Shown: one piece after another, positions 1 through 64,000 of the stretch | How the letters are laid out: every line of letters begins with the position of its first letter | Numbering within the stretch: position 1 is the stretch's first letter | NCBI GenBank assembly: GCA_963798845.1 | Contig: CAWCUS010000005.1 | Coordinates: forward strand, 288,001-352,000 | DNA: 64,000 nt | Reading direction: 5' to 3' | Source of the DNA: an uncultured Gemmatimonadales bacterium | GTDB taxonomy: Bacteria > Gemmatimonadota > Gemmatimonadetes > Longimicrobiales > RSA9 | The notes under the pieces: model-generated | The model's input: only the letters and a program-made list of their open reading frames with translations | What the model was told of the DNA's origin: nothing | The model's database searches: none | Program-made: the position numbers and the translations under genes

Positions 1-2
1 GG

Positions 3-287
3 GAAGCGCGGCCGGACCTGATCGTCCTGGACGTGATGATGGAGAGCATCGTGGAAGGGTACGCAGTGAACCAGGCGATCAAGTTCCAGCCGCAGTTCGA
101 GGCGTACGCGGACATCCCGATCGTGATGGTGAGCAGCATCGAGGAGAGCCCGGACGAGCGGTTCGGGCGAGCGGGGGAAGTGGAGATGGTGCGGCCGACG
201 CGCTACCTGACGAAGCCCCTGGACATTCCGGTCTTCCTCGAGGTGGTTGGCAAGCTGACGCGGCGCGGCGCGGCGGCGGGGTCGTAG
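3..287 (+). CDS. Single-domain response regulator receiver (5' truncated by window edge)
   Basis: Frame from nt 3 reads EARPDLIVLDVMME...IPIVMVSS...YLTKP, i.e. phosphoacceptor Asp, beta4 Ser and KP motifs. Confidence 0.88.
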   Translation, partial: EARPDLIVLDVMMESIVEGYAVNQAIKFQPQFEAYADIPIVMVSSIEESPDERFGRAGEVEMVRPTRYLTKPLDIPVFLEVVGKLTRRGAAAGS

Positions 288-337
288 GGGGGGCGAGGGC
301 TTAGCCTGGGAACGCCGACCGAGCGCCGGAGCGGGGA

Positions 338-1522
338 ATGAGCGAGGAGCGTGAAGGAGCCGAGCGGATCGTCGTGATCGACGACGATTATGCCATGCGG
401 CTGTCGTGCCGACAGATCCTGTCGAAGACGGGCTTCGACGTGGAGGTGTACGAGGACGGGGCGCAGGGCCTGGTGGGTGTGGCGAGCCAGAAGCCGGCGC
501 TGGTGGTGGTGGATCTCAAGATGCCCGGCCTCTCCGGGCTGGACGTGATCCGACGCGTTCACGAGATCGACCCCGAGATCGTGGTGGTGGTGATCACGGG
601 GTACGCCACCATCGGCACGGCGGTGGAAGCGATGAAGTGCGGGGCGTACGACTTCCTGCCGAAGCCGTTCAAGCCGGACGAGCTGCGGATGATCGTGAGC
701 CGCGGACTGGAGCGCCGGCGTCTGCTGCTGCGCTCGCGGGAGCTGGAGATGGAGCGGGAGCTGATGAAGCGGCGCTTCATGAGCTTCATGACCCATCAGC
801 TGAAGTCTCCATTGGCGGCGATCCATCAGTACCTGGAGGTGCTGAAGCGTCTGGGAGACACGCCCGAGATGGAAGAGAAGCGGGCGGAATGGATCGACCG
901 GTGCCTGAGCCGGACCACGGACCTGAGGCGGTTGATCGACGACTGGCTGACGCTGGCGAAAGCGGAGGGTGGTGGACTGGTCGGGCGTCGGGAACGGGTG
1001 GACGCCAAGAAGGTGGTCGCCGGGCTGCTGGCGGCCTACGAGGAGGTGGCCCGGTCGGCACGAGTGACGCTGTCGTCGGAGATGCCGGCGGACGAGTACC
1101 CGGTGGTAGGGGATCGGAACTGCCTGGTGGTGCTGCTGGAGAACCTGATCACGAACGGCATCGACTACAACCGCCCGGGCGGGAGCGTGACGGTGGGGGC
1201 GCACCAGGAGCCGGGAGAGGTGGTGGTGGAGGTCCGCGACACGGGCGTGGGAATCCCGGCGGAAGCGCAGGGCCTGCTGTTCGAGGAGTTCTTCCGCGTC
1301 CCGGCCGGAGACGAGTCGGCGGGCGCGTCGACGGAAGACGGACGGGGACGGAAGAAGCAGGGGACGGGGCTCGGGCTGCCGATCTGCAGGCGGATCGTGA
1401 ACGAGCTCGGTGGGGGGATCGAGGTGGAGAGCGAGGTGGGGGTGGGGACGACGTTCCGGGTGCGGCTGCCGGCGTACCGGCCGGCACCGCAGCCTGGCGA
1501 ACTGGAGGTGAGCACGGGATGA
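338..1522 (+). CDS. Hybrid receiver-histidine kinase (REC-HisKA-HATPase), cytoplasmic
   Basis: VVIDDD, VDLKMPG, FLPKPF receiver motifs; H-box THQLKSPL, N-box NLITNG, DTGVGI, GTGLGL. Confidence 0.93.
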   Translation: MSEEREGAERIVVIDDDYAMRLSCRQILSKTGFDVEVYEDGAQGLVGVASQKPALVVVDLKMPGLSGLDVIRRVHEIDPEIVVVVITGYATIGTAVEAMKCGAYDFLPKPFKPDELRMIVSRGLERRRLLLRSRELEMERELMKRRFMSFMTHQLKSPLAAIHQYLEVLKRLGDTPEMEEKRAEWIDRCLSRTTDLRRLIDDWLTLAKAEGGGLVGRRERVDAKKVVAGLLAAYEEVARSARVTLSSEMPADEYPVVGDRNCLVVLLENLITNGIDYNRPGGSVTVGAHQEPGEVVVEVRDTGVGIPAEAQGLLFEEFFRVPAGDESAGASTEDGRGRKKQGTGLGLPICRRIVNELGGGIEVESEVGVGTTFRVRLPAYRPAPQPGELEVSTG

Positions 1523-1944
1523 CGAACTCCGAGCGGACCATCCTGGTGGTCGACGACGACCGGGACTACTCCGAGAGCCTTTCCACGTTCCTGCGGGCGC
1601 ACGGCTACCGCGTGGTGCAGGCGTTCGACGGGCGGGAGGGGCTGAAGCTAGCCCGGCTGGAGCAGCCGGAGCTGATCGTGATGGACGTGATCATGAACGA
1701 GCGGACGGAGGGGTTCTTCACCGTCCAGGAGATGCGTCACGAGCCGTCGCTGGACGGGGTCCCGATCTTCGTGGCGAGCTCGCTCTACGCCCAGGTGCCC
1801 GATTTCAAGATCGAGCCGGACCGGGGCTGGCTGGCGCACGACGAGTTCTTCGCGAAGCCGGTGGACCTGGACGCGCTGCTGGGCAGGATCGCGGCGCGGC
1901 TGAATGCGGAACCGGAGCCCGGAACCGGGGGGAGGATCGCGTGA
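1519..1944 (+). CDS. Single-domain response regulator receiver
   Basis: ATG at 1519 overlaps upstream TGA (ATGA); ILVVDDD, IVMDVIM, FAKPVD. Confidence 0.92.
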   Translation: MTNSERTILVVDDDRDYSESLSTFLRAHGYRVVQAFDGREGLKLARLEQPELIVMDVIMNERTEGFFTVQEMRHEPSLDGVPIFVASSLYAQVPDFKIEPDRGWLAHDEFFAKPVDLDALLGRIAARLNAEPEPGTGGRIA

Positions 1945-2969
1945 AGACCCTGCGAATGCCGAAGGACCGGCTCGATTTCTTCGCCTCCGTGCTCCAGCAG
2001 TTCGGGGAGGTCCACGCACCGGTGGAGCAGGACGGGGGCTACGCGTTCCAGCGCCTGCTGCGCTGGTCGGACGCGCGACTCGAGTACGACCGCACCGTGC
2101 TCCCGCCGAAGAAGTACTTCCTTCCTCCGCGGGAGACGCTGTTCACGTACGATGCGGTCAAGGGATACCAGGCGGGGTCGGAGGACCTGGACCGGCGCAT
2201 CATCCTGTTCGGGGTTCACGCCTGCGACATCTACGGGATCAACATCCTGGACGAGGTGTTCGGCGGAAAGTACCCGGACCCGTACTACCGGGCCCGGCGG
2301 CGGAACGTGGCGGTGATCGGGATCGACTGCACGCCGGACGAGCACTGTTTCTGCCGCTCGATGCGCGCCGACTTCGTGGACCACGGGTTCGACCTCTTCT
2401 TCTACGACATTGGCGACTACTACCTGACGCTGGTCGGCACCGCGCTCGGCGATGACATGGTGCTGGCCACCGGGTCGCTGTTCGAGGAGGTGGAGCCGGC
2501 GGACGTGGAGGAGTACAAGCGCCGCTCGTCGCTGAAAGCGGATGCCTTCCAGCTCGACGTCGACATCCGCGACCTCCCCGAAATCTTCGAGATGGAGTAC
2601 GGCGCGGAGATCTGGGAGGAGCTCGGGGAGAAGTGTCTGGCGTGCGGCAACTGCAGCATGGTCTGCCCCACGTGCTACTGCTACGACGTGAAGGACACGG
2701 TCGCCGCCGGGACGAGCAGCGGGTCCCGCCTGCGTTGCTGGGATTCCTGCCTGTTCTCCTCCCACGCCGCGGTGGCGGGCGGTGAGAACTTCCGCGAGCA
2801 CCGGGCGGACCGGATCAAGTTCCGGTTCTACCACAAGCAGCGGGGATTCGTGGCGGAGTACGGACGGCCGAGCTGCGTGGGGTGCGGCCGCTGCATCGTG
2901 GCCTGCCCCGTGGGGATCCACATCGCCCACGTGCTGAACGAGCTGAGGGGGGTGCACCATGAGGGCTGA
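1941..2969 (+). CDS. hydB: Group 3b [NiFe] hydrogenase (sulfhydrogenase) beta subunit, 4Fe-4S dicluster, AsrA-like
   Basis: PPKKYF, GVHACD, CFC, CLACGNCSMVCPTCYC, WDSC, CVGCGRCIVACP; operon position. Confidence 0.92.
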   Translation: MKTLRMPKDRLDFFASVLQQFGEVHAPVEQDGGYAFQRLLRWSDARLEYDRTVLPPKKYFLPPRETLFTYDAVKGYQAGSEDLDRRIILFGVHACDIYGINILDEVFGGKYPDPYYRARRRNVAVIGIDCTPDEHCFCRSMRADFVDHGFDLFFYDIGDYYLTLVGTALGDDMVLATGSLFEEVEPADVEEYKRRSSLKADAFQLDVDIRDLPEIFEMEYGAEIWEELGEKCLACGNCSMVCPTCYCYDVKDTVAAGTSSGSRLRCWDSCLFSSHAAVAGGENFREHRADRIKFRFYHKQRGFVAEYGRPSCVGCGRCIVACPVGIHIAHVLNELRGVHHEG

Positions 2970-3837
2970 GACGCTGACCACGGGCTGGCGGCCGGCCCCG
3001 GACTGGGAAGCCAATCCGTACCAGCCGGCGAACGCCCGAATCGTGCGGATCTTCAAGATGGTCCCGGACCATTACGTGTTCACGCTCCGGTTCGAGGATG
3101 AGAAGGCGGCGGACGCGTTCCGGCACCGGCCCGGGCAGTTCGTCATGCTGAGCGTCCCCGGCGCAGGCGAGGCGCCGATCTCCATCTCCTCGCCGCCCAC
3201 GCGCCGCGGTTACCTGGAGCTGTGCGTGCGACGGACCGGGCGCGTCACGAACGCTCTCTACCGTCTGCGCATGAACGACGTAGTGGGCCTGCGGGGGCCG
3301 TACGGGAACGGCTATCCGCTGGAACAGATGGAGGGCGGTGACCTGCTCCTGGCTGCGGGCGGGCTCGGGATGGCGCCGCTGCGCTCGCTGCTCTGGTACG
3401 CGCTGGACGAGCGCGAGAAGTTCGGCCGCGTGATCCTGATGTACGGGGGCCGCGAGCCGGCGCTCATGCTCTTCCGGGAGGAGATGGTCTCCCTTCTGGA
3501 CCGGGAAGACCTGGAGTGTCTGCTCACCGTGGACCGGGACCCGACGGGTACGTGGCCCGGTCACATCGGAGTGCTCGCGAGCCTGTTCGACGGCGTGTCG
3601 CTCGAGCCGGCCGTGACGCACGCGTGCGTGTGCGGCCCGCCCGTGGTGTACAAGTACGTGCTCGAGCGGCTGCTGGCGCTGGGGTTCTCGAAGGACAGGA
3701 TCCTCATGTCGCTGGAGCGGCGGATGAAGTGCGGCGTGGGCAAGTGCGGCCACTGCAGCATCGGCTACAAGACGACGTGCATCCACGGTCCGATCTTCAC
3801 GTACTGGGATGCCATCAACCTGCCGGAGATGATCTGA
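2959..3837 (+). CDS. hydG: Group 3b hydrogenase gamma subunit, FAD/NAD(P)-binding with 2Fe-2S
   Basis: PGQFVMLS, GEAPISISS, RGPYGNG, AGGLGMAP, CGPP, SLERRMKCGVGKCGHC. Confidence 0.93.
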   Translation: MRAETLTTGWRPAPDWEANPYQPANARIVRIFKMVPDHYVFTLRFEDEKAADAFRHRPGQFVMLSVPGAGEAPISISSPPTRRGYLELCVRRTGRVTNALYRLRMNDVVGLRGPYGNGYPLEQMEGGDLLLAAGGLGMAPLRSLLWYALDEREKFGRVILMYGGREPALMLFREEMVSLLDREDLECLLTVDRDPTGTWPGHIGVLASLFDGVSLEPAVTHACVCGPPVVYKYVLERLLALGFSKDRILMSLERRMKCGVGKCGHCSIGYKTTCIHGPIFTYWDAINLPEMI

Positions 3838-4589
3838 TGGGCAAGCCGACTGTAGGCATCTTCGGGCTCACGGGGTGCGCGGGGGACCAGCTGGCGATCC
3901 TGAACTGCGAGGACGAGCTGCTCCAGATCGTGGAGCTGCTGGACGTGCGCGACTTCCTGATGGCGAGCTCCGGCAACGACACGGCCGCCCATCTCGACAT
4001 CGCGCTGGTGGAAGGTGCCGTGCTGAGCCGACGGGACGAGGAGACGCTGAAGGAGATCCGGGCGCGGGCGGGGCTCGTCGTCGCCCTGGGCACGTGCGCC
4101 ATGCACGGCGGGGTCCCGATCATGGACCGGGACCACGACCGCGACGCCCTTCTGCGCCGCGTCTACGGAAGCGCGGGCGTACACTACGACGCCCACCCCA
4201 CCCGGCCGCTGCACCAGGTGGTCAAGGTGGACATGGGGATTCCCGGATGCCCGATCGAGAAAGACGAGTTCCTGGCGGCGATCGCGCACCTGCTGCACGG
4301 CGACCCGCCGCTCGCGGCGGCCTATCCGGTGTGCACCGAGTGCAAGGTCCGGGAGACGCAATGCCTGCTGGCACAGCCCGGCGCCTTCTGCATGGGTCCG
4401 GTCACGGCGGCCGGGTGCGGGGCACGCTGTCCGGCGCTGAGGATCGGCTGCGTCGGGTGCCGGGGACCGGCCGTGGACGCGAACCCCGCATCGCTGGCGG
4501 CGACATACGTGGAGCGCGGGATGCGGCCGGAAGCCGTCGCCCGGAAGATGAGGACGTTTGCGGCGACCCCCGTGGGGGAGGGCAACTGA
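3837..4589 (+). CDS. hydD: Group 3b hydrogenase small (delta) subunit
   Basis: ATG overlaps upstream TGA; GLTGCAGDQL, VEGAV, GTCA, PGCP, VCTEC, CMGPVT, GCGARCP, CVGCRG. Confidence 0.92.
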   Translation: MGKPTVGIFGLTGCAGDQLAILNCEDELLQIVELLDVRDFLMASSGNDTAAHLDIALVEGAVLSRRDEETLKEIRARAGLVVALGTCAMHGGVPIMDRDHDRDALLRRVYGSAGVHYDAHPTRPLHQVVKVDMGIPGCPIEKDEFLAAIAHLLHGDPPLAAAYPVCTECKVRETQCLLAQPGAFCMGPVTAAGCGARCPALRIGCVGCRGPAVDANPASLAATYVERGMRPEAVARKMRTFAATPVGEGN

Positions 4590-4590
4590 G

Positions 4591-5910
4591 ATGAGGAGCA
4601 CGACAGCGGTGGCCGGGCGACGCACCATCAAGGTGGATCACCTGGCGCGGGTCGAGGGGCACGGCGGGATCACCGTGGAGCTGGACGAGGATCGGATCGA
4701 GGCGGTCCGGTTCGACGTGTTCGAGGGAATCCGGCTCATCGAGGGGCTGGTGGGCGGTCGCAGCTGGGAGGACGTGTCGCAGATCGTGTCGCGCATCTGC
4801 GCCATCTGCTCCGTGGCCCACGCCCTGACTTCGATCCGGGCGACCGAGCGTGCCTTCGGCATCCAGCCCACGCACCAGACGGACCTCCTCCGGGACCTCA
4901 TGTGGCGGGGGGAGAACATCGAGAGCCACGCGCTCCACATCTTCCTCCTGGCCGCGCCGGACTACCTGGGCTACCCGAGCGCCCCGGCCATGGCGGCCGA
5001 TCACCCGGACGCGGTGGCGCTCGGACTTCGGCTGAAGCAGCTGGGAAACCGGATCCAGGAACTGATCGGCGGGCGGGCCATTCACCCGGTGAACGCCATC
5101 CCGGGCGGGTTCGGACGGGTGCCGGGGGAAGCGGCGCTCATCGAGCTGCGCTGCCAGCTGGAGCAGGCGAAGCCCGACATCGAGCGGACGCTGGAGCTCC
5201 TGCGCTCGCTGCCACGGACGGAGCCGCTGGACGCAGACACGGTGTACGCGGCGCTCCGTCCGGACAGGGAGTACCGCTACGACCAGGGCACCGAGGTGGT
5301 GTTCCTGCGGGACGGCAAGCGGCGGAGCGTCCCGGTGGACTCGCTGCGGAAGGTGGCGCCGGAGCACACCGTCGCCCATTCGCACGCGAAGCACACCACG
5401 CTCGACGGGCGGCCATTCATGGTGGGAGCGCTCGCGCGCCTGGCGGTGAACCGCGACCTGCTGCCGGATCGCGCCGCAGAGCTCCTCGACGACCTTGCCA
5501 TCCAGCTCCCGTCGCGCGACCCGCTGGACAACAACAAGGCCCAGGGAATCGAGCTGGCGCTCGACATCGACCGCTCCATCGAGCTCGTCGATGAGCTCCT
5601 CTCCCGAGGGCCGGAGCCGCAGCTCCCGCTCCGAATCCGGCCGCGCGCGGGGACGGGGACCGTGGTCAGCGAAGCGCCGCGTGGCACGCTGCTCCACAGC
5701 TACACGTACAACTCGGCCGGCAGCATCACGGCCGCCGACGTGATCACGCCCACGGCCTTCAACGCCGCGAGCCTGGAGGAGCACTTCCGCGCCGCAGTGC
5801 GCCGCGACGGCGTGGAGCACGAGGCCGCGCTCAAGCACACGCTGGAGATGATCGCTCGGGCCTACGACCCGTGCATCTCGTGCTCAGTACACCTCGTGAG
5901 GAGGAGGTAG
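4591..5910 (+). CDS. hydA: Group 3b [NiFe] hydrogenase large (alpha) subunit
   Basis: RVEGHG, L1 SRICAICSVAH, EAPRG, L2 RAYDPCISCSVH followed by short cleavable tail LVRRR. Confidence 0.96.
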   Translation: MRSTTAVAGRRTIKVDHLARVEGHGGITVELDEDRIEAVRFDVFEGIRLIEGLVGGRSWEDVSQIVSRICAICSVAHALTSIRATERAFGIQPTHQTDLLRDLMWRGENIESHALHIFLLAAPDYLGYPSAPAMAADHPDAVALGLRLKQLGNRIQELIGGRAIHPVNAIPGGFGRVPGEAALIELRCQLEQAKPDIERTLELLRSLPRTEPLDADTVYAALRPDREYRYDQGTEVVFLRDGKRRSVPVDSLRKVAPEHTVAHSHAKHTTLDGRPFMVGALARLAVNRDLLPDRAAELLDDLAIQLPSRDPLDNNKAQGIELALDIDRSIELVDELLSRGPEPQLPLRIRPRAGTGTVVSEAPRGTLLHSYTYNSAGSITAADVITPTAFNAASLEEHFRAAVRRDGVEHEAALKHTLEMIARAYDPCISCSVHLVRRR

Positions 5911-5918
5911 CGACTGGA

Positions 5919-7988
5919 GTGATCCGGGCCTTCTTCCGGAACCTGTCCCTCAGCGCCAAGCTGATCGCGAGCTATCTCGTCTTTCTCGGGATCGGCGGCC
6001 TGGCCATCACGGTGGTAGGCTCCACCATCGTGAGCTCCACCATCATGGCGGAGGCCGAACGCACGGTGAGCCACGACCTCGCCATCGCCCGGGCGATGTA
6101 CCGCCAGGACGTGCGGCTCCTCGACCGCACCGTGCGCGTGGCCGCCGCCGGAGACGAGCTCCGCGACCTCCTGCTGAGCGACGACACCGCGGCCATCCGC
6201 AGCTACCTCGGCCGGGTCCGCGCTCCCGGGCGTATGGACTTCCTGTCCGTGGCCGGCCCCGACGGCCGAGTCAGGGTCCGGGCTGCCCCCGGAGGCACCC
6301 GGCTCGATGATGCCGGCGCGCTCCCGGTGGTGGCGCAGGCGCTCGAGACCGGTCGGCCGCAGTCGGGGACCATGGTCATGTCCGCCGCCGAGCTCGAGCG
6401 GGAGGACCCGGCGCTGCGGACGCGCGCCCGCGTGCGCCTCAGCCCGACCCCCCGGGCAGAGCCCTCGGCGCGCCGCGAGGTCACGTCCGGCCTCGTCCTC
6501 TCCGCGGCCGCCCCCCTGCGCGCCGCCGACGGCCGCACCGTAGGGGTCCTCTACGCCGGACACCTGCTCAACGGCGACTTCGGGATCGTGGACGCCGTCT
6601 GGAACGAGCTGTACCGGGACAACACCAGCGGCGTGGGGGAGCTCGCCGGCACGGTCACCCTCTTCCTCGGCGACGTGCGCGTCTCCACCAACGTCCGCAC
6701 ACCCACGGGGGAGCGCGCCACGGGCACGCGCGTGTCGGCCCCGGTGGCCGAAGCGGTGCTGCAGCAAGGCGAGCGGTGGAACGGGCGCGCCTTCGTCGTG
6801 GACGACTGGTTCATCACCGCGTATGAGCCGCTGCGCGACGTCACCGGCAGAATCGTCGGGATGCTCTACGTCGGGCTGCCGGAGGCCTCCTACGTGGCCA
6901 CGCGCAACCGCGTCATCCTGTCCTTCATCGGGATCGCGACGGTCGGCTTCCTCCTCGTTCTCGCGGTCACCTACATCGGCATCCAGCGCATGACCCGGCC
7001 GCTCGCCCAGATGGTCGACGCCACGCGCAGCATCGCCGGGGGCGACTTCGACCACGAAGTGGAGGTCGACCCGCGCTCCGAAGGCGAGATCTCCCGCCTC
7101 GCCGGCTCCTTCAACTTCATGCTCCAGGGGCTGCGAGAGATGCGCGGCGACGTCGAGGAGTGGGCGCTGACGCTGGAAGAGAAGGTCCGCGAACGGACGG
7201 CTGAGCTGGTCAAGATGCAGGCCAGGGTGGCCCAGTCGGAGCGGCTGGCGTCGCTCGGGATGCTCGCCGCCGGCGTCGCCCACGAGGTGAACAATCCGCT
7301 GGGCGGCATCCTGGCGCTGACGTCGCTCACCCTCGAGGAGCTTCCCGAAGACCACCCGGAGCGGGAGAACCTGGAGGAAGTGGTCCGGCAGACCGAGCGC
7401 TGCCGCGACCTCGTCAAGCACCTCCTGGAGTTCTCACGCCAGACCGAGGTGAGCCCGGAGGAGATGAGCCTCAACGACGTGATCGAGCGCACGCTCGCCC
7501 TGCTGCGCCGCCAGTCGCTCTTCTTCAACGTCCGTGTCGACACGCACCTCGACCCCGACCTGCCCCCGATCTTCGGCGACAGCTCCCAGCTCGAGCAGGT
7601 GTTCATGAACATCCTCATGAACGCCGTCCAGGCCATGGACGAGCAGGGCACGATCACCATCACCACGCAACGTGCCGCCGGCGACGATGCCTTCGTCGAG
7701 CTCCTCTTCGCCGACACCGGCAAAGGCATCCCCCCGGAGCACCTCGGGCGCATCTTCGACCCCTTCTTCAGCACCGGCAAGGGCGGCCAGGGCACCGGTC
7801 TCGGACTCTCCATCGCCTACGGCATCATCAGCAAACACCGGGGCACCATCTCCGTCGAGAGCGACGTCGGCGTCGGCACCAGCTTCACCATCCGCCTCCC
7901 CGTCGCCGCCCGCTTTGCCGGCGCCGCCGAGGAGGACGGGATCGGGATTCCGGTCGTCGCCTGGCTCGGATCAGGAGGAGCAGAATGA
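5919..7988 (+). CDS. Membrane sensor histidine kinase (extracytoplasmic Cache-like domain, HAMP, NtrB-type HisKA/HATPase)
   Basis: Two TM segments; TVTLFLGDVRVSTNV...ERATGT, AYEPLRD...IVGMLYVG; AGVAHEVNNPL, QVFMNILMNA, FDPFF, GTGLGL. Confidence 0.93.
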   Translation: MIRAFFRNLSLSAKLIASYLVFLGIGGLAITVVGSTIVSSTIMAEAERTVSHDLAIARAMYRQDVRLLDRTVRVAAAGDELRDLLLSDDTAAIRSYLGRVRAPGRMDFLSVAGPDGRVRVRAAPGGTRLDDAGALPVVAQALETGRPQSGTMVMSAAELEREDPALRTRARVRLSPTPRAEPSARREVTSGLVLSAAAPLRAADGRTVGVLYAGHLLNGDFGIVDAVWNELYRDNTSGVGELAGTVTLFLGDVRVSTNVRTPTGERATGTRVSAPVAEAVLQQGERWNGRAFVVDDWFITAYEPLRDVTGRIVGMLYVGLPEASYVATRNRVILSFIGIATVGFLLVLAVTYIGIQRMTRPLAQMVDATRSIAGGDFDHEVEVDPRSEGEISRLAGSFNFMLQGLREMRGDVEEWALTLEEKVRERTAELVKMQARVAQSERLASLGMLAAGVAHEVNNPLGGILALTSLTLEELPEDHPERENLEEVVRQTERCRDLVKHLLEFSRQTEVSPEEMSLNDVIERTLALLRRQSLFFNVRVDTHLDPDLPPIFGDSSQLEQVFMNILMNAVQAMDEQGTITITTQRAAGDDAFVELLFADTGKGIPPEHLGRIFDPFFSTGKGGQGTGLGLSIAYGIISKHRGTISVESDVGVGTSFTIRLPVAARFAGAAEEDGIGIPVVAWLGSGGAE

Positions 7989-8455
7989 CCGCTGAGCATC
8001 CCGTACTCGTCGTGGGCCTCGGGAATCCCCTCTCCGGCGACAATGGCGTCGGCTGCGCCCTCGCCCATGCCCTCGCCGCCCGCGCCGACCTCCCCGCCCA
8101 CGTCGAGGTCATCGAAGGCGGCAGCGACCTCCTCCGCCTCGAAAGCCGCCTCGAGGACCGCCGCTGGATCCTCCTCGTCGACGCCCTCCTCGACCCCGAC
8201 CAGCCCGGACGCCTGCTCCGCTTCGACGGCGACCTCGACGAGCTCGACCACCACGGCGGCAGCGTACACCACATGCCGCCCACCGCCGCCCTGCGCCTGC
8301 TCCGCTGCCTCTACCCTGCCCTCGCCGCTGTCCCCGTCACCTTCCTCGGCGTCACCATCGACGGTGCCACCGTGAGCACCAGCCTCTCCCCCGAGCTCGA
8401 CGCCCGCCTCGACGACCTCGCCGACGAGATCCTCGGCCTCATCGCCGGACGCTAG
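7985..8455 (+). CDS. Hydrogenase maturation endopeptidase (HybD/HycI family)
   Basis: VVGLGNPLSGDNGVG, ILLVDA, SVHH; coupled to the hydrogenase operon. Confidence 0.9.
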   Translation: MTAEHPVLVVGLGNPLSGDNGVGCALAHALAARADLPAHVEVIEGGSDLLRLESRLEDRRWILLVDALLDPDQPGRLLRFDGDLDELDHHGGSVHHMPPTAALRLLRCLYPALAAVPVTFLGVTIDGATVSTSLSPELDARLDDLADEILGLIAGR

Positions 8456-8754
8456 CCGCCGACGGCGCGCCGCCCCGCCGTCCGCCGCGCGCCAGCGCGG
8501 GCTCTTCCGCGCCTGCCTTCGACGGCGACCGACCGCGGGCGCGTCGTTCCGGCCCATTGGCTCCGACCGGATGCAAGCGCCGCGGGTGTAGGGGTTTGCC
8601 TGACATCCTGCGGCCCTCGACGTAGGGAAACACACCACAACACTCTTGCGCTTTGGGTCGGGCGGATCCATCGTCCGCTTTTACAATGCCAAGGTCCAGA
8701 ACCGGCGGCAGCCGTCCCGGCTACGCCCGGATCCCCCCTGTTTCGGAGGTTTGG

Positions 8755-10743
8755 ATGCGTTCAAGCGCAGTTCTACCCGTGTGGGCTCGACCGGGGCTCG
8801 CCGCGGGTCCAGTGCTCGCCCTGTTCCTTCTTGCCGGCTGCGATGCCGGCGGACCCGCGAGCCTGATCTCCGCCGAAACGCCGAGCGCGGAGATCGTCGA
8901 TGGCGCGCACGGCGGGAGCTACGGCGGTTTCCTGTTCCTGCCGCCGATGGTCGCGAACCCGGACCTGAGCGGACAGACGCCGATCGGGGGCCTGGCCCCG
9001 CGCGTGGAGGTCTGCGTCGTGGACATGAGCGCGCAGCCGTGGGAGTGCGACGGTGCTTCAGTTCTGACGTTCGGGCCTGCGCAGATCGCGTACGTGAGCG
9101 ATCACTATCAGGTCGACTGGGACACGCAGAACCCGTTTCCCGTGGAGCCGACGTCGACGGGCGATACGACCACGTATAGGCTGACCGTATTTCTGGGATC
9201 GGTGGCGCTGGGCCACGTGGACCTGCAGTTCGGGAGCAACGGGGGGTCGGCGAAGAACCTGAGCACCTCCGACGTGGTGGGGTTGAAGGACGGCCGTACC
9301 ATGCCGGTGAAGTTCTTCCTCGGCACCGAGCTCTACGACGACATCTGCGGCGACGGGAACGACTGCAAGCTGGCCACTGCATACCCGGGGCAGGACAACC
9401 TGATCGTGACGCGGGATGGCGACGCGCTCCTCTACATCCCCGAGGGCGCGCTGCCGCCGGGCGGGCCGTACCACGTGACGATCGAAGAGAAGGCCTGCAC
9501 GCTCAACTTCCCGGCGGACCTGCCGCAGGGATCCTATCTCCCGGAGTACAACTCGTGCTACGAGTACACGATCGATGAGGACCCGACGCTGCTCGCGCCG
9601 TTGACGGTTGGCCAGTGCCGGGCAGACACGACGGAGATCCCGGCGGGTCACGAGGACGAGGTCCAGCTCGGGGCGCACCACACGGACCCGCCGGCGGGGG
9701 TTCCCGAGTACGAGCTGCTCCCGAACACCGATCTGCCGGCGGCGCTGAGCTGCGATGACTACACGCCGCCCGGCACGCAGATCAGCTTCCTGAGACGCGG
9801 GATCCGCGGCGTTCGGGACTTCTTCCTGGGCGAGCCGGCGTACGCGGGGCACCTGGGGCTGGGAGGGAGCGTCCGCGACCTGTCCACGATCAAGTGGGTG
9901 GACCCGGGTCTGCGGGTGGCGGGCTACACGACGGCCCGGGGTGGATTCGTCGGGGTCCGGTCCGTTGCGCTGGCCGACGCCATGAGCGTGCTCGTGGGGC
10001 AGTACGGCTATGTCTGGCGCGACACGGCCTCGACGCTGAGCTCGTCGCTCTTCGACCCGGACGTGGACGTGGCGCTGCTGGGCACGGGCGCCTCGAACGG
10101 GTCGACGATCTCGGCCCTGAGCTCGGCTGAACAGAGTGCCCTGCACGACTTCGTGGCGAACGGCGGCTGCGCGATCCTGCTGCCGGACAACGACACGTTC
10201 GGCGGGACCGGTACGGACGCGGTGAACGAGAGCCTGATCGACCCGTTCGGCCTGGATATCACAGGAACGCTCAACAATCAGCGGACGGCGACCACGAGCG
10301 GCAACCTAGCGGTCGTCAGCGGCGTCCCGAGCTTCCTCCAGAACTACCCCGGGTGGTTCGATGGGACCGGTGCTGGAACGCCGTTCGCCAGCAACGACGG
10401 CGGGGTGGCCGCGCTGGAGATCGAGCCTGGCGTGATCGGCACAGGCTCGGGCCCCGTGTTCGCCTTCAGTGACGTGAACCAGTTCTTCGGCGGCAACGCT
10501 GCCGGGTTGATCGGCAACCTCAGCAATCAGAAGCTGCTCCTGAACTCGGTCGCCGCCTGCGGCACCGAGCCGGCACCGCCTCCCCCCCGCCGGTCGATTG
10601 ATGATTGGCCGCGGACAGGCCCGGGCGTCGTCGCGCCCGGGCCGCCGCGCTCGGAGAAGGGGGAAGCTCCCGTGCGGCTTCCCGGCACACTCCGCCGGGG
10701 AGCCGCCACGGGCATTCGGCGGGGGGTCCTGCCGGACCTGTGA
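8755..10743 (+). CDS. Large multidomain lipoprotein (Cys-rich N-terminal part with ZU5-like segment; C-terminal GldG/IFT52/class I GATase-like domain); true stop possibly near 10591
   Basis: Lipobox LLAGC; FLFLPPMV; LYIPEGALP; LSSAEQSALHDFVANGGCAILLPD; strong coding-like codon usage to about 10580. Confidence 0.65.
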   Translation: MRSSAVLPVWARPGLAAGPVLALFLLAGCDAGGPASLISAETPSAEIVDGAHGGSYGGFLFLPPMVANPDLSGQTPIGGLAPRVEVCVVDMSAQPWECDGASVLTFGPAQIAYVSDHYQVDWDTQNPFPVEPTSTGDTTTYRLTVFLGSVALGHVDLQFGSNGGSAKNLSTSDVVGLKDGRTMPVKFFLGTELYDDICGDGNDCKLATAYPGQDNLIVTRDGDALLYIPEGALPPGGPYHVTIEEKACTLNFPADLPQGSYLPEYNSCYEYTIDEDPTLLAPLTVGQCRADTTEIPAGHEDEVQLGAHHTDPPAGVPEYELLPNTDLPAALSCDDYTPPGTQISFLRRGIRGVRDFFLGEPAYAGHLGLGGSVRDLSTIKWVDPGLRVAGYTTARGGFVGVRSVALADAMSVLVGQYGYVWRDTASTLSSSLFDPDVDVALLGTGASNGSTISALSSAEQSALHDFVANGGCAILLPDNDTFGGTGTDAVNESLIDPFGLDITGTLNNQRTATTSGNLAVVSGVPSFLQNYPGWFDGTGAGTPFASNDGGVAALEIEPGVIGTGSGPVFAFSDVNQFFGGNAAGLIGNLSNQKLLLNSVAACGTEPAPPPPRRSIDDWPRTGPGVVAPGPPRSEKGEAPVRLPGTLRRGAATGIRRGVLPDL

Positions 10744-10761
10744 GCAGGAAGGGAAGCATCG

Positions 10762-12633
10762 ATGAGCACGATCCGCGAGCTGAAGCAGCGCCGATTCGTC
10801 CAGATCCTCCTCGGCTACCTGGCGGCCGGGTGGGTGGTCATCGAAGCGGTGGACCAGCTGGTCCAGAACGACCTGCTCCCCGGGCTGGTCTACCGGATCG
10901 CGCTGCTCTGGTTCGTGGTGGGAATTCCGGCCGCCGGGATCATCGCGTGGTTCCACGGCGAGCAGGGGCACCAGAAAGCGCCCCGGCGGGAGCTGGCGCT
11001 GCTCGCCCTGATCGTCCTCGGGCTGTTCGGGTTCACGGCCCGGACGGTGAACGGGCACATGGAGCTGGAGCGGGCCAGGGTCGGGGCGGAGGAGGCGGGG
11101 CTCGCGCCCAGCCGCATCGCGGTGCTGTACTTCACCGACCGCACGAGTGACGGCGAGCTCGGGTCGCTGGCCGACGCGTTCACCGAGGACCTGATCCGCG
11201 AGCTCTCCCGGGTCCCGGACCTGGACGTGGTGAGCGCGAACGGTGTGCGGCCGTACCGTGGCGAGGAGGACCCCGACGTGGTGGCCGTGGCCGACACGCT
11301 GAAGGCCGGGACGGTGGTGGAAGGGTCGATCGGCAAGGGGAAGGACGGTGTCGCCGTGGACCTCGCGCTGGTTGACGGCGGAAGCGGCGCAGTCTTCCGG
11401 CGAGCCAGCCTGGAAGTCCCGATCCCGGTCTACGTCGAGGGCGGGACGCGGCTGGCGCGCGAGGCCGCCCGGATGCTCCGCGAGCGCCTCGGGGAGGAAG
11501 TCACGCTGAGAGAGACGCGCAGCGAGACCGACAACACCACGGCGTGGAGTCGGCTGCAGCAGGGCAAGCGGGCGATGAAGGACGCCGAGGACGCGCTGGA
11601 CGCGGACGACCCGGACCGCGCCGACGCCCTGTACCAGCAGGCCGATTCGCTCCTCGCCGTCGCAGCGACGCTGGACACCGTGTGGGCCAGGCCCATGGCG
11701 CTCCGGTCAGAAGTCGCGTATCGCCGGGCGAGGATCCCGGCGCAGCTGTCTGCGGGCCTGCCTCAGACGCTGGCGGCGATCCGCTACGGCGACGAGGCGG
11801 TCTCGCGCGATCCCACGAGCGGAGCGGCGCTGGAGGCCCGCGGCACCGCGCGGTACTTTCGTGCCCTCACCGATCCGGATCTGGAGTCGGCGGTACGTGA
11901 CGCCCTGATCACATCGGCGCGGGAGGACCTCGAAGCGGCGGTGCAGCGCGACCCGCACCGGGCCTCCGCCTTCGCCATGCTCTCGCACCTGTACTACAAC
12001 GACCCGAGCGCGCCCGGTCTCACGGCCGTGCTCGTGGCGGCCAAGCGCGCGTACGAGGAGGACGCCTACCTGGAATCGGCGGCGAACGTGCTCTGGCGGA
12101 TCCACACGGCGGCGCTGGACATCGGCCAGTTCCCACCGGCCGTGGACGCTTGCCAGGAGGGCCAGCGGCGCTTCCCGGACGACTACCGCTTCCGCATCTG
12201 CGGCATCCGTCTCATGGCGTCGCCGGCGCTGGCAGCGGATCCCGATTCGGCGTGGCAGCTCGCCGCCGCGGCCGACTCCCTCACACCGGAGAGCGACCGG
12301 GAGTACTTCCACGTCGAGAACCGGCTCTTCATCGCCGCCGTCCTGCAGCGGGCCGGCCGCACCGACAGCGCACGGGCGGTGCTGGCCCGGGCGGCGCCGA
12401 AAGCCGACGACGCACGCATCGACCCGCACCGCGACCTGTGGCTGCGGGAGGCGATCGTCCGGAGCCGGCTGGGGGATACGCGGGAAGCCGTAGCGCTGGT
12501 GCGCAAGTACCTGGTCGCGAACCCCGGCCACCACTTCGACCAGAAGGACGGCCTGTCCTGGTGGTGGCGCGACCTGGAGCCCGTCCCCGCGTTCCGTCAG
12601 CTGCTGGCGCTGCAGAGCACCGAGGACCATTGA
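10762..12633 (+). CDS. Membrane protein with three N-terminal TM helices, TolB_N/FlgO-like domain and TPR-like helical repeats
   Basis: ELKQRRFVQILLGYLAAGW, IAWFHGEQG, RIAVLYF, DAFTEDLIRELS, VVEGSI. Confidence 0.8.
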   Translation: MSTIRELKQRRFVQILLGYLAAGWVVIEAVDQLVQNDLLPGLVYRIALLWFVVGIPAAGIIAWFHGEQGHQKAPRRELALLALIVLGLFGFTARTVNGHMELERARVGAEEAGLAPSRIAVLYFTDRTSDGELGSLADAFTEDLIRELSRVPDLDVVSANGVRPYRGEEDPDVVAVADTLKAGTVVEGSIGKGKDGVAVDLALVDGGSGAVFRRASLEVPIPVYVEGGTRLAREAARMLRERLGEEVTLRETRSETDNTTAWSRLQQGKRAMKDAEDALDADDPDRADALYQQADSLLAVAATLDTVWARPMALRSEVAYRRARIPAQLSAGLPQTLAAIRYGDEAVSRDPTSGAALEARGTARYFRALTDPDLESAVRDALITSAREDLEAAVQRDPHRASAFAMLSHLYYNDPSAPGLTAVLVAAKRAYEEDAYLESAANVLWRIHTAALDIGQFPPAVDACQEGQRRFPDDYRFRICGIRLMASPALAADPDSAWQLAAAADSLTPESDREYFHVENRLFIAAVLQRAGRTDSARAVLARAAPKADDARIDPHRDLWLREAIVRSRLGDTREAVALVRKYLVANPGHHFDQKDGLSWWWRDLEPVPAFRQLLALQSTEDH

Positions 12634-12716
12634 CGCAGGCACTTCCCGCAATCCACGGCGCCCGCGCGGCGACCGGTCACGGGCCGACCTCAATCCCATC
12701 GAAGGAGTCACAGGAA

Positions 12717-13211
12717 ATGGATCACCAGTCGAACGGTTCTTCCGCCCCCGCAGATTACCGGCGCGTGCGCGTGACGCTCCGCTACATCGAGATCCTGGAC
12801 AGCAAGGACGTGGACATCTACGGCGAGTTTCGCTTCCGCTTCCGCGCGGGTGTGCCGGAGCGAGACCTCCTGGTTGAGACCCGGATCCCGGAAGATCCGA
12901 AGGCCCACCTGTCGATCTCGGAGCACCCTGCGATGAACCGCGTCACGCTGAACAACGTGCTCTTCGAAGGCGAGATCGCAGCCGACGAGTCGCTGGTCGT
13001 GGAGGCGGAAGGCGAGGAGCTTGACCGGTTCAGCCCTAACGACCCGCTGACGCCCTACCGCCGGATGTTCGCGGCACCCATCGACGACGTGCTCGGCGAG
13101 CACGGGCCGTGGGACGAGGGCAGCGAAGACGACAAGGATCCCGAGCAGCTGGGCGACTGGCGCTTCGCCTACGCCATCGAAGCGGTGGACACGGCCCCCG
13201 CCACCAACTGA
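12717..13211 (+). CDS. Hypothetical acidic beta-rich protein, possibly C2-like
   Basis: AGGA upstream of ATG; coding-like codon usage; VRVTLRYIEILDSKD..GE and EELDRFSPNDPL. Confidence 0.65.
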   Translation: MDHQSNGSSAPADYRRVRVTLRYIEILDSKDVDIYGEFRFRFRAGVPERDLLVETRIPEDPKAHLSISEHPAMNRVTLNNVLFEGEIAADESLVVEAEGEELDRFSPNDPLTPYRRMFAAPIDDVLGEHGPWDEGSEDDKDPEQLGDWRFAYAIEAVDTAPATN

Positions 13212-13212
13212 T

Positions 13213-13253
13213 CCCGCCCCCCTCCCCCCTCCCCCCTCCCCCCTCCCCGCCCC
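13213..13253. repeat. (CCCCCCT)x4 tandem repeat between convergent genes
   Basis: Directly visible C-tract array. Confidence 0.85.
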
Positions 13254-13359
13254 GACCGCTTCACGCCCGGGAGGGCGGCGGCCGGACCCACCCGAGACGC
13301 GGCGGTGGGAGCGTTCCCCCTGGCGCTCCCCCCGCCGTCCCGCCTGCAGCGGCTTCCCG

Positions 13360-14859
<1,500 letters not shown>

Positions 14860-14903
14860 GCGTATCTCTCCGTACGTGTCGCGGCTCCCCGCCTCGTGCT
14901 CGT

Positions 14904-15938
14904 TCAGGCTGTCGTTCGCCGCGCCCAGGCGGTGAACAACAGCGGCCCCTTTCCCTTCGGATCCCCCGGGAGACGGTGCACGCGGGCTTCGCCGAATCCC
15001 GCCTCCTCCAGCCACGCCCTCATCTGCCCGGGTTCGAAGCCCTGCCAGACGTGACCCATCCGCTCCCGGTACTCCTCCCGCCCGTGCGCCATCATGTCCA
15101 CCACCAGCACCTGCCCGCCGCGCCGCACGACTCGCGCCGCCTCCGCCAGCGCAAGCTCGGGCCGCGGAAGGTAGTGCAGAACCAGTGACAGGATCGCCAC
15201 GTCCAGCTCCCCGTCCTCCAGCGGCAGCGCCTCCAGACGCCCGCGCCGCAGCTCGATCCGGCCTCCGCCCGGATACGGGCACGACCCGGATCCGACAGTG
15301 CCCGGCGCTCTCAGATCCTCTTCGCCCACTTCGCCCACTTCGCCCGCCGGAGCCGCAGATCCGTTGAGCCCGAACCGCGTGGCCGCCCCAGCCAGCATGT
15401 CCTCGGACTCGTCCACCCCGATCACCCGCCGCACGTACGGCGCCACCGCCGCCGCCAGCTGGCCGGTCCCGCACCCCAGGTCGCCCACCTCCCACGACGG
15501 ATCCAGAAGCGCCAGCAGCGCCGGCAGCTCCGGTCTGCCGCCAAACAGCTCTGCCCGCACTTCATCCCAGTGCCCGGCCGCCGACGCGAAGAACTCCTGC
15601 GAGCGCGTGCGGCGCCGCGCGACGACATCCAGCGTCCGTTCCCGATCCTGCGCCGCTTCCGGCGACTCCGCCACCGCCGGCCGCACCACGTCCCACAGCT
15701 TCGCCGCGTCCGGCACAAGCTGCGACGAGAGCCGATAATAGCGGCTCGTCCCCTCCGAGCGCGTCGCCAGCCATCCCTCGTCGGAAAGGATCCGCAGGTG
15801 TCGGCTCACCGTCGACTGCGGCAGCTGAACCACGCCGACGAGCTCGGACACGGAGAGCTCGCTCGCCTCCAGGACGAGGAGGATCCTGCCCCGAGCCGGG
15901 TCGGCGAGAGAAGCGAGGCGGCGGAGGGTATGATTCAT
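14904..15938 (-). CDS. sahR: ArsR-HTH plus SAM-methyltransferase-fold regulator (SahR-like)
   Basis: [50 protein letters not shown]; directly upstream of ahcY. Confidence 0.88.
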
Positions 15939-15939
15939 G

Positions 15940-15957
15940 TATCCGGATGGATAGATA
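15940..15957. promoter_or_regulatory. Candidate SahR operator (TATC-N10-GATA), overlapping a putative promoter with TTGACG on the minus strand at 15971-15976
   Basis: TATCCGGATGGATAGATA immediately 5' of the sahR ATG; AT-richer than surroundings. Confidence 0.55.
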
Positions 15958-16134
15958 AAGCAGCGGCGGACGTCAAGCCCTGGAGACGCGGCGCCGTCGA
16001 CCGTGACGGCTGGCCGTGGCCGGTGGATCGGTGGATGGTGCCCGGCGTATCGATTTCGGGGGTTCGGGCGTTAAGTTGGGGTAGCCTCGCGGGCAGACCG
16101 CGACGACCCTCCGGACCTGAACCGAGAGCGAGCC

Positions 16135-16512
16135 ATGCGGATGGTGGCGACGGCAATGCTGGCGGTAGCGATGACGACGGCGTGCGCTACGGCGGGTGGT
16201 GGCGGCCAGCGGACGACGCACAACCGGATCGTGTACGATGAGATCCAGAGGTCGGACCAGACGAACGCGCTGGACGTGATCAAGAGCATGCGGCCGCAAT
16301 GGCTGCGGACGCGGGGTCCGACGACGATCCTGGGGAGCGATCCTGTCATGCTGTACATCGACGGGATGCGGATGAACTACATCGACGAGCTCCAGACGAT
16401 CCCGCGCATGAACATCCAGGAGATCCGCTATTACCCGGCGTCGGAAGCGCAGGCGAAGTGGGGATTGAACCACACGAACGGCGCGATCGAGGTGATCACG
16501 AGACGCGGGTAG
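16135..16512 (+). CDS. Small lipoprotein resembling a stand-alone TonB-dependent receptor plug domain
   Basis: Lipobox TTAC; NALDVIKSMRPQWL, PVMLYIDG, IQEIRY, WG..HTNGAIEVIT. Confidence 0.82.
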   Translation: MRMVATAMLAVAMTTACATAGGGGQRTTHNRIVYDEIQRSDQTNALDVIKSMRPQWLRTRGPTTILGSDPVMLYIDGMRMNYIDELQTIPRMNIQEIRYYPASEAQAKWGLNHTNGAIEVITRRG

Positions 16513-16564
16513 GTTCGGCGGTTTCCCGGTCCCCGGGCGCCGGGACAGCGGGAGTGAGAACGGC

Positions 16565-16596
16565 GAAGGCCACGGGGGGACTCCCTCGTGGCCTTC
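16565..16596. terminator. Hairpin between convergent genes, probable bidirectional terminator
   Basis: GAAGGCCACGGGGG / CCCTCGTGGCCTTC inverted repeat. Confidence 0.65.
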
Positions 16597-16645
16597 ACCC
16601 TGTTCATGTGGTGGCGTCCTGCCGGCGGGACCAACCCGCCGGGCG

Positions 16646-18097
16646 TCAGTCCAGCCGTGCGAGCGTGGTCGTGACCATGCGCCAGAAGTCGGCCACCGAG
16701 GGGATTCGCACGCGCTCGTCGGGGGAGTGCGGGAATTCGATCTGGGGGCCAATGGAGACCATGTCCATCCCGGGCACCTTCTCCCCGATGATGCCGGTCT
16801 CGAGGCCGGCGTGGATGGCCTTCATCTCCGGCTCGCGGCCCAGGTCCTCGGTGTAGACCTCCTTGACGACCTGGAGCAGGTCTGACTTGAGGTTGGGCTT
16901 CCAGCCTGGGTACGGCTGCTCCTCCTCGACCTCTGCGCCGGCCAGATGGCCGATGGCGCGGATGCGCCCGCGCAGCGCCTCCAGCTCGGTCGCGACGGAA
17001 GAGCGGCTGCTCATGAGGACGCTCACGCTGCTCGCTTCGAGGCGGACCGTGGCCAGGTTCGTGCTGGTCTCGACCAGATCGGGGATGTCGTAGCTCATGG
17101 CCATGACGCCGTGGGGAAGCGCGTCCAGGAGGTGGATGGCCTCCCAGGCGCTGGACGTGTCGAGCACGTCGGCCGGCGCATCGGCGTCCTCGACGGTCAT
17201 GGCCATGTCCGGCTCCACGGGCGCGAACTGGGTGCGGATGGCATCGAAGGCGGTCCTCGCGCGGGAGCGGAAGCCATCCGCCTCCCCGGCGGGCAGCGCC
17301 ACGGTGGCGCCGGACTCCCGCGGGATCGCGTTGTGCTTGTTCCCGCCCTCGATTCCGGCGAGGTAGAGCGTGGTTCCTCGCCCGGCTTCGCTGAGAATGC
17401 GTGCGATGAGCCGCACGGCGTTGCCGCGCTGGAGGTGGATGTCCACGCCGGAGTGGCCGCCCTTGAGGCCGCGCAGCTGGATGCGCAGCGCGGTTGCCCC
17501 CTTCGGCGTGGCGGTCCGGGCCACGGGAAGGGTGAGGTGGCTGTCGCCGCCGCCCGCGCAGCCCACGTAGATGGCGCCCTCCTCCTCGGTGTCGAGGTTG
17601 AGGAGGCGTCGCCCCTGGAGGTCGGAGGCGTCGAGCCGTGCCGCGCCGGTGAGGCCGGTCTCCTCGTCGATGGTGAAGAGGAGCTCGAGAGGCGGATGGT
17701 CCAGGTCGTCCGCCTCCATGATGGCGAGCATCGTCGCCACGCCAATGCCGTTGTCGGAGCCCAGCGTGGTCCCCTTCGCGGTGAGATAGTCTCCGTCGCG
17801 CTCCGGGATGAGCGGGTCGGTGGAGAAGTCGTGCTGCACGTCGGAGTTCTTCTCGTTGACCATGTCCAGGTGGCTCTGGAGGATGGTGACTGCGACGTCT
17901 TCCTTACCCGGCGAGCCCGGCTTTCGGACCACCACGTTGCCGGCATCGTCGGTGCGGTGCTCGAGGCCGCTCCGCTCCGCCACCTCGATGACGTACGCGC
18001 GGATCTCGTCCTCTTCCTTCGAGCCGCGGGGGATGGTCAGGATCCTGTCGAAGTGCCGCCAGAGCGCCTGCGGCTCCAGCTCGGATACGAACGTCAT
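16646..18097 (-). CDS. pepD: Aminoacyl-histidine dipeptidase (M20C)
   Basis: LQSHLDMV, GTTLGSDNGIG, DEETGL, NLDTEE, GGHSG, HAGLETG, HSPDE. Confidence 0.95.
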   Translation of the reverse strand: MTFVSELEPQALWRHFDRILTIPRGSKEEDEIRAYVIEVAERSGLEHRTDDAGNVVVRKPGSPGKEDVAVTILQSHLDMVNEKNSDVQHDFSTDPLIPERDGDYLTAKGTTLGSDNGIGVATMLAIMEADDLDHPPLELLFTIDEETGLTGAARLDASDLQGRRLLNLDTEEEGAIYVGCAGGGDSHLTLPVARTATPKGATALRIQLRGLKGGHSGVDIHLQRGNAVRLIARILSEAGRGTTLYLAGIEGGNKHNAIPRESGATVALPAGEADGFRSRARTAFDAIRTQFAPVEPDMAMTVEDADAPADVLDTSSAWEAIHLLDALPHGVMAMSYDIPDLVETSTNLATVRLEASSVSVLMSSRSSVATELEALRGRIRAIGHLAGAEVEEEQPYPGWKPNLKSDLLQVVKEVYTEDLGREPEMKAIHAGLETGIIGEKVPGMDMVSIGPQIEFPHSPDERVRIPSVADFWRMVTTTLARLD

Positions 18098-18189
18098 TCG
18101 GTCTCCTCCGTTCCCGGGAGGTTCAATGGACTGTTCTCCACGTGCTGATTGTACGGCGATCTGCGGCCGCGCGCGACGCCCCGGGACAC

Positions 18190-19173
18190 TCAGCGCGCCA
18201 CGCTGTCCAGGAAAGGCATTACGGCCGCGCGAAAGGCGGCGGGGCGCTCCATGAACGGGAAGTGTCCGGCACCGGGAATGACGACGACGCGCCCGTCGGC
18301 GAGGGCGCCGGCAAGGGCCCGGCCGCCGATCCCGGCTCCGGGCTCATCGCCGCCGTAGACCACGAGCGTCGGGATGAGTACCGCGCGCAGCGAGTCCACG
18401 ACATCGAACGCCACGAGGTCGGGGAGCATGAAGCCGAACTGCCGGCTCCGCTCGGCGTAGTCGGGCTCGATGCGGAAGTGGAGGCGGTCGGCGAGAGCGG
18501 GGTCGTGCAGAGAGGCGCGGAACGAGTGCCGCAGCACTGCCTCGACCGCGGCCGGCTCCCGGGCCGCGAACGCGGGGGAGGCCCGGAGCGCGCCTGCGCC
18601 GGCGGTGTCTTCCGGCGTGAGCGCGGCCGCCTCCGCTGCCTGCTCCCGCCGCCAGAGCGCGGACGATGGCGGCAGGGGATCGAGGAGGACCATGGAGCGG
18701 ACGCGGTCCGGGTGCGCGAGCGCGTACTCCATGGCCAGCAGTCCGCCCCAGGAGTGGGCGATCAGGTGGACGCGTTCGAGCCCGAGGGCGGCGCGCAGCC
18801 CTTCGATGTCCTGGACGAACGTGGCCAGCCGCACGGAAGCGCTGTCGACCCTGCCTTCCGAGCGACCGCTCAGCCGCTGGTCGTAATACACCAGCTCCAG
18901 CCGGTCCTCCAGCGGCGCGAGCCACGGGACGAGGTAGCCGTGGTCGAGGACGGGTCCGCCGTGAATCACGATGGCGGGCTCGCCGTGGCCTGCCCGGTGC
19001 ACGAAAAGGCGAGTGCCGCCGATCGGGAGGAGCGTGTCGGACGTGGAGGCGAGACCTGAGCCGCTGTCCGCGGGCCGTTCGGCGCTGCACGCCGCGAGCA
19101 GCGGCAGGGTCACGACCAGGGCGGCCACGCAGCCCCACAACGCGCTCGAACCGGGAAGGAGTGGTGTCTTCAT
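18190..19173 (-). CDS. Alpha/beta hydrolase, proline iminopeptidase-like, lipoprotein
   Basis: LAAC lipobox; HGGP, YDQRLSGRS, AHSWGG, AGHFPF. Confidence 0.87.
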   Translation of the reverse strand: MKTPLLPGSSALWGCVAALVVTLPLLAACSAERPADSGSGLASTSDTLLPIGGTRLFVHRAGHGEPAIVIHGGPVLDHGYLVPWLAPLEDRLELVYYDQRLSGRSEGRVDSASVRLATFVQDIEGLRAALGLERVHLIAHSWGGLLAMEYALAHPDRVRSMVLLDPLPPSSALWRREQAAEAAALTPEDTAGAGALRASPAFAAREPAAVEAVLRHSFRASLHDPALADRLHFRIEPDYAERSRQFGFMLPDLVAFDVVDSLRAVLIPTLVVYGGDEPGAGIGGRALAGALADGRVVVIPGAGHFPFMERPAAFRAAVMPFLDSVAR

Positions 19174-19410
19174 GAAGCGAATATAGGAGCGGGTGGGCGG
19201 CTGCGCCGCTCCGGCGTCCGGTCAGGAACGCTCCGGCGTCCGCCCTCGCGTGGCCGTGGCCGGACCTCGGAAGTGATGGCGTCTCCTTGACATGGCCCCC
19301 CCGTTCGAATGATGTTGAGAAAGAAGAACACGGGGAGTCGCCGACGAAGGTGTCTCGGCGGCTCCCTTTGTCGTACCGCCGGCCGCGGCCGCTCGGAAGG
19401 CGACGCCACC

Positions 19411-19788
19411 ATGACCGACTTTGCCAGCGTCCCGCCCGTACGGAAAGCCATGGTCCAGCGTCTGACCGCCCGCCTGGGCGACGTGCTGGCCGAAGAGCCG
19501 GCGACGCTGGAAACGCGCCTCTCGCACCTCGACGCGTGGACGCTGGCCGCGCTCCTGCGCGTCACGCCGGTCAGGGACGGCGGTGGCCCTCCCTGGCGGC
19601 GGCGTCGGCATCTGGGGGTGGTGGGCGTGGACCATTCGCTGAATCAGCTGGTGGTAGGGGACGCTCCGTCCCGCATCAGCGCCTCGAGGTCGCTGGAAGC
19701 CGTAGACCTCGACCAGCTGGACGATGAGGATCTGATCGCCGCATCTCGCTACGTCCCGGAGACGCTCCCCGGCTATCTACTCGGCTGA
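19411..19788 (+). CDS. Hypothetical protein
   Basis: 125-aa ORF with coding-like codon usage; no recognised motif. Confidence 0.5.
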   Translation: MTDFASVPPVRKAMVQRLTARLGDVLAEEPATLETRLSHLDAWTLAALLRVTPVRDGGGPPWRRRRHLGVVGVDHSLNQLVVGDAPSRISASRSLEAVDLDQLDDEDLIAASRYVPETLPGYLLG

Positions 19789-19910
19789 AATAGCCGCTCT
19801 CCCCTTCCCGCTCGGGACGCGATTTGCAGGAACGCTCTCGTGCCGGGACCGTGTGTCCTTTCGAGGCACCGGCCCCGTGCATTCGAACGCCCGGAATGGA
19901 ACGGAGACGC

Positions 19911-21719
19911 ATGGCGGAGCAGGAACACGCCGACCCGGTGCTTCGCGAAGTCGTGCATGCGCTCGCCGCGGCCGACGAGCCGCAGCAGGTCGTCCGACTG
20001 ATCCTGGACGCGGCCGTGCGCTCGGTGGACGCCGACGGCGGCTATATCGAGCGCGTGGCGGAGGGCGACGAGGTGGAGGTCGTGGCAGTCCAGGGGTGGG
20101 GGGGTCCCGCCCCCGGGACGCGGGTGGCCTATCCCGGCTCGCTCACCAGGCAGGTCATCGGGACGGGTAAGCCGGAGCTCATCAGCGACATCACCCGCGA
20201 AGAGCATCCCGTGGCGCGACTCCTGTCCAATAGCTGCGGCGCCTGCGGCGCCCTGGTGGTGCCTCTTGCCTCGCATGCAGAGGCGCTGGGAGCCCTCGTG
20301 CTCCTGCGCACCCTGGAGCGCCCTGGCTTCACGGGCGAGGAGGTCTCGCGAGTGACCGTGCTCGCGGACCTGGGTTCGCTCACCTTTCGCCGCGTTCGCC
20401 TGCTGGACGACGCAGAACGCAGGGCTCGCGAGGAATCGGCGCTCCGCCACGCGGCCGCCGCAGTAGGCTCCATCTTCACCATCAGCGGAATCATCGAGGA
20501 GATCGTCCAGAGCGCGCTCATGGCCACGGACTCCGACGGGGCGCTCATGGAGCGGATCGTGAGCGACGGCGATGAAGTGGAGGTGGTCGCCGTCGCCGGA
20601 AGCCGTTCGCTCCCCCTCGGTGCGCGCGTCCAGTACGCAGGATCGCTCGCGGAGCACGTGCTGACCCGCGGCGAGCCACAGATCATCAACCTGTTGGAGG
20701 AAGAGCGCGAGCGGATCTCGCCGGACCTCCTGCGTGCGTGCCCCGACTGCTCCGGTATCGCCGTGCCGTTCAGGGATGCCACGAGTCCGATCGGCGCGCT
20801 CATCCTCCTGCGCAGTCCCGAGCTTGGCCCGTTCAGGGCCCAGGAGACGGTGCGGGCCAGGATCTTCGCCGAGCTCGCCGCGCTCGCCTTCCGCAAGGTG
20901 CAGCTGCTGGAGGAATCGGAGCGCCGGCGCACCGAGCTGGTGCGGGTCATGGAGAGCCGGTCGAAGCTGATGCGCGGGTTTTCGCACGACGTCAAGAATC
21001 CGCTGGGCGCGGCCGACGGCCATCTCCAGCTCCTCGAGGGAGGCACCCTCGGGCCGCTACAGGCGCACCAGATGCGGAGCGTCCACCGGGCGCGGGCTGC
21101 CGTGGCGGACGCCCTGCGGCTGATCGACGACCTGCTGGACCTGGCCCGGGCGGAGACGGGGGACATCAGGATCGAGCGGCAGCCGATGGATCTCGCGGCC
21201 GTGGTGAGGCAGTTGACGGAGGAGTACCGTGTGCAGGCGGAGGGGCGAGGTCTCACGCTCGCGGTTCGGCTCCAGGGCGCCGCGCGCGTGATCCGCAGCG
21301 ATCCCGGCCGCATCCGGCAGGTCCTTTCGAACCTGCTCTCCAATGCTGTCAAGTACACGCGGGATGGAGGGATCACGGTGGTCGTGGACCGGGAGTGCAA
21401 CGAAACGGACTCTCCCCCGGCCGAGGGCGCCCCGTGGGTGGCGGTCCACGTGCGCGACACCGGACCGGGGATCTCCGAGGATCACCAGGAGCGGATGTTC
21501 GAGGAGTTCCAGCGCCTCGACTCCGCGCCCCTTCAGAAGGGGGCGGGAATCGGTCTCGCCATCAGCCGACGGCTGGCCGCGGCGCTGGGAGGTCGCCTCA
21601 CGGTCCAGAGCCGCCCGGGCGAGGGAGCGACGTTCACCCTGTGGCTTCCCGGTGGCGAGAATGCGACCGAGCCCCGGGGGCCGGGCCGGACTGCCGGGCC
21701 GCCGGGAACGACGCCCTGA
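19911..21719 (+). CDS. Cytoplasmic GAF-GAF histidine kinase
   Basis: Two homologous GAF repeats (ER...GDEVEVVAV.G...Y.GSL); SHDVKNPL, NLLSNAVKYT, DTGPGI, GIGLAIS. Confidence 0.92.
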   Translation: MAEQEHADPVLREVVHALAAADEPQQVVRLILDAAVRSVDADGGYIERVAEGDEVEVVAVQGWGGPAPGTRVAYPGSLTRQVIGTGKPELISDITREEHPVARLLSNSCGACGALVVPLASHAEALGALVLLRTLERPGFTGEEVSRVTVLADLGSLTFRRVRLLDDAERRAREESALRHAAAAVGSIFTISGIIEEIVQSALMATDSDGALMERIVSDGDEVEVVAVAGSRSLPLGARVQYAGSLAEHVLTRGEPQIINLLEEERERISPDLLRACPDCSGIAVPFRDATSPIGALILLRSPELGPFRAQETVRARIFAELAALAFRKVQLLEESERRRTELVRVMESRSKLMRGFSHDVKNPLGAADGHLQLLEGGTLGPLQAHQMRSVHRARAAVADALRLIDDLLDLARAETGDIRIERQPMDLAAVVRQLTEEYRVQAEGRGLTLAVRLQGAARVIRSDPGRIRQVLSNLLSNAVKYTRDGGITVVVDRECNETDSPPAEGAPWVAVHVRDTGPGISEDHQERMFEEFQRLDSAPLQKGAGIGLAISRRLAAALGGRLTVQSRPGEGATFTLWLPGGENATEPRGPGRTAGPPGTTP

Positions 21720-23190
21720 AGCGGGCGTACGGGGCGTCGTACGCAGCCACGGCCGCCGGGTCGGGCGCCTCGACCGGGTCTTCCCGAACCGTGGCGTCCA
21801 CGGCCTGGAAAAGGTCCTCGAACGCGCCCGCGCCGACGGCGGCCAGGAGTGCGGCGCCGTAGGCCGGCCCCTCCTCGCGGCTCACGGCGGACACCGGCAT
21901 GCCGAAGACCTCGGCCTGAAGCCGCCGGACGAAGGCGCTGCGCGCGCCACCGCCCGTCAGCACGATCCGGTCGGCCGACAACCCCAGCTCACGGAGGATC
22001 TCGAGAGAGTCGCGCATGGCGAAGCAGATCCCCTCGAGCACGGCCCGCGACACGTGGCGGCGCTCGTGCGCCAGGCTGAGCCCCAGGAGCGCGCCACGAA
22101 GCCGACCGTCCCGGTGGGGCGTCCGCTCGCCCTGGAGGTAAGGGAGAAAGACCACGCCGTCGGCTCCGCGCGGGGCGAGCGCGGCTTCCTGATTGAGCGC
22201 CAGCGACGCGGCATCCGCGCCTTCGGCCCCGACGCCAGCTCCCGGGCTCGCGACCAGCCGATCGCGGTACCAGCCGAACGCGCCGCCCGCCGTGAGGACC
22301 ACCCCAATGTTGTACCACATCCCCCGGGCCACGTGGCAGAACGTGTGGACCCTGAGGGCGGGATCGACCCGCGGCTCGGCGACGGGGGCGAGCACGATCC
22401 CCGATGTTCCCCACCCCGCCACCACCTGGCCGGCGCGCACGACGCCCACACCGGCCGCACCGCACGCGTTGTCGGAGCCGCCACCCGCCACCGGCGTTCC
22501 CCGGGCGAGGCCGGTGAGGGAGGCCGCTTCCGGGGTGACCCGGCCCAGCACTTCCGACGAGCCGCCCACGGGCGGGAGCCACGACTCGGGAACGGCCGCG
22601 AGCCGCAGCATCTCCTCGCTCCAACGCAGTCGAGCCGGGTCGAAGAGGAGGGTGCCGGAAGCGTCCGATGGTTCCGTCGCAAGGTCGCCCGTCAGGCGAT
22701 AGCGGATGTAGTCCTTGGCCAGGAGCAGGGTGGCGACGCGATCGTAGGCGGCGGGCTCGTGGCGGCGGAGCCAGAGCACCTTCGGGAGCGTGAAGCCCTC
22801 AATGGCGGGATTCCGGACCAGGTCCCGGAGTTCCGACTCTCCGCCGGCGAGCTCGGTGATCTCCCGGCACTCGGCGGTGGTCCGTCCGTCACACCAGAGA
22901 AGGGCCGGGCGCACCACCTCGCCGTGCGCATCGAGGAACACGGAGGAGTGCATCTGACCGGAGATCCCAACGGCGGCGATCCTGCCCGGCGCCCTCGACA
23001 GGAGGTCTGAGATCACCGACACCGACGCGCGCCACCAGCTTGCCGGGTCCTGCTCCGCCCACCCTGGACGCGGGGTCTGGAGCGTGAGCGAGCGGTTCGC
23101 GACGGCCCTCACCTCGCCGGCCGGGGCGACCAGAACGCCCTTCACCCCGCTCGTGCCGATGTCGAGGCCGAGGAAGGACTCGGCCGTCAC
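21634..23190 (-). CDS. xylB: Xylulokinase (FGGY family)
   Basis: LGLDIGTSGVK, WAEQDP, SGQMHS, LWCDGRT, SDASGT, PYLQGERTPH, TGGGARS; GTG overlaps pfkA stop. Confidence 0.9.
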   Translation of the reverse strand: MTAESFLGLDIGTSGVKGVLVAPAGEVRAVANRSLTLQTPRPGWAEQDPASWWRASVSVISDLLSRAPGRIAAVGISGQMHSSVFLDAHGEVVRPALLWCDGRTTAECREITELAGGESELRDLVRNPAIEGFTLPKVLWLRRHEPAAYDRVATLLLAKDYIRYRLTGDLATEPSDASGTLLFDPARLRWSEEMLRLAAVPESWLPPVGGSSEVLGRVTPEAASLTGLARGTPVAGGGSDNACGAAGVGVVRAGQVVAGWGTSGIVLAPVAEPRVDPALRVHTFCHVARGMWYNIGVVLTAGGAFGWYRDRLVASPGAGVGAEGADAASLALNQEAALAPRGADGVVFLPYLQGERTPHRDGRLRGALLGLSLAHERRHVSRAVLEGICFAMRDSLEILRELGLSADRIVLTGGGARSAFVRRLQAEVFGMPVSAVSREEGPAYGAALLAAVGAGAFEDLFQAVDATVREDPVEAPDPAAVAAYDAPYARFRASFPAARQSGPAPGARSHSRHREATG

Positions 23191-24278
23191 CCCAGCGCCC
23201 GGATCAGGTCCAGCATGGGGGCGTCCAGCGTCTTCAGACCGCACACCGCCTCCTCGAGCTCGACCGTCACGACCTCCGTGCCGCGCAGCGCCACCATACG
23301 CCCCCACTCCCCCGCCATCGCCATGTCCGCCGCACGCACGCCGAAACGCGTGGCCAGCACCCGGTCGTACGGCGTCGGGCTGCCGCCCCGTTGCGTGTGC
23401 CCCAGCACCACCGTCCTCACCTCCGTGTCCACACGCTGCTCGATCTCCTCCGCCAGCCGCATGCTCGTAGCCCCCGCCTTCACCGACGAGCGACGGTCCG
23501 GCGCCGTCCCATTCCCGTTCCCATTGACCTTGCCATTGCCATTGCCGTTCGCGCTGGCGAACTGCACTCCCTCCGCCACCACCACGATGGCGAACGGCCG
23601 CCCGCGCTGCTGGCGGCTCCGGATCCGGTCACACACCTGCTCGATCTCCCACGGCACTTCCGGCACCAGGATCACGTCCGCCCCCCCGGCAATCCCGGCA
23701 TGCGCCGCGATCCACCCCGTGTGCCGCCCCATCACCTCCACAACCATCACCCGGTTGTGCGCTTCCGCTGTCGAGTGGAGACGGTCGATCGCCTCGGTCG
23801 CGATGTGCACGGCCGTGTCGTGGCCGAACGTAACATCCGTCGACCGCAGGTCGTTGTCGATGGTCTTCGGCACGCCAACCACGCGCAACCCGCGGCGCGC
23901 GAGCTCCAGCGTCGCCGACAACGTCCCGTCCCCGCCCACCACGACCAGCCCCTCGACGCCGTCCTCCGCCAGTCGCGCCATGACCCGCGCCGGCCCGTCC
24001 TCTTCCGCCATCGGGTCCGTCCGCGACGTCCCCAACATCGTCCCGCCCAGGTGCAGGATCCCCTTGACCGCCGGCCGGTCCAGCTGCACCGAGCTTCCGG
24101 CCAGCACCCCGGCCCACCCGTTCCGGTACCCGATCAGCTCCACACCCTGCTGCCCGCACCGCATTGACACCGCCCGCAGCACCGCGTTCAGACCCGGGCA
24201 GTCACCACCGCCGGTGAGAACCCCGAGTCGCCGCACCCGGGCCTCTCCCGTCGGCACGCCGTCCTGTTCCGTTGACAT
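23187..24278 (-). CDS. pfkA: 6-phosphofructokinase, group III type
   Basis: LTGGGDCPGLNAV, GGTMLGTSR, GGDGT, PKTIDND, EVMGRHTGWIA, LGHTQRGG. Confidence 0.95.
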   Translation of the reverse strand: MSTEQDGVPTGEARVRRLGVLTGGGDCPGLNAVLRAVSMRCGQQGVELIGYRNGWAGVLAGSSVQLDRPAVKGILHLGGTMLGTSRTDPMAEEDGPARVMARLAEDGVEGLVVVGGDGTLSATLELARRGLRVVGVPKTIDNDLRSTDVTFGHDTAVHIATEAIDRLHSTAEAHNRVMVVEVMGRHTGWIAAHAGIAGGADVILVPEVPWEIEQVCDRIRSRQQRGRPFAIVVVAEGVQFASANGNGNGKVNGNGNGTAPDRRSSVKAGATSMRLAEEIEQRVDTEVRTVVLGHTQRGGSPTPYDRVLATRFGVRAADMAMAGEWGRMVALRGTEVVTVELEEAVCGLKTLDAPMLDLIRALG

Positions 24279-24375
24279 CCACTGGGACAAGATCGAACCT
24301 CCGCATTTGTATTTCCGGCCAACAAACGATGCCAGCACCGGGTCTCGCGCGCAAGCCCGCGGGCAGGCGCGGGAC

Positions 24376-25590
24376 TCAGGCGAGCTCGGGGGCGGCGAAG
24401 AGCGGGGCGAGGACGAGGGCAGTGGCGCCGCGGAGTCGCTCCTCGGTGTCGGCCTTCTCGGGCCGGAGGGGCGTTTCGGCGGCGGCGGTGGTGAGGGTGC
24501 GCTCGCGGATGACGTCGCGCATGACGGGCTCGACCAGAGCCCAGGCGCCGGAGATGTCGCCGCCGACGATGATGAGGCCGGGGTTGAGGGCGTTGATGAC
24601 TGCGGCGATGCCGAGGCCGAGATATCGGGCCGTGTCGCGGAGCGCGGCGACGGCGTTGGGGTCGTCCAGGTCGGCGAGGCGGACAATGTCGCCAACGGAG
24701 AGGTCGTCGGGTGGCGGCGGGCTTCCGGTCTCGGGTGCGAGGCGCTCGAGGTAGCGGGCGATGGTGGCGCCGTCGGAGGCGTAGGCTTCCCAGCAGCCGC
24801 GGGCGCCGCAGGAGCAGAGGGGCCCATCGAAGCTGAGGGGCACGTGGCCGAACTCGCCGGCCGCGTGGCGGGACCCGCGGACGACGCGCCCGTCGACCAC
24901 GAGGCCGGTGCCGACGCCCTCGGAGACCGTGACGTAGACGAAGCTGCGGGCGTCCTCCCCGGCATTTTCTCCGAGCCAGATGCGTGCGAGGGCACAGGCG
25001 ACGGCGTCGCGCTCGATGTGGACGGGGAAGTCGAAGGCGGCCCTGAGCGGCGTGAGGAAGTCGACGTCGGTCCATCCGAGTGTGGGCGCGTTGAGCAGCC
25101 TCCCGGTCTCGCCTTCGACGACGCCGGGCACGACGATCCCGAGGCCGCGGCAGGCGCCGGTGGCGGCGTGGGCGTGGGCGAGGTCGTGCACGCGGCGGGC
25201 GATCTCGTCGATGAGGCGTTCGGGGGAATGGGGCGTGCGGAACCGCTCGCGGACGATGGCGCGGCCGGCGAAGTCGCTAACGAGGATGTGGGTGTGGCTG
25301 CGGTGGACGTCGATGCCGAAGGCGAGGCGGTCGTGGCCACGAATGTGGAGGAGCGTGGGCTTGCGTCCGCGGGGCGTGTCCGCGGTTCCGCCTTCGCCTA
25401 CCAGCCCGTCGGCGAGGAGCTCGTTGACGAGACCGGTGATCGTGCCCCGGGCGACCCCCATGGCACGCGCGAGATCGGCGCGTGAGATGGGCTGCCGCTC
25501 CCGCACCAGGTTCAGCAGGATGCGTCGGTTGACCTCGCGGGGCGTGTCCCGCGTCGCGCGGGTGAAATTGTCCGGGTCGATCTTGCGCAC
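24376..25590 (-). CDS. ROK family transcriptional repressor (XylR/NagC-like)
   Basis: ISRADLAR HTH, GRKP, GVGTG, AGEFGH, CSCGARGCWE. Confidence 0.93.
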   Translation of the reverse strand: MRKIDPDNFTRATRDTPREVNRRILLNLVRERQPISRADLARAMGVARGTITGLVNELLADGLVGEGGTADTPRGRKPTLLHIRGHDRLAFGIDVHRSHTHILVSDFAGRAIVRERFRTPHSPERLIDEIARRVHDLAHAHAATGACRGLGIVVPGVVEGETGRLLNAPTLGWTDVDFLTPLRAAFDFPVHIERDAVACALARIWLGENAGEDARSFVYVTVSEGVGTGLVVDGRVVRGSRHAAGEFGHVPLSFDGPLCSCGARGCWEAYASDGATIARYLERLAPETGSPPPPDDLSVGDIVRLADLDDPNAVAALRDTARYLGLGIAAVINALNPGLIIVGGDISGAWALVEPVMRDVIRERTLTTAAAETPLRPEKADTEERLRGATALVLAPLFAAPELA

Positions 25591-25988
25591 GTATGGATGC
25601 CGTTGCCGGTGAAGCAGGCGCCCGCGCTCGCCGGCGCGGCGCCGGAGACAAGTTCGTGAAACGACGATCCGCGCGCCACTCGGGCGCCTGCGTCGGCGCG
25701 TCGGGGGCCGGACCACGGGGAGGGCGTCATTCTGCGAGCCGATTCGCCGCACCGGCGCCGGCGCCGCCCCGTCGCATCAGGGCCAGGCCGATTCCCTACA
25801 TTTTTCCTCCGTGGCGGCAATGATGTACGGGATCGTGGCGGTATCCTCACCGGCGCAGCACACCTCAACTCGTTGTCGTGCAGCGCGTTTCCAGACGTTC
25901 ACGATCGTGGCCCCGCGCTTGCCTTCGTCCGTGCACAACAGGAGCACGGGGCGGCGGGATAACCGGGGAGAGCGTCCCGTGCAACAGG

Positions 25989-26022
25989 AAGGGGGAGAGG
26001 CTGATGATGGCCGCTCCCCCTT
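25989..26022 (-). terminator. Probable intrinsic terminator after the Mo-oxidoreductase gene
   Basis: AAGGGGGAGAGGC / GCCGCTCCCCCTT inverted repeat 19 nt after stop. Confidence 0.6.
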
Positions 26023-26040
26023 TCTGTGTCGACCTCGTGG

Positions 26041-26739
26041 TCAGGTGCCGGCGTACCACTCGTAGCCGCGGTCGCTCCAGTAGCCGCCGTTCCGCTGCGC
26101 CATGAAGACCACGCGGGTGAGATACTTCACGCTCTTGTAGCCGAGCTTGACCGGGGAGTGGAGGCGAGCCGGGGCGCCGTGTGCGGCCTCGAGCGGATGG
26201 TCGTCCCTGCCGTAGGCGATGAGGGTGCGGGGGTGGAGCGCGCTCTCGAGGTCCCAACTCTCGTGATAATCACTGTCAAAGGAGGCGAAGTCGACATAGG
26301 CAGCGTCCGGAAGCGGCTCGACGATGCGCGCGATCTCGCTCATCCGCACGCCCGTCCACTCCGTCACGGCCATCCATCCCTCGACGCAGTAGTGGTTGAC
26401 GCGGTGGGTGATGGATCGGAGCGAGGTCAGGGCATCGAGGGTGAGGCGAAGGGGCCGGCGGACGAGCCCGGTCACCTCCAGCGTCCAGGGCCCGCGCGCG
26501 GCAGTGTCCCACACCGGAACCGAGCGGGAGATGTGATACGACGGAAGGCTCTCGCCCGCGAGCCGGTAGCCTTCGACGGGATCGACCGCTCCATCCCGGG
26601 TCAGGAGTCGTTCCACGCGCTCGTTCTGACGCTCGGCGAGCTCGAGGAGAGGGCGCGCCCACTCCCCCTTTCGATCGCACGCGGCCAGCAGCCCGAGCAT
26701 CGACGTGCCACCGAGGGTCATGAAGCGGCGCCGTCTCAT
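26041..26739 (-). CDS. Sulfite-oxidase-family molybdopterin oxidoreductase (MsrP/YedY-like), Tat-exported lipoprotein
   Basis: MRRRRF twin-arginine plus LAAC; HYCVEGW, WTGV, HGAPARL, KLGYKSVKYL, GGYWSDRGY. Confidence 0.9.
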   Translation of the reverse strand: MRRRRFMTLGGTSMLGLLAACDRKGEWARPLLELAERQNERVERLLTRDGAVDPVEGYRLAGESLPSYHISRSVPVWDTAARGPWTLEVTGLVRRPLRLTLDALTSLRSITHRVNHYCVEGWMAVTEWTGVRMSEIARIVEPLPDAAYVDFASFDSDYHESWDLESALHPRTLIAYGRDDHPLEAAHGAPARLHSPVKLGYKSVKYLTRVVFMAQRNGGYWSDRGYEWYAGT

Positions 26740-27455
26740 GGGGATTCCTCCTCGGCCGGGGCGCGCCGGAGCGTCGGGAACGGTCGCGCGTTTCGCGCGG
26801 CAGGCGAGCGGGTGGCGTCGTAGGCGCCGGTGATCATGGAACGGATCGACTGGCGGTCGACCACGAGCACCATGAGCACGTGAACGGCGGTGAAGCCGAC
26901 CAGTGCGAGCATGGCGAGGAAGTGCCAGTAGCGGGCCCAGACGTAGCCGCCGAGCATGCGTGTGAGAAGCCCGAGCGAAACCGGTTTCCAGATGGCGAGA
27001 CCGCTCAGCACCGAGACCACCGCCACGAACGGGATCGCGAAGTACGACAGCTTCTGGAGCGAGTTGTGCTTCGCCTGGGGCGGATGGTCCGGGCGGAGGA
27101 AGAGATAGAAGCGCACCATCTGCCAGGCGGAGCGCGAGTCGCCGCGGCGGGGCACGAGGTCGCGCCACTCGCCGTGGAGGTATACCCATGCAAGGTACGC
27201 GAGGCCGTTCACGACGAGCACCCACATCATGGCGAAGTGCCAGTTTCTCGCCCCCGCCAGCCACCCTCCGAACGTGAGCCACTGCGGGATGTGCCGACCC
27301 TCGAACGGATAACAGCAGAAGCTGCCGCCCCGGGGCGCAAATCGGGGGTAGGCGTCAAAGATGCGGAGCCCGCTGGTCGTCATGATCCCGAACGCGATCA
27401 CGTTGATCCAGTGCGTGATGCGGACGACGACGTGGTGACGACGTTCCCTGGCCAT
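26736..27455 (-). CDS. Cytochrome b/b6-domain membrane partner (YdhU/Ni-hydrogenase cyt b family)
   Basis: VRITHWIN, SGLRIF, ARNWHF, HNSLQKLSY, ARYWHF, VHV; translational coupling. Confidence 0.88.
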   Translation of the reverse strand: MARERRHHVVVRITHWINVIAFGIMTTSGLRIFDAYPRFAPRGGSFCCYPFEGRHIPQWLTFGGWLAGARNWHFAMMWVLVVNGLAYLAWVYLHGEWRDLVPRRGDSRSAWQMVRFYLFLRPDHPPQAKHNSLQKLSYFAIPFVAVVSVLSGLAIWKPVSLGLLTRMLGGYVWARYWHFLAMLALVGFTAVHVLMVLVVDRQSIRSMITGAYDATRSPAARNARPFPTLRRAPAEEESP

Positions 27456-27619
27456 CAGGCCTCACCGCCTGTTCCCGGTGCCCGAACCGACGCAGCAATA
27501 TGGGCCCGGTGCGGGGAGATGCGCGAGGCTGCCGGTTCCGCGCGCCGCTCGCGGTCTTGACGGAGCGCCCCTGGCGCCGTCGTATTCCGTCCGGGACCCG
27601 ACCCCCGGCAGGAGGCTGA

Positions 27620-28312
27620 ATGAACGAGGAGCGTCGCTACAGCAGCTCGGAGATCGAGTGGATCTTCGCGCAGGCGGCGGAGCAGAGCGAGTCGCGGTCG
27701 CTGGCGAGGGCGGGCGAGCAGGGGCTGACGCTGAAGCAGCTGCACGAGATCGCAGGCGAGGTGGGGCTCGCACCCGACCTGGTGACGCGGGCGGCGAGCG
27801 CGCTCGACCGTGGGCTTCGAGACGACGGGATTCAGCGTACGCTCGGCCTTCCGCTGCGGGTCGCCCGCACGGTCTCCCTGTCCCGGGACCTCACCGAGGA
27901 TGAATGGGAGCGCCTGGTTGCCGACGCACGCGAGACGTTCCATGCATCCGGCCGCATCCGGACCCAGGGCCGGCTGCGCGAATGGAGCAACGGGAACCTT
28001 CACCTCTTCATCGAGCCGGAGGGGTCCGGCCACCGGCTCCGCATGGAAACGCTCAAGGAATCCGCGGCCGTCGGGCTCCGGATCGGGGCAGGAGCGCTGG
28101 CCATGGCCGTCATCCTCGCCCTGCTGTCCGTGCTGACCGGCGACCCGGGCATCCTCACCGGCGCGGTTGCGCTCCTGGCCGTTTCCGTGGCCGCGTTCGG
28201 CTCGCGTGCGGTGACGCTACCCTCCTGGGCGAGCCGGAGGCTGGAGCAGATGGACGGGCTGGCCGAGCGGCTGACGGGGTCGCTGGCGGCCCTCCCGCCC
28301 GGAGAGGAGTGA
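27620..28312 (+). CDS. Hypothetical membrane protein with two C-terminal TM helices
   Basis: GGAGG RBS; RRYS..EI..IF..AAE and GLTL.QL.EIA.EVG motifs. Confidence 0.72.
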   Translation: MNEERRYSSSEIEWIFAQAAEQSESRSLARAGEQGLTLKQLHEIAGEVGLAPDLVTRAASALDRGLRDDGIQRTLGLPLRVARTVSLSRDLTEDEWERLVADARETFHASGRIRTQGRLREWSNGNLHLFIEPEGSGHRLRMETLKESAAVGLRIGAGALAMAVILALLSVLTGDPGILTGAVALLAVSVAAFGSRAVTLPSWASRRLEQMDGLAERLTGSLAALPPGEE

Positions 28313-28356
28313 GAGCCGGACGGACGTCGCGGGCCTCCGGCGTGCCCGAGCGGAGG

Positions 28357-29115
28357 CTAGAACGTTGCGGGGCCACCGACGCGGTCGATGAACGACTGGC
28401 GATAGGTGCGGCTGAGCCGGGTCTCCCGCCCGCTGTGCAGGTGGACTCGATAGTCGCCCGCGGCGATCGGCTCGAGGCTCTTGACGCTGCCGACGTTGAC
28501 GATGGCCGAGCGGTGGATGCGAACGAAGCGGGTCGGGTCGAGCCGCGATTCGAGGGAGGCGAGGCTCTCGCGGTGCAGGAGCCGCTCACGTTCGCGGTGG
28601 ACGTAAACGTAGTTCCCGGCGGCCTCGAACAGGTCGACCTCGTCCATGGGGATGATCCGCACCTCGCCCGGCTCCTTCACGAGAAGCCACTCCGAGTGGC
28701 GTCGGGCCAGCGCGGCGCCGGCCGGCGCCGCCGGCCTCGCGCTCGCGGAGCGGTCGAGCCGGGCCGGCGTCCGGGCGCGCTCCACGGCTTCGCGCAGGCG
28801 ATCCTCATCGACTGGCTTGAGGAGGTAGTCGATGGCGTTGGCTTCGAAGGCCCTCACGGTCGACTCGTCGTACGCGGTCAGGAATACCACGGGCGGCGCG
28901 TTGCCCGAGCGGAGCTGGGCGATGATCCCGCCTCCGTCGAGCCCCCGCATCTGGATGTCGAGCAGGATCAGGTCGTAACCCTCGCTGGTCAGGAGGGCGA
29001 CCGCGGACTGGCCGTCCCTGCAAGCCGTGACCGCTTCGACGACCGGCAGCCGCTCCAGCAGCCGGGTGAGCCGCTCCCGCGCGGGTCTCTCGGCGTCGAC
29101 GACGAGGACTCTCAT
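28357..29115 (-). CDS. LytTR family response regulator
   Basis: LLDIQM, FLTAYD, AFEANAIDYLLKP, EAAGNYV, FVRIHRSAIVN, LSRTY. Confidence 0.93.
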   Translation of the reverse strand: MRVLVVDAERPARERLTRLLERLPVVEAVTACRDGQSAVALLTSEGYDLILLDIQMRGLDGGGIIAQLRSGNAPPVVFLTAYDESTVRAFEANAIDYLLKPVDEDRLREAVERARTPARLDRSASARPAAPAGAALARRHSEWLLVKEPGEVRIIPMDEVDLFEAAGNYVYVHRERERLLHRESLASLESRLDPTRFVRIHRSAIVNVGSVKSLEPIAAGDYRVHLHSGRETRLSRTYRQSFIDRVGGPATF

Positions 29116-29226
29116 GCTTCCGTTCTGCTCGAAGTGATCCGGGCCTGTATCTGGAGGAACGCGTGTGTGGTCCGAAGTGTTACGGGCGGCCGGGGCCGCC
29201 GGGGACGACACGGACCTCTTCACCGG

Positions 29227-29784
29227 TCACCTGGATGACCCCCGAGAATAGAGGCCGACGAAAGCGGGCTTCCAGGTCTGACCTCCGTCGCTCGAGACTT
29301 CCCAGACCTGACGGACACGACCGTCAGGCAGCGGCGTCCAGGTGAGGCGGTCGAGGACGTCGCCCTGCGGCGTTCGCCTCGGCCCCGTACCGGTGAGCTC
29401 CATGCTCCCATCCTTCATTCCACCCGTCATCCAGAGCGAGGATCCTCCGCCCACCCACCGCTGGGTCCATGCGCCACGATCCGGGTCCCAGGTGTTGAGG
29501 CTCATTCCGGTCCCGCCCCCCGCGCCGTGCCAGCTCTCGAGCAGGGCGCAGCCGTCGGAAACGCTGCGAATCGAGTTGTGTCCGATCACTTCGCCCGCCT
29601 CGTTCCTGACCTCCCACTCGCCGAGCCAGAAGTCGAACTGGTGATAGGTGGCGGGGCGACACCGTTCCGCGACGGACGGCTCGCTCGTCGCCCCGGCTTC
29701 CTGGGCGGCCGCCGCAGTGGCGAGAAGCAGGGCGCTCCCCGCAAGCAACGTCAGGAACGCCGTCCGTGGGATGCGCTGTTCCAT
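29227..29784 (-). CDS. Secreted hypothetical protein (DUF1579-like beta barrel)
   Basis: Signal peptide AAA-Q; C...YHQFDFWLGEW, GCALLESW, W.Q.WV, SSDGGQTW. Confidence 0.75.
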   Translation of the reverse strand: MEQRIPRTAFLTLLAGSALLLATAAAAQEAGATSEPSVAERCRPATYHQFDFWLGEWEVRNEAGEVIGHNSIRSVSDGCALLESWHGAGGGTGMSLNTWDPDRGAWTQRWVGGGSSLWMTGGMKDGSMELTGTGPRRTPQGDVLDRLTWTPLPDGRVRQVWEVSSDGGQTWKPAFVGLYSRGSSR

Positions 29785-29894
29785 GGGGACCTCCGTGGCA
29801 AGGGTTGAGCGGCGCCGCCGCTCGCGACGGCTCCGCTGTTCAACGACCGGGGAGCCCGGGATGGGACAAGGAGGATCGCGGGAGGAAATGGAGA

Positions 29895-29922
29895 GCCCCC
29901 GGCGGCTCCTGCCGCCGGGGGC
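29895..29922 (-). terminator. Probable terminator after susD
   Basis: Perfect 12-bp stem GCCCCCGGCGGC-TCCT-GCCGCCGGGGGC, followed on the minus strand by TCTCCATTT. Confidence 0.7.
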
Positions 29923-29966
29923 ATCCCCGCGTCCGCTCCGGGCGGGACCGGTACTGCGTCCCGGAC

Positions 29967-31403
29967 TCAGGGAGCGGCCGTGTCGCAGCCCGAGGGATCG
30001 TACTGTGGGTTGTTCCGCTCCGCGAACGGCACCGGGAACGCCACGTCGTCGCCGATGGCGGCGTTGAAGATGGTCGTCCCGATGGGGAACAGCTCGTCGG
30101 CGGTGAACATCCCCTGATAGGGTGAGATCGTGAGCAGGCGGCGCAGGTCACCGAGCCGGTGCCCGGTCAGCCACAGCCAGAACGCGCGCTCCCTGTACAG
30201 CATCAGGACGCGGTCCCTGGCGTTGCCCGGATCCGACAGCGCCGGCAGGTCCATCCCGGACCGGAGGCCGTTCAGGACCGCCAGCCAGTTCCCGGCCACA
30301 CTGCTCCCCGCCGTGCCGCCTCCGCTCAGGTTGGCCTCGGCGATGATCAGCTGCGCTTCCACGGCGGTGGCCAGAGGGACGTTGCTGCCGTAACCCGGGT
30401 ACTTGTACTGCGAGTATAGCGGCACCGTGGTTCCTCCCCCCACTCCCGCAGAGTCCACCTGCACGCGCGGGTCGACGACGTTCTCCGGGTCCGGCTGGGG
30501 AGCGCTCACCGAGACGGTGCCCGTCCCGCGGTTGAAGAAGACGAGGCCGTTCACGCCGTCACCGGATGCGGCGGACGAGCGGTGCTCGCCGTTGATGTTG
30601 TAGTAGATCCCGTTGTTCTGGCTGGACGTGTTGGGGCTGAACTCGACCTCGTACGCCCAATCGGCCGGGATCTGCTGGGCCAGCGCCGCTGCGCCGGCCA
30701 GGTCGCCCTGGTCCTGCCTGACGCGGGCCATGCCCAGCCGCGCCAGGTCGACGAAATCCGTGGCGCCCGCGGCCGTGCCCAGGTCCATTGCGGCCTGGAA
30801 CCGAACGGCAGCCGAATCCAGCATCGCCGCCCTGTCGATGGGCGGCTCGTAGGCGATGTCCTGGCCGAGCGGCGCGTGGCTGAACGGGATGTGGCTGCAC
30901 CAGTCCTCGGCGAAGAACACGAACGTGTACCCCGAGAGCGCCTTCATCTGCGCCCGATCCGGGTGGTCCGAGCTCGCGGCCGCGAGCAGCTTCTCGGCCT
31001 CGTCGGCCATGTTCCTGGCCCGGTGGAGGCGATAATAGACGGAGTCCACGGCGCTGTTGGTGTCCTGCATGCTCCGGCCGTCGATCTCCTTCATGGTGTC
31101 GAACGTGCTGGAGTACCACAGCTCGTCGGCCAGCAGGCCGCCGATCCCCACCACGCCCGGCGTCTCGTTGTTCGCCGCGGGGCCGGCAATGGCCCGGGCG
31201 AACTCGAACAGCGCGCCGTTCCTGACGGTCCCGGCGTTGGCCGTGTCCTCCACGGTGGGAAGGGTGATCAGGTCCGGATCCTGGAGGTCCACCAGGTCGT
31301 CCGTGTTGCAGGCCGCTGCTCCCAGGCCCGTTGCGATCATCGCGGCACAGGCCAGGAGCACGCGGGCGCGGATGTCCGCGTCGCCGGAATTCATGGTTCT
31401 CAT
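29967..31403 (-). CDS. susD: SusD/RagB family lipoprotein
   Basis: AAAC lipobox; GLLADEL, EAQLIIAEA, RERAFWLWLTGHRLGDLRR, FPVPFAERNNP; follows SusC. Confidence 0.9.
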   Translation of the reverse strand: MRTMNSGDADIRARVLLACAAMIATGLGAAACNTDDLVDLQDPDLITLPTVEDTANAGTVRNGALFEFARAIAGPAANNETPGVVGIGGLLADELWYSSTFDTMKEIDGRSMQDTNSAVDSVYYRLHRARNMADEAEKLLAAASSDHPDRAQMKALSGYTFVFFAEDWCSHIPFSHAPLGQDIAYEPPIDRAAMLDSAAVRFQAAMDLGTAAGATDFVDLARLGMARVRQDQGDLAGAAALAQQIPADWAYEVEFSPNTSSQNNGIYYNINGEHRSSAASGDGVNGLVFFNRGTGTVSVSAPQPDPENVVDPRVQVDSAGVGGGTTVPLYSQYKYPGYGSNVPLATAVEAQLIIAEANLSGGGTAGSSVAGNWLAVLNGLRSGMDLPALSDPGNARDRVLMLYRERAFWLWLTGHRLGDLRRLLTISPYQGMFTADELFPIGTTIFNAAIGDDVAFPVPFAERNNPQYDPSGCDTAAP

Positions 31404-31412
31404 CTGTGCCTC

Positions 31413-34388
31413 CTAGAAGTTCGCGTCGACGCGGAGCGTGAACACGCGGTTCGGCGGCAGCGGCGAGAGGTCGCGAGACGAGAAGTTCGCCTGGCCGTAG
31501 CTGTTCACCTCGGGATCGAGCCCCGGGTAGCGGGTCCACGTCACCAGGTTCCGCCCGGCCAGCGTCAGGCGCAGGTCGCTCGCCTTGAACGACCGCGTCC
31601 AGCCGTGCGGCAGCATGAACGTCAGCGACAGCTCGCGGAGCTTCAGGAAGTCCGCGTCCTCGATGTAGCCGGCCCAGCTGCCGTACGCGGCCCGAGCCAC
31701 GATGGCCGCCTGCTGCTTCAACGAGCCCGTGTACGCCTCCTGGCAGTTGGCGTAGCTCCGGCACCGGACGTCCTCCGTCTGGTTGAACAGCTTGTAGCCG
31801 CCCTTGTAGTCGAACAGCGCCGACAGGCGGAGCGCCTTCCAGAACGTGAAGTCCGTGCTCAGCGACGCTTCCTTCGTCGGGAACGAGCTGCCCAGGTACG
31901 ACGAGGCCGTGTCGACCACCACCTCATCGGCGGCGATGATGCCGTCTCCGTTCTCATCGCTGAACGAGAGGATCCGCGGCTGCCAGTACCCGCCGAGCGG
32001 GTAGCCTTCCTGGTGGCGCTGCCGCCCCGTGGCGAACTCGATGGGGGGCAGCGGATTCCCCTCCGCATCGGTGCCGAGGTCGAGCAGCTCGTTCGACAGC
32101 CAGCTGCCCGTCAGGTTGAAGTTCCAGTCGAAGTCGTCCGTGCGGACCGCTTCGCCGTTCAGTCCCAGCTCGAGCCCGCTGTTCTTCACCGAGCCCAGGT
32201 TCTCCCACCGATTCGTGCTGCCGCCGGCCGAATGGGCGAGGGGTCTGTTCACCAGCGCGTCCGTGGACTTCTTGTAGTACCACGTGGTCTCGAGCCCGAG
32301 GCGGCCACCGAACCAGCCGCTCTCGAAGCCCAGCTCCCACTCCGAGGTCCGCTCCGGCTTCAGCTCCGGGTTCCCGATCTCGTTGATCGTGATCGCCGGC
32401 ACGTCCGACTGGTTGAACGCCGTGATCTGCGAGCCGAACGACAGCAGCGCGTCCGTTGCGCCGGGCCGAAGACCGGCCTGTCCGTACGCGGCGCGCAGCC
32501 GCAGGTCGCTCACCGCGTCCAGCTTCGGGAAGAAGCCCTCTTCGCTGATCACCCACGAGCCGCTCACCGACGGGTACCAGATCCAGCCGATCCCCGTGCC
32601 GAACGCAGTGTTCTTGTCGCCGCGCAGCGCGCCGTTCAGGAACACGCGGTCGCGCCACGCCAGCTGCTCCTGCGCATACGCGGAGATGGTCCCGTTCAGG
32701 ACGTTGGCTTCGCTTGTCTGGAAGTCGCTCGTGGCGCCGGCCAGCGAGGTCTCGATCCCGGGCGTGAGGCCGGCGCCGAAGGCGTAGACGTTGCGCGACG
32801 TCTCGCGGATGTACTGCGTCCCGCCGGTGGTCGTGGACACCAGCGTCGGCGTGGCGTTCCACACCGCCGAGCCGCTGAAGTTGGTGTTGACGTTGTAGAT
32901 GTCCCAGTCGCCCACCTGGATCCAGCCGTGGGTGTAGGGCGGACCGAAGCTGGCGTAGATGTTGGAGCGCGGGATCCGGCCGCGGTCCTCACGGGTGATC
33001 CGGTCCAGGCCGGCCGAGCCGTTGAAGCTCAGCCACGACAGCGGCGTCCAGTCGGCGCTCGCGCTGCCAATGAAGCGGCTCTGCTTCTGGTACGTCTTCC
33101 AGTCGTAGAAATACTGGATCGGGTACAGGTAGCCCCCGCTGCCTGGGGCGAACAACCCCAGTCCGGTGGCGCCGAAGAGGGCGTTGTCCGAGAGCGGGAA
33201 CTGGGCGTCGTTCTCCACGTACCCCACCGTCCCGCGGACACGGAAGTCCTCGCCCACGTTCCCCGTCAGGTTCGCCTGCAGGTTCCACTGGTTGAAGAAG
33301 TTCTCGGAGTTGTAGACCGACTCCTCGTCGGACTTCTCCGCGGAGACGAAGAACGTCGCGTCCTCGCTCCCGCCCGAGATGCTCGCGCCGTACACCTGCC
33401 GGCTCCCACCGTCGAACACCGTCGTCGAATCGTCCTCCAGCGGGTTTGACGACTGGAAGTCCACGGCGCCGCTGCAGAGCGGGTTGCCGCTCGCGTCGTA
33501 CGTGACCTGGTTGATCAGGGGACAGAGACGGCCCTGCGCGTCCAGGCCCTGGACGTTGTTCGGGAAGTCCGTGCCCAGCCGCAGCGCGGACTGCTCCGTC
33601 CACACGTGGACCGAGGGGGCGCCGGCGCGACCCTTCTTCGTCGTCACCTGGATCACACCGTTCGCCGCCGCCGTTCCGTACAGCGCGGATGCAGCCGGAC
33701 CTTTCAGGATCTCTATGCTCTCGATGTTGTTCGGGTTCAGGTCGTTCAGCGCCGACGGCGCCTGGTCGAAGCCGCCGATCGGCGTCTCGCTCGGGTTGTT
33801 GTCCACCCGCACGCCGTCCACCACCAGCAGCGGCGCGTTGCTCAGCGACATCGAGTTGCTGCCGCGGATCCGGATCCGCGATCCCGACCCCGTCACGCCG
33901 CTGCTCTGCAGCACCGTCGCGCCCGCCGTCCGGCCCTGGATCAGCTGCTCGAACGACGCCACCGGCGCCAGGTCGACCCTGTCCACGTTCACCACGCCGA
34001 CCGAGCTCCCGATCTCCCGCAGCGTCTGCTGCTGCCCCGTCGCCGAAACCACCACGGCGCCCAGCTCGATCGCCGACTCGCCCAGCTGGAAGTCCTGCGT
34101 GACCGTGCCGCCGGCTGTCACCGTCACCGTGTTCGTCTCCGTCGAGTACCCGATCAGCGTGGCCCGCACCTCGTGCGGACCCGCCGGCACCTGGCGGACG
34201 ATGTACTGGCCGTTCTCGTTGGCGAGCGCGCCCAGCGTGGTGCCTGTGACCGTGACCTGGGCACCCGGCAACGGCGCGTTCAATGTACGGTCCACGACGC
34301 GGCCCACGATCGTCCCTGTCTGTGCCACAATCGGCGACGCGCCGGCCAGCGCCAGCAGCGCCACGATCGCCCACTTGTATCTGGACAT
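31413..34388 (-). CDS. susC: SusC/RagA family TonB-dependent outer membrane transporter
   Basis: CarboxypepD-like N-domain; IRIRGSNS, PLLVVDGV, IESIEILKGPAASALYGTAAANGVIQVTTKKG, GNPELKPE, terminal F. Confidence 0.96.
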   Translation of the reverse strand: MSRYKWAIVALLALAGASPIVAQTGTIVGRVVDRTLNAPLPGAQVTVTGTTLGALANENGQYIVRQVPAGPHEVRATLIGYSTETNTVTVTAGGTVTQDFQLGESAIELGAVVVSATGQQQTLREIGSSVGVVNVDRVDLAPVASFEQLIQGRTAGATVLQSSGVTGSGSRIRIRGSNSMSLSNAPLLVVDGVRVDNNPSETPIGGFDQAPSALNDLNPNNIESIEILKGPAASALYGTAAANGVIQVTTKKGRAGAPSVHVWTEQSALRLGTDFPNNVQGLDAQGRLCPLINQVTYDASGNPLCSGAVDFQSSNPLEDDSTTVFDGGSRQVYGASISGGSEDATFFVSAEKSDEESVYNSENFFNQWNLQANLTGNVGEDFRVRGTVGYVENDAQFPLSDNALFGATGLGLFAPGSGGYLYPIQYFYDWKTYQKQSRFIGSASADWTPLSWLSFNGSAGLDRITREDRGRIPRSNIYASFGPPYTHGWIQVGDWDIYNVNTNFSGSAVWNATPTLVSTTTGGTQYIRETSRNVYAFGAGLTPGIETSLAGATSDFQTSEANVLNGTISAYAQEQLAWRDRVFLNGALRGDKNTAFGTGIGWIWYPSVSGSWVISEEGFFPKLDAVSDLRLRAAYGQAGLRPGATDALLSFGSQITAFNQSDVPAITINEIGNPELKPERTSEWELGFESGWFGGRLGLETTWYYKKSTDALVNRPLAHSAGGSTNRWENLGSVKNSGLELGLNGEAVRTDDFDWNFNLTGSWLSNELLDLGTDAEGNPLPPIEFATGRQRHQEGYPLGGYWQPRILSFSDENGDGIIAADEVVVDTASSYLGSSFPTKEASLSTDFTFWKALRLSALFDYKGGYKLFNQTEDVRCRSYANCQEAYTGSLKQQAAIVARAAYGSWAGYIEDADFLKLRELSLTFMLPHGWTRSFKASDLRLTLAGRNLVTWTRYPGLDPEVNSYGQANFSSRDLSPLPPNRVFTLRVDANF

Positions 34389-34929
34389 GTTGTCTCCTGT
34401 CGTCATTTCTTTCGCTCGCCCGGCGCACGCGGCGACGGGCGTAGGCCCGAGCGCAGCCGGCCGCGCACGCTCCCGCGCGGCGGCCGCGATGCTCGCGGGC
34501 CGGGTGCATTTCAGACGAAATAGGCTGGGTCCTGACCTCCTCTCGACGGGGTTGGGCACGGAGACGCCAGAACGGCCTCGACTCGCACGATTGACAGATC
34601 CGTGTGCGATCGGGGCCGGCGCCGCCGGGTTGGCTGGTCTGGACAACGGGATCGTCGCCTGCGATGAGCCTCCTTTCATCGGGGGGGTGAGACGGCCTGC
34701 GCGGGCCGGGCTTCCCGATGAATGGGGGGACGCGGAGCGAGTCTCCACAGGGTCGGGCCGAGACGTCCCGTGTGCGGGCGAGCCGTCCCGAACGGGCGGG
34801 CCACGGGTCGGCGCGCCGACAGTGTCACGAGCCGCGGAGCGTGCGGCCCCACTCGCGATCGGGCCCGCGGTCACCTATTCTGCCGATCGACAACCCCTCC
34901 CCAGAGGCACCACCACCGGAGAATTCGCC

Positions 34930-37900
34930 GTGCCGCGAGCCACCGCGCGTCCTCGCACGCGCCTGCACCGAGCTTCCGTCCTCCTCCTCGCCACCCTCAC
35001 GGCCGGGGCCGTGTGTCGATCGTCCGCCCGCGCGCAGGCTGGCGCCACGCCGGAACTGTCGGCGCGCCCCGCCGCGGGGACAGCCGGGGCGCCGGGCGAC
35101 ACGGCCGCCAGAGTGCTCTCCGTCGAGGACTACGGGCGGTGGCGCACGATCGGCGACCAGGCGATCTCCAGCGACGGGCAATGGGCGACCTGGGTCTACC
35201 GGCACACGAACGTGGCCGGGAAGGACGAGAAGCCGGAGCTCCACATCGTCCAGCTCGCGACGGGCCGGGACACCGCCGTCGCCGATGCGGCGAGCGGGGA
35301 ATTCTCGCCGGACGGGCGATGGCTCGCGTTCAGAGTCGACTCGGTGCCGGCGCACGGCAGCCGTGGAGCCGACTCGACGGGCGGCTCCGACGCAGCCCCG
35401 GTGGCCGGCGGTCGCGGCGGTGCTCGCGGCCCGAAGGTCCACCACCGGATGGTGCTGTGGGAGCTGGCCACGGGCACGACGCGGGCGTGGCACGACATGC
35501 AGTCGGCCACGTTCTCCCGCGACTCCCGGTTCGCACTGCTGCGGGACCGGGCCGCACCCCGCGGGGGGCGCTTCGGCCGCTTCGACGGTTTCGGCGGCTC
35601 CGGCCGTGGCGCCGGCGAAGCGCCAGCCGGCCACGGTTCGGACGCCATCCTCGTGGACCTGACCACAGGGCGGAGCCAGCTGCTGGGCAGCGTGGGGGAT
35701 GCGGCCTTCAACCGCCCCGGCACCCTGCTGGCATACACGGTCAACGCGGACGCGAAAGACGCCAACGGCCTGTTCGTGGTGGATCTCGACAAGGGCGTCA
35801 CGCAGGCGCTCGACAACGACGCGCTCCTCTATGCCCGGCTGGCGTGGAACGAAGCGGGCACCGGGGTCGCAGTGCTGAAGGGCGACGACGTCGCCACGAA
35901 GCTCCATCGGGACAACATCCTCCTGGTGTTCCCCGACGTTCGCGCCGCCATGGCCCGGCCGGCCCTCGCGCCGGCCACGCTTCGTACCACCGCCGCCGGC
36001 TTCCCCGAGGGGTGGGTGATCAGCGACCGGGCGCCGCTGACGTGGAGCGGGGATGGACGGCTCGTCTTCCTGGGAGCCATGCCGCAGGCGCCGGCATCGG
36101 ACACGGCTGCGGTCGAGAGCAGCGACTCCACCGCGAACGTGGACGTGTGGAGCACGACCGACCGCTACATCCAGTCAATGCAGATGGGCCGCGCCGCCAG
36201 GGAGCGGAATTTCTCCTACCGCGAGGCGTTCGACGTGGCCCGCGAGCGCTATGTCGCCCTGAGCGACTCCACGCTGCGGGACCTCGAGGTGTCACCGGAC
36301 GGGCGCTGGGCCGTGGGCACGGACGCGCGGGCGTACATCTCCGACTGGAAGCCGGCGAGCGCCGACTTCTACCGCGTGCGCACGGCCACCGGAGAGCGCA
36401 CGCTCATGCTGCGAAACCAGCTCACCCGGGATGGATCTTTCGGCATCTCCCCGGATGGCAGGACGTTCCTGTACTGGAGCGAGGGAGTCTTCAACGCCTA
36501 CGACCTCGAAAGGGGGACGTCCACCGCGCTCGGTGCCGGCGCGCCCGGCTTCGTGGACACCACGTACGACCACCCGGGCCCGAAGCCCGCGTGGGGCGTC
36601 GCGGGCTACACGGCCGACGGCAGGAGCGTCATCGTCGAGGACCGTTACGACCTCTGGACGCTGCCGCTCGACGGGGGCCCTGCCAGGACGATCACGGGTG
36701 GCTTCGGCGCGAAGAACCAGGTGGTCCTGCGGCTGGTGCGGCCGGAGCCGATCGACTCCCTGGCCAGCCGGACCCTGCGCACGGGCAACGTGTGGGACCT
36801 GTCGGGGCCTCTGACGCTGTCGGCGTTCGGGGAGCGGACGAAGAAGGCCGGGTTCCGTCGCCTGGAGAACGGGCAGGTGAGCCTGCTGGTATACGACGAC
36901 GCGACGTACGGCACGCCCCAGAAAGCCGCGCACGCGGACCGGTACCTCTTCACGCGCGAGACGTTCACGGAGTCGCCCGACCTGCGCGTCTCGGGCCGGG
37001 ACTTCGCGAACGCGAAGCGGATCACTGACTCCAACCCGCAGCAGGCGGAATACCGCTGGGGCCACAGCGAGCTCTTCACCTTCAGCGACCGGTACGGCCA
37101 CGAGCTCCAGGGCATGCTGTGGGTGCCCGACGACTTCAGGGAGGGCGAGAAGCGACCCGCGCTCGTCACCTTCTACGAGAAGAACTCCCAGAACCTGAAC
37201 CGGTACCCCATGCCCGAGCTGCTGGTCAGCATGGGGCGTCCGGCCATCGAAGCGGTGAGCCGCGGCTATGTCGTGGTGATCCCGGACGTCTACTACAACA
37301 CGGGCTCTTCCCACGACGATCAGCTGGACTGCGTGGAAGCGGCCACCCGCAGGGCCATCGACCTGGGCTATGCCGACCCGGACCACATCGGGCTGCACGG
37401 GCACAGCTACGGGGGCGAGGGCGCGGCGTACATAGGAACGCGGTCGAAGCTGTTCGCCGCCGTGGGCGAGGGCGCGGGCGTCACCGACCTGTACACCGAC
37501 TTCAGCCAGGAATGGGGGTGGTCGTACCAGGTGAGCGGCGGCTCCGGCGCGAATGGCAACCAGTACTACATGTACGGCCAGGGCCGCTGGGGGTTCTCGC
37601 CCTGGCAGAAGCCGGACGTCTACCGCGACGAGTCCGCCCTCACGCACGTGCCGGAGGTCAGCCAGCCGATCCTCATCATGCACGGCACGGCCGATCCCAC
37701 GGTCTCGTTCAACGAAAGCCTCAAGTTCTACAACGCGCTGCGCTTCAACGACAAGACCGCGTTCCTCCTCGCCTACCAGGGCGAAGGGCACCACCTGGAC
37801 AAGCTGGGAAACCGGAAGGACTTCACCACCCGCTTCTTCCAGTTCTTCGATCACTACCTCGAGGGCGCGCCCGCACCCGAGTGGATGAACGAGGGCGTGC

Positions 37901-37941
37901 CGTTCCTGAAGAAGGCGGCGGTGGAGGACCGGGGACAGTAG
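34930..37941 (+). CDS. Secreted S9 family (prolyl oligopeptidase/DPP-like) serine peptidase
   Basis: Beta-propeller SxDG repeats; GHSYGG nucleophile, HGTADPTV, EGHHL. Confidence 0.92.
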   Translation: MPRATARPRTRLHRASVLLLATLTAGAVCRSSARAQAGATPELSARPAAGTAGAPGDTAARVLSVEDYGRWRTIGDQAISSDGQWATWVYRHTNVAGKDEKPELHIVQLATGRDTAVADAASGEFSPDGRWLAFRVDSVPAHGSRGADSTGGSDAAPVAGGRGGARGPKVHHRMVLWELATGTTRAWHDMQSATFSRDSRFALLRDRAAPRGGRFGRFDGFGGSGRGAGEAPAGHGSDAILVDLTTGRSQLLGSVGDAAFNRPGTLLAYTVNADAKDANGLFVVDLDKGVTQALDNDALLYARLAWNEAGTGVAVLKGDDVATKLHRDNILLVFPDVRAAMARPALAPATLRTTAAGFPEGWVISDRAPLTWSGDGRLVFLGAMPQAPASDTAAVESSDSTANVDVWSTTDRYIQSMQMGRAARERNFSYREAFDVARERYVALSDSTLRDLEVSPDGRWAVGTDARAYISDWKPASADFYRVRTATGERTLMLRNQLTRDGSFGISPDGRTFLYWSEGVFNAYDLERGTSTALGAGAPGFVDTTYDHPGPKPAWGVAGYTADGRSVIVEDRYDLWTLPLDGGPARTITGGFGAKNQVVLRLVRPEPIDSLASRTLRTGNVWDLSGPLTLSAFGERTKKAGFRRLENGQVSLLVYDDATYGTPQKAAHADRYLFTRETFTESPDLRVSGRDFANAKRITDSNPQQAEYRWGHSELFTFSDRYGHELQGMLWVPDDFREGEKRPALVTFYEKNSQNLNRYPMPELLVSMGRPAIEAVSRGYVVVIPDVYYNTGSSHDDQLDCVEAATRRAIDLGYADPDHIGLHGHSYGGEGAAYIGTRSKLFAAVGEGAGVTDLYTDFSQEWGWSYQVSGGSGANGNQYYMYGQGRWGFSPWQKPDVYRDESALTHVPEVSQPILIMHGTADPTVSFNESLKFYNALRFNDKTAFLLAYQGEGHHLDKLGNRKDFTTRFFQFFDHYLEGAPAPEWMNEGVPFLKKAAVEDRGQ

Positions 37942-38005
37942 CTTTCCCGGAGTGGATCGCCGGGAGGAGAGTGCCCCTTTCGCCCCGCTCGCGGAAGCCA
38001 AGGCC

Positions 38006-40463
38006 ATGAGCTGGATCATCGACGTCCGGACACTCGGGTCGGACATCCACCACGCCCTCCGGAGGATGCGGAGATCGCCCGGGCTGACGGCTGGCGTGGT
38101 GTTGACGTTCGCGCTCGGGATCGGCGCGGCAACGACGATGTTCGGGATCCTGGACCGCGTGCTGCTGAGTCCTCCGGACGGCATCGCCCGACCGGCCGGG
38201 GTGAAGCGGGTGCTGAATGAGCGGTACCTGGACTGGCTCGGCCAACGCAAAATGTCGGAGGCCACGTCCGTGGTGGCCCTCGAGAAGCTCGAGGGAACGC
38301 CGCAGTTCGCGGACCTCGCGGGGTGGGCGCCGGTCCCGCTCGTGGTCGGGAACGGGCGGGAGGCGACGGAAGTGCCGGGTATGCTCGTGACGGCCAACTA
38401 CTTCGGCCTGCTCGGCGCACGGCCTGCCCTGGGGCGCTTCTTCGCCGACGCGGAGGACCAGCGGGGCGCCGAGCCGGTCGCGGTCCTGAGCCATGGGTTC
38501 TGGCAGCGGCGCTACGGAGGCAGCGCCGACGTTCTGGGGCTGTCGGTGGATTTCGGTCAGGGCCCGTACGCCGTGGTGGGCGTGGCCCCGCAGGGGTTCA
38601 CCGGCGTCGACATGCTTCCGGTGGACATCTCGGTTGCCGCTGCGCTCCGCCGGGGCGGCCCTGTTCGGCGACCCGCGCTGGTTCACCGATCCAGGGTGGA
38701 ACTGGGTGCGCCTGGTGGCGCGCATGGCTCCGGGCGCGAGCGTGGCCGGGGCGGAATCGGCGGCCACCACGCTCTATCGACGCAGCCACCCGGACGAGGA
38801 TCCGGAAGCACGCGTGGTGGTGGCCCCGCTCATGGCGGCGCGAGGCCCCATGGCCTCGACGGAGTCGGCTGTCTCCCGCTGGCTGTTCGGCGTCACCGTG
38901 CTCGTGCTCCTGATCGTGGCTGCCAACATCGCCAACATGCTCCTGGCCCGCGGGCTCCGGCAGCGCCGGGAGATCGGAGTCCGGCTCGCGCTCGGGGCTA
39001 CGCGGGGTCGCCTGGTTCGCGAGTCGGTCGTCGAGGCGCTGCTCATGGCGGCCCTGGGCGCGCTGGCCGCTCTGGTGCTGGCGCAATGGGGTGGCGCAGC
39101 CGTGCGCGCGGCGCTGCTCCCCGACCCCGCCGCGGCCACGTCCGGCATCAGCGGTCGTGCCGCGATCTTCGCCGGAGCGGCGTCGGTGCTGGCCGGTCTG
39201 GTCTCCGGGATTCTGCCGGCCATCCAATCGACTCGAGCCGACGTGCACGAGACGCTGAAGACGTCCGGACGCGGTGTGGTACCCGGTGCCGGCCCGACCC
39301 GCGAGTCTCTCGCGGTGCTCCAGGTGGCGCTCTCGGTCGTGCTCCTGGTCGGTGCGGGACTGTTCATCCGGAGCCTCCTGCACGTCATGTCCACCGACCT
39401 CGGGATCGACGTGGACCACGTGCTCGTCGCCATGCCACAGTTCGACGAAGGTACGGGCACGGCGGAACGCGAGCGGACCTTTGCCGCGATCGCGGAACGG
39501 CTGCGAGCCAACCCGGCTGTGGCGCACGCCAGCGCCGTGGCCGGCTCCCTTCCCTTCATCCAGTCCCGGAGTGGCGACCTCTACGTGCCCGGAAGGGACT
39601 CGGTGCCGACGCCTCCGCAGGGCGGACCCTATCTGTCGGCCGTCGAGCCCGACTACTTCGAGACGCTGGACCTGGCAGTGGTTGAAGGGCGGGGCATCGA
39701 AGCCAGCGACCGAAACGGCAGCGAGCCGGTGGTCGTCATCAACCGGACGCTGGCGCGATGGCTCTGGCCGGAAAGCAGTGCCGTCGGCCGGTGCATCCAG
39801 GTGATCTCCGACGCCTCCCCGTGCCGCACCGTGGTGGGCGTTGCCGAAGACGCCCATCGACACCGGTTGGTGGAGGAGCCAGCGGCGCAGGTCTATCTGC
39901 CGCTGGCCCAGGGTGGGCTCGACCGTGAGACCGAGGGCGTCCTCGTCCGGGGGCGGCGCGGCGCACAGGGACTGTCCGAGCTCGTACGGACTGAGCTTCT
40001 GGCCGGCGGCCGGGTCAGGTTCGCTGGCGTGCGGAGCCTCGGCCAGATCGTGGCCCCGCAGTCGAGGCCGTGGCGCGTGGGCACCCTGCTGTTCTGCGCC
40101 TTCGGCCTGCTCGCCGTGGCCGTGGCCACGATCGGCATCTACGCCGTCCTCGCGTTTTCCGTCGCACAGCGCTTGCGAGAGCTGGGGGTTCGCGCCGCAC
40201 TGGGTGCGGACCGCGCCCGTCTGATCCGGCTCGTTGCCGGCCGCTCGCTTCGGCTGGTCGCGCTGGGCGTCACCCTGGGCCTCGCCGCGGCGGCCGCGGC
40301 CGCGGGGCGACTCGGACCACTCCTCCAGGGCGTGTCTCCCCACGACCCGTTGGTGTTCGGCGCCGTGGCTCTGGTCCTCGCGTGCGTGGGACTGTTCGCG
40401 GCCGCGATCCCGGCCCGCCGCGCGACGGCGGCCTCTCCGCTCGACGCGATGCGGGCCGAGTAG
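38006..40463 (+). pseudogene. ADOP/MacB-FtsX duplicated ABC permease with +1 frameshift at about 38631 (pseudogene or sequencing error)
   Basis: First frame ALRRMRRSPG..LTFALGIGA..; second frame LLIVAANIANMLLAR..REIGVRLALGA, QVALSVVLLVGAGLF, RELGVRAALGA; junction ATC T(C)GG TTG CCG restores VDIWLP. Confidence 0.88.
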
Positions 40464-40690
40464 GGCCGCTGCTCCGGTAAGGGCGCACCCGCCTCTTCTG
40501 GATGGCGCTCGGCACCGGACCCTCCGCCTCAGGGCCGTACGGCGCCGTTCGGGTCACCCCGCGACCATCTCGTGCCCGGCGCGTTGCCCGGACACACGCC
40601 CCGTGGGAACCGTTCAGAAGTCGGAATGCGGCCCGCGCGTGACGCCGCCGACCCGCATCGCCCTCGCCCCATTCGCAGGAGGACGTTCTC

Positions 40691-41227
40691 ATGCAGCGAA
40701 TTCTTTCGGTCCTTCCATACGTGATGGCTTGGCCTGCCGCGGCCGCGGCCCTAGCGGGTCCCGTCGCGGCGCAGGTCTCGCCACGGTGCGCGGACGCGGA
40801 GTTCAGACAGATGGACTTCTGGGTCGGGAACTGGGATGTGACGGACGCGAGCGGCGAGAAGGTGGGGGAAAGCACCGTCGCGCCCATGCTGAGCCGGTGC
40901 GCGGTGCGGGAGGAGTGGCGCTCCGGAGAGATGATCGGCACGAGCGTGAACATGTACGACAAGCCGTCGGGCGTGTGGCGCCAGATGTGGGTGGACAACT
41001 TCGGCGCCGTGCTCCGCATGGAGGGCGGGTGGTCGGCGGGGAGCATGGTGCTGAGCGGCGAGCGAAAGGGGGCGGACGGGAAGGTGCGCCAGCTCCGCGT
41101 GACGCTCACCCCCATGGAGGACGGCTCGGTGCGACAGCGCCAGGAGCGCTCGGAAGACGGAGGGAAGTCGTGGACCGTGATCTTCGACGCACGCTACACC
41201 TCGAAACCGCGAATGTCCCCGGAGTGA
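40691..41227 (+). CDS. Secreted hypothetical protein (DUF1579-like), homologous to 29227..29784
   Basis: AGGAGG RBS; C...FRQMDFWVGNW, CAVREEW, WRQMWVD, SEDGGKSW. Confidence 0.78.
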   Translation: MQRILSVLPYVMAWPAAAAALAGPVAAQVSPRCADAEFRQMDFWVGNWDVTDASGEKVGESTVAPMLSRCAVREEWRSGEMIGTSVNMYDKPSGVWRQMWVDNFGAVLRMEGGWSAGSMVLSGERKGADGKVRQLRVTLTPMEDGSVRQRQERSEDGGKSWTVIFDARYTSKPRMSPE

Positions 41228-41398
41228 TCCGGCGCCGGCAGTGGCCCTGGCCGCGGTGGTAAACGGGACCCGACCCGCCATCTGGTGGTTCGAGCGTACC
41301 GGCTCGTCACCAGCGCCACGCGTCCCGGAACGCCTCGATTGTTTCGCATGCCGCCCATGGTCAACGTGCTGCCAGCGTGATCCTGTCCTGGAGGGCTC

Positions 41399-43651
41399 TT
41401 GTTCGTCACACGGTTCGCACTGCCAAGACCTCGTCGCGGCCGCCGATCGGGGCTCGCCACCGCGCTGCTGGCCCTGGCGTTCGTTCACGGAGGCGGGGCG
41501 CACGCTTCGGCGCAGGAGCCCCCCCTGATCCTGCAGCGCGCCTCGGGACCCCTGAAGATCGATGGGGTCGTGGACGAACCCGCCTGGATCGTCGTCCCGC
41601 CACTCCCTGTGGCGATGTCGGGGCCCCGATTCGGGGTCAGCCCGAGCGAGCCCACCGAAATCCGCGTCGCGTACGACGACGCGTTTCTCTATTTCTCTGG
41701 CGTGTTTACCGCCGAACCGGGTGCCATCCGGTCCCGCAGCCTGACCCGGGACCGCTGGGGCGACGGGGATCTCTTCGAAGTGGTGGTCGACGGGTACGAC
41801 GACAACGAGACCGGCACCGGCTTCGCCACCAACCCCGCGGGCGCGCGCATCGACTTCGCCATCTCCCACGACGCGGAGGGCGGGGGCGACAACGAGCTCA
41901 ACCCGCCAGTGAACCGGGCCTGGAACGCCCCCTGGACGGTGGCCACGACCCGCACGGAGGAAGGCTGGTCGGCCGAGATGAGGATCCCGCTCTCCACGCT
42001 GCGATTCCAGCCGAACGCGGACGGCACCGTGGTCATGGGCCTGCTGGTGCGCCGCTATATCGCGCACCGGAACGAAGAGGTGACCTTCCCGGCGATCCCG
42101 GAGTCCTGGTCCGGAGGGTACCGGAAGCCGTCGCTCGCCCGGGCCGTGCAGCTGCAGGACGTCCAGCCGTCGCGTCCCCTCTTCGTGACGCCGTATATCC
42201 TCGCCGGTCAGGATCGACAGCCCGCCATGGAATCCGCAGGTTTCAGCTCGGAGGCGACCCGCGAGATCGGAGCCGACCTCAAGGTGGGTCTGGCCGACAA
42301 TCTCGTTCTGGACCTCACTGCAAACACGGATTTCGCGCAGGCAGAAGCGGACGCGTTCCAGGTCAACCTGAGCCGCTTCAACCTCTTCTACCCCGAGAAG
42401 CGGAGCTTCTTTCTCGAACGGGCCGGCGTGTTCGACTTCCGGACTCGCGGCGATGATCGGCTCTTCCACAGCCGACGGATCGGTTTGGGGCCCGAAGGGC
42501 AGCCGGTGCGGGTCCTGGCCGGCGGTCGCCTCGTCGGTCGCGTCGGCGATTGGGACCTCGGAACCCTCGATATCCAGACTGCCGAAACGGCTCTCGCGCC
42601 GTCCGAGAACTTCGGCGTACTGCGAGCCCGCAGGCGCATTGTCAACGACAACTCGTTCGCGGGCGGGATGTTCACCAGCCGGCTTGCCGCGGGAGCCCCG
42701 GCGCGCCTGGCCTACGGCCTGGACGCGTCGCTTTACCTTGGTGCATCCACCTACCTCTCTGCGAGTTTCGCGCAAGCGGCGAACGGAGCGGCGCCGGATC
42801 TCGGATCGTCCGCCGGGCTGCTGTCGCTTTCCCGTCGCTCGCGGGTCGGCTTCGGGCACTCCCACGCCGTCTCGTGGAACGGCCCCGAGTACGACCCGGC
42901 GGTGGGCTTCGTCGGCCGCCGCGGAGTCCTCATCGACGAGACCAGCAGCGAGTTCGCGTGGCGCGGATCGGCGGGCTCCCCCATCCAGCGCATCGGGCCG
43001 ACACTCCAGAGCGTGCTGGTCGTCCGCGACCGGGACCGGGGCGTGGAATCGCTGGAGCTGGCTCCGGGCTGGGCAGTCACCTGGAAGTCCGGCCTCTACG
43101 CGAGCGTCGAGGCGAACCTCTACTACGAGCACGTAGGCGAGCCCCTGGCCCTGGGCCATGCCACCATCCCGGTCGGCCACTACTGGTTCCGATCCGCGCG
43201 CGTCTTCCTGAGCCTGCCCGCCACCCGGACATTCAGCACCCGGGTCTACTTCCGGAAAGGCGCCTACTACGACGGGGACTGGACCCTTCTCATCCTGAAC
43301 CCGTACGTCCAGCTGTCCGAGCGGCTCCAGCTCGGCCTCGACCTGCAGCGCACACGGGCCACCTTCCCCGGTGACCGGGTGCCCTTCGACCCGGACCTGA
43401 TCCGTCTCCGTGCCGACCTGGCGCTCAACCCTCGCCTCTCCGCCAGCGCTCTGCTCCAGTACACCAGCACCGAAGGCGAGGGCGCCGCCAACGTCCGGCT
43501 CCGGTACAACTTCGGAGAAGGCCGCGACATCTACCTGGTCTACAACGAAGGCCTGTCCGTTCCCGATGGCCTGGCGTGGTCCGCGGTCTCCTCGCAAGGC
43601 CGAACAGTGGTCGGGAAAGTGACCTATGCGTTCGCCGTCCCCTTCAGCTGA
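41399..43651 (+). CDS. CBM9-like plus DUF5916 outer membrane protein (start uncertain)
   Basis: IDGVVDEPAW, TEIRVAYD, GWSAEMRIP, NTDFAQAEAD..QVNLSRFNLFYPEKRSFFLE, LFHSRRIG. Confidence 0.88.
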   Translation: MFVTRFALPRPRRGRRSGLATALLALAFVHGGGAHASAQEPPLILQRASGPLKIDGVVDEPAWIVVPPLPVAMSGPRFGVSPSEPTEIRVAYDDAFLYFSGVFTAEPGAIRSRSLTRDRWGDGDLFEVVVDGYDDNETGTGFATNPAGARIDFAISHDAEGGGDNELNPPVNRAWNAPWTVATTRTEEGWSAEMRIPLSTLRFQPNADGTVVMGLLVRRYIAHRNEEVTFPAIPESWSGGYRKPSLARAVQLQDVQPSRPLFVTPYILAGQDRQPAMESAGFSSEATREIGADLKVGLADNLVLDLTANTDFAQAEADAFQVNLSRFNLFYPEKRSFFLERAGVFDFRTRGDDRLFHSRRIGLGPEGQPVRVLAGGRLVGRVGDWDLGTLDIQTAETALAPSENFGVLRARRRIVNDNSFAGGMFTSRLAAGAPARLAYGLDASLYLGASTYLSASFAQAANGAAPDLGSSAGLLSLSRRSRVGFGHSHAVSWNGPEYDPAVGFVGRRGVLIDETSSEFAWRGSAGSPIQRIGPTLQSVLVVRDRDRGVESLELAPGWAVTWKSGLYASVEANLYYEHVGEPLALGHATIPVGHYWFRSARVFLSLPATRTFSTRVYFRKGAYYDGDWTLLILNPYVQLSERLQLGLDLQRTRATFPGDRVPFDPDLIRLRADLALNPRLSASALLQYTSTEGEGAANVRLRYNFGEGRDIYLVYNEGLSVPDGLAWSAVSSQGRTVVGKVTYAFAVPFS

Positions 43652-43695
43652 ACCCCGCGCCCGCCGGCTCTCCGGCAGTGCCTCCGCCCCAACCC

Positions 43696-44904
43696 TCACG
43701 ACCCCGAGTGCTGTCCGTGAGCGGAGCTCGACCCGCCGGCGGGGCGCGGGTCGACACCGGACGCGGCCGGCAGGAGGTAGTCGGTCAGCAGCCGATCGGT
43801 GAGGGCGTGGGCGTCGGACTGTCCGAAGTTGGTGGTCGTGATGGCGATGGCCACGCCGAGGCCCGGGAAGCCGATCACCTTCTGACCCCCGTTTCCCGTC
43901 ATCATGAACGCGCGCTCGCCGGCGACCGTCGGCAGCCACCAGAGGTAGCCGTAGTCCACGTCGGTGCGGACGCGGGCGCGCGCCTCGAGCGACTCCCGCA
44001 CCCACGTCTCCGGCACCACCCGTACCCCGTTGCGCACGCCGCCATCCATGTACAGCTGGACGATCGCCAGCAGGTCACGGCTGCGCATGCCCAGACCGCC
44101 GCCGGTCATGGCCGTCCCGGTCGGGGCGAACTGCCACTCCACCCGCTCGATCCCCATCGGGGAGAAGAGGTGCTCGGCCGCCCACTCCGCGAGCGGCCCG
44201 CCGATGGCGCGCTCGAGCACGAACCCGAGCGTGGTCGCCCCGGCCGTGCAGTACGACCACGAGCGGCCGTACGGCGACTCCTCCGGCCTGGGGACCCAGG
44301 CCGGGAATCCGCGGATCGGCAGGTCGAGGGTGAAGCGGGCCCAGTTCTCCACGAGGTACATCCGCTCCTCGTTGCCCCGGGAGAAGCTGTTGTCATCGTC
44401 GCATTCCAGCAGCGAGCTCATGGTCATGAAGTCGCCGATGGTGATCGAGTCCTTGCGCGGATCCGGGAACGCGAACGGCCGCAGCTCCGGGAAGAAGCGG
44501 GCCACGCGCTCGTCCACGCCCCGCAGCTGGCCCTCCTGGATGGCGATGCCCACCAGCACGCTCGTTATGGTCTTGGTGGCGGAGCGGGTGTTGCGCAGCG
44601 CCTCCCGGCCTCCTTCATCGAAGTACTGCTCGTACGCGAGCGAGCCGTGCACCGCCATGAGGACGCTCGTGACCCGGCCGAAGTCGCCGCCCCGGATGCC
44701 GTTCTCCATGGCATGCAGCAGCGTCGTGTCCAGCCCGGCGGCCGCGGGATCCTGGACCGGCCAGTCGCCGGACGCGGGAGACGTCGCCTGCGCCGATACG
44801 GCGCTCACGCCGCCGGTCACCCCGAACGCGAGCACGAGGACGATGGACAGTCCACCTTTCTGGCGCGGCATCGCAAAGCGAGCAAGCACGTCGTTTCGCA
44901 GCAT
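43696..44904 (-). CDS. Secreted serine hydrolase, beta-lactamase class C/NylB-like
   Basis: SxxK (RSATKT), WSYCT, YGYLWW, GNGGQ. Confidence 0.88.
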   Translation of the reverse strand: MLRNDVLARFAMPRQKGGLSIVLVLAFGVTGGVSAVSAQATSPASGDWPVQDPAAAGLDTTLLHAMENGIRGGDFGRVTSVLMAVHGSLAYEQYFDEGGREALRNTRSATKTITSVLVGIAIQEGQLRGVDERVARFFPELRPFAFPDPRKDSITIGDFMTMSSLLECDDDNSFSRGNEERMYLVENWARFTLDLPIRGFPAWVPRPEESPYGRSWSYCTAGATTLGFVLERAIGGPLAEWAAEHLFSPMGIERVEWQFAPTGTAMTGGGLGMRSRDLLAIVQLYMDGGVRNGVRVVPETWVRESLEARARVRTDVDYGYLWWLPTVAGERAFMMTGNGGQKVIGFPGLGVAIAITTTNFGQSDAHALTDRLLTDYLLPAASGVDPRPAGGSSSAHGQHSGS

Positions 44905-45106
44905 GGGTGCGCCTGTCTCGGGTCGGAGGATCAGAGAATGGTCGCGCCGCGCGCGCGCGGCAACGTCCGTGGCACGAGATGGTCCGCTCCCGTGATCGAC
45001 CGCGTCGGTTGGAATACGAGGGTCCCTGGCGGTGACCGCCGTAGTGAAGGAACCGGCGGAGCGGGCTCGCGGCGAAACACCCGAAACCCGCGCCGTTCCT
45101 GCAAAG

Positions 45107-45190
45107 CGGAGGGCCGGGGATTCGAACCCCGATGGGCTTGCGCCCGGCGGTTTTCAAGACCGCTGCCTTACCAGTTAGGTCTAGCCCTCC
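45107..45190 (-). tRNA. tRNA-Ser (anticodon TGA), CCA not encoded
   Basis: GGAGGGC...GCGGT-CTTGAAA-ACCGC, long variable arm GGGC-GCAA-GCCC, GGTTCGAATCC, GCCCTCC-G acceptor stem. Confidence 0.95.
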
Positions 45191-45221
45191 AGGAGGCCGC
45201 GAGCGGGACGGGGGATCGCGC

Positions 45222-45253
45222 TCCCCCTCCCCCTCCCCCTCCCCTACCCTACC
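45222..45253. repeat. (CCCCCT)n degenerate tandem repeat just upstream of tRNA-Ser
   Basis: Directly visible C-tract array. Confidence 0.8.
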
Positions 45254-45395
45254 ACGGCCCGCGGCACAAGATCGCGCCGCGAGCGGCCGCTGACCAGAGC
45301 GGTCCGCGGCCGGCTGCCGGTGGCGCGCCGAGGAGGACGAGCCGGAGCTCGCCCCGGAGCGGCGCGCTCGCGGCCGGCCGCGGCGCGCCTGCCGG

Positions 45396-47009
45396 CTATG
45401 CCGATGGGGTGGCGCCGAGCGTCTTCTGACCGATCCTGAAGATCACGAACTCAGCCGGCTTCAAGGGCGCGACGCCGATGGCGCAGACGAGGCGACCATT
45501 GTCGATGTCGGCGCGGGTCATGGTCGAGCGGTCGCACTTCACGAAGAACGCCTCCTCCGGCTTCGTGCCCGTGAGCCCGCCCTCGCGCCAAACGGTCATC
45601 AGGAAGTTCTCGATGTTCTGCCGCACCCGGGTCCACAGGGGCTGCCCGTTCTCCTCGAAGACCGCCCACCTCGTACCCCTGTCGATCGATTGCTCGAGGT
45701 AGATGAGCAGGCGTCGAACGTTCACGTACTTCCATTCCGGGTCGGCCGACATGGTGCGGGCACCCCACACCAGGATGCCGCGACCGACGGGACGGAAATC
45801 TCGGATCACGTTCACGCCGCGCGGGTTCAGCGTGTCCTGCATGCCGCGCGTGACCTCGAGCTCGAGATCCAGGGCGCCGACGAGCGGGGCATTCGCGGGC
45901 GCCTGGTGCACGCCGGCCTCGGCGTCGGTGCGTGCATAGACGCCCGCGACATGGCCCACCGGCGGCACCAGGATGCGGTCGCGGCCGTCGGGACTCGCCA
46001 CGTGGATCCACGGCCAGTAGATGGCGCCGAACATGGTAGGCCGATCGTTGACGATGGTGCCGACCTCGCGCTGGCCGGCGGCGACGGACAGGATCGCGAA
46101 GCGGTCGGAAAGCCGCTCGCACTGGCCGATGATCTCGTCCGAGAGGTCGGAGCCGAAGTCGTGCTCGTCCGGCGCAGCCAGCAAGGTGACTTCGTCCACG
46201 CGCTCCAGACCGAGCAGCCCGGTCGCGAAGTGGACCTGCTCTCCGTTGCGCGCGAGCGGGCCCTCCTCGGAGCCGCGATAATCCGCGAGCGTGAGCGGCG
46301 CGCCGTCGTCGCCGTTCGCCAGCCTGACGAACTGCGTGTTCGCCGGGCGGCTCGCGCTCGCGACACCGCCCTTCCACTCTCCCGAGACCAGGCTGGAGCC
46401 GCGCAGCGCAGCGAGGACGTAGCTGGCGTCCCCGGGGTCGGCAGACAGATCGTCGTAGACCTCCAGGTGATCGGGCCGGCGGAAGTGGGGATCCGCGTGC
46501 GCTCCCCGCCGGCTCGGATCCACGAACCTTCCGGCGGCCACGGGCGCCGGGACCGTAGCGTAGCAGGCCACGACGAGGCGGAACCGGTCCGGTGGCGGGC
46601 TCGTCGGATCGGCCGGGTCGCGGCTGGTCGGGTCCGTCACCGCGACGACGATGTTGTTGCCCCTGGCGCCGGGGCCGAGCGCGCTCAGCACGAGCGGCCC
46701 GAGGGTATCGCCCGAGCTCGCGGTGCGGGCTGGAGTCGCCTCATCGATGCTGACCACCCGGGCGATGAACGCGCGCCGGCCGCCGTTCTCGAAATAGCCC
46801 CTGACGGCATGCGGCATGTGCGACGTCGCACCCTGCCCCGCGGCCCCGCCGTACAGCCGCTCGAACTCAGCCCAGCTCGTCACCAGCCGGACTTCCGAAG
46901 GCCCGCGCTCCGTCGGGCCCACGATGCCCAGGCTGCTGGTGGCGACCCCCTCGATCGGTTTCGTTCGGATCTCGTCCACGTGCACGCCTGGGGACCTCTG
47001 CTCGGGCAT
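45396..47009 (-). CDS. Contractile tail sheath protein of eCIS (Afp/PVC-like) type, with no other tail genes nearby
   Basis: SPGVHVDEI, GPTERGP, YFENGG, IYWPWI, GHVAGVYARTD..GVHQAPAN, LNPRGVNVIR, VWGARTM, WKYVNVRR, EAFFVKCD, APLKPAEFVIFRI. Confidence 0.95.
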   Translation of the reverse strand: MPEQRSPGVHVDEIRTKPIEGVATSSLGIVGPTERGPSEVRLVTSWAEFERLYGGAAGQGATSHMPHAVRGYFENGGRRAFIARVVSIDEATPARTASSGDTLGPLVLSALGPGARGNNIVVAVTDPTSRDPADPTSPPPDRFRLVVACYATVPAPVAAGRFVDPSRRGAHADPHFRRPDHLEVYDDLSADPGDASYVLAALRGSSLVSGEWKGGVASASRPANTQFVRLANGDDGAPLTLADYRGSEEGPLARNGEQVHFATGLLGLERVDEVTLLAAPDEHDFGSDLSDEIIGQCERLSDRFAILSVAAGQREVGTIVNDRPTMFGAIYWPWIHVASPDGRDRILVPPVGHVAGVYARTDAEAGVHQAPANAPLVGALDLELEVTRGMQDTLNPRGVNVIRDFRPVGRGILVWGARTMSADPEWKYVNVRRLLIYLEQSIDRGTRWAVFEENGQPLWTRVRQNIENFLMTVWREGGLTGTKPEEAFFVKCDRSTMTRADIDNGRLVCAIGVAPLKPAEFVIFRIGQKTLGATPSA

Positions 47010-47073
47010 GGCTCGCCTCCGTCGGTGCGTGTCCGTCATCACATCAATGCGCGCGATCGCGGTGCGGGCCGGC

Positions 47074-49233
47074 TCAGCGCACGGTCACCGCGACGGGGTC
47101 CAGCCCCGGCCGCTCCGCCAGCACCACCTGCACCGGCCCGGCCGGCCTCGCCTGGCCGATCAGCGTCCAGCGCGCTTCCCACAGCCACGCTCCGTGGCCG
47201 CCGGGGCCTCGCTGCCAGACTTCCACCCGCGGGTCGTCGTCCCAGACCACCACGGGAGACCCGGCGTCGTCGCGGTAGCGGAACGCGATGACGGGGCCGT
47301 CCGCGGGAACCAGGCGGCCCGGGTGCAGGTCCGTCCAGCGGGCGACGAGCGCGTCCCCCTCCCACGCCGCCGTGAGCCGTCGCGGCCCGAGCGCTTCGGG
47401 CGCGGGCCCCGCATGGGGCGGCGGGAGGACGTGCGCATCCCCGAGGCGAAAGAAGGTGAGCTCCGGCACGACGGGATCCGGCGAGGGCTCGCTCGCGGCT
47501 GGAAGCCGCGCGGCCATGTCGCCTGCGAGGCGGGCGAGGTACTCGGCGGTGCGGGGGCCGTAGAGGGTCGAAGAGCCCTCGTAGTTCTGGAGCCGGTACT
47601 CGGCGGGGCTTGCCACGTACTGGTTGTAGCCGTTCGCGAGCCCGACGACCAGCGCCCGGTCGGGCGAGCTTCCGGCCACCGCCGCACCGGCGAGCGCTGC
47701 GTCGCGGATCATGCCCCCCACCACCGTGGTCGCCTCGAACGGGATCGCCACGAGGATCGAGCCGCCCACGTCTGCCACCGTGACCTGCGCCACGTCAGGG
47801 AGGAGCCGGGACAGGACCCGCCGCTGCAGCCTCCCGAGGAACGGCTTCTTCGATCCCTGGCATCCCCGGGGCGGGTTGCGGGTCGAGACCGCCGAGTCCT
47901 CGGCGAAGCCGACGTCGTGAACGCCGAAGAAGCGCCAGTTGCGGTAGCGGGTGTAGCCGTCGTCGGCGCCGGCGAGGGTCGCGGTGCCGGGCTGGGGCGG
48001 GCACAGCCCGTCTCCGATCTGAGCGGCCGCGGTGAGTCCGACGGTCTGAAAGACGCGGCGGATGACGAAGTCGTCGGAAAGCGTGCCTGCTCGGCCGATC
48101 GAGTCGAACACGGCCACCACCGCCTCTCCCAGGGCAGTCCCGACGCGCAGGACCTCGGACCGGGCGAAGACGAGGCACCGAGCCTGCTCTGGCGGGTCCG
48201 GCGGGATCCACAGCTCCGGGCCTGGTGGCGTGCGCGGGCCGGCGGGACGACGCACGGCCGCCAGCCACGGGACCTGGCAGCGGGTACGGACCGGCACGTC
48301 GGGCGCCACGTCGCCCTCGGCGCTGTTGGCCACCAGGTGGACCGCGGTGGGACGGAACGCTGGAGCCCGGCCGTTGATCGAGTCGATGTGCGCTTCCAGC
48401 CGCCGCTCGGCCACTCCCTGGATATCGGCATCGTACAGGCGATTCGCCGACGGGATGCCGGTGCCGTGGATGGCGAAGACCGTGAACGCCCCCGCGGGTC
48501 GGAACGCGCCGTCGCCTGGATCGCGGGAGTCGACGCGCAGCACGGCCAGCGTGGAGTCGACCATTCCGGAGGCGAGGGAGCCGGGCGGCGCGCGGAACCG
48601 GCGCCGCCACGCCTGCGGGTTCGCCTGGAACGGCTTGACGCTGCGGTTCTTCGTGAGATCCCAGACCGCGGCCGTCCCCCACGCCGCCCGGGCCGCCGTC
48701 ATGGACCCGCTCGCCGCCTCGAGCGCGGCCGCGATGCGGTCGGCGAGGAACGCCACCATGCGCGGATCGAAGCCGCCCACCGATGTGCCGAGCTCGTCGT
48801 ACGCCGGGTACCCGAAGTGGTTGCCCGGACCGGCGTGCGTGTGGGTGGCGGAGACGATGAGCCGGTCGGGTCCCAGCCCGGTGGCGGCCCGCACACGCGC
48901 GGCCACCTCCCGGTGCAGGAGCGGCGACAGCTGGCCGAGGTCGAGGGTGACGAGCCCGAGCCGCTCTCCCGAGCCGTCCTCCAGCACCAGCGCCCGGGCG
49001 TACAGTCGCGTCCGCCAGCCCTGCGACGCCTTCCCTTCCGGGCCGTAGCCCATCAACCCGGCCCCTGGCGGCGGCGTGATGTCGGCCCGACCGAACCCCG
49101 CGCGCAGGCCGGTCGTGGCCGGGGCGGCGGGGGGTGGCGATGGCGCAGTCGCGGGCTCCACGAACCCCCGGGCGCAGGCTGCGGGCGCGATCAGGACGAG
49201 GAGCGGGACCAGAGACCGTCGCAGCGAGGTCAT
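47074..49233 (-). CDS. Neutral/alkaline non-lysosomal ceramidase family lipoprotein
   Basis: PAAC lipobox; GRADITP, LMGY, RLYARA, SATHTHAGPG, FAIHGT, EGDVAP, PFEATT, GLANGY..Y, YEGSSTLYGP. Confidence 0.9.
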   Translation of the reverse strand: MTSLRRSLVPLLVLIAPAACARGFVEPATAPSPPPAAPATTGLRAGFGRADITPPPGAGLMGYGPEGKASQGWRTRLYARALVLEDGSGERLGLVTLDLGQLSPLLHREVAARVRAATGLGPDRLIVSATHTHAGPGNHFGYPAYDELGTSVGGFDPRMVAFLADRIAAALEAASGSMTAARAAWGTAAVWDLTKNRSVKPFQANPQAWRRRFRAPPGSLASGMVDSTLAVLRVDSRDPGDGAFRPAGAFTVFAIHGTGIPSANRLYDADIQGVAERRLEAHIDSINGRAPAFRPTAVHLVANSAEGDVAPDVPVRTRCQVPWLAAVRRPAGPRTPPGPELWIPPDPPEQARCLVFARSEVLRVGTALGEAVVAVFDSIGRAGTLSDDFVIRRVFQTVGLTAAAQIGDGLCPPQPGTATLAGADDGYTRYRNWRFFGVHDVGFAEDSAVSTRNPPRGCQGSKKPFLGRLQRRVLSRLLPDVAQVTVADVGGSILVAIPFEATTVVGGMIRDAALAGAAVAGSSPDRALVVGLANGYNQYVASPAEYRLQNYEGSSTLYGPRTAEYLARLAGDMAARLPAASEPSPDPVVPELTFFRLGDAHVLPPPHAGPAPEALGPRRLTAAWEGDALVARWTDLHPGRLVPADGPVIAFRYRDDAGSPVVVWDDDPRVEVWQRGPGGHGAWLWEARWTLIGQARPAGPVQVVLAERPGLDPVAVTVR

Positions 49234-50138
49234 GGCGTCCTCCGGAGCGGGTAAAGGATACTCAGGGCCACGTCCAGTCGGGCGGTGACGCGGGCCTCGT
49301 CGCCGGGATCGGGGCCGCGCCGGCGCGTGGCTCCGTCGATCCCGAGCTGGACGGTGCCATCCAGGTGCAGCGTCATGGGGATCCCGGCCGGCTGAAAGAA
49401 CGGCGTCGCCCCCAGTGACAGCTGCACATGCGTCAGCCCTTCGCCCTCGTATCGGGCGGGCTCCGGGTCGGTGCCGCCGGTGCCCTCCGGGTCCTGGTTC
49501 CAGCTCCAGCCGGCCGCCAGCCGTGCGACCAGAGAGCCGAGCGGCTCACCGACGAACAGCACCGGCAGGCGCGACACGAGCGCGGTCTCCACGTAGGTGC
49601 CGCCGACGGGGCCCAGGTCGAAGGCGGCGGACGCATCCACGCCGATCGGCAGGTCGGACGGAAGCCCCACGATCGTGTACAGCTGCCCCAGTCCGCTCAG
49701 GCGAGCGCCGAGGAAGAGCTCGCTCGCGTCGCGCGCGTCTCCCAGTCCGCCCGACGCCGGGTCCCCGTGGAAGGTGTAGCGGGTCCAGCCGCCCCGGAGG
49801 TCGATCACCGCGGACGCGAGCCGGAGCCGATAATCACCCTCCGTCCAGACGTCCACCTCGGCCAGGCCGCCGTCCTGGCCCGCGAGCGTCAGGTCGCCCG
49901 CCCCCGGGCGCCACGGCTCCACCAGCGCCCAGCCGCCGGCGCTGATCATGAGCGCCGGCCCCTTCCACGCCAGAGCGAGTGCAGGCTGGACCGTCGCCCG
50001 GCTCACCCGGGTCAGCCCGCGCCACACGTAGTCCGTCGAGAACCCGAGGTCGATCGCCCCCTCCACCTGCGCCGCGCTCGCGGACGGCACGAGCAGGGAA
50101 AGCGTCAGGAGGAGCGAACGGAACGCGCCCCGGATCAC
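49230..50138 (-). CDS. Outer membrane beta-barrel, TorF/gcw_chp-like putative porin
   Basis: Signal peptide then STDYVWRGL...VQP, EVD, YTF; overlaps both neighbours by 4 nt. Confidence 0.72.
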   Translation of the reverse strand: MIRGAFRSLLLTLSLLVPSASAAQVEGAIDLGFSTDYVWRGLTRVSRATVQPALALAWKGPALMISAGGWALVEPWRPGAGDLTLAGQDGGLAEVDVWTEGDYRLRLASAVIDLRGGWTRYTFHGDPASGGLGDARDASELFLGARLSGLGQLYTIVGLPSDLPIGVDASAAFDLGPVGGTYVETALVSRLPVLFVGEPLGSLVARLAAGWSWNQDPEGTGGTDPEPARYEGEGLTHVQLSLGATPFFQPAGIPMTLHLDGTVQLGIDGATRRRGPDPGDEARVTARLDVALSILYPLRRTP

Positions 50139-51589
50139 GGGGCCTCCACCGGAAAATGGAGCGTCCGCCGAAGCAGCAGCCGGGCTCCGGCGACGCCCGC
50201 TTCCGGCCGTCCCCAGGCGCTGATCACCGCCCGGATCATCCCCTCGGCCTCGCGGTGGGTGAAGGTCACGGTCGCGTAGTTCTGGCGGTCGGTCGTGACG
50301 AAGTCGCCGCCACCGAGCGAGGCGTCGGTGCTCTCGAGTCGGAAGTGGGCGCCGCTCCCGCCGAGGACGCCGCGCGTCACCTCCGGCCCACCCGGAGGGT
50401 CGGTCCCGGGAGCTTCCTTGAGGCGGGAGAACGCCGAACAGGTGAGCTCGGCGAGCCGGAGCTCGTCGCGCGCGTCCACCGGATCGAACCCCTCGATGAC
50501 ATAGAGGCGGGTGTAGTGGAGGTCGCCGGCCAGGACCAGGACGCGCTTCCGCGCGTTGGTGAGCGCGGTGACGAGCCGTGCGTAGTCCGCAGTGTAGTCG
50601 GCCAGGTTGTGGTCGGTGAAGCTGCCGGGGCCCTGGAAGATCGGCGGTCCCACGGCCAGGATGCCCAGCCCGCCCGGCTCCATGAGCCAGTCGCACACGG
50701 CGTCGAGGTGATGCGGGTCGGTGAACTGCACGGCGCCCGGCGTGTCCGCGCGCGTCCGGCCGAGGCGCGTGTCGAGCGAGAAGAACGACAGCGGCGGGAC
50801 GTCGAAGCGGATGGTGTCCGCATTCTCCCGCAGGATGCCCGGCGTGATCTGCCCGACGGCGGCGACCAGCCCGGGATCCAGGTTGAGCGCGCCCTGAAAG
50901 GCGTCGAACGCCTTCCGAAGCTCCCGATCCAGCTTCTGCACACCCGAGTCTCTGGTCCACGGGAGCCAGAGCGGCTTGTGCGGGTAGTCGTTCCACATCT
51001 CGTGGTCGTCCGCCAGGAACACGGTGGGCGGGAGCTGCCGGAGCAGGTTGGCGAAGCGGCGGTCTCGCCACTGCTCCAGGTAAGCCGCCCACGGGTCCGG
51101 GGCCTCCCTCATCGGCATGGACCAGGCGTCGGGCCTTTCCGGCGCGATCTCCTTCACCAGGTCCATGTAGATCTGGTCGCCCAGCAGGAACGCGAGCCGC
51201 AGCGGGTCCGCGCTGTCGGGCCGGTGCTGCCGGGGCGGGAACCAGCGCCAGACCTCGTCGACATCCATCGGCCAGTTGTAGCAGGACCCTAGCGCCATCG
51301 TGAACGGCGCGCCGCCCGCGAGCGTGGCCGGCAGCGTGCGGGCGCGTCCGATCTGCTCGTCCCCATCCTCGGTCCGCCCGGACAACGTGTAGGCCGAGTC
51401 GGGCTGGAGCCCGGTGGTCGCCGCGAGCCAGGCCCGGCCCGCGTCGCCCGGCAGGTCGGCCAGGACGTGCACCTTGGTGTCTCCCGCGCCGATCGACGGC
51501 GCCAGCTCCAGGGTCAACGGTGTGCTGTCCTCGGCCAGGATCCACCAGGTGAGGCCATCCGATGCCGCTCTTCCCGGGACGATGAGCAT
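50135..51589 (-). CDS. PhoD-like metallophosphoesterase, no evident signal peptide
   Basis: GLQPDSAY fibronectin-like segment, ALGSC, LGDQIYMD, DDHEMWND, LDTR, GDLH. Confidence 0.85.
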   Translation of the reverse strand: MLIVPGRAASDGLTWWILAEDSTPLTLELAPSIGAGDTKVHVLADLPGDAGRAWLAATTGLQPDSAYTLSGRTEDGDEQIGRARTLPATLAGGAPFTMALGSCYNWPMDVDEVWRWFPPRQHRPDSADPLRLAFLLGDQIYMDLVKEIAPERPDAWSMPMREAPDPWAAYLEQWRDRRFANLLRQLPPTVFLADDHEMWNDYPHKPLWLPWTRDSGVQKLDRELRKAFDAFQGALNLDPGLVAAVGQITPGILRENADTIRFDVPPLSFFSLDTRLGRTRADTPGAVQFTDPHHLDAVCDWLMEPGGLGILAVGPPIFQGPGSFTDHNLADYTADYARLVTALTNARKRVLVLAGDLHYTRLYVIEGFDPVDARDELRLAELTCSAFSRLKEAPGTDPPGGPEVTRGVLGGSGAHFRLESTDASLGGGDFVTTDRQNYATVTFTHREAEGMIRAVISAWGRPEAGVAGARLLLRRTLHFPVEAP

Positions 51590-51839
51590 GAGAGATCTCC
51601 TGTCGGCGGAGGTCCGGCTCCGGTGCGCGAAGGGGTGCGGGCTGCGCAGCGCGGGATACCGAAAGCACGGCTGAAGGCTGGAACGTCCGGAGCCAGTGAT
51701 AGGGGCGCGGCGACCGCCGTGCAAGGGGGACGTTCCGGACGCCTCCGCCTCGGCGCGCCGGCCCGCCCGGTTGACACGCGGACCCCGGCCGGAGAACAAT
51801 GAGAAATTCCGCCTGTCTCACAGAAGCCCAGGAACTCCC

Positions 51840-52700
51840 ATGATCGCTCGCCGCACCCTGTCCGTACCCGCGCTCGTCGTTCTGCTCGCCACGCTGGCGC
51901 CGCCAGCGGCGCGCGCCCAGACGGCGGCCCAGGTCTTCCAGACGGCCATGGACCGCTACGCCAGCCGCATGAAGGGGATCGAAAGCTATACCGTCGTGCA
52001 GGACATGATGGGATTCGAGACCACCACGTACCATTCGCGCGTCGAGGGGAGCGATCCGCCCATCTACGACACCAAAGTGGTCATCGCGGGGCAGGACCTC
52101 TCCAGCCTGAGCCCCGCGCAGAAGGAGCAGGCCCGGAGCCCGGACATGAGCGAGCTCTATCCCGAGCTGGCGAAGCGCGCCAGCCTGAAGGGGAGCGAGT
52201 CTGTGGACGGCCACGAAACGTACGTGATCGAGATCGACGACCTCTCCGGGATCTCCGTGTGGCAGCAGTCCGGTGAGGCGGGCCAGAGCTTCGAGCCGAA
52301 GACCATGACCATGTACCTGGACAAGGACCAGTACGTCCCTCGCCGGGTCAGGATCGAGGGCAGCACGGACATGAACGGCAAGAAGAGCGACATCACCATG
52401 GTCATGAACGCGGGCGACTACCGGGAGGTCGAGGGGCTGCTCTATCCGTTCCACACGACCATGCACATGGAAGGGATGGAGAACGCCATGAGCCCCGAGG
52501 ACCGGGCGCAGGCGCAGGAGTCGCTGGACCAGATGGAGGAGCAGATGAAGAACATGCCCGAAGCCCAGCGGAAGATGATGGAGAAGATGATGGGCGGGCA
52601 GATGGAGAAGCTGAAGCAGATGGTCGGCGGCGGCGGGATGGACATGGAAGTGAGCGTGAAGGATGTGAAGGTGAACACGCCGCCTCCCGCGGAGGGGTGA
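51840..52700 (+). CDS. Secreted hypothetical protein (LolA/DUF4412-like) with Met-rich C-terminus
   Basis: Signal peptide ARA-Q; GSESVDGHETYVI, DYREVEGLLYP. Confidence 0.72.
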   Translation: MIARRTLSVPALVVLLATLAPPAARAQTAAQVFQTAMDRYASRMKGIESYTVVQDMMGFETTTYHSRVEGSDPPIYDTKVVIAGQDLSSLSPAQKEQARSPDMSELYPELAKRASLKGSESVDGHETYVIEIDDLSGISVWQQSGEAGQSFEPKTMTMYLDKDQYVPRRVRIEGSTDMNGKKSDITMVMNAGDYREVEGLLYPFHTTMHMEGMENAMSPEDRAQAQESLDQMEEQMKNMPEAQRKMMEKMMGGQMEKLKQMVGGGGMDMEVSVKDVKVNTPPPAEG

Positions 52701-52775
52701 CGCGGCGCGCAGCGACACGGATCGGGGAGTGAGGCCGCCCGGGACCTGGCGGAGTCGGGCTGCACTGCCCGCGCC

Positions 52776-53993
52776 TCACTCGTCGCCGGGAACCGGGAAG
52801 CGCTGGGCGGCCCAGGTCGCGGTGACGCCGTGGACCGTGACGGACGCGGCGATGACCAGGCTGGTGATGTTCCACAGCCCGTGAACGCCGAGGCGGCGCG
52901 TCGCCAGGAACGTGTAGTAGATCGACGCCACGCCGATCGGGCCGAACCACCCCACGAAGAGGATCTGCGGGAGCGTCCTGATCCGCGGCATGGCGGGGGC
53001 CAGGGCGAAGGTCGCCGGGAGGCGGCGGAGGAAGAGGACGGAGGCCGCGAACGCGAAACCCTTCCACCCCAGGGCGGCCCACGCGCCGAACGGCAGCGTG
53101 GCCCCGAGCACGATGAACACCGGCGTCGTGAAGAAGCGGGTCACGGCTTCCTGGACCCGCTTTTTCGATTCGTCCGCTTCGGTGACCTGGCGATCGAACG
53201 CGAGGCCGCCGGCGAACACGGCCAGGATGTCGTCGCTCCCGATGAGCTTCGCGGCGCCGAGGATGATGAGGGCGAGGGCAAGGCTGTACATGAGGATGGT
53301 GGGCGGATCCATGTGCTCGCTGCTGTCCGCCCACTCCCACGCCCGACCGGCGACGTAGCCGAGACCGGCCCCCACGGCCACCGCCGCGCCCACCTCCCAG
53401 AGCACCACCCGCACGAACCACTCGTACGGCACCGCGGCGACGCCGTCGCGGAGGACCACGATCGAGAGCAGGACGAGCGGGAGCGCAAGGCCGTCGTTGA
53501 GCCCTGACTCGGCCGAAAGGCTGTGGCGCACGTCTTCGGGCACCCGCTCCTCGGCCACGTGCCCGGTGACGATTGCCGACGCGATCACCGGGTCCGTGGG
53601 GGCCAGGATCGCCCCGACCAGCGCCGCGACCCAGAACGGGAGGCCGAGAATCCACCAGGCGAGGAGGGCCGTGACGGCCCACGCCACCGGCATGACCCCC
53701 GCGAGCAGGAGCGCCAGCGGCCGCTTCAACGCAGCCATGGCGCCGCGGGGGAGACGCATGGCGATCTCCACCAGGCCGAACGCGAGGGTGAAGCGCGCCA
53801 CCTGCTCGAGGAGAACGTCGTGATTCGCCCAGTTCTCGGGCGTGACGGCGCCCGTCACCGGGCCGAGCAGGATCCCGGCGATCATCGCCGTGAGCGGGCC
53901 CGCCACGAACGTGCGGGAGAAGACGGAAGCGAACAGCCCGATGAGCAGGACGGCAAGGCCGGCGAACGCCAGGATCTGGTTCAGCTCGTTCAA
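52776..53993 (-). CDS. CPA1/NhaP-type cation:proton antiporter (start uncertain)
   Basis: Multiple TMs; LAPTDPVIA, AESGLNDG, LRRLP, GWFGPIG. Confidence 0.92.
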   Translation of the reverse strand: MNELNQILAFAGLAVLLIGLFASVFSRTFVAGPLTAMIAGILLGPVTGAVTPENWANHDVLLEQVARFTLAFGLVEIAMRLPRGAMAALKRPLALLLAGVMPVAWAVTALLAWWILGLPFWVAALVGAILAPTDPVIASAIVTGHVAEERVPEDVRHSLSAESGLNDGLALPLVLLSIVVLRDGVAAVPYEWFVRVVLWEVGAAVAVGAGLGYVAGRAWEWADSSEHMDPPTILMYSLALALIILGAAKLIGSDDILAVFAGGLAFDRQVTEADESKKRVQEAVTRFFTTPVFIVLGATLPFGAWAALGWKGFAFAASVLFLRRLPATFALAPAMPRIRTLPQILFVGWFGPIGVASIYYTFLATRRLGVHGLWNITSLVIAASVTVHGVTATWAAQRFPVPGDE

Positions 53994-54125
53994 CGCCCCG
54001 AAGCTCCAGTGCGGTCGGTCTCCATGAGCGCGCGTCCGCTGCAAGGACCGGACGACGGGAGCGTGATGAGGCCGTAGCGGTGAAAGGCTGTGGCGCCGGG
54101 GTCCCCGGCAGGCGAGGCGGTTGGG

Positions 54126-54506
54126 CTAGCGGGTCGCCACGACCCTCCGGCCACAGCCGGCGAGGCGGGTGACGGTGGCCACCAGGTCGGAAAACACCGG
54201 CGGTTTCACGAAGACGGCGGCGTGGTTGGGCTCGGCCGCACCCAGCTCCTCGGCGAGCGCGCGGGCGGTCACCACCACGAAGGGGATGGCGGCCGTGCGA
54301 GGGTCTGCCTGGAGCGCCGCGTGGAGCGTCGTGCCATCCGCCAGCTGGAGGGGGTGCTCGCCCACGATCACCGCCGGCCCGTCGCGCAACGCCGCGGCGA
54401 GGGCGGCGTCCGCATCGGCGGCGGTGACCACGTCATGGCCGGCCGCTCCGAGGAAGAGGGAGAGGATCGTCCGCATGTCGCGATCTGGGTCGACGACGAG
54501 AATCAC
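54126..54506 (-). CDS. Atypical single-domain receiver protein (start uncertain)
   Basis: ILVVDPD..MRTIL, GHDVVTA, DPRTAAIPFVVVTA, FVKP; Asp site appears replaced (VIVGE). Confidence 0.7.
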   Translation of the reverse strand: MILVVDPDRDMRTILSLFLGAAGHDVVTAADADAALAAALRDGPAVIVGEHPLQLADGTTLHAALQADPRTAAIPFVVVTARALAEELGAAEPNHAAVFVKPPVFSDLVATVTRLAGCGRRVVATR

Positions 54507-54749
54507 CGGAGTCCCCGGCTGTGAAGGAAGCCGCCGCGGCGAGGGCCGCCGGCGGCCAGGGTGGCCACTCGACAAAAATAGAATCGTGCGTCGGCCGGCG
54601 CCATGACGACGTTGCCCCGGCCGGACCCGGAGTCGACTCGCCTGCGACCGTTGGGACGCCGCCGATGTCCCCGCCCCGGCTTGCCCCGGCGCCGCGGCCG
54701 CCGGACATTGTCGCGGACACCAGCCCGCGAACTGCCCGGAGGACCGATC

Positions 54750-56744
54750 ATGACGATGAAGGAGTCGCCCCGCATCCCGCTGCTCCCGACCTCCCTCGCC
54801 CTCGTCGCCGCGCTCCTGGCGCCCTGCGCCGCGGCGGCGCAGCAGCCCTCCGGACTGCCCAGCGAGACGCCGGAACGCTTCACCCCCGTCACCTCCAGCT
54901 TCGACTACGAGCGCCGCGACGTCATGGTCCCGATGCGCGACGGGGAGAAGCTCCACACCGTGATCCTCGTGCCGAAGGGGGCGACGCGCGCGCCCATCCT
55001 GCTGACGCGCACGCCGTACAACGCCACCGCGCTGACGAGCCACGCGGCGAGCCCGAACCTGGGGCCGATCCTCCAGGGCTACGACAACGCCACCGACGTG
55101 ATCGTGGACGGCGGCTACGTCCGCGTGGTTCAGGACATCCGGGGAAAGTGGGGGTCCGAGGGCGACTACGTCATGAACCGCCCGCTGGTGGGCCCGCTCA
55201 ATCCCACCGAAGTGGACGAGTCGACCGACACCTACGACACCATCGACTGGCTGATCAGGAACATCCCCGAGAGCAACGGCCGCGTCGGCATCCTGGGCAT
55301 CTCCTACGACGGCTTTCTCCCGCTGATGGCGCTGGTGAACCCGCACCCGGCGCTGAAGGTGGCCGTGCCGATGAACCCGATGGTGGACGGCTGGCGCGGC
55401 GATGACTGGTTCCACAACGGCGCCTTCCGGCAGCAGATGATGCCCTACGTGTACGAGCAGGAAGCGTCGCGTACGAACGACTACGCCTGGTGGAGCGGCC
55501 ACTACGACGACTACGACCTCTACATGGAGGCCGGGTCGGCGGGCGCGCTGGCGAAGAGCCACGGGCTGGATCAGGTGGGTTTCTGGAGGAAGATCGTCGC
55601 CCACCCGACCTACGACGCGTGGTGGCAGCAGCAGGCCATGGACAGCATCCTCGGCGCGCAGCCGCTGACGGTGCCGGTGATGCTGGTGCACAGCCTGTGG
55701 GACCAGGAGGACATCTACGGCGCCCCCGCGGTCTACGACGCGATCGAGGCGAAGGACGCCCACAACGACATGGTCTACCTGGTCATGGGACCGTGGCACC
55801 ACGGCGGCGAGATCGGCGACGGCAGCACCCTCGGCGCGCTCCGCTTCGGCAGCGATACCGGCCTCTTCTTCCGCCAGCACGTCCTCGCCCCGTTCCTCGC
55901 CCGCTACCTGAAGGACGATGGAACGACCGCGACCGATGGCGACATGGGCGGCCTGGCCGACCAGGACGTCGCGCCCGTGACCGCCTTCGTGACCGGGGAG
56001 AACCGCTGGGAGCGGCTCCCCGCGTGGCCGGCCGGGTGCGCCTCCGGGTGCGCCGTGACGCCCACCCCGCTTTACCTGGAGCCGGAGCTGAAGCTGGGCT
56101 TCGACGCGCCGCGGAAAGGCGCCGCCGCCTACGACGAGTACGTCAGCGACCCGTCCAGGCCGGTGCCCTACCAGCCGCGGCCCAGCAGGCCCGCCAGCGG
56201 GCCCGTGTGGCAGGACTGGCTGGTGACCGACCAGCGCCCCGCGTCCGGGAGGCCGGATGTGCTCACGTACGTTTCCGACGTGCTGACGGACCCGGTGCGG
56301 ATCGCGGGCCGGCCCGCGGCCAACCTGGTGGCGTCCACCAGCGGGACCGACTCCGACTGGGTGGTCAAGCTGATCGACGTGTACCCGGACGAAGTGGCGG
56401 AGCAGCCGGAGATGGGCGGGTTCCAGCTCATGGTCTCGGGCGACATCTTCCGCGGCCGCTACCGCGAGAGCCTCTCACGGCCGGAGCCGATCGCGGCGGG
56501 CAAGCCGCTGACGTACAGGTTCGCGCTGCCCACGGCGAACCACGTCTTCCGGCCGGGGCACCGGATCATGGTGCAGGTGCAGTCGAGCTGGTTCCCGCTC
56601 TACGACCGCAACCCGCAGACGTTCGTGGAGAGCATCTTCGACGCTCAGCCGGACGATTTCGTGAAGGCGACCCAGCGCGTCTGGCACGCGCCGGGCAGCG
56701 CCAGCTTCATCGCGCTCCCGCTGGTGGTGCCGCCGGGGCGGTAA
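54750..56744 (+). CDS. CocE/NonD family hydrolase (alpha-amino acid ester hydrolase / glutaryl-7-ACA acylase-like)
   Basis: MRDGEKLHT, RTPY, QDIRGKWGSEG, GISYDG, GDDWFHNGAFR, WDQED, GPWHHG, QSSWFPLYDRNPQ. Confidence 0.93.
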   Translation: MTMKESPRIPLLPTSLALVAALLAPCAAAAQQPSGLPSETPERFTPVTSSFDYERRDVMVPMRDGEKLHTVILVPKGATRAPILLTRTPYNATALTSHAASPNLGPILQGYDNATDVIVDGGYVRVVQDIRGKWGSEGDYVMNRPLVGPLNPTEVDESTDTYDTIDWLIRNIPESNGRVGILGISYDGFLPLMALVNPHPALKVAVPMNPMVDGWRGDDWFHNGAFRQQMMPYVYEQEASRTNDYAWWSGHYDDYDLYMEAGSAGALAKSHGLDQVGFWRKIVAHPTYDAWWQQQAMDSILGAQPLTVPVMLVHSLWDQEDIYGAPAVYDAIEAKDAHNDMVYLVMGPWHHGGEIGDGSTLGALRFGSDTGLFFRQHVLAPFLARYLKDDGTTATDGDMGGLADQDVAPVTAFVTGENRWERLPAWPAGCASGCAVTPTPLYLEPELKLGFDAPRKGAAAYDEYVSDPSRPVPYQPRPSRPASGPVWQDWLVTDQRPASGRPDVLTYVSDVLTDPVRIAGRPAANLVASTSGTDSDWVVKLIDVYPDEVAEQPEMGGFQLMVSGDIFRGRYRESLSRPEPIAAGKPLTYRFALPTANHVFRPGHRIMVQVQSSWFPLYDRNPQTFVESIFDAQPDDFVKATQRVWHAPGSASFIALPLVVPPGR

Positions 56745-56792
56745 GGCGCGCCAGGCGGAGCCGTGCTCTGACGCGCCGGCCCCCGGCTCACA

Positions 56793-57743
56793 TCAGCGGG
56801 ACCGGAGCCACTCCAGGACGGTGCGGTCGAACGCTTCCGGCTGCTCGATCATGGAGAGGTGCCCGGCGTCGTCGATCGCTCTGAGCGTGGCGTTCGGGAT
56901 CCGCTTCGCCCCTTCCTCGAACACCGCCCGCGCGAAGCCAGGGTGGAGATAGGGGTTGGGGATGAGCTGGTCGTGCTCCCCGTAGACGATCAGCGTGGGC
57001 TGCCGGATGCGGTCCAGGTAGCCGGTGGTCGGCTCGTCGATCATGGCGGCCACGCTCTTCCGCACCGCGTCGGCGAAGCGGTCGAACTCGTCCGACTTCG
57101 CGAGCCTCGCCCGCTCTTCGACCATCCATTCCAGGCGGTCGTCCCAGGCGTTGAAGTTGAGGGAGAGGTTCCGGCGGATCGCATCCTCCGGCGTCTTCCG
57201 GATCGCTTCGATGGTGTACACGTTCCGAAGCCACCTGGCCTCGCCCGGCCCGAAGGTCTCGATCCCGGCGGGGTCCACGAGCACGAGCCGGTCCACCGCT
57301 TCGGGAAACTCGAGCGCGGCGATCATGGCGATCTGGCCGCCCATCGACTGCCCGACCAGCGTCACGTTCTCGAGATGGAGATCGTCGATGAGCCGGCGGA
57401 GGGTCGCCGCCTGGAAGCTGAGCGAGTAGGAGTAGTCGCCGCTCTTCTGGGAGCGGCCGTAGCCCGGCAGGTCCACCGCGACGACGCGGTAATGCTCCGC
57501 CAGCGCCGCAATGTTGTAGCGCCAGAAGCCCAGGTTCGAGGCGAGCCCGTGGACGAGGATGAGCGTCTCGGGTCCCGAGCCTTCATCCACGTAGGCCACC
57601 CGCGGGTTCTCCAGCGCGTAGCGCACGGGGAAGCCGTAGTCGAGCTCCGAGAACGGGAGCGGCTCGGCGTCCCGATACCGGAAGCCACCCACGCAGCCGG
57701 CCAGGCCAAGGGCGGCGGTCAGCACAAGCAGGGTGTGTCGCAT
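56793..57743 (-). CDS. Alpha/beta hydrolase lipoprotein (esterase/depolymerase-like)
   Basis: LAGC lipobox; HGLAS, DLPGYGRS, GQSMGG, GEHD, AGH. Confidence 0.9.
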   Translation of the reverse strand: MRHTLLVLTAALGLAGCVGGFRYRDAEPLPFSELDYGFPVRYALENPRVAYVDEGSGPETLILVHGLASNLGFWRYNIAALAEHYRVVAVDLPGYGRSQKSGDYSYSLSFQAATLRRLIDDLHLENVTLVGQSMGGQIAMIAALEFPEAVDRLVLVDPAGIETFGPGEARWLRNVYTIEAIRKTPEDAIRRNLSLNFNAWDDRLEWMVEERARLAKSDEFDRFADAVRKSVAAMIDEPTTGYLDRIRQPTLIVYGEHDQLIPNPYLHPGFARAVFEEGAKRIPNATLRAIDDAGHLSMIEQPEAFDRTVLEWLRSR

Positions 57744-57754
57744 GGTCCGCCTCA

Positions 57755-59329
57755 TCAGAACATGAGCCAGCTGAGGGTGAAGAACACCGTCCACGGATCG
57801 TCCGGACGGCCGGGCTGGTCGGAGAGCGTGACGCCGGGTGCGTCGTAGAAGTCACCCAGCTTCAGGTACGCGGCGCTCAGACCGGCGGTCAGGAAGACCT
57901 TCAGGTTGTACTTCGCCTCGAAGTTCACCTCGGTCCCTATGTAGCTGCCGCCGCCGGACGGGGTGATGTTGGACACCGCCGAGGCGAGGCCGACCTTCGT
58001 GTTGAAGCGGTTGGGTATCCAGTCGCGGGCCAGGTTCATCGACCCGCCCGTGACGCCGAGCCCCATGTTCGAGATGTCGTGGACGGCCGAGTAGTACCGG
58101 TTCACGACCTGAGGGTCCGGGAACAGGAGGAAGGCCCGGTGGGCGCTGTAGATGCCCACGGGCGAGCCCCACACGTTTCCGGTGATCACGCTGTTGACCT
58201 TGCCATCCGTCACCCCGTTGCCGTCGCCGGTGGTGAAGATGAGCTCGGCCCAGGCCTTGTCCCCGGAGGTCATGCCCCAGCGGTAGGCGAGGGACGCGTT
58301 GGCGGCCAGACCGAGGATGTCGGCGGCGTGCCCGAAGTCGCCTGCGGCCAGCGTGTCCACCACGCCCACGTTGGCGATGGCGAACGCGTCGGCCCACCAG
58401 CGGCCCTCGAGGAACTCGCGGTTGTACGCCACCCGGCCGCCGAGCCACCCGATGTCGGCGTGGTAGTGCGTGGGGATGTCGAGCTGTACCGCGCCGTTGT
58501 ACTCGGCGAGCTGGCTGGAGAGGCCCTGGCTCAGGATGGAGATCCCGCCCGCGCCCTCGCCGCGATCGCGCAGGTACCAGGCGTCGAGCCCCACTTCCAG
58601 CCTGGGCGCCAGGTGGGTGTCGACGTCGCCCATGAGGAGGATGACGTCGTCGTCCTTCCCCACCAGGTTCTCCCACAGCTGGTAGAAGCCCAATCGGCCG
58701 CGCACGCCGGGTCGGATGACGCCGAACAGGTTCGCCCCGACGGCGTTGGTGCCCCAGAACGCGAGCTTGTAGCCGCTGAGCTGCGCGGTCTGGAGGGAGA
58801 TGTTGTTGGGGTCGTAAGCGTTGTCGTACAGGCGCTGGAGCCCCACCACGACGTTCCAGGGCGCGTCCTTCGGGTGCAGGTCCACGTTGGCCATGAGCGT
58901 CTGCAGGTTGATCTGCGCGCCGTTGATCCCGCCGCCGCGGTTCCCGCCCACTCCGTACGCCTGGTCGCCCCAGGTGTAGTCGATCTTGAACATGGTCCGG
59001 AAGGTGGCGAATCCGTCGAGTATCGCCGGCCGGTAGACCAGGTAGGGGACGTAGCGCTGCTCCACGTAGCTGGCCACGCGCGGGATCGTCTCCGTGGAGT
59101 TGCGGCCGAACAGACGGCCGATCACCTGGCCCTGGAGGATCTCGTTGGTGGGGGCGACGTTGGAGCCGGTCGCCCGGGTGAAGCTGTAGCCGATGAACGT
59201 CCACTCCTTCGGCACCGAGTCCTTCACCGCCGCGAGGCTGTCGAGCCGGGCGTGGAGGCCGCCCAGCTGCGCGCTGGCGGGGGAGGCCGCGACGACCAGC
59301 ATCAGCGCCGTCGCCTTCAGAATCCGCAT
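57755..59329 (-). CDS. Putative outer membrane beta-barrel protein
   Basis: Signal peptide ASA-Q; alternating aromatic/Gly strands; YIGTEVNFEAKY; terminal WLMF. Confidence 0.7.
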   Translation of the reverse strand: MRILKATALMLVVAASPASAQLGGLHARLDSLAAVKDSVPKEWTFIGYSFTRATGSNVAPTNEILQGQVIGRLFGRNSTETIPRVASYVEQRYVPYLVYRPAILDGFATFRTMFKIDYTWGDQAYGVGGNRGGGINGAQINLQTLMANVDLHPKDAPWNVVVGLQRLYDNAYDPNNISLQTAQLSGYKLAFWGTNAVGANLFGVIRPGVRGRLGFYQLWENLVGKDDDVILLMGDVDTHLAPRLEVGLDAWYLRDRGEGAGGISILSQGLSSQLAEYNGAVQLDIPTHYHADIGWLGGRVAYNREFLEGRWWADAFAIANVGVVDTLAAGDFGHAADILGLAANASLAYRWGMTSGDKAWAELIFTTGDGNGVTDGKVNSVITGNVWGSPVGIYSAHRAFLLFPDPQVVNRYYSAVHDISNMGLGVTGGSMNLARDWIPNRFNTKVGLASAVSNITPSGGGSYIGTEVNFEAKYNLKVFLTAGLSAAYLKLGDFYDAPGVTLSDQPGRPDDPWTVFFTLSWLMF

Positions 59330-59374
59330 TTTCTCACGCTCGCCGTTGAGGGGAGTTCAGGATTCCCGCGCGCG

Positions 59375-59408
59375 GGGTGGGGTGCGCCGGACCGGCGCAT
59401 CCCCACCC
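59375..59408. other. Strong intra-operonic hairpin
   Basis: GGGTGGGGTGCGCCGG / CCGGCGCATCCCCACCC. Confidence 0.65.
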
Positions 59409-59437
59409 GCCTCCGCGCGCGACGGATTCGATCCAGG

Positions 59438-59932
59438 TCAGCGCTTCTGGTAGTGCTGCACGTACGCGTCGGTGCTCTGGCCCGCGATGGTCGTGCTGCC
59501 GAAGCCGCCGGCCACGGTGGGCGCGGTGACGCCCTGGAGCGCCGGCTCCACCTGGATCACCTCGTACGCCATGCGGCTCCCGGTCACCTGGAAGATCCCC
59601 TGCGCCGTGAGGGCGCTCGGCTGGATCTGGTTGGCGACCACGGACCGGATCTGCCCCTCCGGCTGGGTGCCGGCCTGCCACGTGCCGGTCAGCGTCGCCT
59701 GGCTGCCGCCGGCGTAGTTGATCACCGTGTAGGTCTGGTCCTCGTTGAAGGTGGCCAGGATGCTGTCCACGCCCACCGCCGCGAGACCCGGGGCGACGTC
59801 GGCGCCCTTCGACACCCACGTGCCCACCAGCTCGTCCGCCTGCTGCTCGTTGTCCGTCGAGTCCTCGCTCCCGCACGCCGCCAGGCCGAGCCCGGCCAGC
59901 ACCAGCACCGCAAGCACCACGTTCTTCCTCAT
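59438..59932 (-). CDS. Small lipoprotein, lipocalin-like
   Basis: GGAG RBS; LAAC lipobox; LVGTWVS, TFNEDQTY, GTW. Confidence 0.78.
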   Translation of the reverse strand: MRKNVVLAVLVLAGLGLAACGSEDSTDNEQQADELVGTWVSKGADVAPGLAAVGVDSILATFNEDQTYTVINYAGGSQATLTGTWQAGTQPEGQIRSVVANQIQPSALTAQGIFQVTGSRMAYEVIQVEPALQGVTAPTVAGGFGSTTIAGQSTDAYVQHYQKR

Positions 59933-59967
59933 GTGACTCCCCTCCGTTGATTGAATACGACTCCGCT

Positions 59968-60396
59968 TCATGCACGCCTCGGCATGACCACCGACTCACC
60001 TTCCGCCACCACCGTGCCGTCCTGGTTCACGCACCGCGTCGCCAGCGTGACGCGGTTGCGCTCGCGCTCGAGCGCCGCCACCTCCGCGCGCGCCGTGACG
60101 GTGTCGCCGAGATGCACCGGCGCGGTGAAGCGCAGGCTCTGCGACACGTAGATCACGCCCGGCCCCGGCAGCTTCATGCCGATGACCGTGGAGATGAAGG
60201 CGGCCGTGAGGATGCCGTGAGCGATGCGCTGGCCGAAGCGCGACGAAGCGGCCGCCACGGCGTCCACGTGCACGGGGTTGAAGTCGCCGGTGATCCCGGC
60301 GAACGCGTACACGTCGCTCTCGGACACCGTCTTGGTGAACTCCGCCGCCTGCCCCACCTCCAGCCGGTCGATGGTCAGGCCGTCCATCCTGTCCAT
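59968..60396 (-). CDS. MaoC family (R)-specific enoyl-CoA hydratase (PhaJ-like)
   Basis: FAGITGDFNPVH, RIAHG, LPGPG, Q.LRF.APV..GD. Confidence 0.92.
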   Translation of the reverse strand: MDRMDGLTIDRLEVGQAAEFTKTVSESDVYAFAGITGDFNPVHVDAVAAASSRFGQRIAHGILTAAFISTVIGMKLPGPGVIYVSQSLRFTAPVHLGDTVTARAEVAALERERNRVTLATRCVNQDGTVVAEGESVVMPRRA

Positions 60397-60397
60397 C

Positions 60398-61927
60398 TCA
60401 CACCCCTCCCGCGCGCGCCCGCTCGCGCAAAGCCTTCTTCAGCACCTTGCCGCTGTCCCCACGCGGCAGCTCGTCCAGGAACACCACCTGCTTCGGCATC
60501 TTGTACCTCGCCAGGCGACCCACGCAGTACCCGATCAGCTCCTCGCCCGTGAGCGACGACCCGGGCTCCACCACCACGTACGCCCGCCCGACCTCGCCCC
60601 ACTTCTCGTCCGGCACCCCCACCACCGCCACCTCGCGCACCGCAGCGTGCGTGCGGAGGAATTGCTCGACCTCGGCCGGGTAGACGTTCTCCCCGCCGCT
60701 CTTGTACATGTCCTTCTTGCGGTCGACCACGTAGAAGAAGCCGTCCTCGTCGCGGCGAACCAGGTCGCCGGTGTGGAACCAGCCGTCCCGGATCGCGTCC
60801 GCTGTGGCGGCGGGGTTCCGCCAGTAGCCGGGCGTGCACACCGGTCCACGCAGCACCAGCTCGCCCACATCGTCCGGACCGAGCGGCCGGTCGGCGTCGT
60901 CCACCACACGGGCGTCGATGTAGAAGTTGGGGAAGCCGATGGAGCCGATCTTCCGCTCCGCGTGCTCCTCGTTCAGGCTGAACACGTTGGGCCCGAACTC
61001 GGTGAGGCCGTAGCCCTGTCGGATCGGCACGCCACGGGCGTGCCAGAGGCGGATCAGCTCCAGCGGCATCGACTCGCCCCCCACGATGGCGTAGCGCACA
61101 CGAGCGAAATCGGTGGCTTCGAACTCCGGCGAGCGGCGCAGCATCTCCATGATGGTGGGCAGACCGAACAGAATGGTGACGCCCTCGTCGGCCACCAGCT
61201 CCAGGATGCGGTCGGCGTCGAACCTGGGCAGCAGGATCAGCTTCGCGCCCCTGTGGAGGAAGGGGGTGGTCAGGACGTTCCAGCCGCCCGTGTGGAAGAA
61301 GGGCGTGTACGTCAGCGTGACGTCGTTCTGCACCAGGTTCAGCCGCAGCGTGGTGTTCACGCTGTTCCAGAAGAGCATGCCGTTGGTGATGAGCGCGCCC
61401 TTCGGCTTGCCCGTGGTGCCGGAGGTGTAGAGCAGCATGCACGGAGCCTCGAAGCCGCCCGGCACCGGCACGGGGTCGGATGACAGCGTCTCGTCGGCCA
61501 GCCGCGCGGCCCAGCCCTCGTCGCCGTCGAAGTGGAGGCGGCGCGCGGGCACGACGGCGTCGGAGATGGCCGCCACGACGTCGTCGTACTGGCGCTGGTG
61601 GATCAGGACGGCGGGCTCCGCGTCCGACAGGATCCAGTCGAGCTCCCGTGGCGCCAGGCGGTAGTTCAGCGGGAGGAGGATGGCGCCCAGCTTCTGGCAC
61701 GCGAACAGGAGCAGCACGTACTCCGGCTCGTTCATGGACAGCACGGCCACGCGGTCACCCGCCCGCACCCCGAGCTGGTCCGCGAGCACCCGCGCGCCCC
61801 GGTCGATCAGGCGGCGGCAGCCGGCGTACGTGAAGCGCCGGCCCGTGGCGTCGTCCTGGAGCGCCACGGCGTCCGGGCTGTACTCCGCCCACTTCTGGAA
61901 CCAGTCCACCCTCGGCTCGACGTCCAT
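60398..61927 (-). CDS. Acyl-CoA synthetase / AMP-binding ligase (FadD/MenE-like)
   Basis: YTSGTTGKPKG, PFFHTGG, QGYGLTE, TGD, KSGGENVYPAEVE, SGKVLK. Confidence 0.94.
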   Translation of the reverse strand: MDVEPRVDWFQKWAEYSPDAVALQDDATGRRFTYAGCRRLIDRGARVLADQLGVRAGDRVAVLSMNEPEYVLLLFACQKLGAILLPLNYRLAPRELDWILSDAEPAVLIHQRQYDDVVAAISDAVVPARRLHFDGDEGWAARLADETLSSDPVPVPGGFEAPCMLLYTSGTTGKPKGALITNGMLFWNSVNTTLRLNLVQNDVTLTYTPFFHTGGWNVLTTPFLHRGAKLILLPRFDADRILELVADEGVTILFGLPTIMEMLRRSPEFEATDFARVRYAIVGGESMPLELIRLWHARGVPIRQGYGLTEFGPNVFSLNEEHAERKIGSIGFPNFYIDARVVDDADRPLGPDDVGELVLRGPVCTPGYWRNPAATADAIRDGWFHTGDLVRRDEDGFFYVVDRKKDMYKSGGENVYPAEVEQFLRTHAAVREVAVVGVPDEKWGEVGRAYVVVEPGSSLTGEELIGYCVGRLARYKMPKQVVFLDELPRGDSGKVLKKALRERARAGGV

Positions 61928-61934
61928 CGCTCCT

Positions 61935-63443
61935 CTACGCCCCGCCGGCGGTGACGGGCGCCGAATCGGACGGGGCCTCGCGGGCGCCCGGGCGTCGCCC
62001 GACGGCGAGGCCGACGCCGCCGACCAGGAGCGACGCCGCTATGGCGAACGTCGCGGGGACAGCCGGATTGTTGTGGTACACGGTGACGTGGCCGTAGTAC
62101 ATGCCGAAGTGGACGGCGATGGCCGTGGCCGATGCCGCCCAGATCCACCACTTCGCCATGCTGGTCGTGAAGACGCCCAGCAGGATCGCGACGAACGTGG
62201 CGGCGAAGAGACCGTAGACACCGTTCTGCGCGAAGATCGCGACGCTCAGCGACGGCGCCACGATCTGCTTCCACGACAGCGCCACGGTCACGGGCGCCAG
62301 GGCGACGAGGAACCAGCGCGCGTACACCAGCGAGCGCGCCTTCCACACCGGGTCGTCGCGTCGCCCGCCGCCGGTGACGTGGCGGAGGAAGTCGTTGGCG
62401 AAGATGGAGCTGAGCGCCACCAGGATGGCTTCCATGGTGGAGAAGCCCGCGGCCAGGAGCCCGAGCACCACCACCGCCCGCGTGAACGAGCTGAACCGGG
62501 TCACCATGTACGTGGCCATCACCATGTCCGGCGCCAGCGTCTCACCGGTGAGCGACAGACGCGCGAAGAGCCCGGTGACCAGCACGGCGAAGAAGAGCCC
62601 GGACACCACCACGGCGGTGCCGAGATAGCGGTTCACGTCCTTCTCGCTCCGCAGGTAGAGCGACTTCGAGATGATGTGCGGCTGGAGGATGATGGCGAGC
62701 CCCACCACGAAGTTGGCCACGAACACCTCGAACCAGTCGCGGAAGAGCAGGCTGGAAGGGTTCGTGGCCTCCGCGTAGTGAGGGCCGACGGCCGCGAGGC
62801 GGTGGAAGAAGCCGCCCATGCCGTCGCCGAAGAACTTCGCGCCGGACCCGAGAAAGAGCAGCGCCACCACGATCATGATGGCGGCCTGCATGGTATTCGT
62901 GAGCACGTGCGTGCCCGCACCACCCAGCAGGATGTACGTGAACGTGAAGGCCACGACCGCCACCAGCGCGGCCCAGGTCGGGATCGCGAGCGCCTGCCCC
63001 AGCACCAGGGTCAGTCCGACGACGATCAGCACCAGGAAGCTCACCTGGAGCAGGCTCAGCACGGCGAACCAGACGCTCAGCCGGCTGTCGCCGAAGCGAT
63101 CGCCGATCCACTGGGGCACGGTGAGCACGCGCGTCTGGTCACCGATCCGGCGGAAGCTCTTCGAGAACACCACCAGCCCCAGGAACATCCCCAGCGGCGC
63201 CGCCACCGCGTAGCCGAGCACGCCCGACCAGCCGTACAGGTAGATCAGCCCGGGGTTGATGACGAACGTCGCCGCGCTGGTCAGGCTCGCCGCCAGGCTC
63301 AGTCCCACCGCCACGGGGCTCACCTGCCGGGATCCGACCGAGTAGCTCTCCATGGTCGACGCCCGCCGCGCGCGCCACGCGATCGCGGCCACGAAGACCG
63401 CGTACGCCGCCACCAGCACCCACGACCACAGCGATTCGCTCAC
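61935..63443 (-). CDS. Sodium:solute symporter family transporter
   Basis: Multiple TMs; SLAASLTSAATF..PG..Y..GW, TVPQWIGDRF, LLGG, QPHII, AAGFST. Confidence 0.9.
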   Translation of the reverse strand: MSESLWSWVLVAAYAVFVAAIAWRARRASTMESYSVGSRQVSPVAVGLSLAASLTSAATFVINPGLIYLYGWSGVLGYAVAAPLGMFLGLVVFSKSFRRIGDQTRVLTVPQWIGDRFGDSRLSVWFAVLSLLQVSFLVLIVVGLTLVLGQALAIPTWAALVAVVAFTFTYILLGGAGTHVLTNTMQAAIMIVVALLFLGSGAKFFGDGMGGFFHRLAAVGPHYAEATNPSSLLFRDWFEVFVANFVVGLAIILQPHIISKSLYLRSEKDVNRYLGTAVVVSGLFFAVLVTGLFARLSLTGETLAPDMVMATYMVTRFSSFTRAVVVLGLLAAGFSTMEAILVALSSIFANDFLRHVTGGGRRDDPVWKARSLVYARWFLVALAPVTVALSWKQIVAPSLSVAIFAQNGVYGLFAATFVAILLGVFTTSMAKWWIWAASATAIAVHFGMYYGHVTVYHNNPAVPATFAIAASLLVGGVGLAVGRRPGAREAPSDSAPVTAGGA

Positions 63444-64000
63444 GTGTCGTAGCCCCATTCCATGGCCAGGGCGGCCATCGCCATGCCGCCGCCCGAGCCC
63501 ATGAGCACCACCAGGTCACCGGCCTTCAGCAGGTGACGATCGGCGGCATCCGCCATCGCCATCGGGATGCACGCGCTCCCCGTGTAGGCGAAACGGGTCA
63601 TCACGTTGTGGGAACGGTCCCGCGGCACGCCCAGTATGTCCAGCGTCTGATCGATGCTGTTGATGTTGATCTGCGTGAAGAAGTAGCGGGCCACGTCGCC
63701 CGGCTCCTTCCCGATCTTGCCCAGCACGCTGCGGATCAGACGCGGCCAGTGCGTCGGGTTCGTCTCCGGCGGGAACTTCTTCGCGAACCGCAGCAGGTGG
63801 TCCTTCCGCTCCAGCGCTTCGGGCGTCACCGGCATGAACGTGCCGCCCGCGTAGATCCCCATGTAATCGTGGAAGGAGCCCTCGGCGTACAGCTCGCTGG
63901 CCAGGATCCCGGCGCCGGACCCGGATCCGGGCTCCGGGGCAGAGGCATGGTCCGCCGCGCTCACCACCGCGGCGCCCGCGCCATCGGCGAAGAGCGTGGC
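63440..64000 (-). CDS. 3-oxoacyl-ACP synthase III (FabH)-like protein, 5' truncated, with non-canonical active-site motifs
   Basis: TLFADGAGAAVV, FFTQININ, AYTGSACIPMA, GDLVVLMGSGGG. Confidence 0.85.
   Translation of the reverse strand, partial: ATLFADGAGAAVVSAADHASAPEPGSGSGAGILASELYAEGSFHDYMGIYAGGTFMPVTPEALERKDHLLRFAKKFPPETNPTHWPRLIRSVLGKIGKEPGDVARYFFTQININSIDQTLDILGVPRDRSHNVMTRFAYTGSACIPMAMADAADRHLLKAGDLVVLMGSGGGMAMAALAMEWGYDT

Follow-up and report, generated by a model that had tools for sequence, protein, structure and literature searches.

The lone tail sheath gene at 45396..47009 of the window, by which we mean the whole 64-kb stretch of DNA that was analysed (C5:288001-352000), is, with a probability of roughly 55%, a stranded sheath that evolves under relaxed constraint and forms no part of a working injector; in this soil-type bacterium it is most likely a remnant and not a weapon. 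This reading is carried by what was observed of the gene: its identity, its solitude, its absence from the sister species, the operon context of its nearest homologue, and a relaxation seen both in rate and in site pattern. The features of the locus, in window coordinates, are:

45106..45190, minus strand: tRNA-Ser (anticodon TGA; ARAGORN), the downstream neighbour of the sheath
45191..45395, no strand assigned: spacer of 205 nt between the sheath stop and tRNA-Ser (sequence, TRF, tblastn)
45396..47009, minus strand: CIS-type tail sheath gene, 537 aa, intact (ORF and translation, Pfam, PHROGs, PDB homologues, Foldseek)
47010..47073, minus strand: spacer of 64 nt from the ceramidase stop (TGA 47074-47076) to the sheath ATG
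47016..47020, minus strand: Shine-Dalgarno-like GGAGG, 6 nt 5' of the sheath ATG at 47009 (read from the sequence)
47074..49233, minus strand: ceramidase-family gene (neutral/alkaline), 719 aa (Pfam PF04734, 1.7e-62), the upstream same-strand neighbour
49233-50150: 306-aa exported-looking ORF, part of the variable block
50138-51799: PhoD-like gene, part of the variable block
45191..51696, no strand assigned: variable block beside tRNA-Ser with the sheath, the ceramidase, the 306-aa ORF and the PhoD-like gene (tblastn synteny against G001:C3:1-20000, Pfam)

The sheath ORF extends over 45396..47042 (minus strand) and encodes 548 aa from an alternative GTG start at 47042, which adds 11 aa to the 537-aa sheath starting at the ATG at 47009; the stop codon is TAG at 45396-45398. 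With the Pfam gathering scores as cut-offs, both Phage_sheath_1 (PF04984; 1.1e-14, 55.1 bits against 31.4) and Phage_sheath_1C (PF17482; 1.4e-15, 57.6 bits against 26.9) were detected, the protein matched tail sheath families in PHROGs (4e-56 and 6e-52), and a sequence search against solved CIS sheaths gave full-length homology to 9ezm_A (4e-123) and 8bky_A (1.5e-96, residues 1-532), all in agreement with the full-length 537-aa sheath described in the initial annotation. Searched with Foldseek, the AlphaFold model (pLDDT 79.3, pTM 0.76) had only CIS or phage sheaths as top matches, the best being 9ezm_A (E 1.2e-49). Neither a stop nor a frameshift, as would mark a pseudogene, was found in the sheath, whose homology spans residues 1-534, and its GC content by codon position (0.69/0.52/0.89) is host-like. 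Judged from its sequence, the orphan is a true sheath gene that can still be translated, and its type is that of the Afp, PVC and Streptomyces CIS. It resembles the cytoplasmic CIS sheath Cis2 of Streptomyces coelicolor, a protein of similar length (PDB 8BKY and 8BL4, deposited with PMC10066040), over its full length in sequence (E 1.5e-96, residues 1-532 against 1-528) and also in fold (Foldseek E 2.6e-26). Its best solved match is the contracted CIS sheath of Halogeometricum borinquense (PDB 9EZM, described in PMC11566945), at 43% identity, a sequence E of 4e-123, a fold E of 1.2e-49 and a TM of 0.60-0.65; this protein belongs to a working machine and reads VFEPN where the orphan reads VFEEN, and its N-terminal arm is YQSPGVYVEE against QRSPGVHVDE in the orphan. 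Afp2-4 and Pvc2-4 (PDB 6RAO, 6J0B, 6J0N) have the C-terminal sheath core in common with it (E 1e-25 to 1e-51), and homology to T4 gp18 is distant (E 1e-7 to 3e-8). Unlike the Afp and PVC sheath paralogues, which are tandem genes of one operon and co-assemble, the orphan has no tube gene linked to it.

The sheath lies 64 nt 3' of the ceramidase gene and 205 nt 5' of tRNA-Ser, the latter distance having been noted initially as about 200 nt. The 64-nt spacer showed neither a terminator-like nor a sigma-70-like site, so that read-through into the sheath from the upstream genes may occur; transcription would probably proceed in this way from the ceramidase genes, and translation from the sheath's own ribosome-binding site. 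The 205-nt spacer holds a (GGGGAG)4 tract at 45221-45244, read on the minus strand (TRF), and tblastn with the proteins of three eCIS loci revealed no tube-gene remnant in it (chance-level matches, E of at least 0.004, alignments of at most 67 aa). The ceramidase-family gene is an accessory gene and no CIS part: it is present in 6/73 family genomes (a count that takes in the unpublished G017 and G449), with at most 43% identity in the five genomes besides the one carrying the orphan (G000), and was not found in the same-genus genome G001. The tRNA-Ser matches G001:C3 at 96%, yet the flanks differ between the two genomes, and about 550 nt with one 142-aa ORF stand in G001 in place of the sheath-ceramidase-PhoD block. 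Signs of site-specific integration were not seen: there was no att-like direct repeat of the tRNA, and no integrase among the window ORFs. None of the 39 other ORFs of the 64-kb window scanned with Pfam was phage- or CIS-like, which bears out the solitude noted initially, and an adjacent assembly break, behind which the rest of the locus might have lain, is ruled out by the position of the locus in the interior of a 403-kb contig.

The nearest homologue, G447:C178, is 70% identical over the full length and belongs to another genus of the same family, where it sits in an operon of the order Pvc16_N - x - CarboxypepD_reg - sheath - gp19 - gp19 - CIS_tube/LysM - GPD - Phage_base_V - Baseplate_J. 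Further homologous proteins (P0003-P0011) are 60-68% identical to the orphan. The orphan falls in a Gemmatimonadota clade whose other known members lie within complete eCIS operons; a tube directly adjoins the sheath in 11/15 sheath-bearing relatives (including the unpublished G016 and G017). The sheath gene is absent from G001, and a search of the 72 other family genomes turned up no orthologue that stands alone; G447 is the only one of them with a close homologue, inside its operon. In sequencing runs X1-X3, the matches to the window were low-depth fragments (151-274 nt) without any difference from it, besides unrelated partial matches, and no variants were obtained. Relatives with the same sheath type (G447, L091, G212) carry it in an operon together with genes for the tube, baseplate, spike and cap, whereas the orphan has none of these and carries 17 changes at near-invariant sites; an adjoining gp19-like tube, a baseplate and spike of the same system and a DUF4255 cap in the locus, which characterise an eCIS locus, are all missing here.

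The partner genes were also missing from the rest of the genome (4.26 Mb, 6 contigs, 96.3% marker completeness). PF06841, the gp19-type tube, had 0 matches in G000, while it did match in the three control genomes searched alongside (G447, G302, G212), and a custom tube HMM built from 265 tube ORFs and applied at maximum sensitivity to 48,275 six-frame segments found nothing better than E 0.56. The gp25-like baseplate (PF04965) was without a match in the genome, and matches to the gp6/J-like baseplate (PF04865), as well as to spike and PAAR, fell only in an unrelated phage-type cluster on contig C6. When all ORFs of three eCIS loci were compared with the genome by tblastn, the sheath alone was recovered (68% identity), plus weak matches. 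One lone DUF4255 ORF (Afp16/Pvc16 cap) lies on another contig among non-CIS genes; that it is a sibling remnant of the orphan's operon is ruled out by its low identity (23-30%) to the caps encoded in the operons of the sister sheaths, which are 61% identical among themselves. The genome-wide profile search for tube, baseplate, VgrG/PAAR and DUF4255 that had been proposed thus returned no cognate set, only the C6 cluster and this ORF; an Afp15-like AAA+ ATPase would be of no diagnostic use, AAA+ domains being ubiquitous. With all cognate partners (gp19-type tube, gp25-like and gp6/J-like baseplate, spike and cap) missing, no contractile injection machine can be built. It is most improbable that the cognate operon was missed by the assembly and that the sheath is a displaced but functional component, as appears to hold for G302, whose single sheath, tube, gp25-like and DUF4255 genes are scattered over four different contigs, with unrelated genes beside sheath and tube. 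The 6 contigs and 96.3% completeness leave room for such a gap; however, some 20 kb of unique genes would normally assemble, no fragments of cognate eCIS parts were seen at contig ends or elsewhere in the assembly, and relaxed evolution is unexpected for a working part.

The cluster on C6 (C6:428145-446841) is a head-less contractile tail cluster with a sheath, a tube-like 126-aa ORF, GpU-like, gpD-like, spike, PAAR, gp25-like and wedge genes, and its existence is what speaks for the orphan as a satellite, a swappable sheath for this tail. We consider this very unlikely. The cluster has its own sheath, 25% identical to the orphan over 366 aa (pairwise E 0.018), and its tube-like ORF did not match the gp19 tube HMM and had phage tail and tail-tube proteins as nearest Atlas clusters, while the orphan is of a different, Afp/Streptomyces-CIS-type lineage and its relaxed evolution speaks against a structural role requiring exact packing. 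Moreover, G001, G447, G013, G295 and G395 all proved to lack a match to the C6 sheath, so the cluster looks like an independent mobile acquisition.

The orphan evolves about twofold faster than its sisters, under constraint that is clearly relaxed though not zero. In Tajima relative-rate tests the orphan was faster in 36/40 at chi2 of at least 3.6 (in one example 66 unique changes against 30, chi2 13.5), whereas 20/21 sister-sister controls were non-significant (largest chi2 3.8), and its terminal branch is 0.454 long, compared with 0.04-0.22 for most sisters. One sister protein, P0011, matches the orphan in branch length, and the Tajima tests of the orphan against it were non-significant. Branch omega was about 0.44 (0.30-0.70) for the orphan, a value averaged over the whole branch since the G447 split, against 0.14 (0.09-0.21), with a bootstrap P(omega >= 1) of 0.004. 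The L091 branch has an omega of 0.37 despite the operon location of its sheath, so that these three-taxon estimates are rough, and dS is near saturation. The pairwise dN/dS between the orphan and G447, 0.25, also has a dS near saturation and says nothing about the terminal branch. Sorted by codon position (1/2/3), the lineage-specific changes numbered 55/57/84 in the orphan and 38/15/100 in the sister, and the second-position changes of the orphan run GC-ward (26 against 13). Had the excess changes been fully neutral, they should have included about 1 to 4 nonsense mutations, and none was seen. Several frameshifts are likewise expected under full neutrality, of which the orphan has none; its sole lineage-specific indel is one in-frame 2-codon deletion, and with a single such indel this test of frame maintenance has no power.

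The changes also fall at sites that are conserved in the family. At a conservation threshold of 90% there are 170 such columns, and 17 are altered in the orphan, which ranks 5 of 111 family members (median 4), and lineage-specific changes hit conserved columns in 17/77 cases in the orphan versus 12/150 in seven sisters (Fisher p 0.005). They are spread near-evenly, at 0.10 per high-conservation column and 0.16 per low-conservation column, compared with 0.01 and 0.07 in the sisters. The N-terminal arm, which joins neighbouring subunits in solved sheaths, carries Y4Q, L5R, Y10H and E12D, at residues 93-97% conserved in the family, and two residues of the N-terminal motif are deleted; the motif is recognisable, but the statement that both terminal motifs are intact holds for the C-terminal arm only. 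The latter had been a candidate for divergence, and proved normal for the wider family (2/16 changed, rank 21 of 111). The reported change of VFEPN to VFEEN was confirmed as P453E, the proline being present in 91% of 111 family members. Low AlphaFold confidence at residues 428-454 and 515-537 was considered as a decay signal and discarded, as the operon-embedded sister, modelled with the same sequence set, has a like profile, and no structural decay is indicated by the model. Several observations do run against a relic: the intact 537-codon ORF, the good ribosome-binding site, the host-like codon-position GC, an omega below 1 and the lack of a nonsense mutation, together with the branch length of P0011, the purifying selection on lone sheaths elsewhere and the sister-like AlphaFold profile.

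Lone sheaths recur outside this genome. Among well-flanked loci of the sheath family, 6/77 lack a tube within 10 kb, and G302 and G036 add further cases. Seven other lone sheaths have 13-49 deviations at conserved sites versus 2-3 in the operon-embedded copies of G447 and L091, and positions 4, 5, 10, 435 and 440 are often altered in common, with L5 replaced by R or K in four or more lone-sheath lineages. Two Acidobacteriota species (G461 and G462) retain a syntenic lone sheath at a dN/dS of 0.29, the tubes being broken in G461, and no matches to Baseplate_J, gp25 or DUF4255 were found in their genomes. Recombinant T4 gp18 is described as polymerising into polysheaths without a tube (PMC9230969), and by this analogy a lone sheath would have no other plausible activity than tube-free polymerisation. 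The recurrence, the common positions, the selection in Acidobacteriota and the polysheaths, along with the intact frame, ribosome-binding site, native codon usage and branch omega of the orphan, are consistent with a sheath kept for a tube-independent job, as polysheath-like tubules or another cytoplasmic scaffold, with faster evolution reflecting shifted constraints and not decay. We regard this as possible, though rather unlikely. The polysheath is an aberrant product with no known cellular function. The orphan is a singleton, so that conservation as a lone gene is unsupported by G001 or the 72 other family genomes, and its changes hit conserved sites nearly as often as variable ones and run GC-ward at second codon positions; relaxation combined with GC pressure would yield just this pattern and also explains the recurrent L-to-R, F-to-L and Y-to-H changes. 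More doubtful is the wider proposal that lone CIS sheaths, the orphan included, are not junk but make up a recurrent, uncatalogued stand-alone class in Gemmatimonadota, Acidobacteriota and other bacteria of soils and sediments, kept after loss of tube and baseplate for some function other than injection, for example as a cytoplasmic tubule that assembles by itself, the shared N-terminal-arm and 435/440 changes marking a new assembly mode.

If the orphan is a stranded sheath, it may descend from a once-complete locus or from a partial transfer. After loss of its context it would have come under relaxed but non-zero purifying selection, with changes accumulating, in the N-terminal arm among other places, at sites that hardly vary in sheaths encoded within operons. 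If protein is made, it would lack a tube around which to assemble and could self-associate at most, and the gene is probably on its way to loss. The initial annotation had offered three options, and of these the recent relic fares best, as the two marks named for it beforehand, relaxed selection and absence in close relatives, were both found. The satellite is weakened by the different type of the C6 cluster, with its own sheath and tube, and by the lack of an Afp-type tube or baseplate in the assembly, while the domesticated filament draws on the intact frame, an omega below 1 and the lone sheaths under purifying selection elsewhere, and is weakened by the lack of a lone orthologue in the relatives searched.

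In published eCIS catalogues, loci need at least 10 core genes (Geller et al. 2021, PMC8213781) or are defined by genomic context (Chen et al. 2019, PMC6899500), and single stranded parts are thus invisible to them; a literature search without most subscription journals found nothing that deals with orphan or solitary CIS sheaths. With a decaying leftover as the likeliest reading, the result for the window alone is modest. The orphan nevertheless serves as a worked example of a sheath after it has left its machine, with an intact frame, doubled protein divergence and changes at near-invariant sites, and the same signature recurs in the seven other lone sheaths. For annotation, this means that lone sheath genes should not count as evidence for an injection system, and their recurrence raises the question of whether some lone sheaths have a second life.

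The window holds a genuine CIS sheath gene that lacks its machine (45396-47009, minus strand), which is somewhat better read as a stranded remnant than as anything else (probability roughly 0.55). Its open frame comprises 548 codons from a GTG (45396-47042, minus strand), and the 537-aa protein of the initial annotation is the product from the ATG at 47009, which has GGAGG 6 nt before it and lies 64 nt past the stop codon of a co-oriented ceramidase-family gene. Its assignment as a sheath has good support: Phage_sheath_1 and Phage_sheath_1C both exceeded the Pfam cut-offs, tail sheath families were matched in PHROGs at 4e-56 and 6e-52, the solved CIS sheath 9ezm_A aligned at full length (4e-123), and 8bky_A was matched at 1.5e-96 across residues 1-532. 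Entry 9EZM is linked to a paper on the Halogeometricum borinquense CIS (PMC11566945), 8BKY and 8BL4 to one on the Streptomyces coelicolor CIS (PMC10066040). Weaker matches included Pvc2-4, Afp2-4, the Anabaena and Algoriphagus sheaths, T4 gp18 and the pyocin sheath. A Foldseek search with the AlphaFold model (pLDDT 79.3, pTM 0.76) retrieved those solved CIS sheath structures; the confidence profile of the model equals that of an operon-embedded sister and does not discriminate. The unusual VFEEN motif pointed out initially was confirmed as P453E, proline being present at this position in 91% of 111 family members.

In agreement with the initial annotation, a tRNA-Ser(tga) lies 205 nt past the sheath gene, and 39 further ORFs of the window were scanned, not one of them phage- or CIS-like. 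Both ends of the window lie inside a 403-kb contig. The tRNA-Ser matches that of a same-genus genome (G001) at 96%, where, about 550 nt past the tRNA, homologues of the window genes 51696-52697 and 52779-54044 follow, so that the intervening block is specific to the genome under study:

45191-51696: block containing the sheath gene, the ceramidase gene, a 306-aa ORF and a PhoD-like gene

The ceramidase is patchily distributed (6 of 73 family genomes, counting the unpublished G017 and G449), with at most 43% identity in the five other genomes. The 306-aa ORF (49230-50150, minus strand) has a signal-peptide-like start and no Pfam match; the 4-nt overlap between its stop and the ceramidase start points to one operon made up of the PhoD-like gene, the 306-aa ORF, the ceramidase gene and possibly the sheath gene. 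tRNA genes have been described as eCIS integration sites by Geller et al. (PMC8213781), which is background rather than proof for this locus; no att-like repeat was found at the tRNA-Ser/sheath locus and no integrase among the scanned window ORFs. A perfect (CTCCCC)4 tract (45221-45244), which is (GGGGAG)4 in the orientation of the tRNA and sheath genes, lies about 30 nt upstream of the tRNA, and contigs from public runs appear to break at 45210-45261. Unrelated to the sheath, positions 1941-8455 hold a NiFe-hydrogenase-related set (Fe-S and FAD/NAD subunits, large subunit, HycI maturation protease) flanked by sensor kinases.

Partner genes were sought in the whole assembly (4.26 Mb, 6 contigs, marker completeness 96.3%). 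PF04984 gave two matches, one being the sheath gene and the other a weak match on contig C6. No gp19 tube (PF06841) was found in the genome by a search that detected tubes in G447, G302 and G212, three genomes with related sheaths, and a custom tube HMM (265 tube ORFs of related loci; 48,275 six-frame segments, all filters off) gave a best E of 0.56. There was no gp25 (PF04965) match in the genome, and Baseplate_J (PF04865) was confined to a C6 cluster. When all ORFs of three eCIS loci were compared by tblastn, the sheath was recovered at 68% identity, the other matches in the genome were weak and limited to a lone DUF4255 ORF and the C6 spike and PAAR ORFs, and the spacers flanking the sheath gene matched none of these ORFs. 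That a cognate locus lies hidden in the genome is unlikely. The DUF4255 (PF14065) match, a 172-aa ORF (C6:1222265-1222783; L209:10266-10784) among sortilin/BNR-like, subtilase and RCC1-like genes, is absent from G001; it was rejected as a sibling remnant of the sheath operon since its protein shares 23-30% identity with the caps encoded in the sister operons, which share 61% with each other.

The second PF04984 match belongs to a head-less, phage-type contractile tail module (L003:3146-20000, L002 and L004:144-1841) with the following parts:

C6:428145-446841: whole cluster
Sheath, 565 aa
Tube-like ORF, 126 aa, nearest Atlas clusters being phage tail and tail-tube proteins
GpU-like, gpD-like, spike, PAAR, gp25-like and wedge proteins
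438-aa ORF and long coiled proteins

The two sheaths share 25% identity over 366 aa (pairwise E 0.018), and searches of five relatives found no C6 sheath; that the window gene serves this cluster as a satellite sheath is unlikely. A CHAT-domain gene (1233 aa) lies directly upstream of the cluster.

The sheath matched in 15 of 41 relatives (counting the unpublished G016 and G017), in 11 of which a tube gene lies no more than a few hundred bases away; the tube-less loci were that of the window, the fragmentary G016 and G021, and G036. The latter, from the same order, has a 681-aa sheath-like ORF (L016:1483-3528) and no gp19 tube in locus or genome. No match was found in G001. Among 73 family genomes, four passed E 1e-60 and only G447, from another genus, had a full-length close homologue (70% identity); in a 401-genome sample of the class, three passed E 1e-100, namely the genome itself, G302 (51%) and G212 (44%). 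The G447 operon is canonical (Pvc16_N, two small genes, sheath, gp19, gp19, CIS_tube/LysM, GPD, Phage_base_V, Baseplate_J), the Longimicrobium locus L091 (56%) contains Pvc16_N, sheath, tube and a second sheath, and that of G212 sheath, two tubes, GPD and spike.

From the best 120 of 3065 database matches, headed by 60-68% identical proteins (Gemmatimonadota and Longimicrobium) and continuing with a broad family near 50%, the 111 that are 500-575 aa long were aligned, nine of other lengths being left out. The window sheath deviates at 17 of the 170 columns with at least 90% conservation (rank 5 of 111; median 4), in 10 cases uniquely. Deviations were in excess in the N-terminal arm (6/21, median 1) and the conserved core (43/181, median 21), with no excess over the family in the variable middle and C-terminal arm. 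In the FastTree phylogeny it groups within a Gemmatimonadota clade, with a terminal branch length of 0.454, compared with 0.04-0.22 for most sisters and 0.403 for P0011. Tajima tests with four outgroups gave, for example, 66 versus 30 unique changes against P0002 (chi2 13.5); against P0011 all four were non-significant (chi2 1.3-3.6), as were 20 of 21 sister-sister controls (largest chi2 3.8). Lineage-specific residues fell in highly conserved columns in 17 of 77 cases, versus 12 of 150 in seven sisters (Fisher p 0.005), and the change rate per column was 0.10 at high and 0.16 at low conservation (sisters about 0.01 and 0.07). A three-taxon decomposition with bootstrap gave omega 0.44 (0.30-0.70) versus 0.14 (0.09-0.21) on the G447 branch; these figures are rough because the composite L091 branch gave 0.37 with dS near saturation. 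Lineage-specific changes at codon positions 1/2/3 numbered 55/57/84, versus 38/15/100 in G447, and second-position changes were GC-ward in 26 versus 13 cases. The intact frame, where two simple neutral scenarios predict about 1 to 4 nonsense mutations, and a bootstrap P(omega >= 1) of 0.004 argue against pure neutrality. The same frame and an omega below 1, together with the persistence of lone sheaths elsewhere, leave room for a tube-independent role, a possible though clearly less probable reading than a stranded remnant.

Among 160 family loci, 77 had at least 3 kb on either side and 71 of these contained a gp19 tube; the six without (L034, L037, L039, L043, L154, L171) adjoin ordinary genes. 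L034 and L037, from two Acidobacteriota species, share the order acetyltransferase, x, sheath, PQQ dehydrogenase, cytochrome c, and their sheaths are 80% identical (dN/dS 0.29):

L034:9995-11542 and L037:9896-11506: lone sheaths (genomes G461 and G462)
L215:12258-13096 and L217:13289-13712: solitary gp19 tubes of the two species
L198:10734-12314, L219:14989-15384, G302:C122:198-686 and G302:C102:4002-4304: parts in G302 (Gemmatimonadota)

The Acidobacteriota gp19 pair lies 57-77 kb from the lone sheath, between HtrA-like protease and Fe-S biosynthesis genes. G461, G462, G463, G464 and G302 each have one PF04984 match, the family sheath. In G462 and G302 the gp19 genes are solitary, with housekeeping genes on their flanks; in G461 the sheath is intact, but a frameshift and an approximately 235-bp deletion disrupt the tubes. 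Baseplate_J, gp25 and DUF4255 gave no matches in G461 and G462. G302, with its only sheath, one gp19 tube, one DUF4255 and one gp25-like gene on four contigs, and housekeeping genes flanking sheath and tube, looks like a dispersed set of eCIS parts.

Of the 170 conserved columns, 13-49 are altered in each of seven other lone sheaths, 2-3 in the operon-embedded G447 and L091 sheaths and 19 in the distant operon member G212. Counting the window sheath, L5 is replaced by R or K in five of eight lone sheaths and by S in a sixth, E440 is altered in all eight, and changes at Y4 and Y10 and F435L recur. These sheaths are scattered over different parts of the tree. Since the recurrent replacements are single GC-ward steps, relaxation together with GC pressure can explain them. 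All members of the family alignment with arginine at position 5 of the N-terminal arm (P0062, P0068, P0074, P0112, P0110) also deviate strongly at conserved sites and may be further lone sheaths. For the window gene, its solitude, its absence from the sister species, the placement of its nearest kin in an operon and the signature of relaxation favour a stranded remnant.
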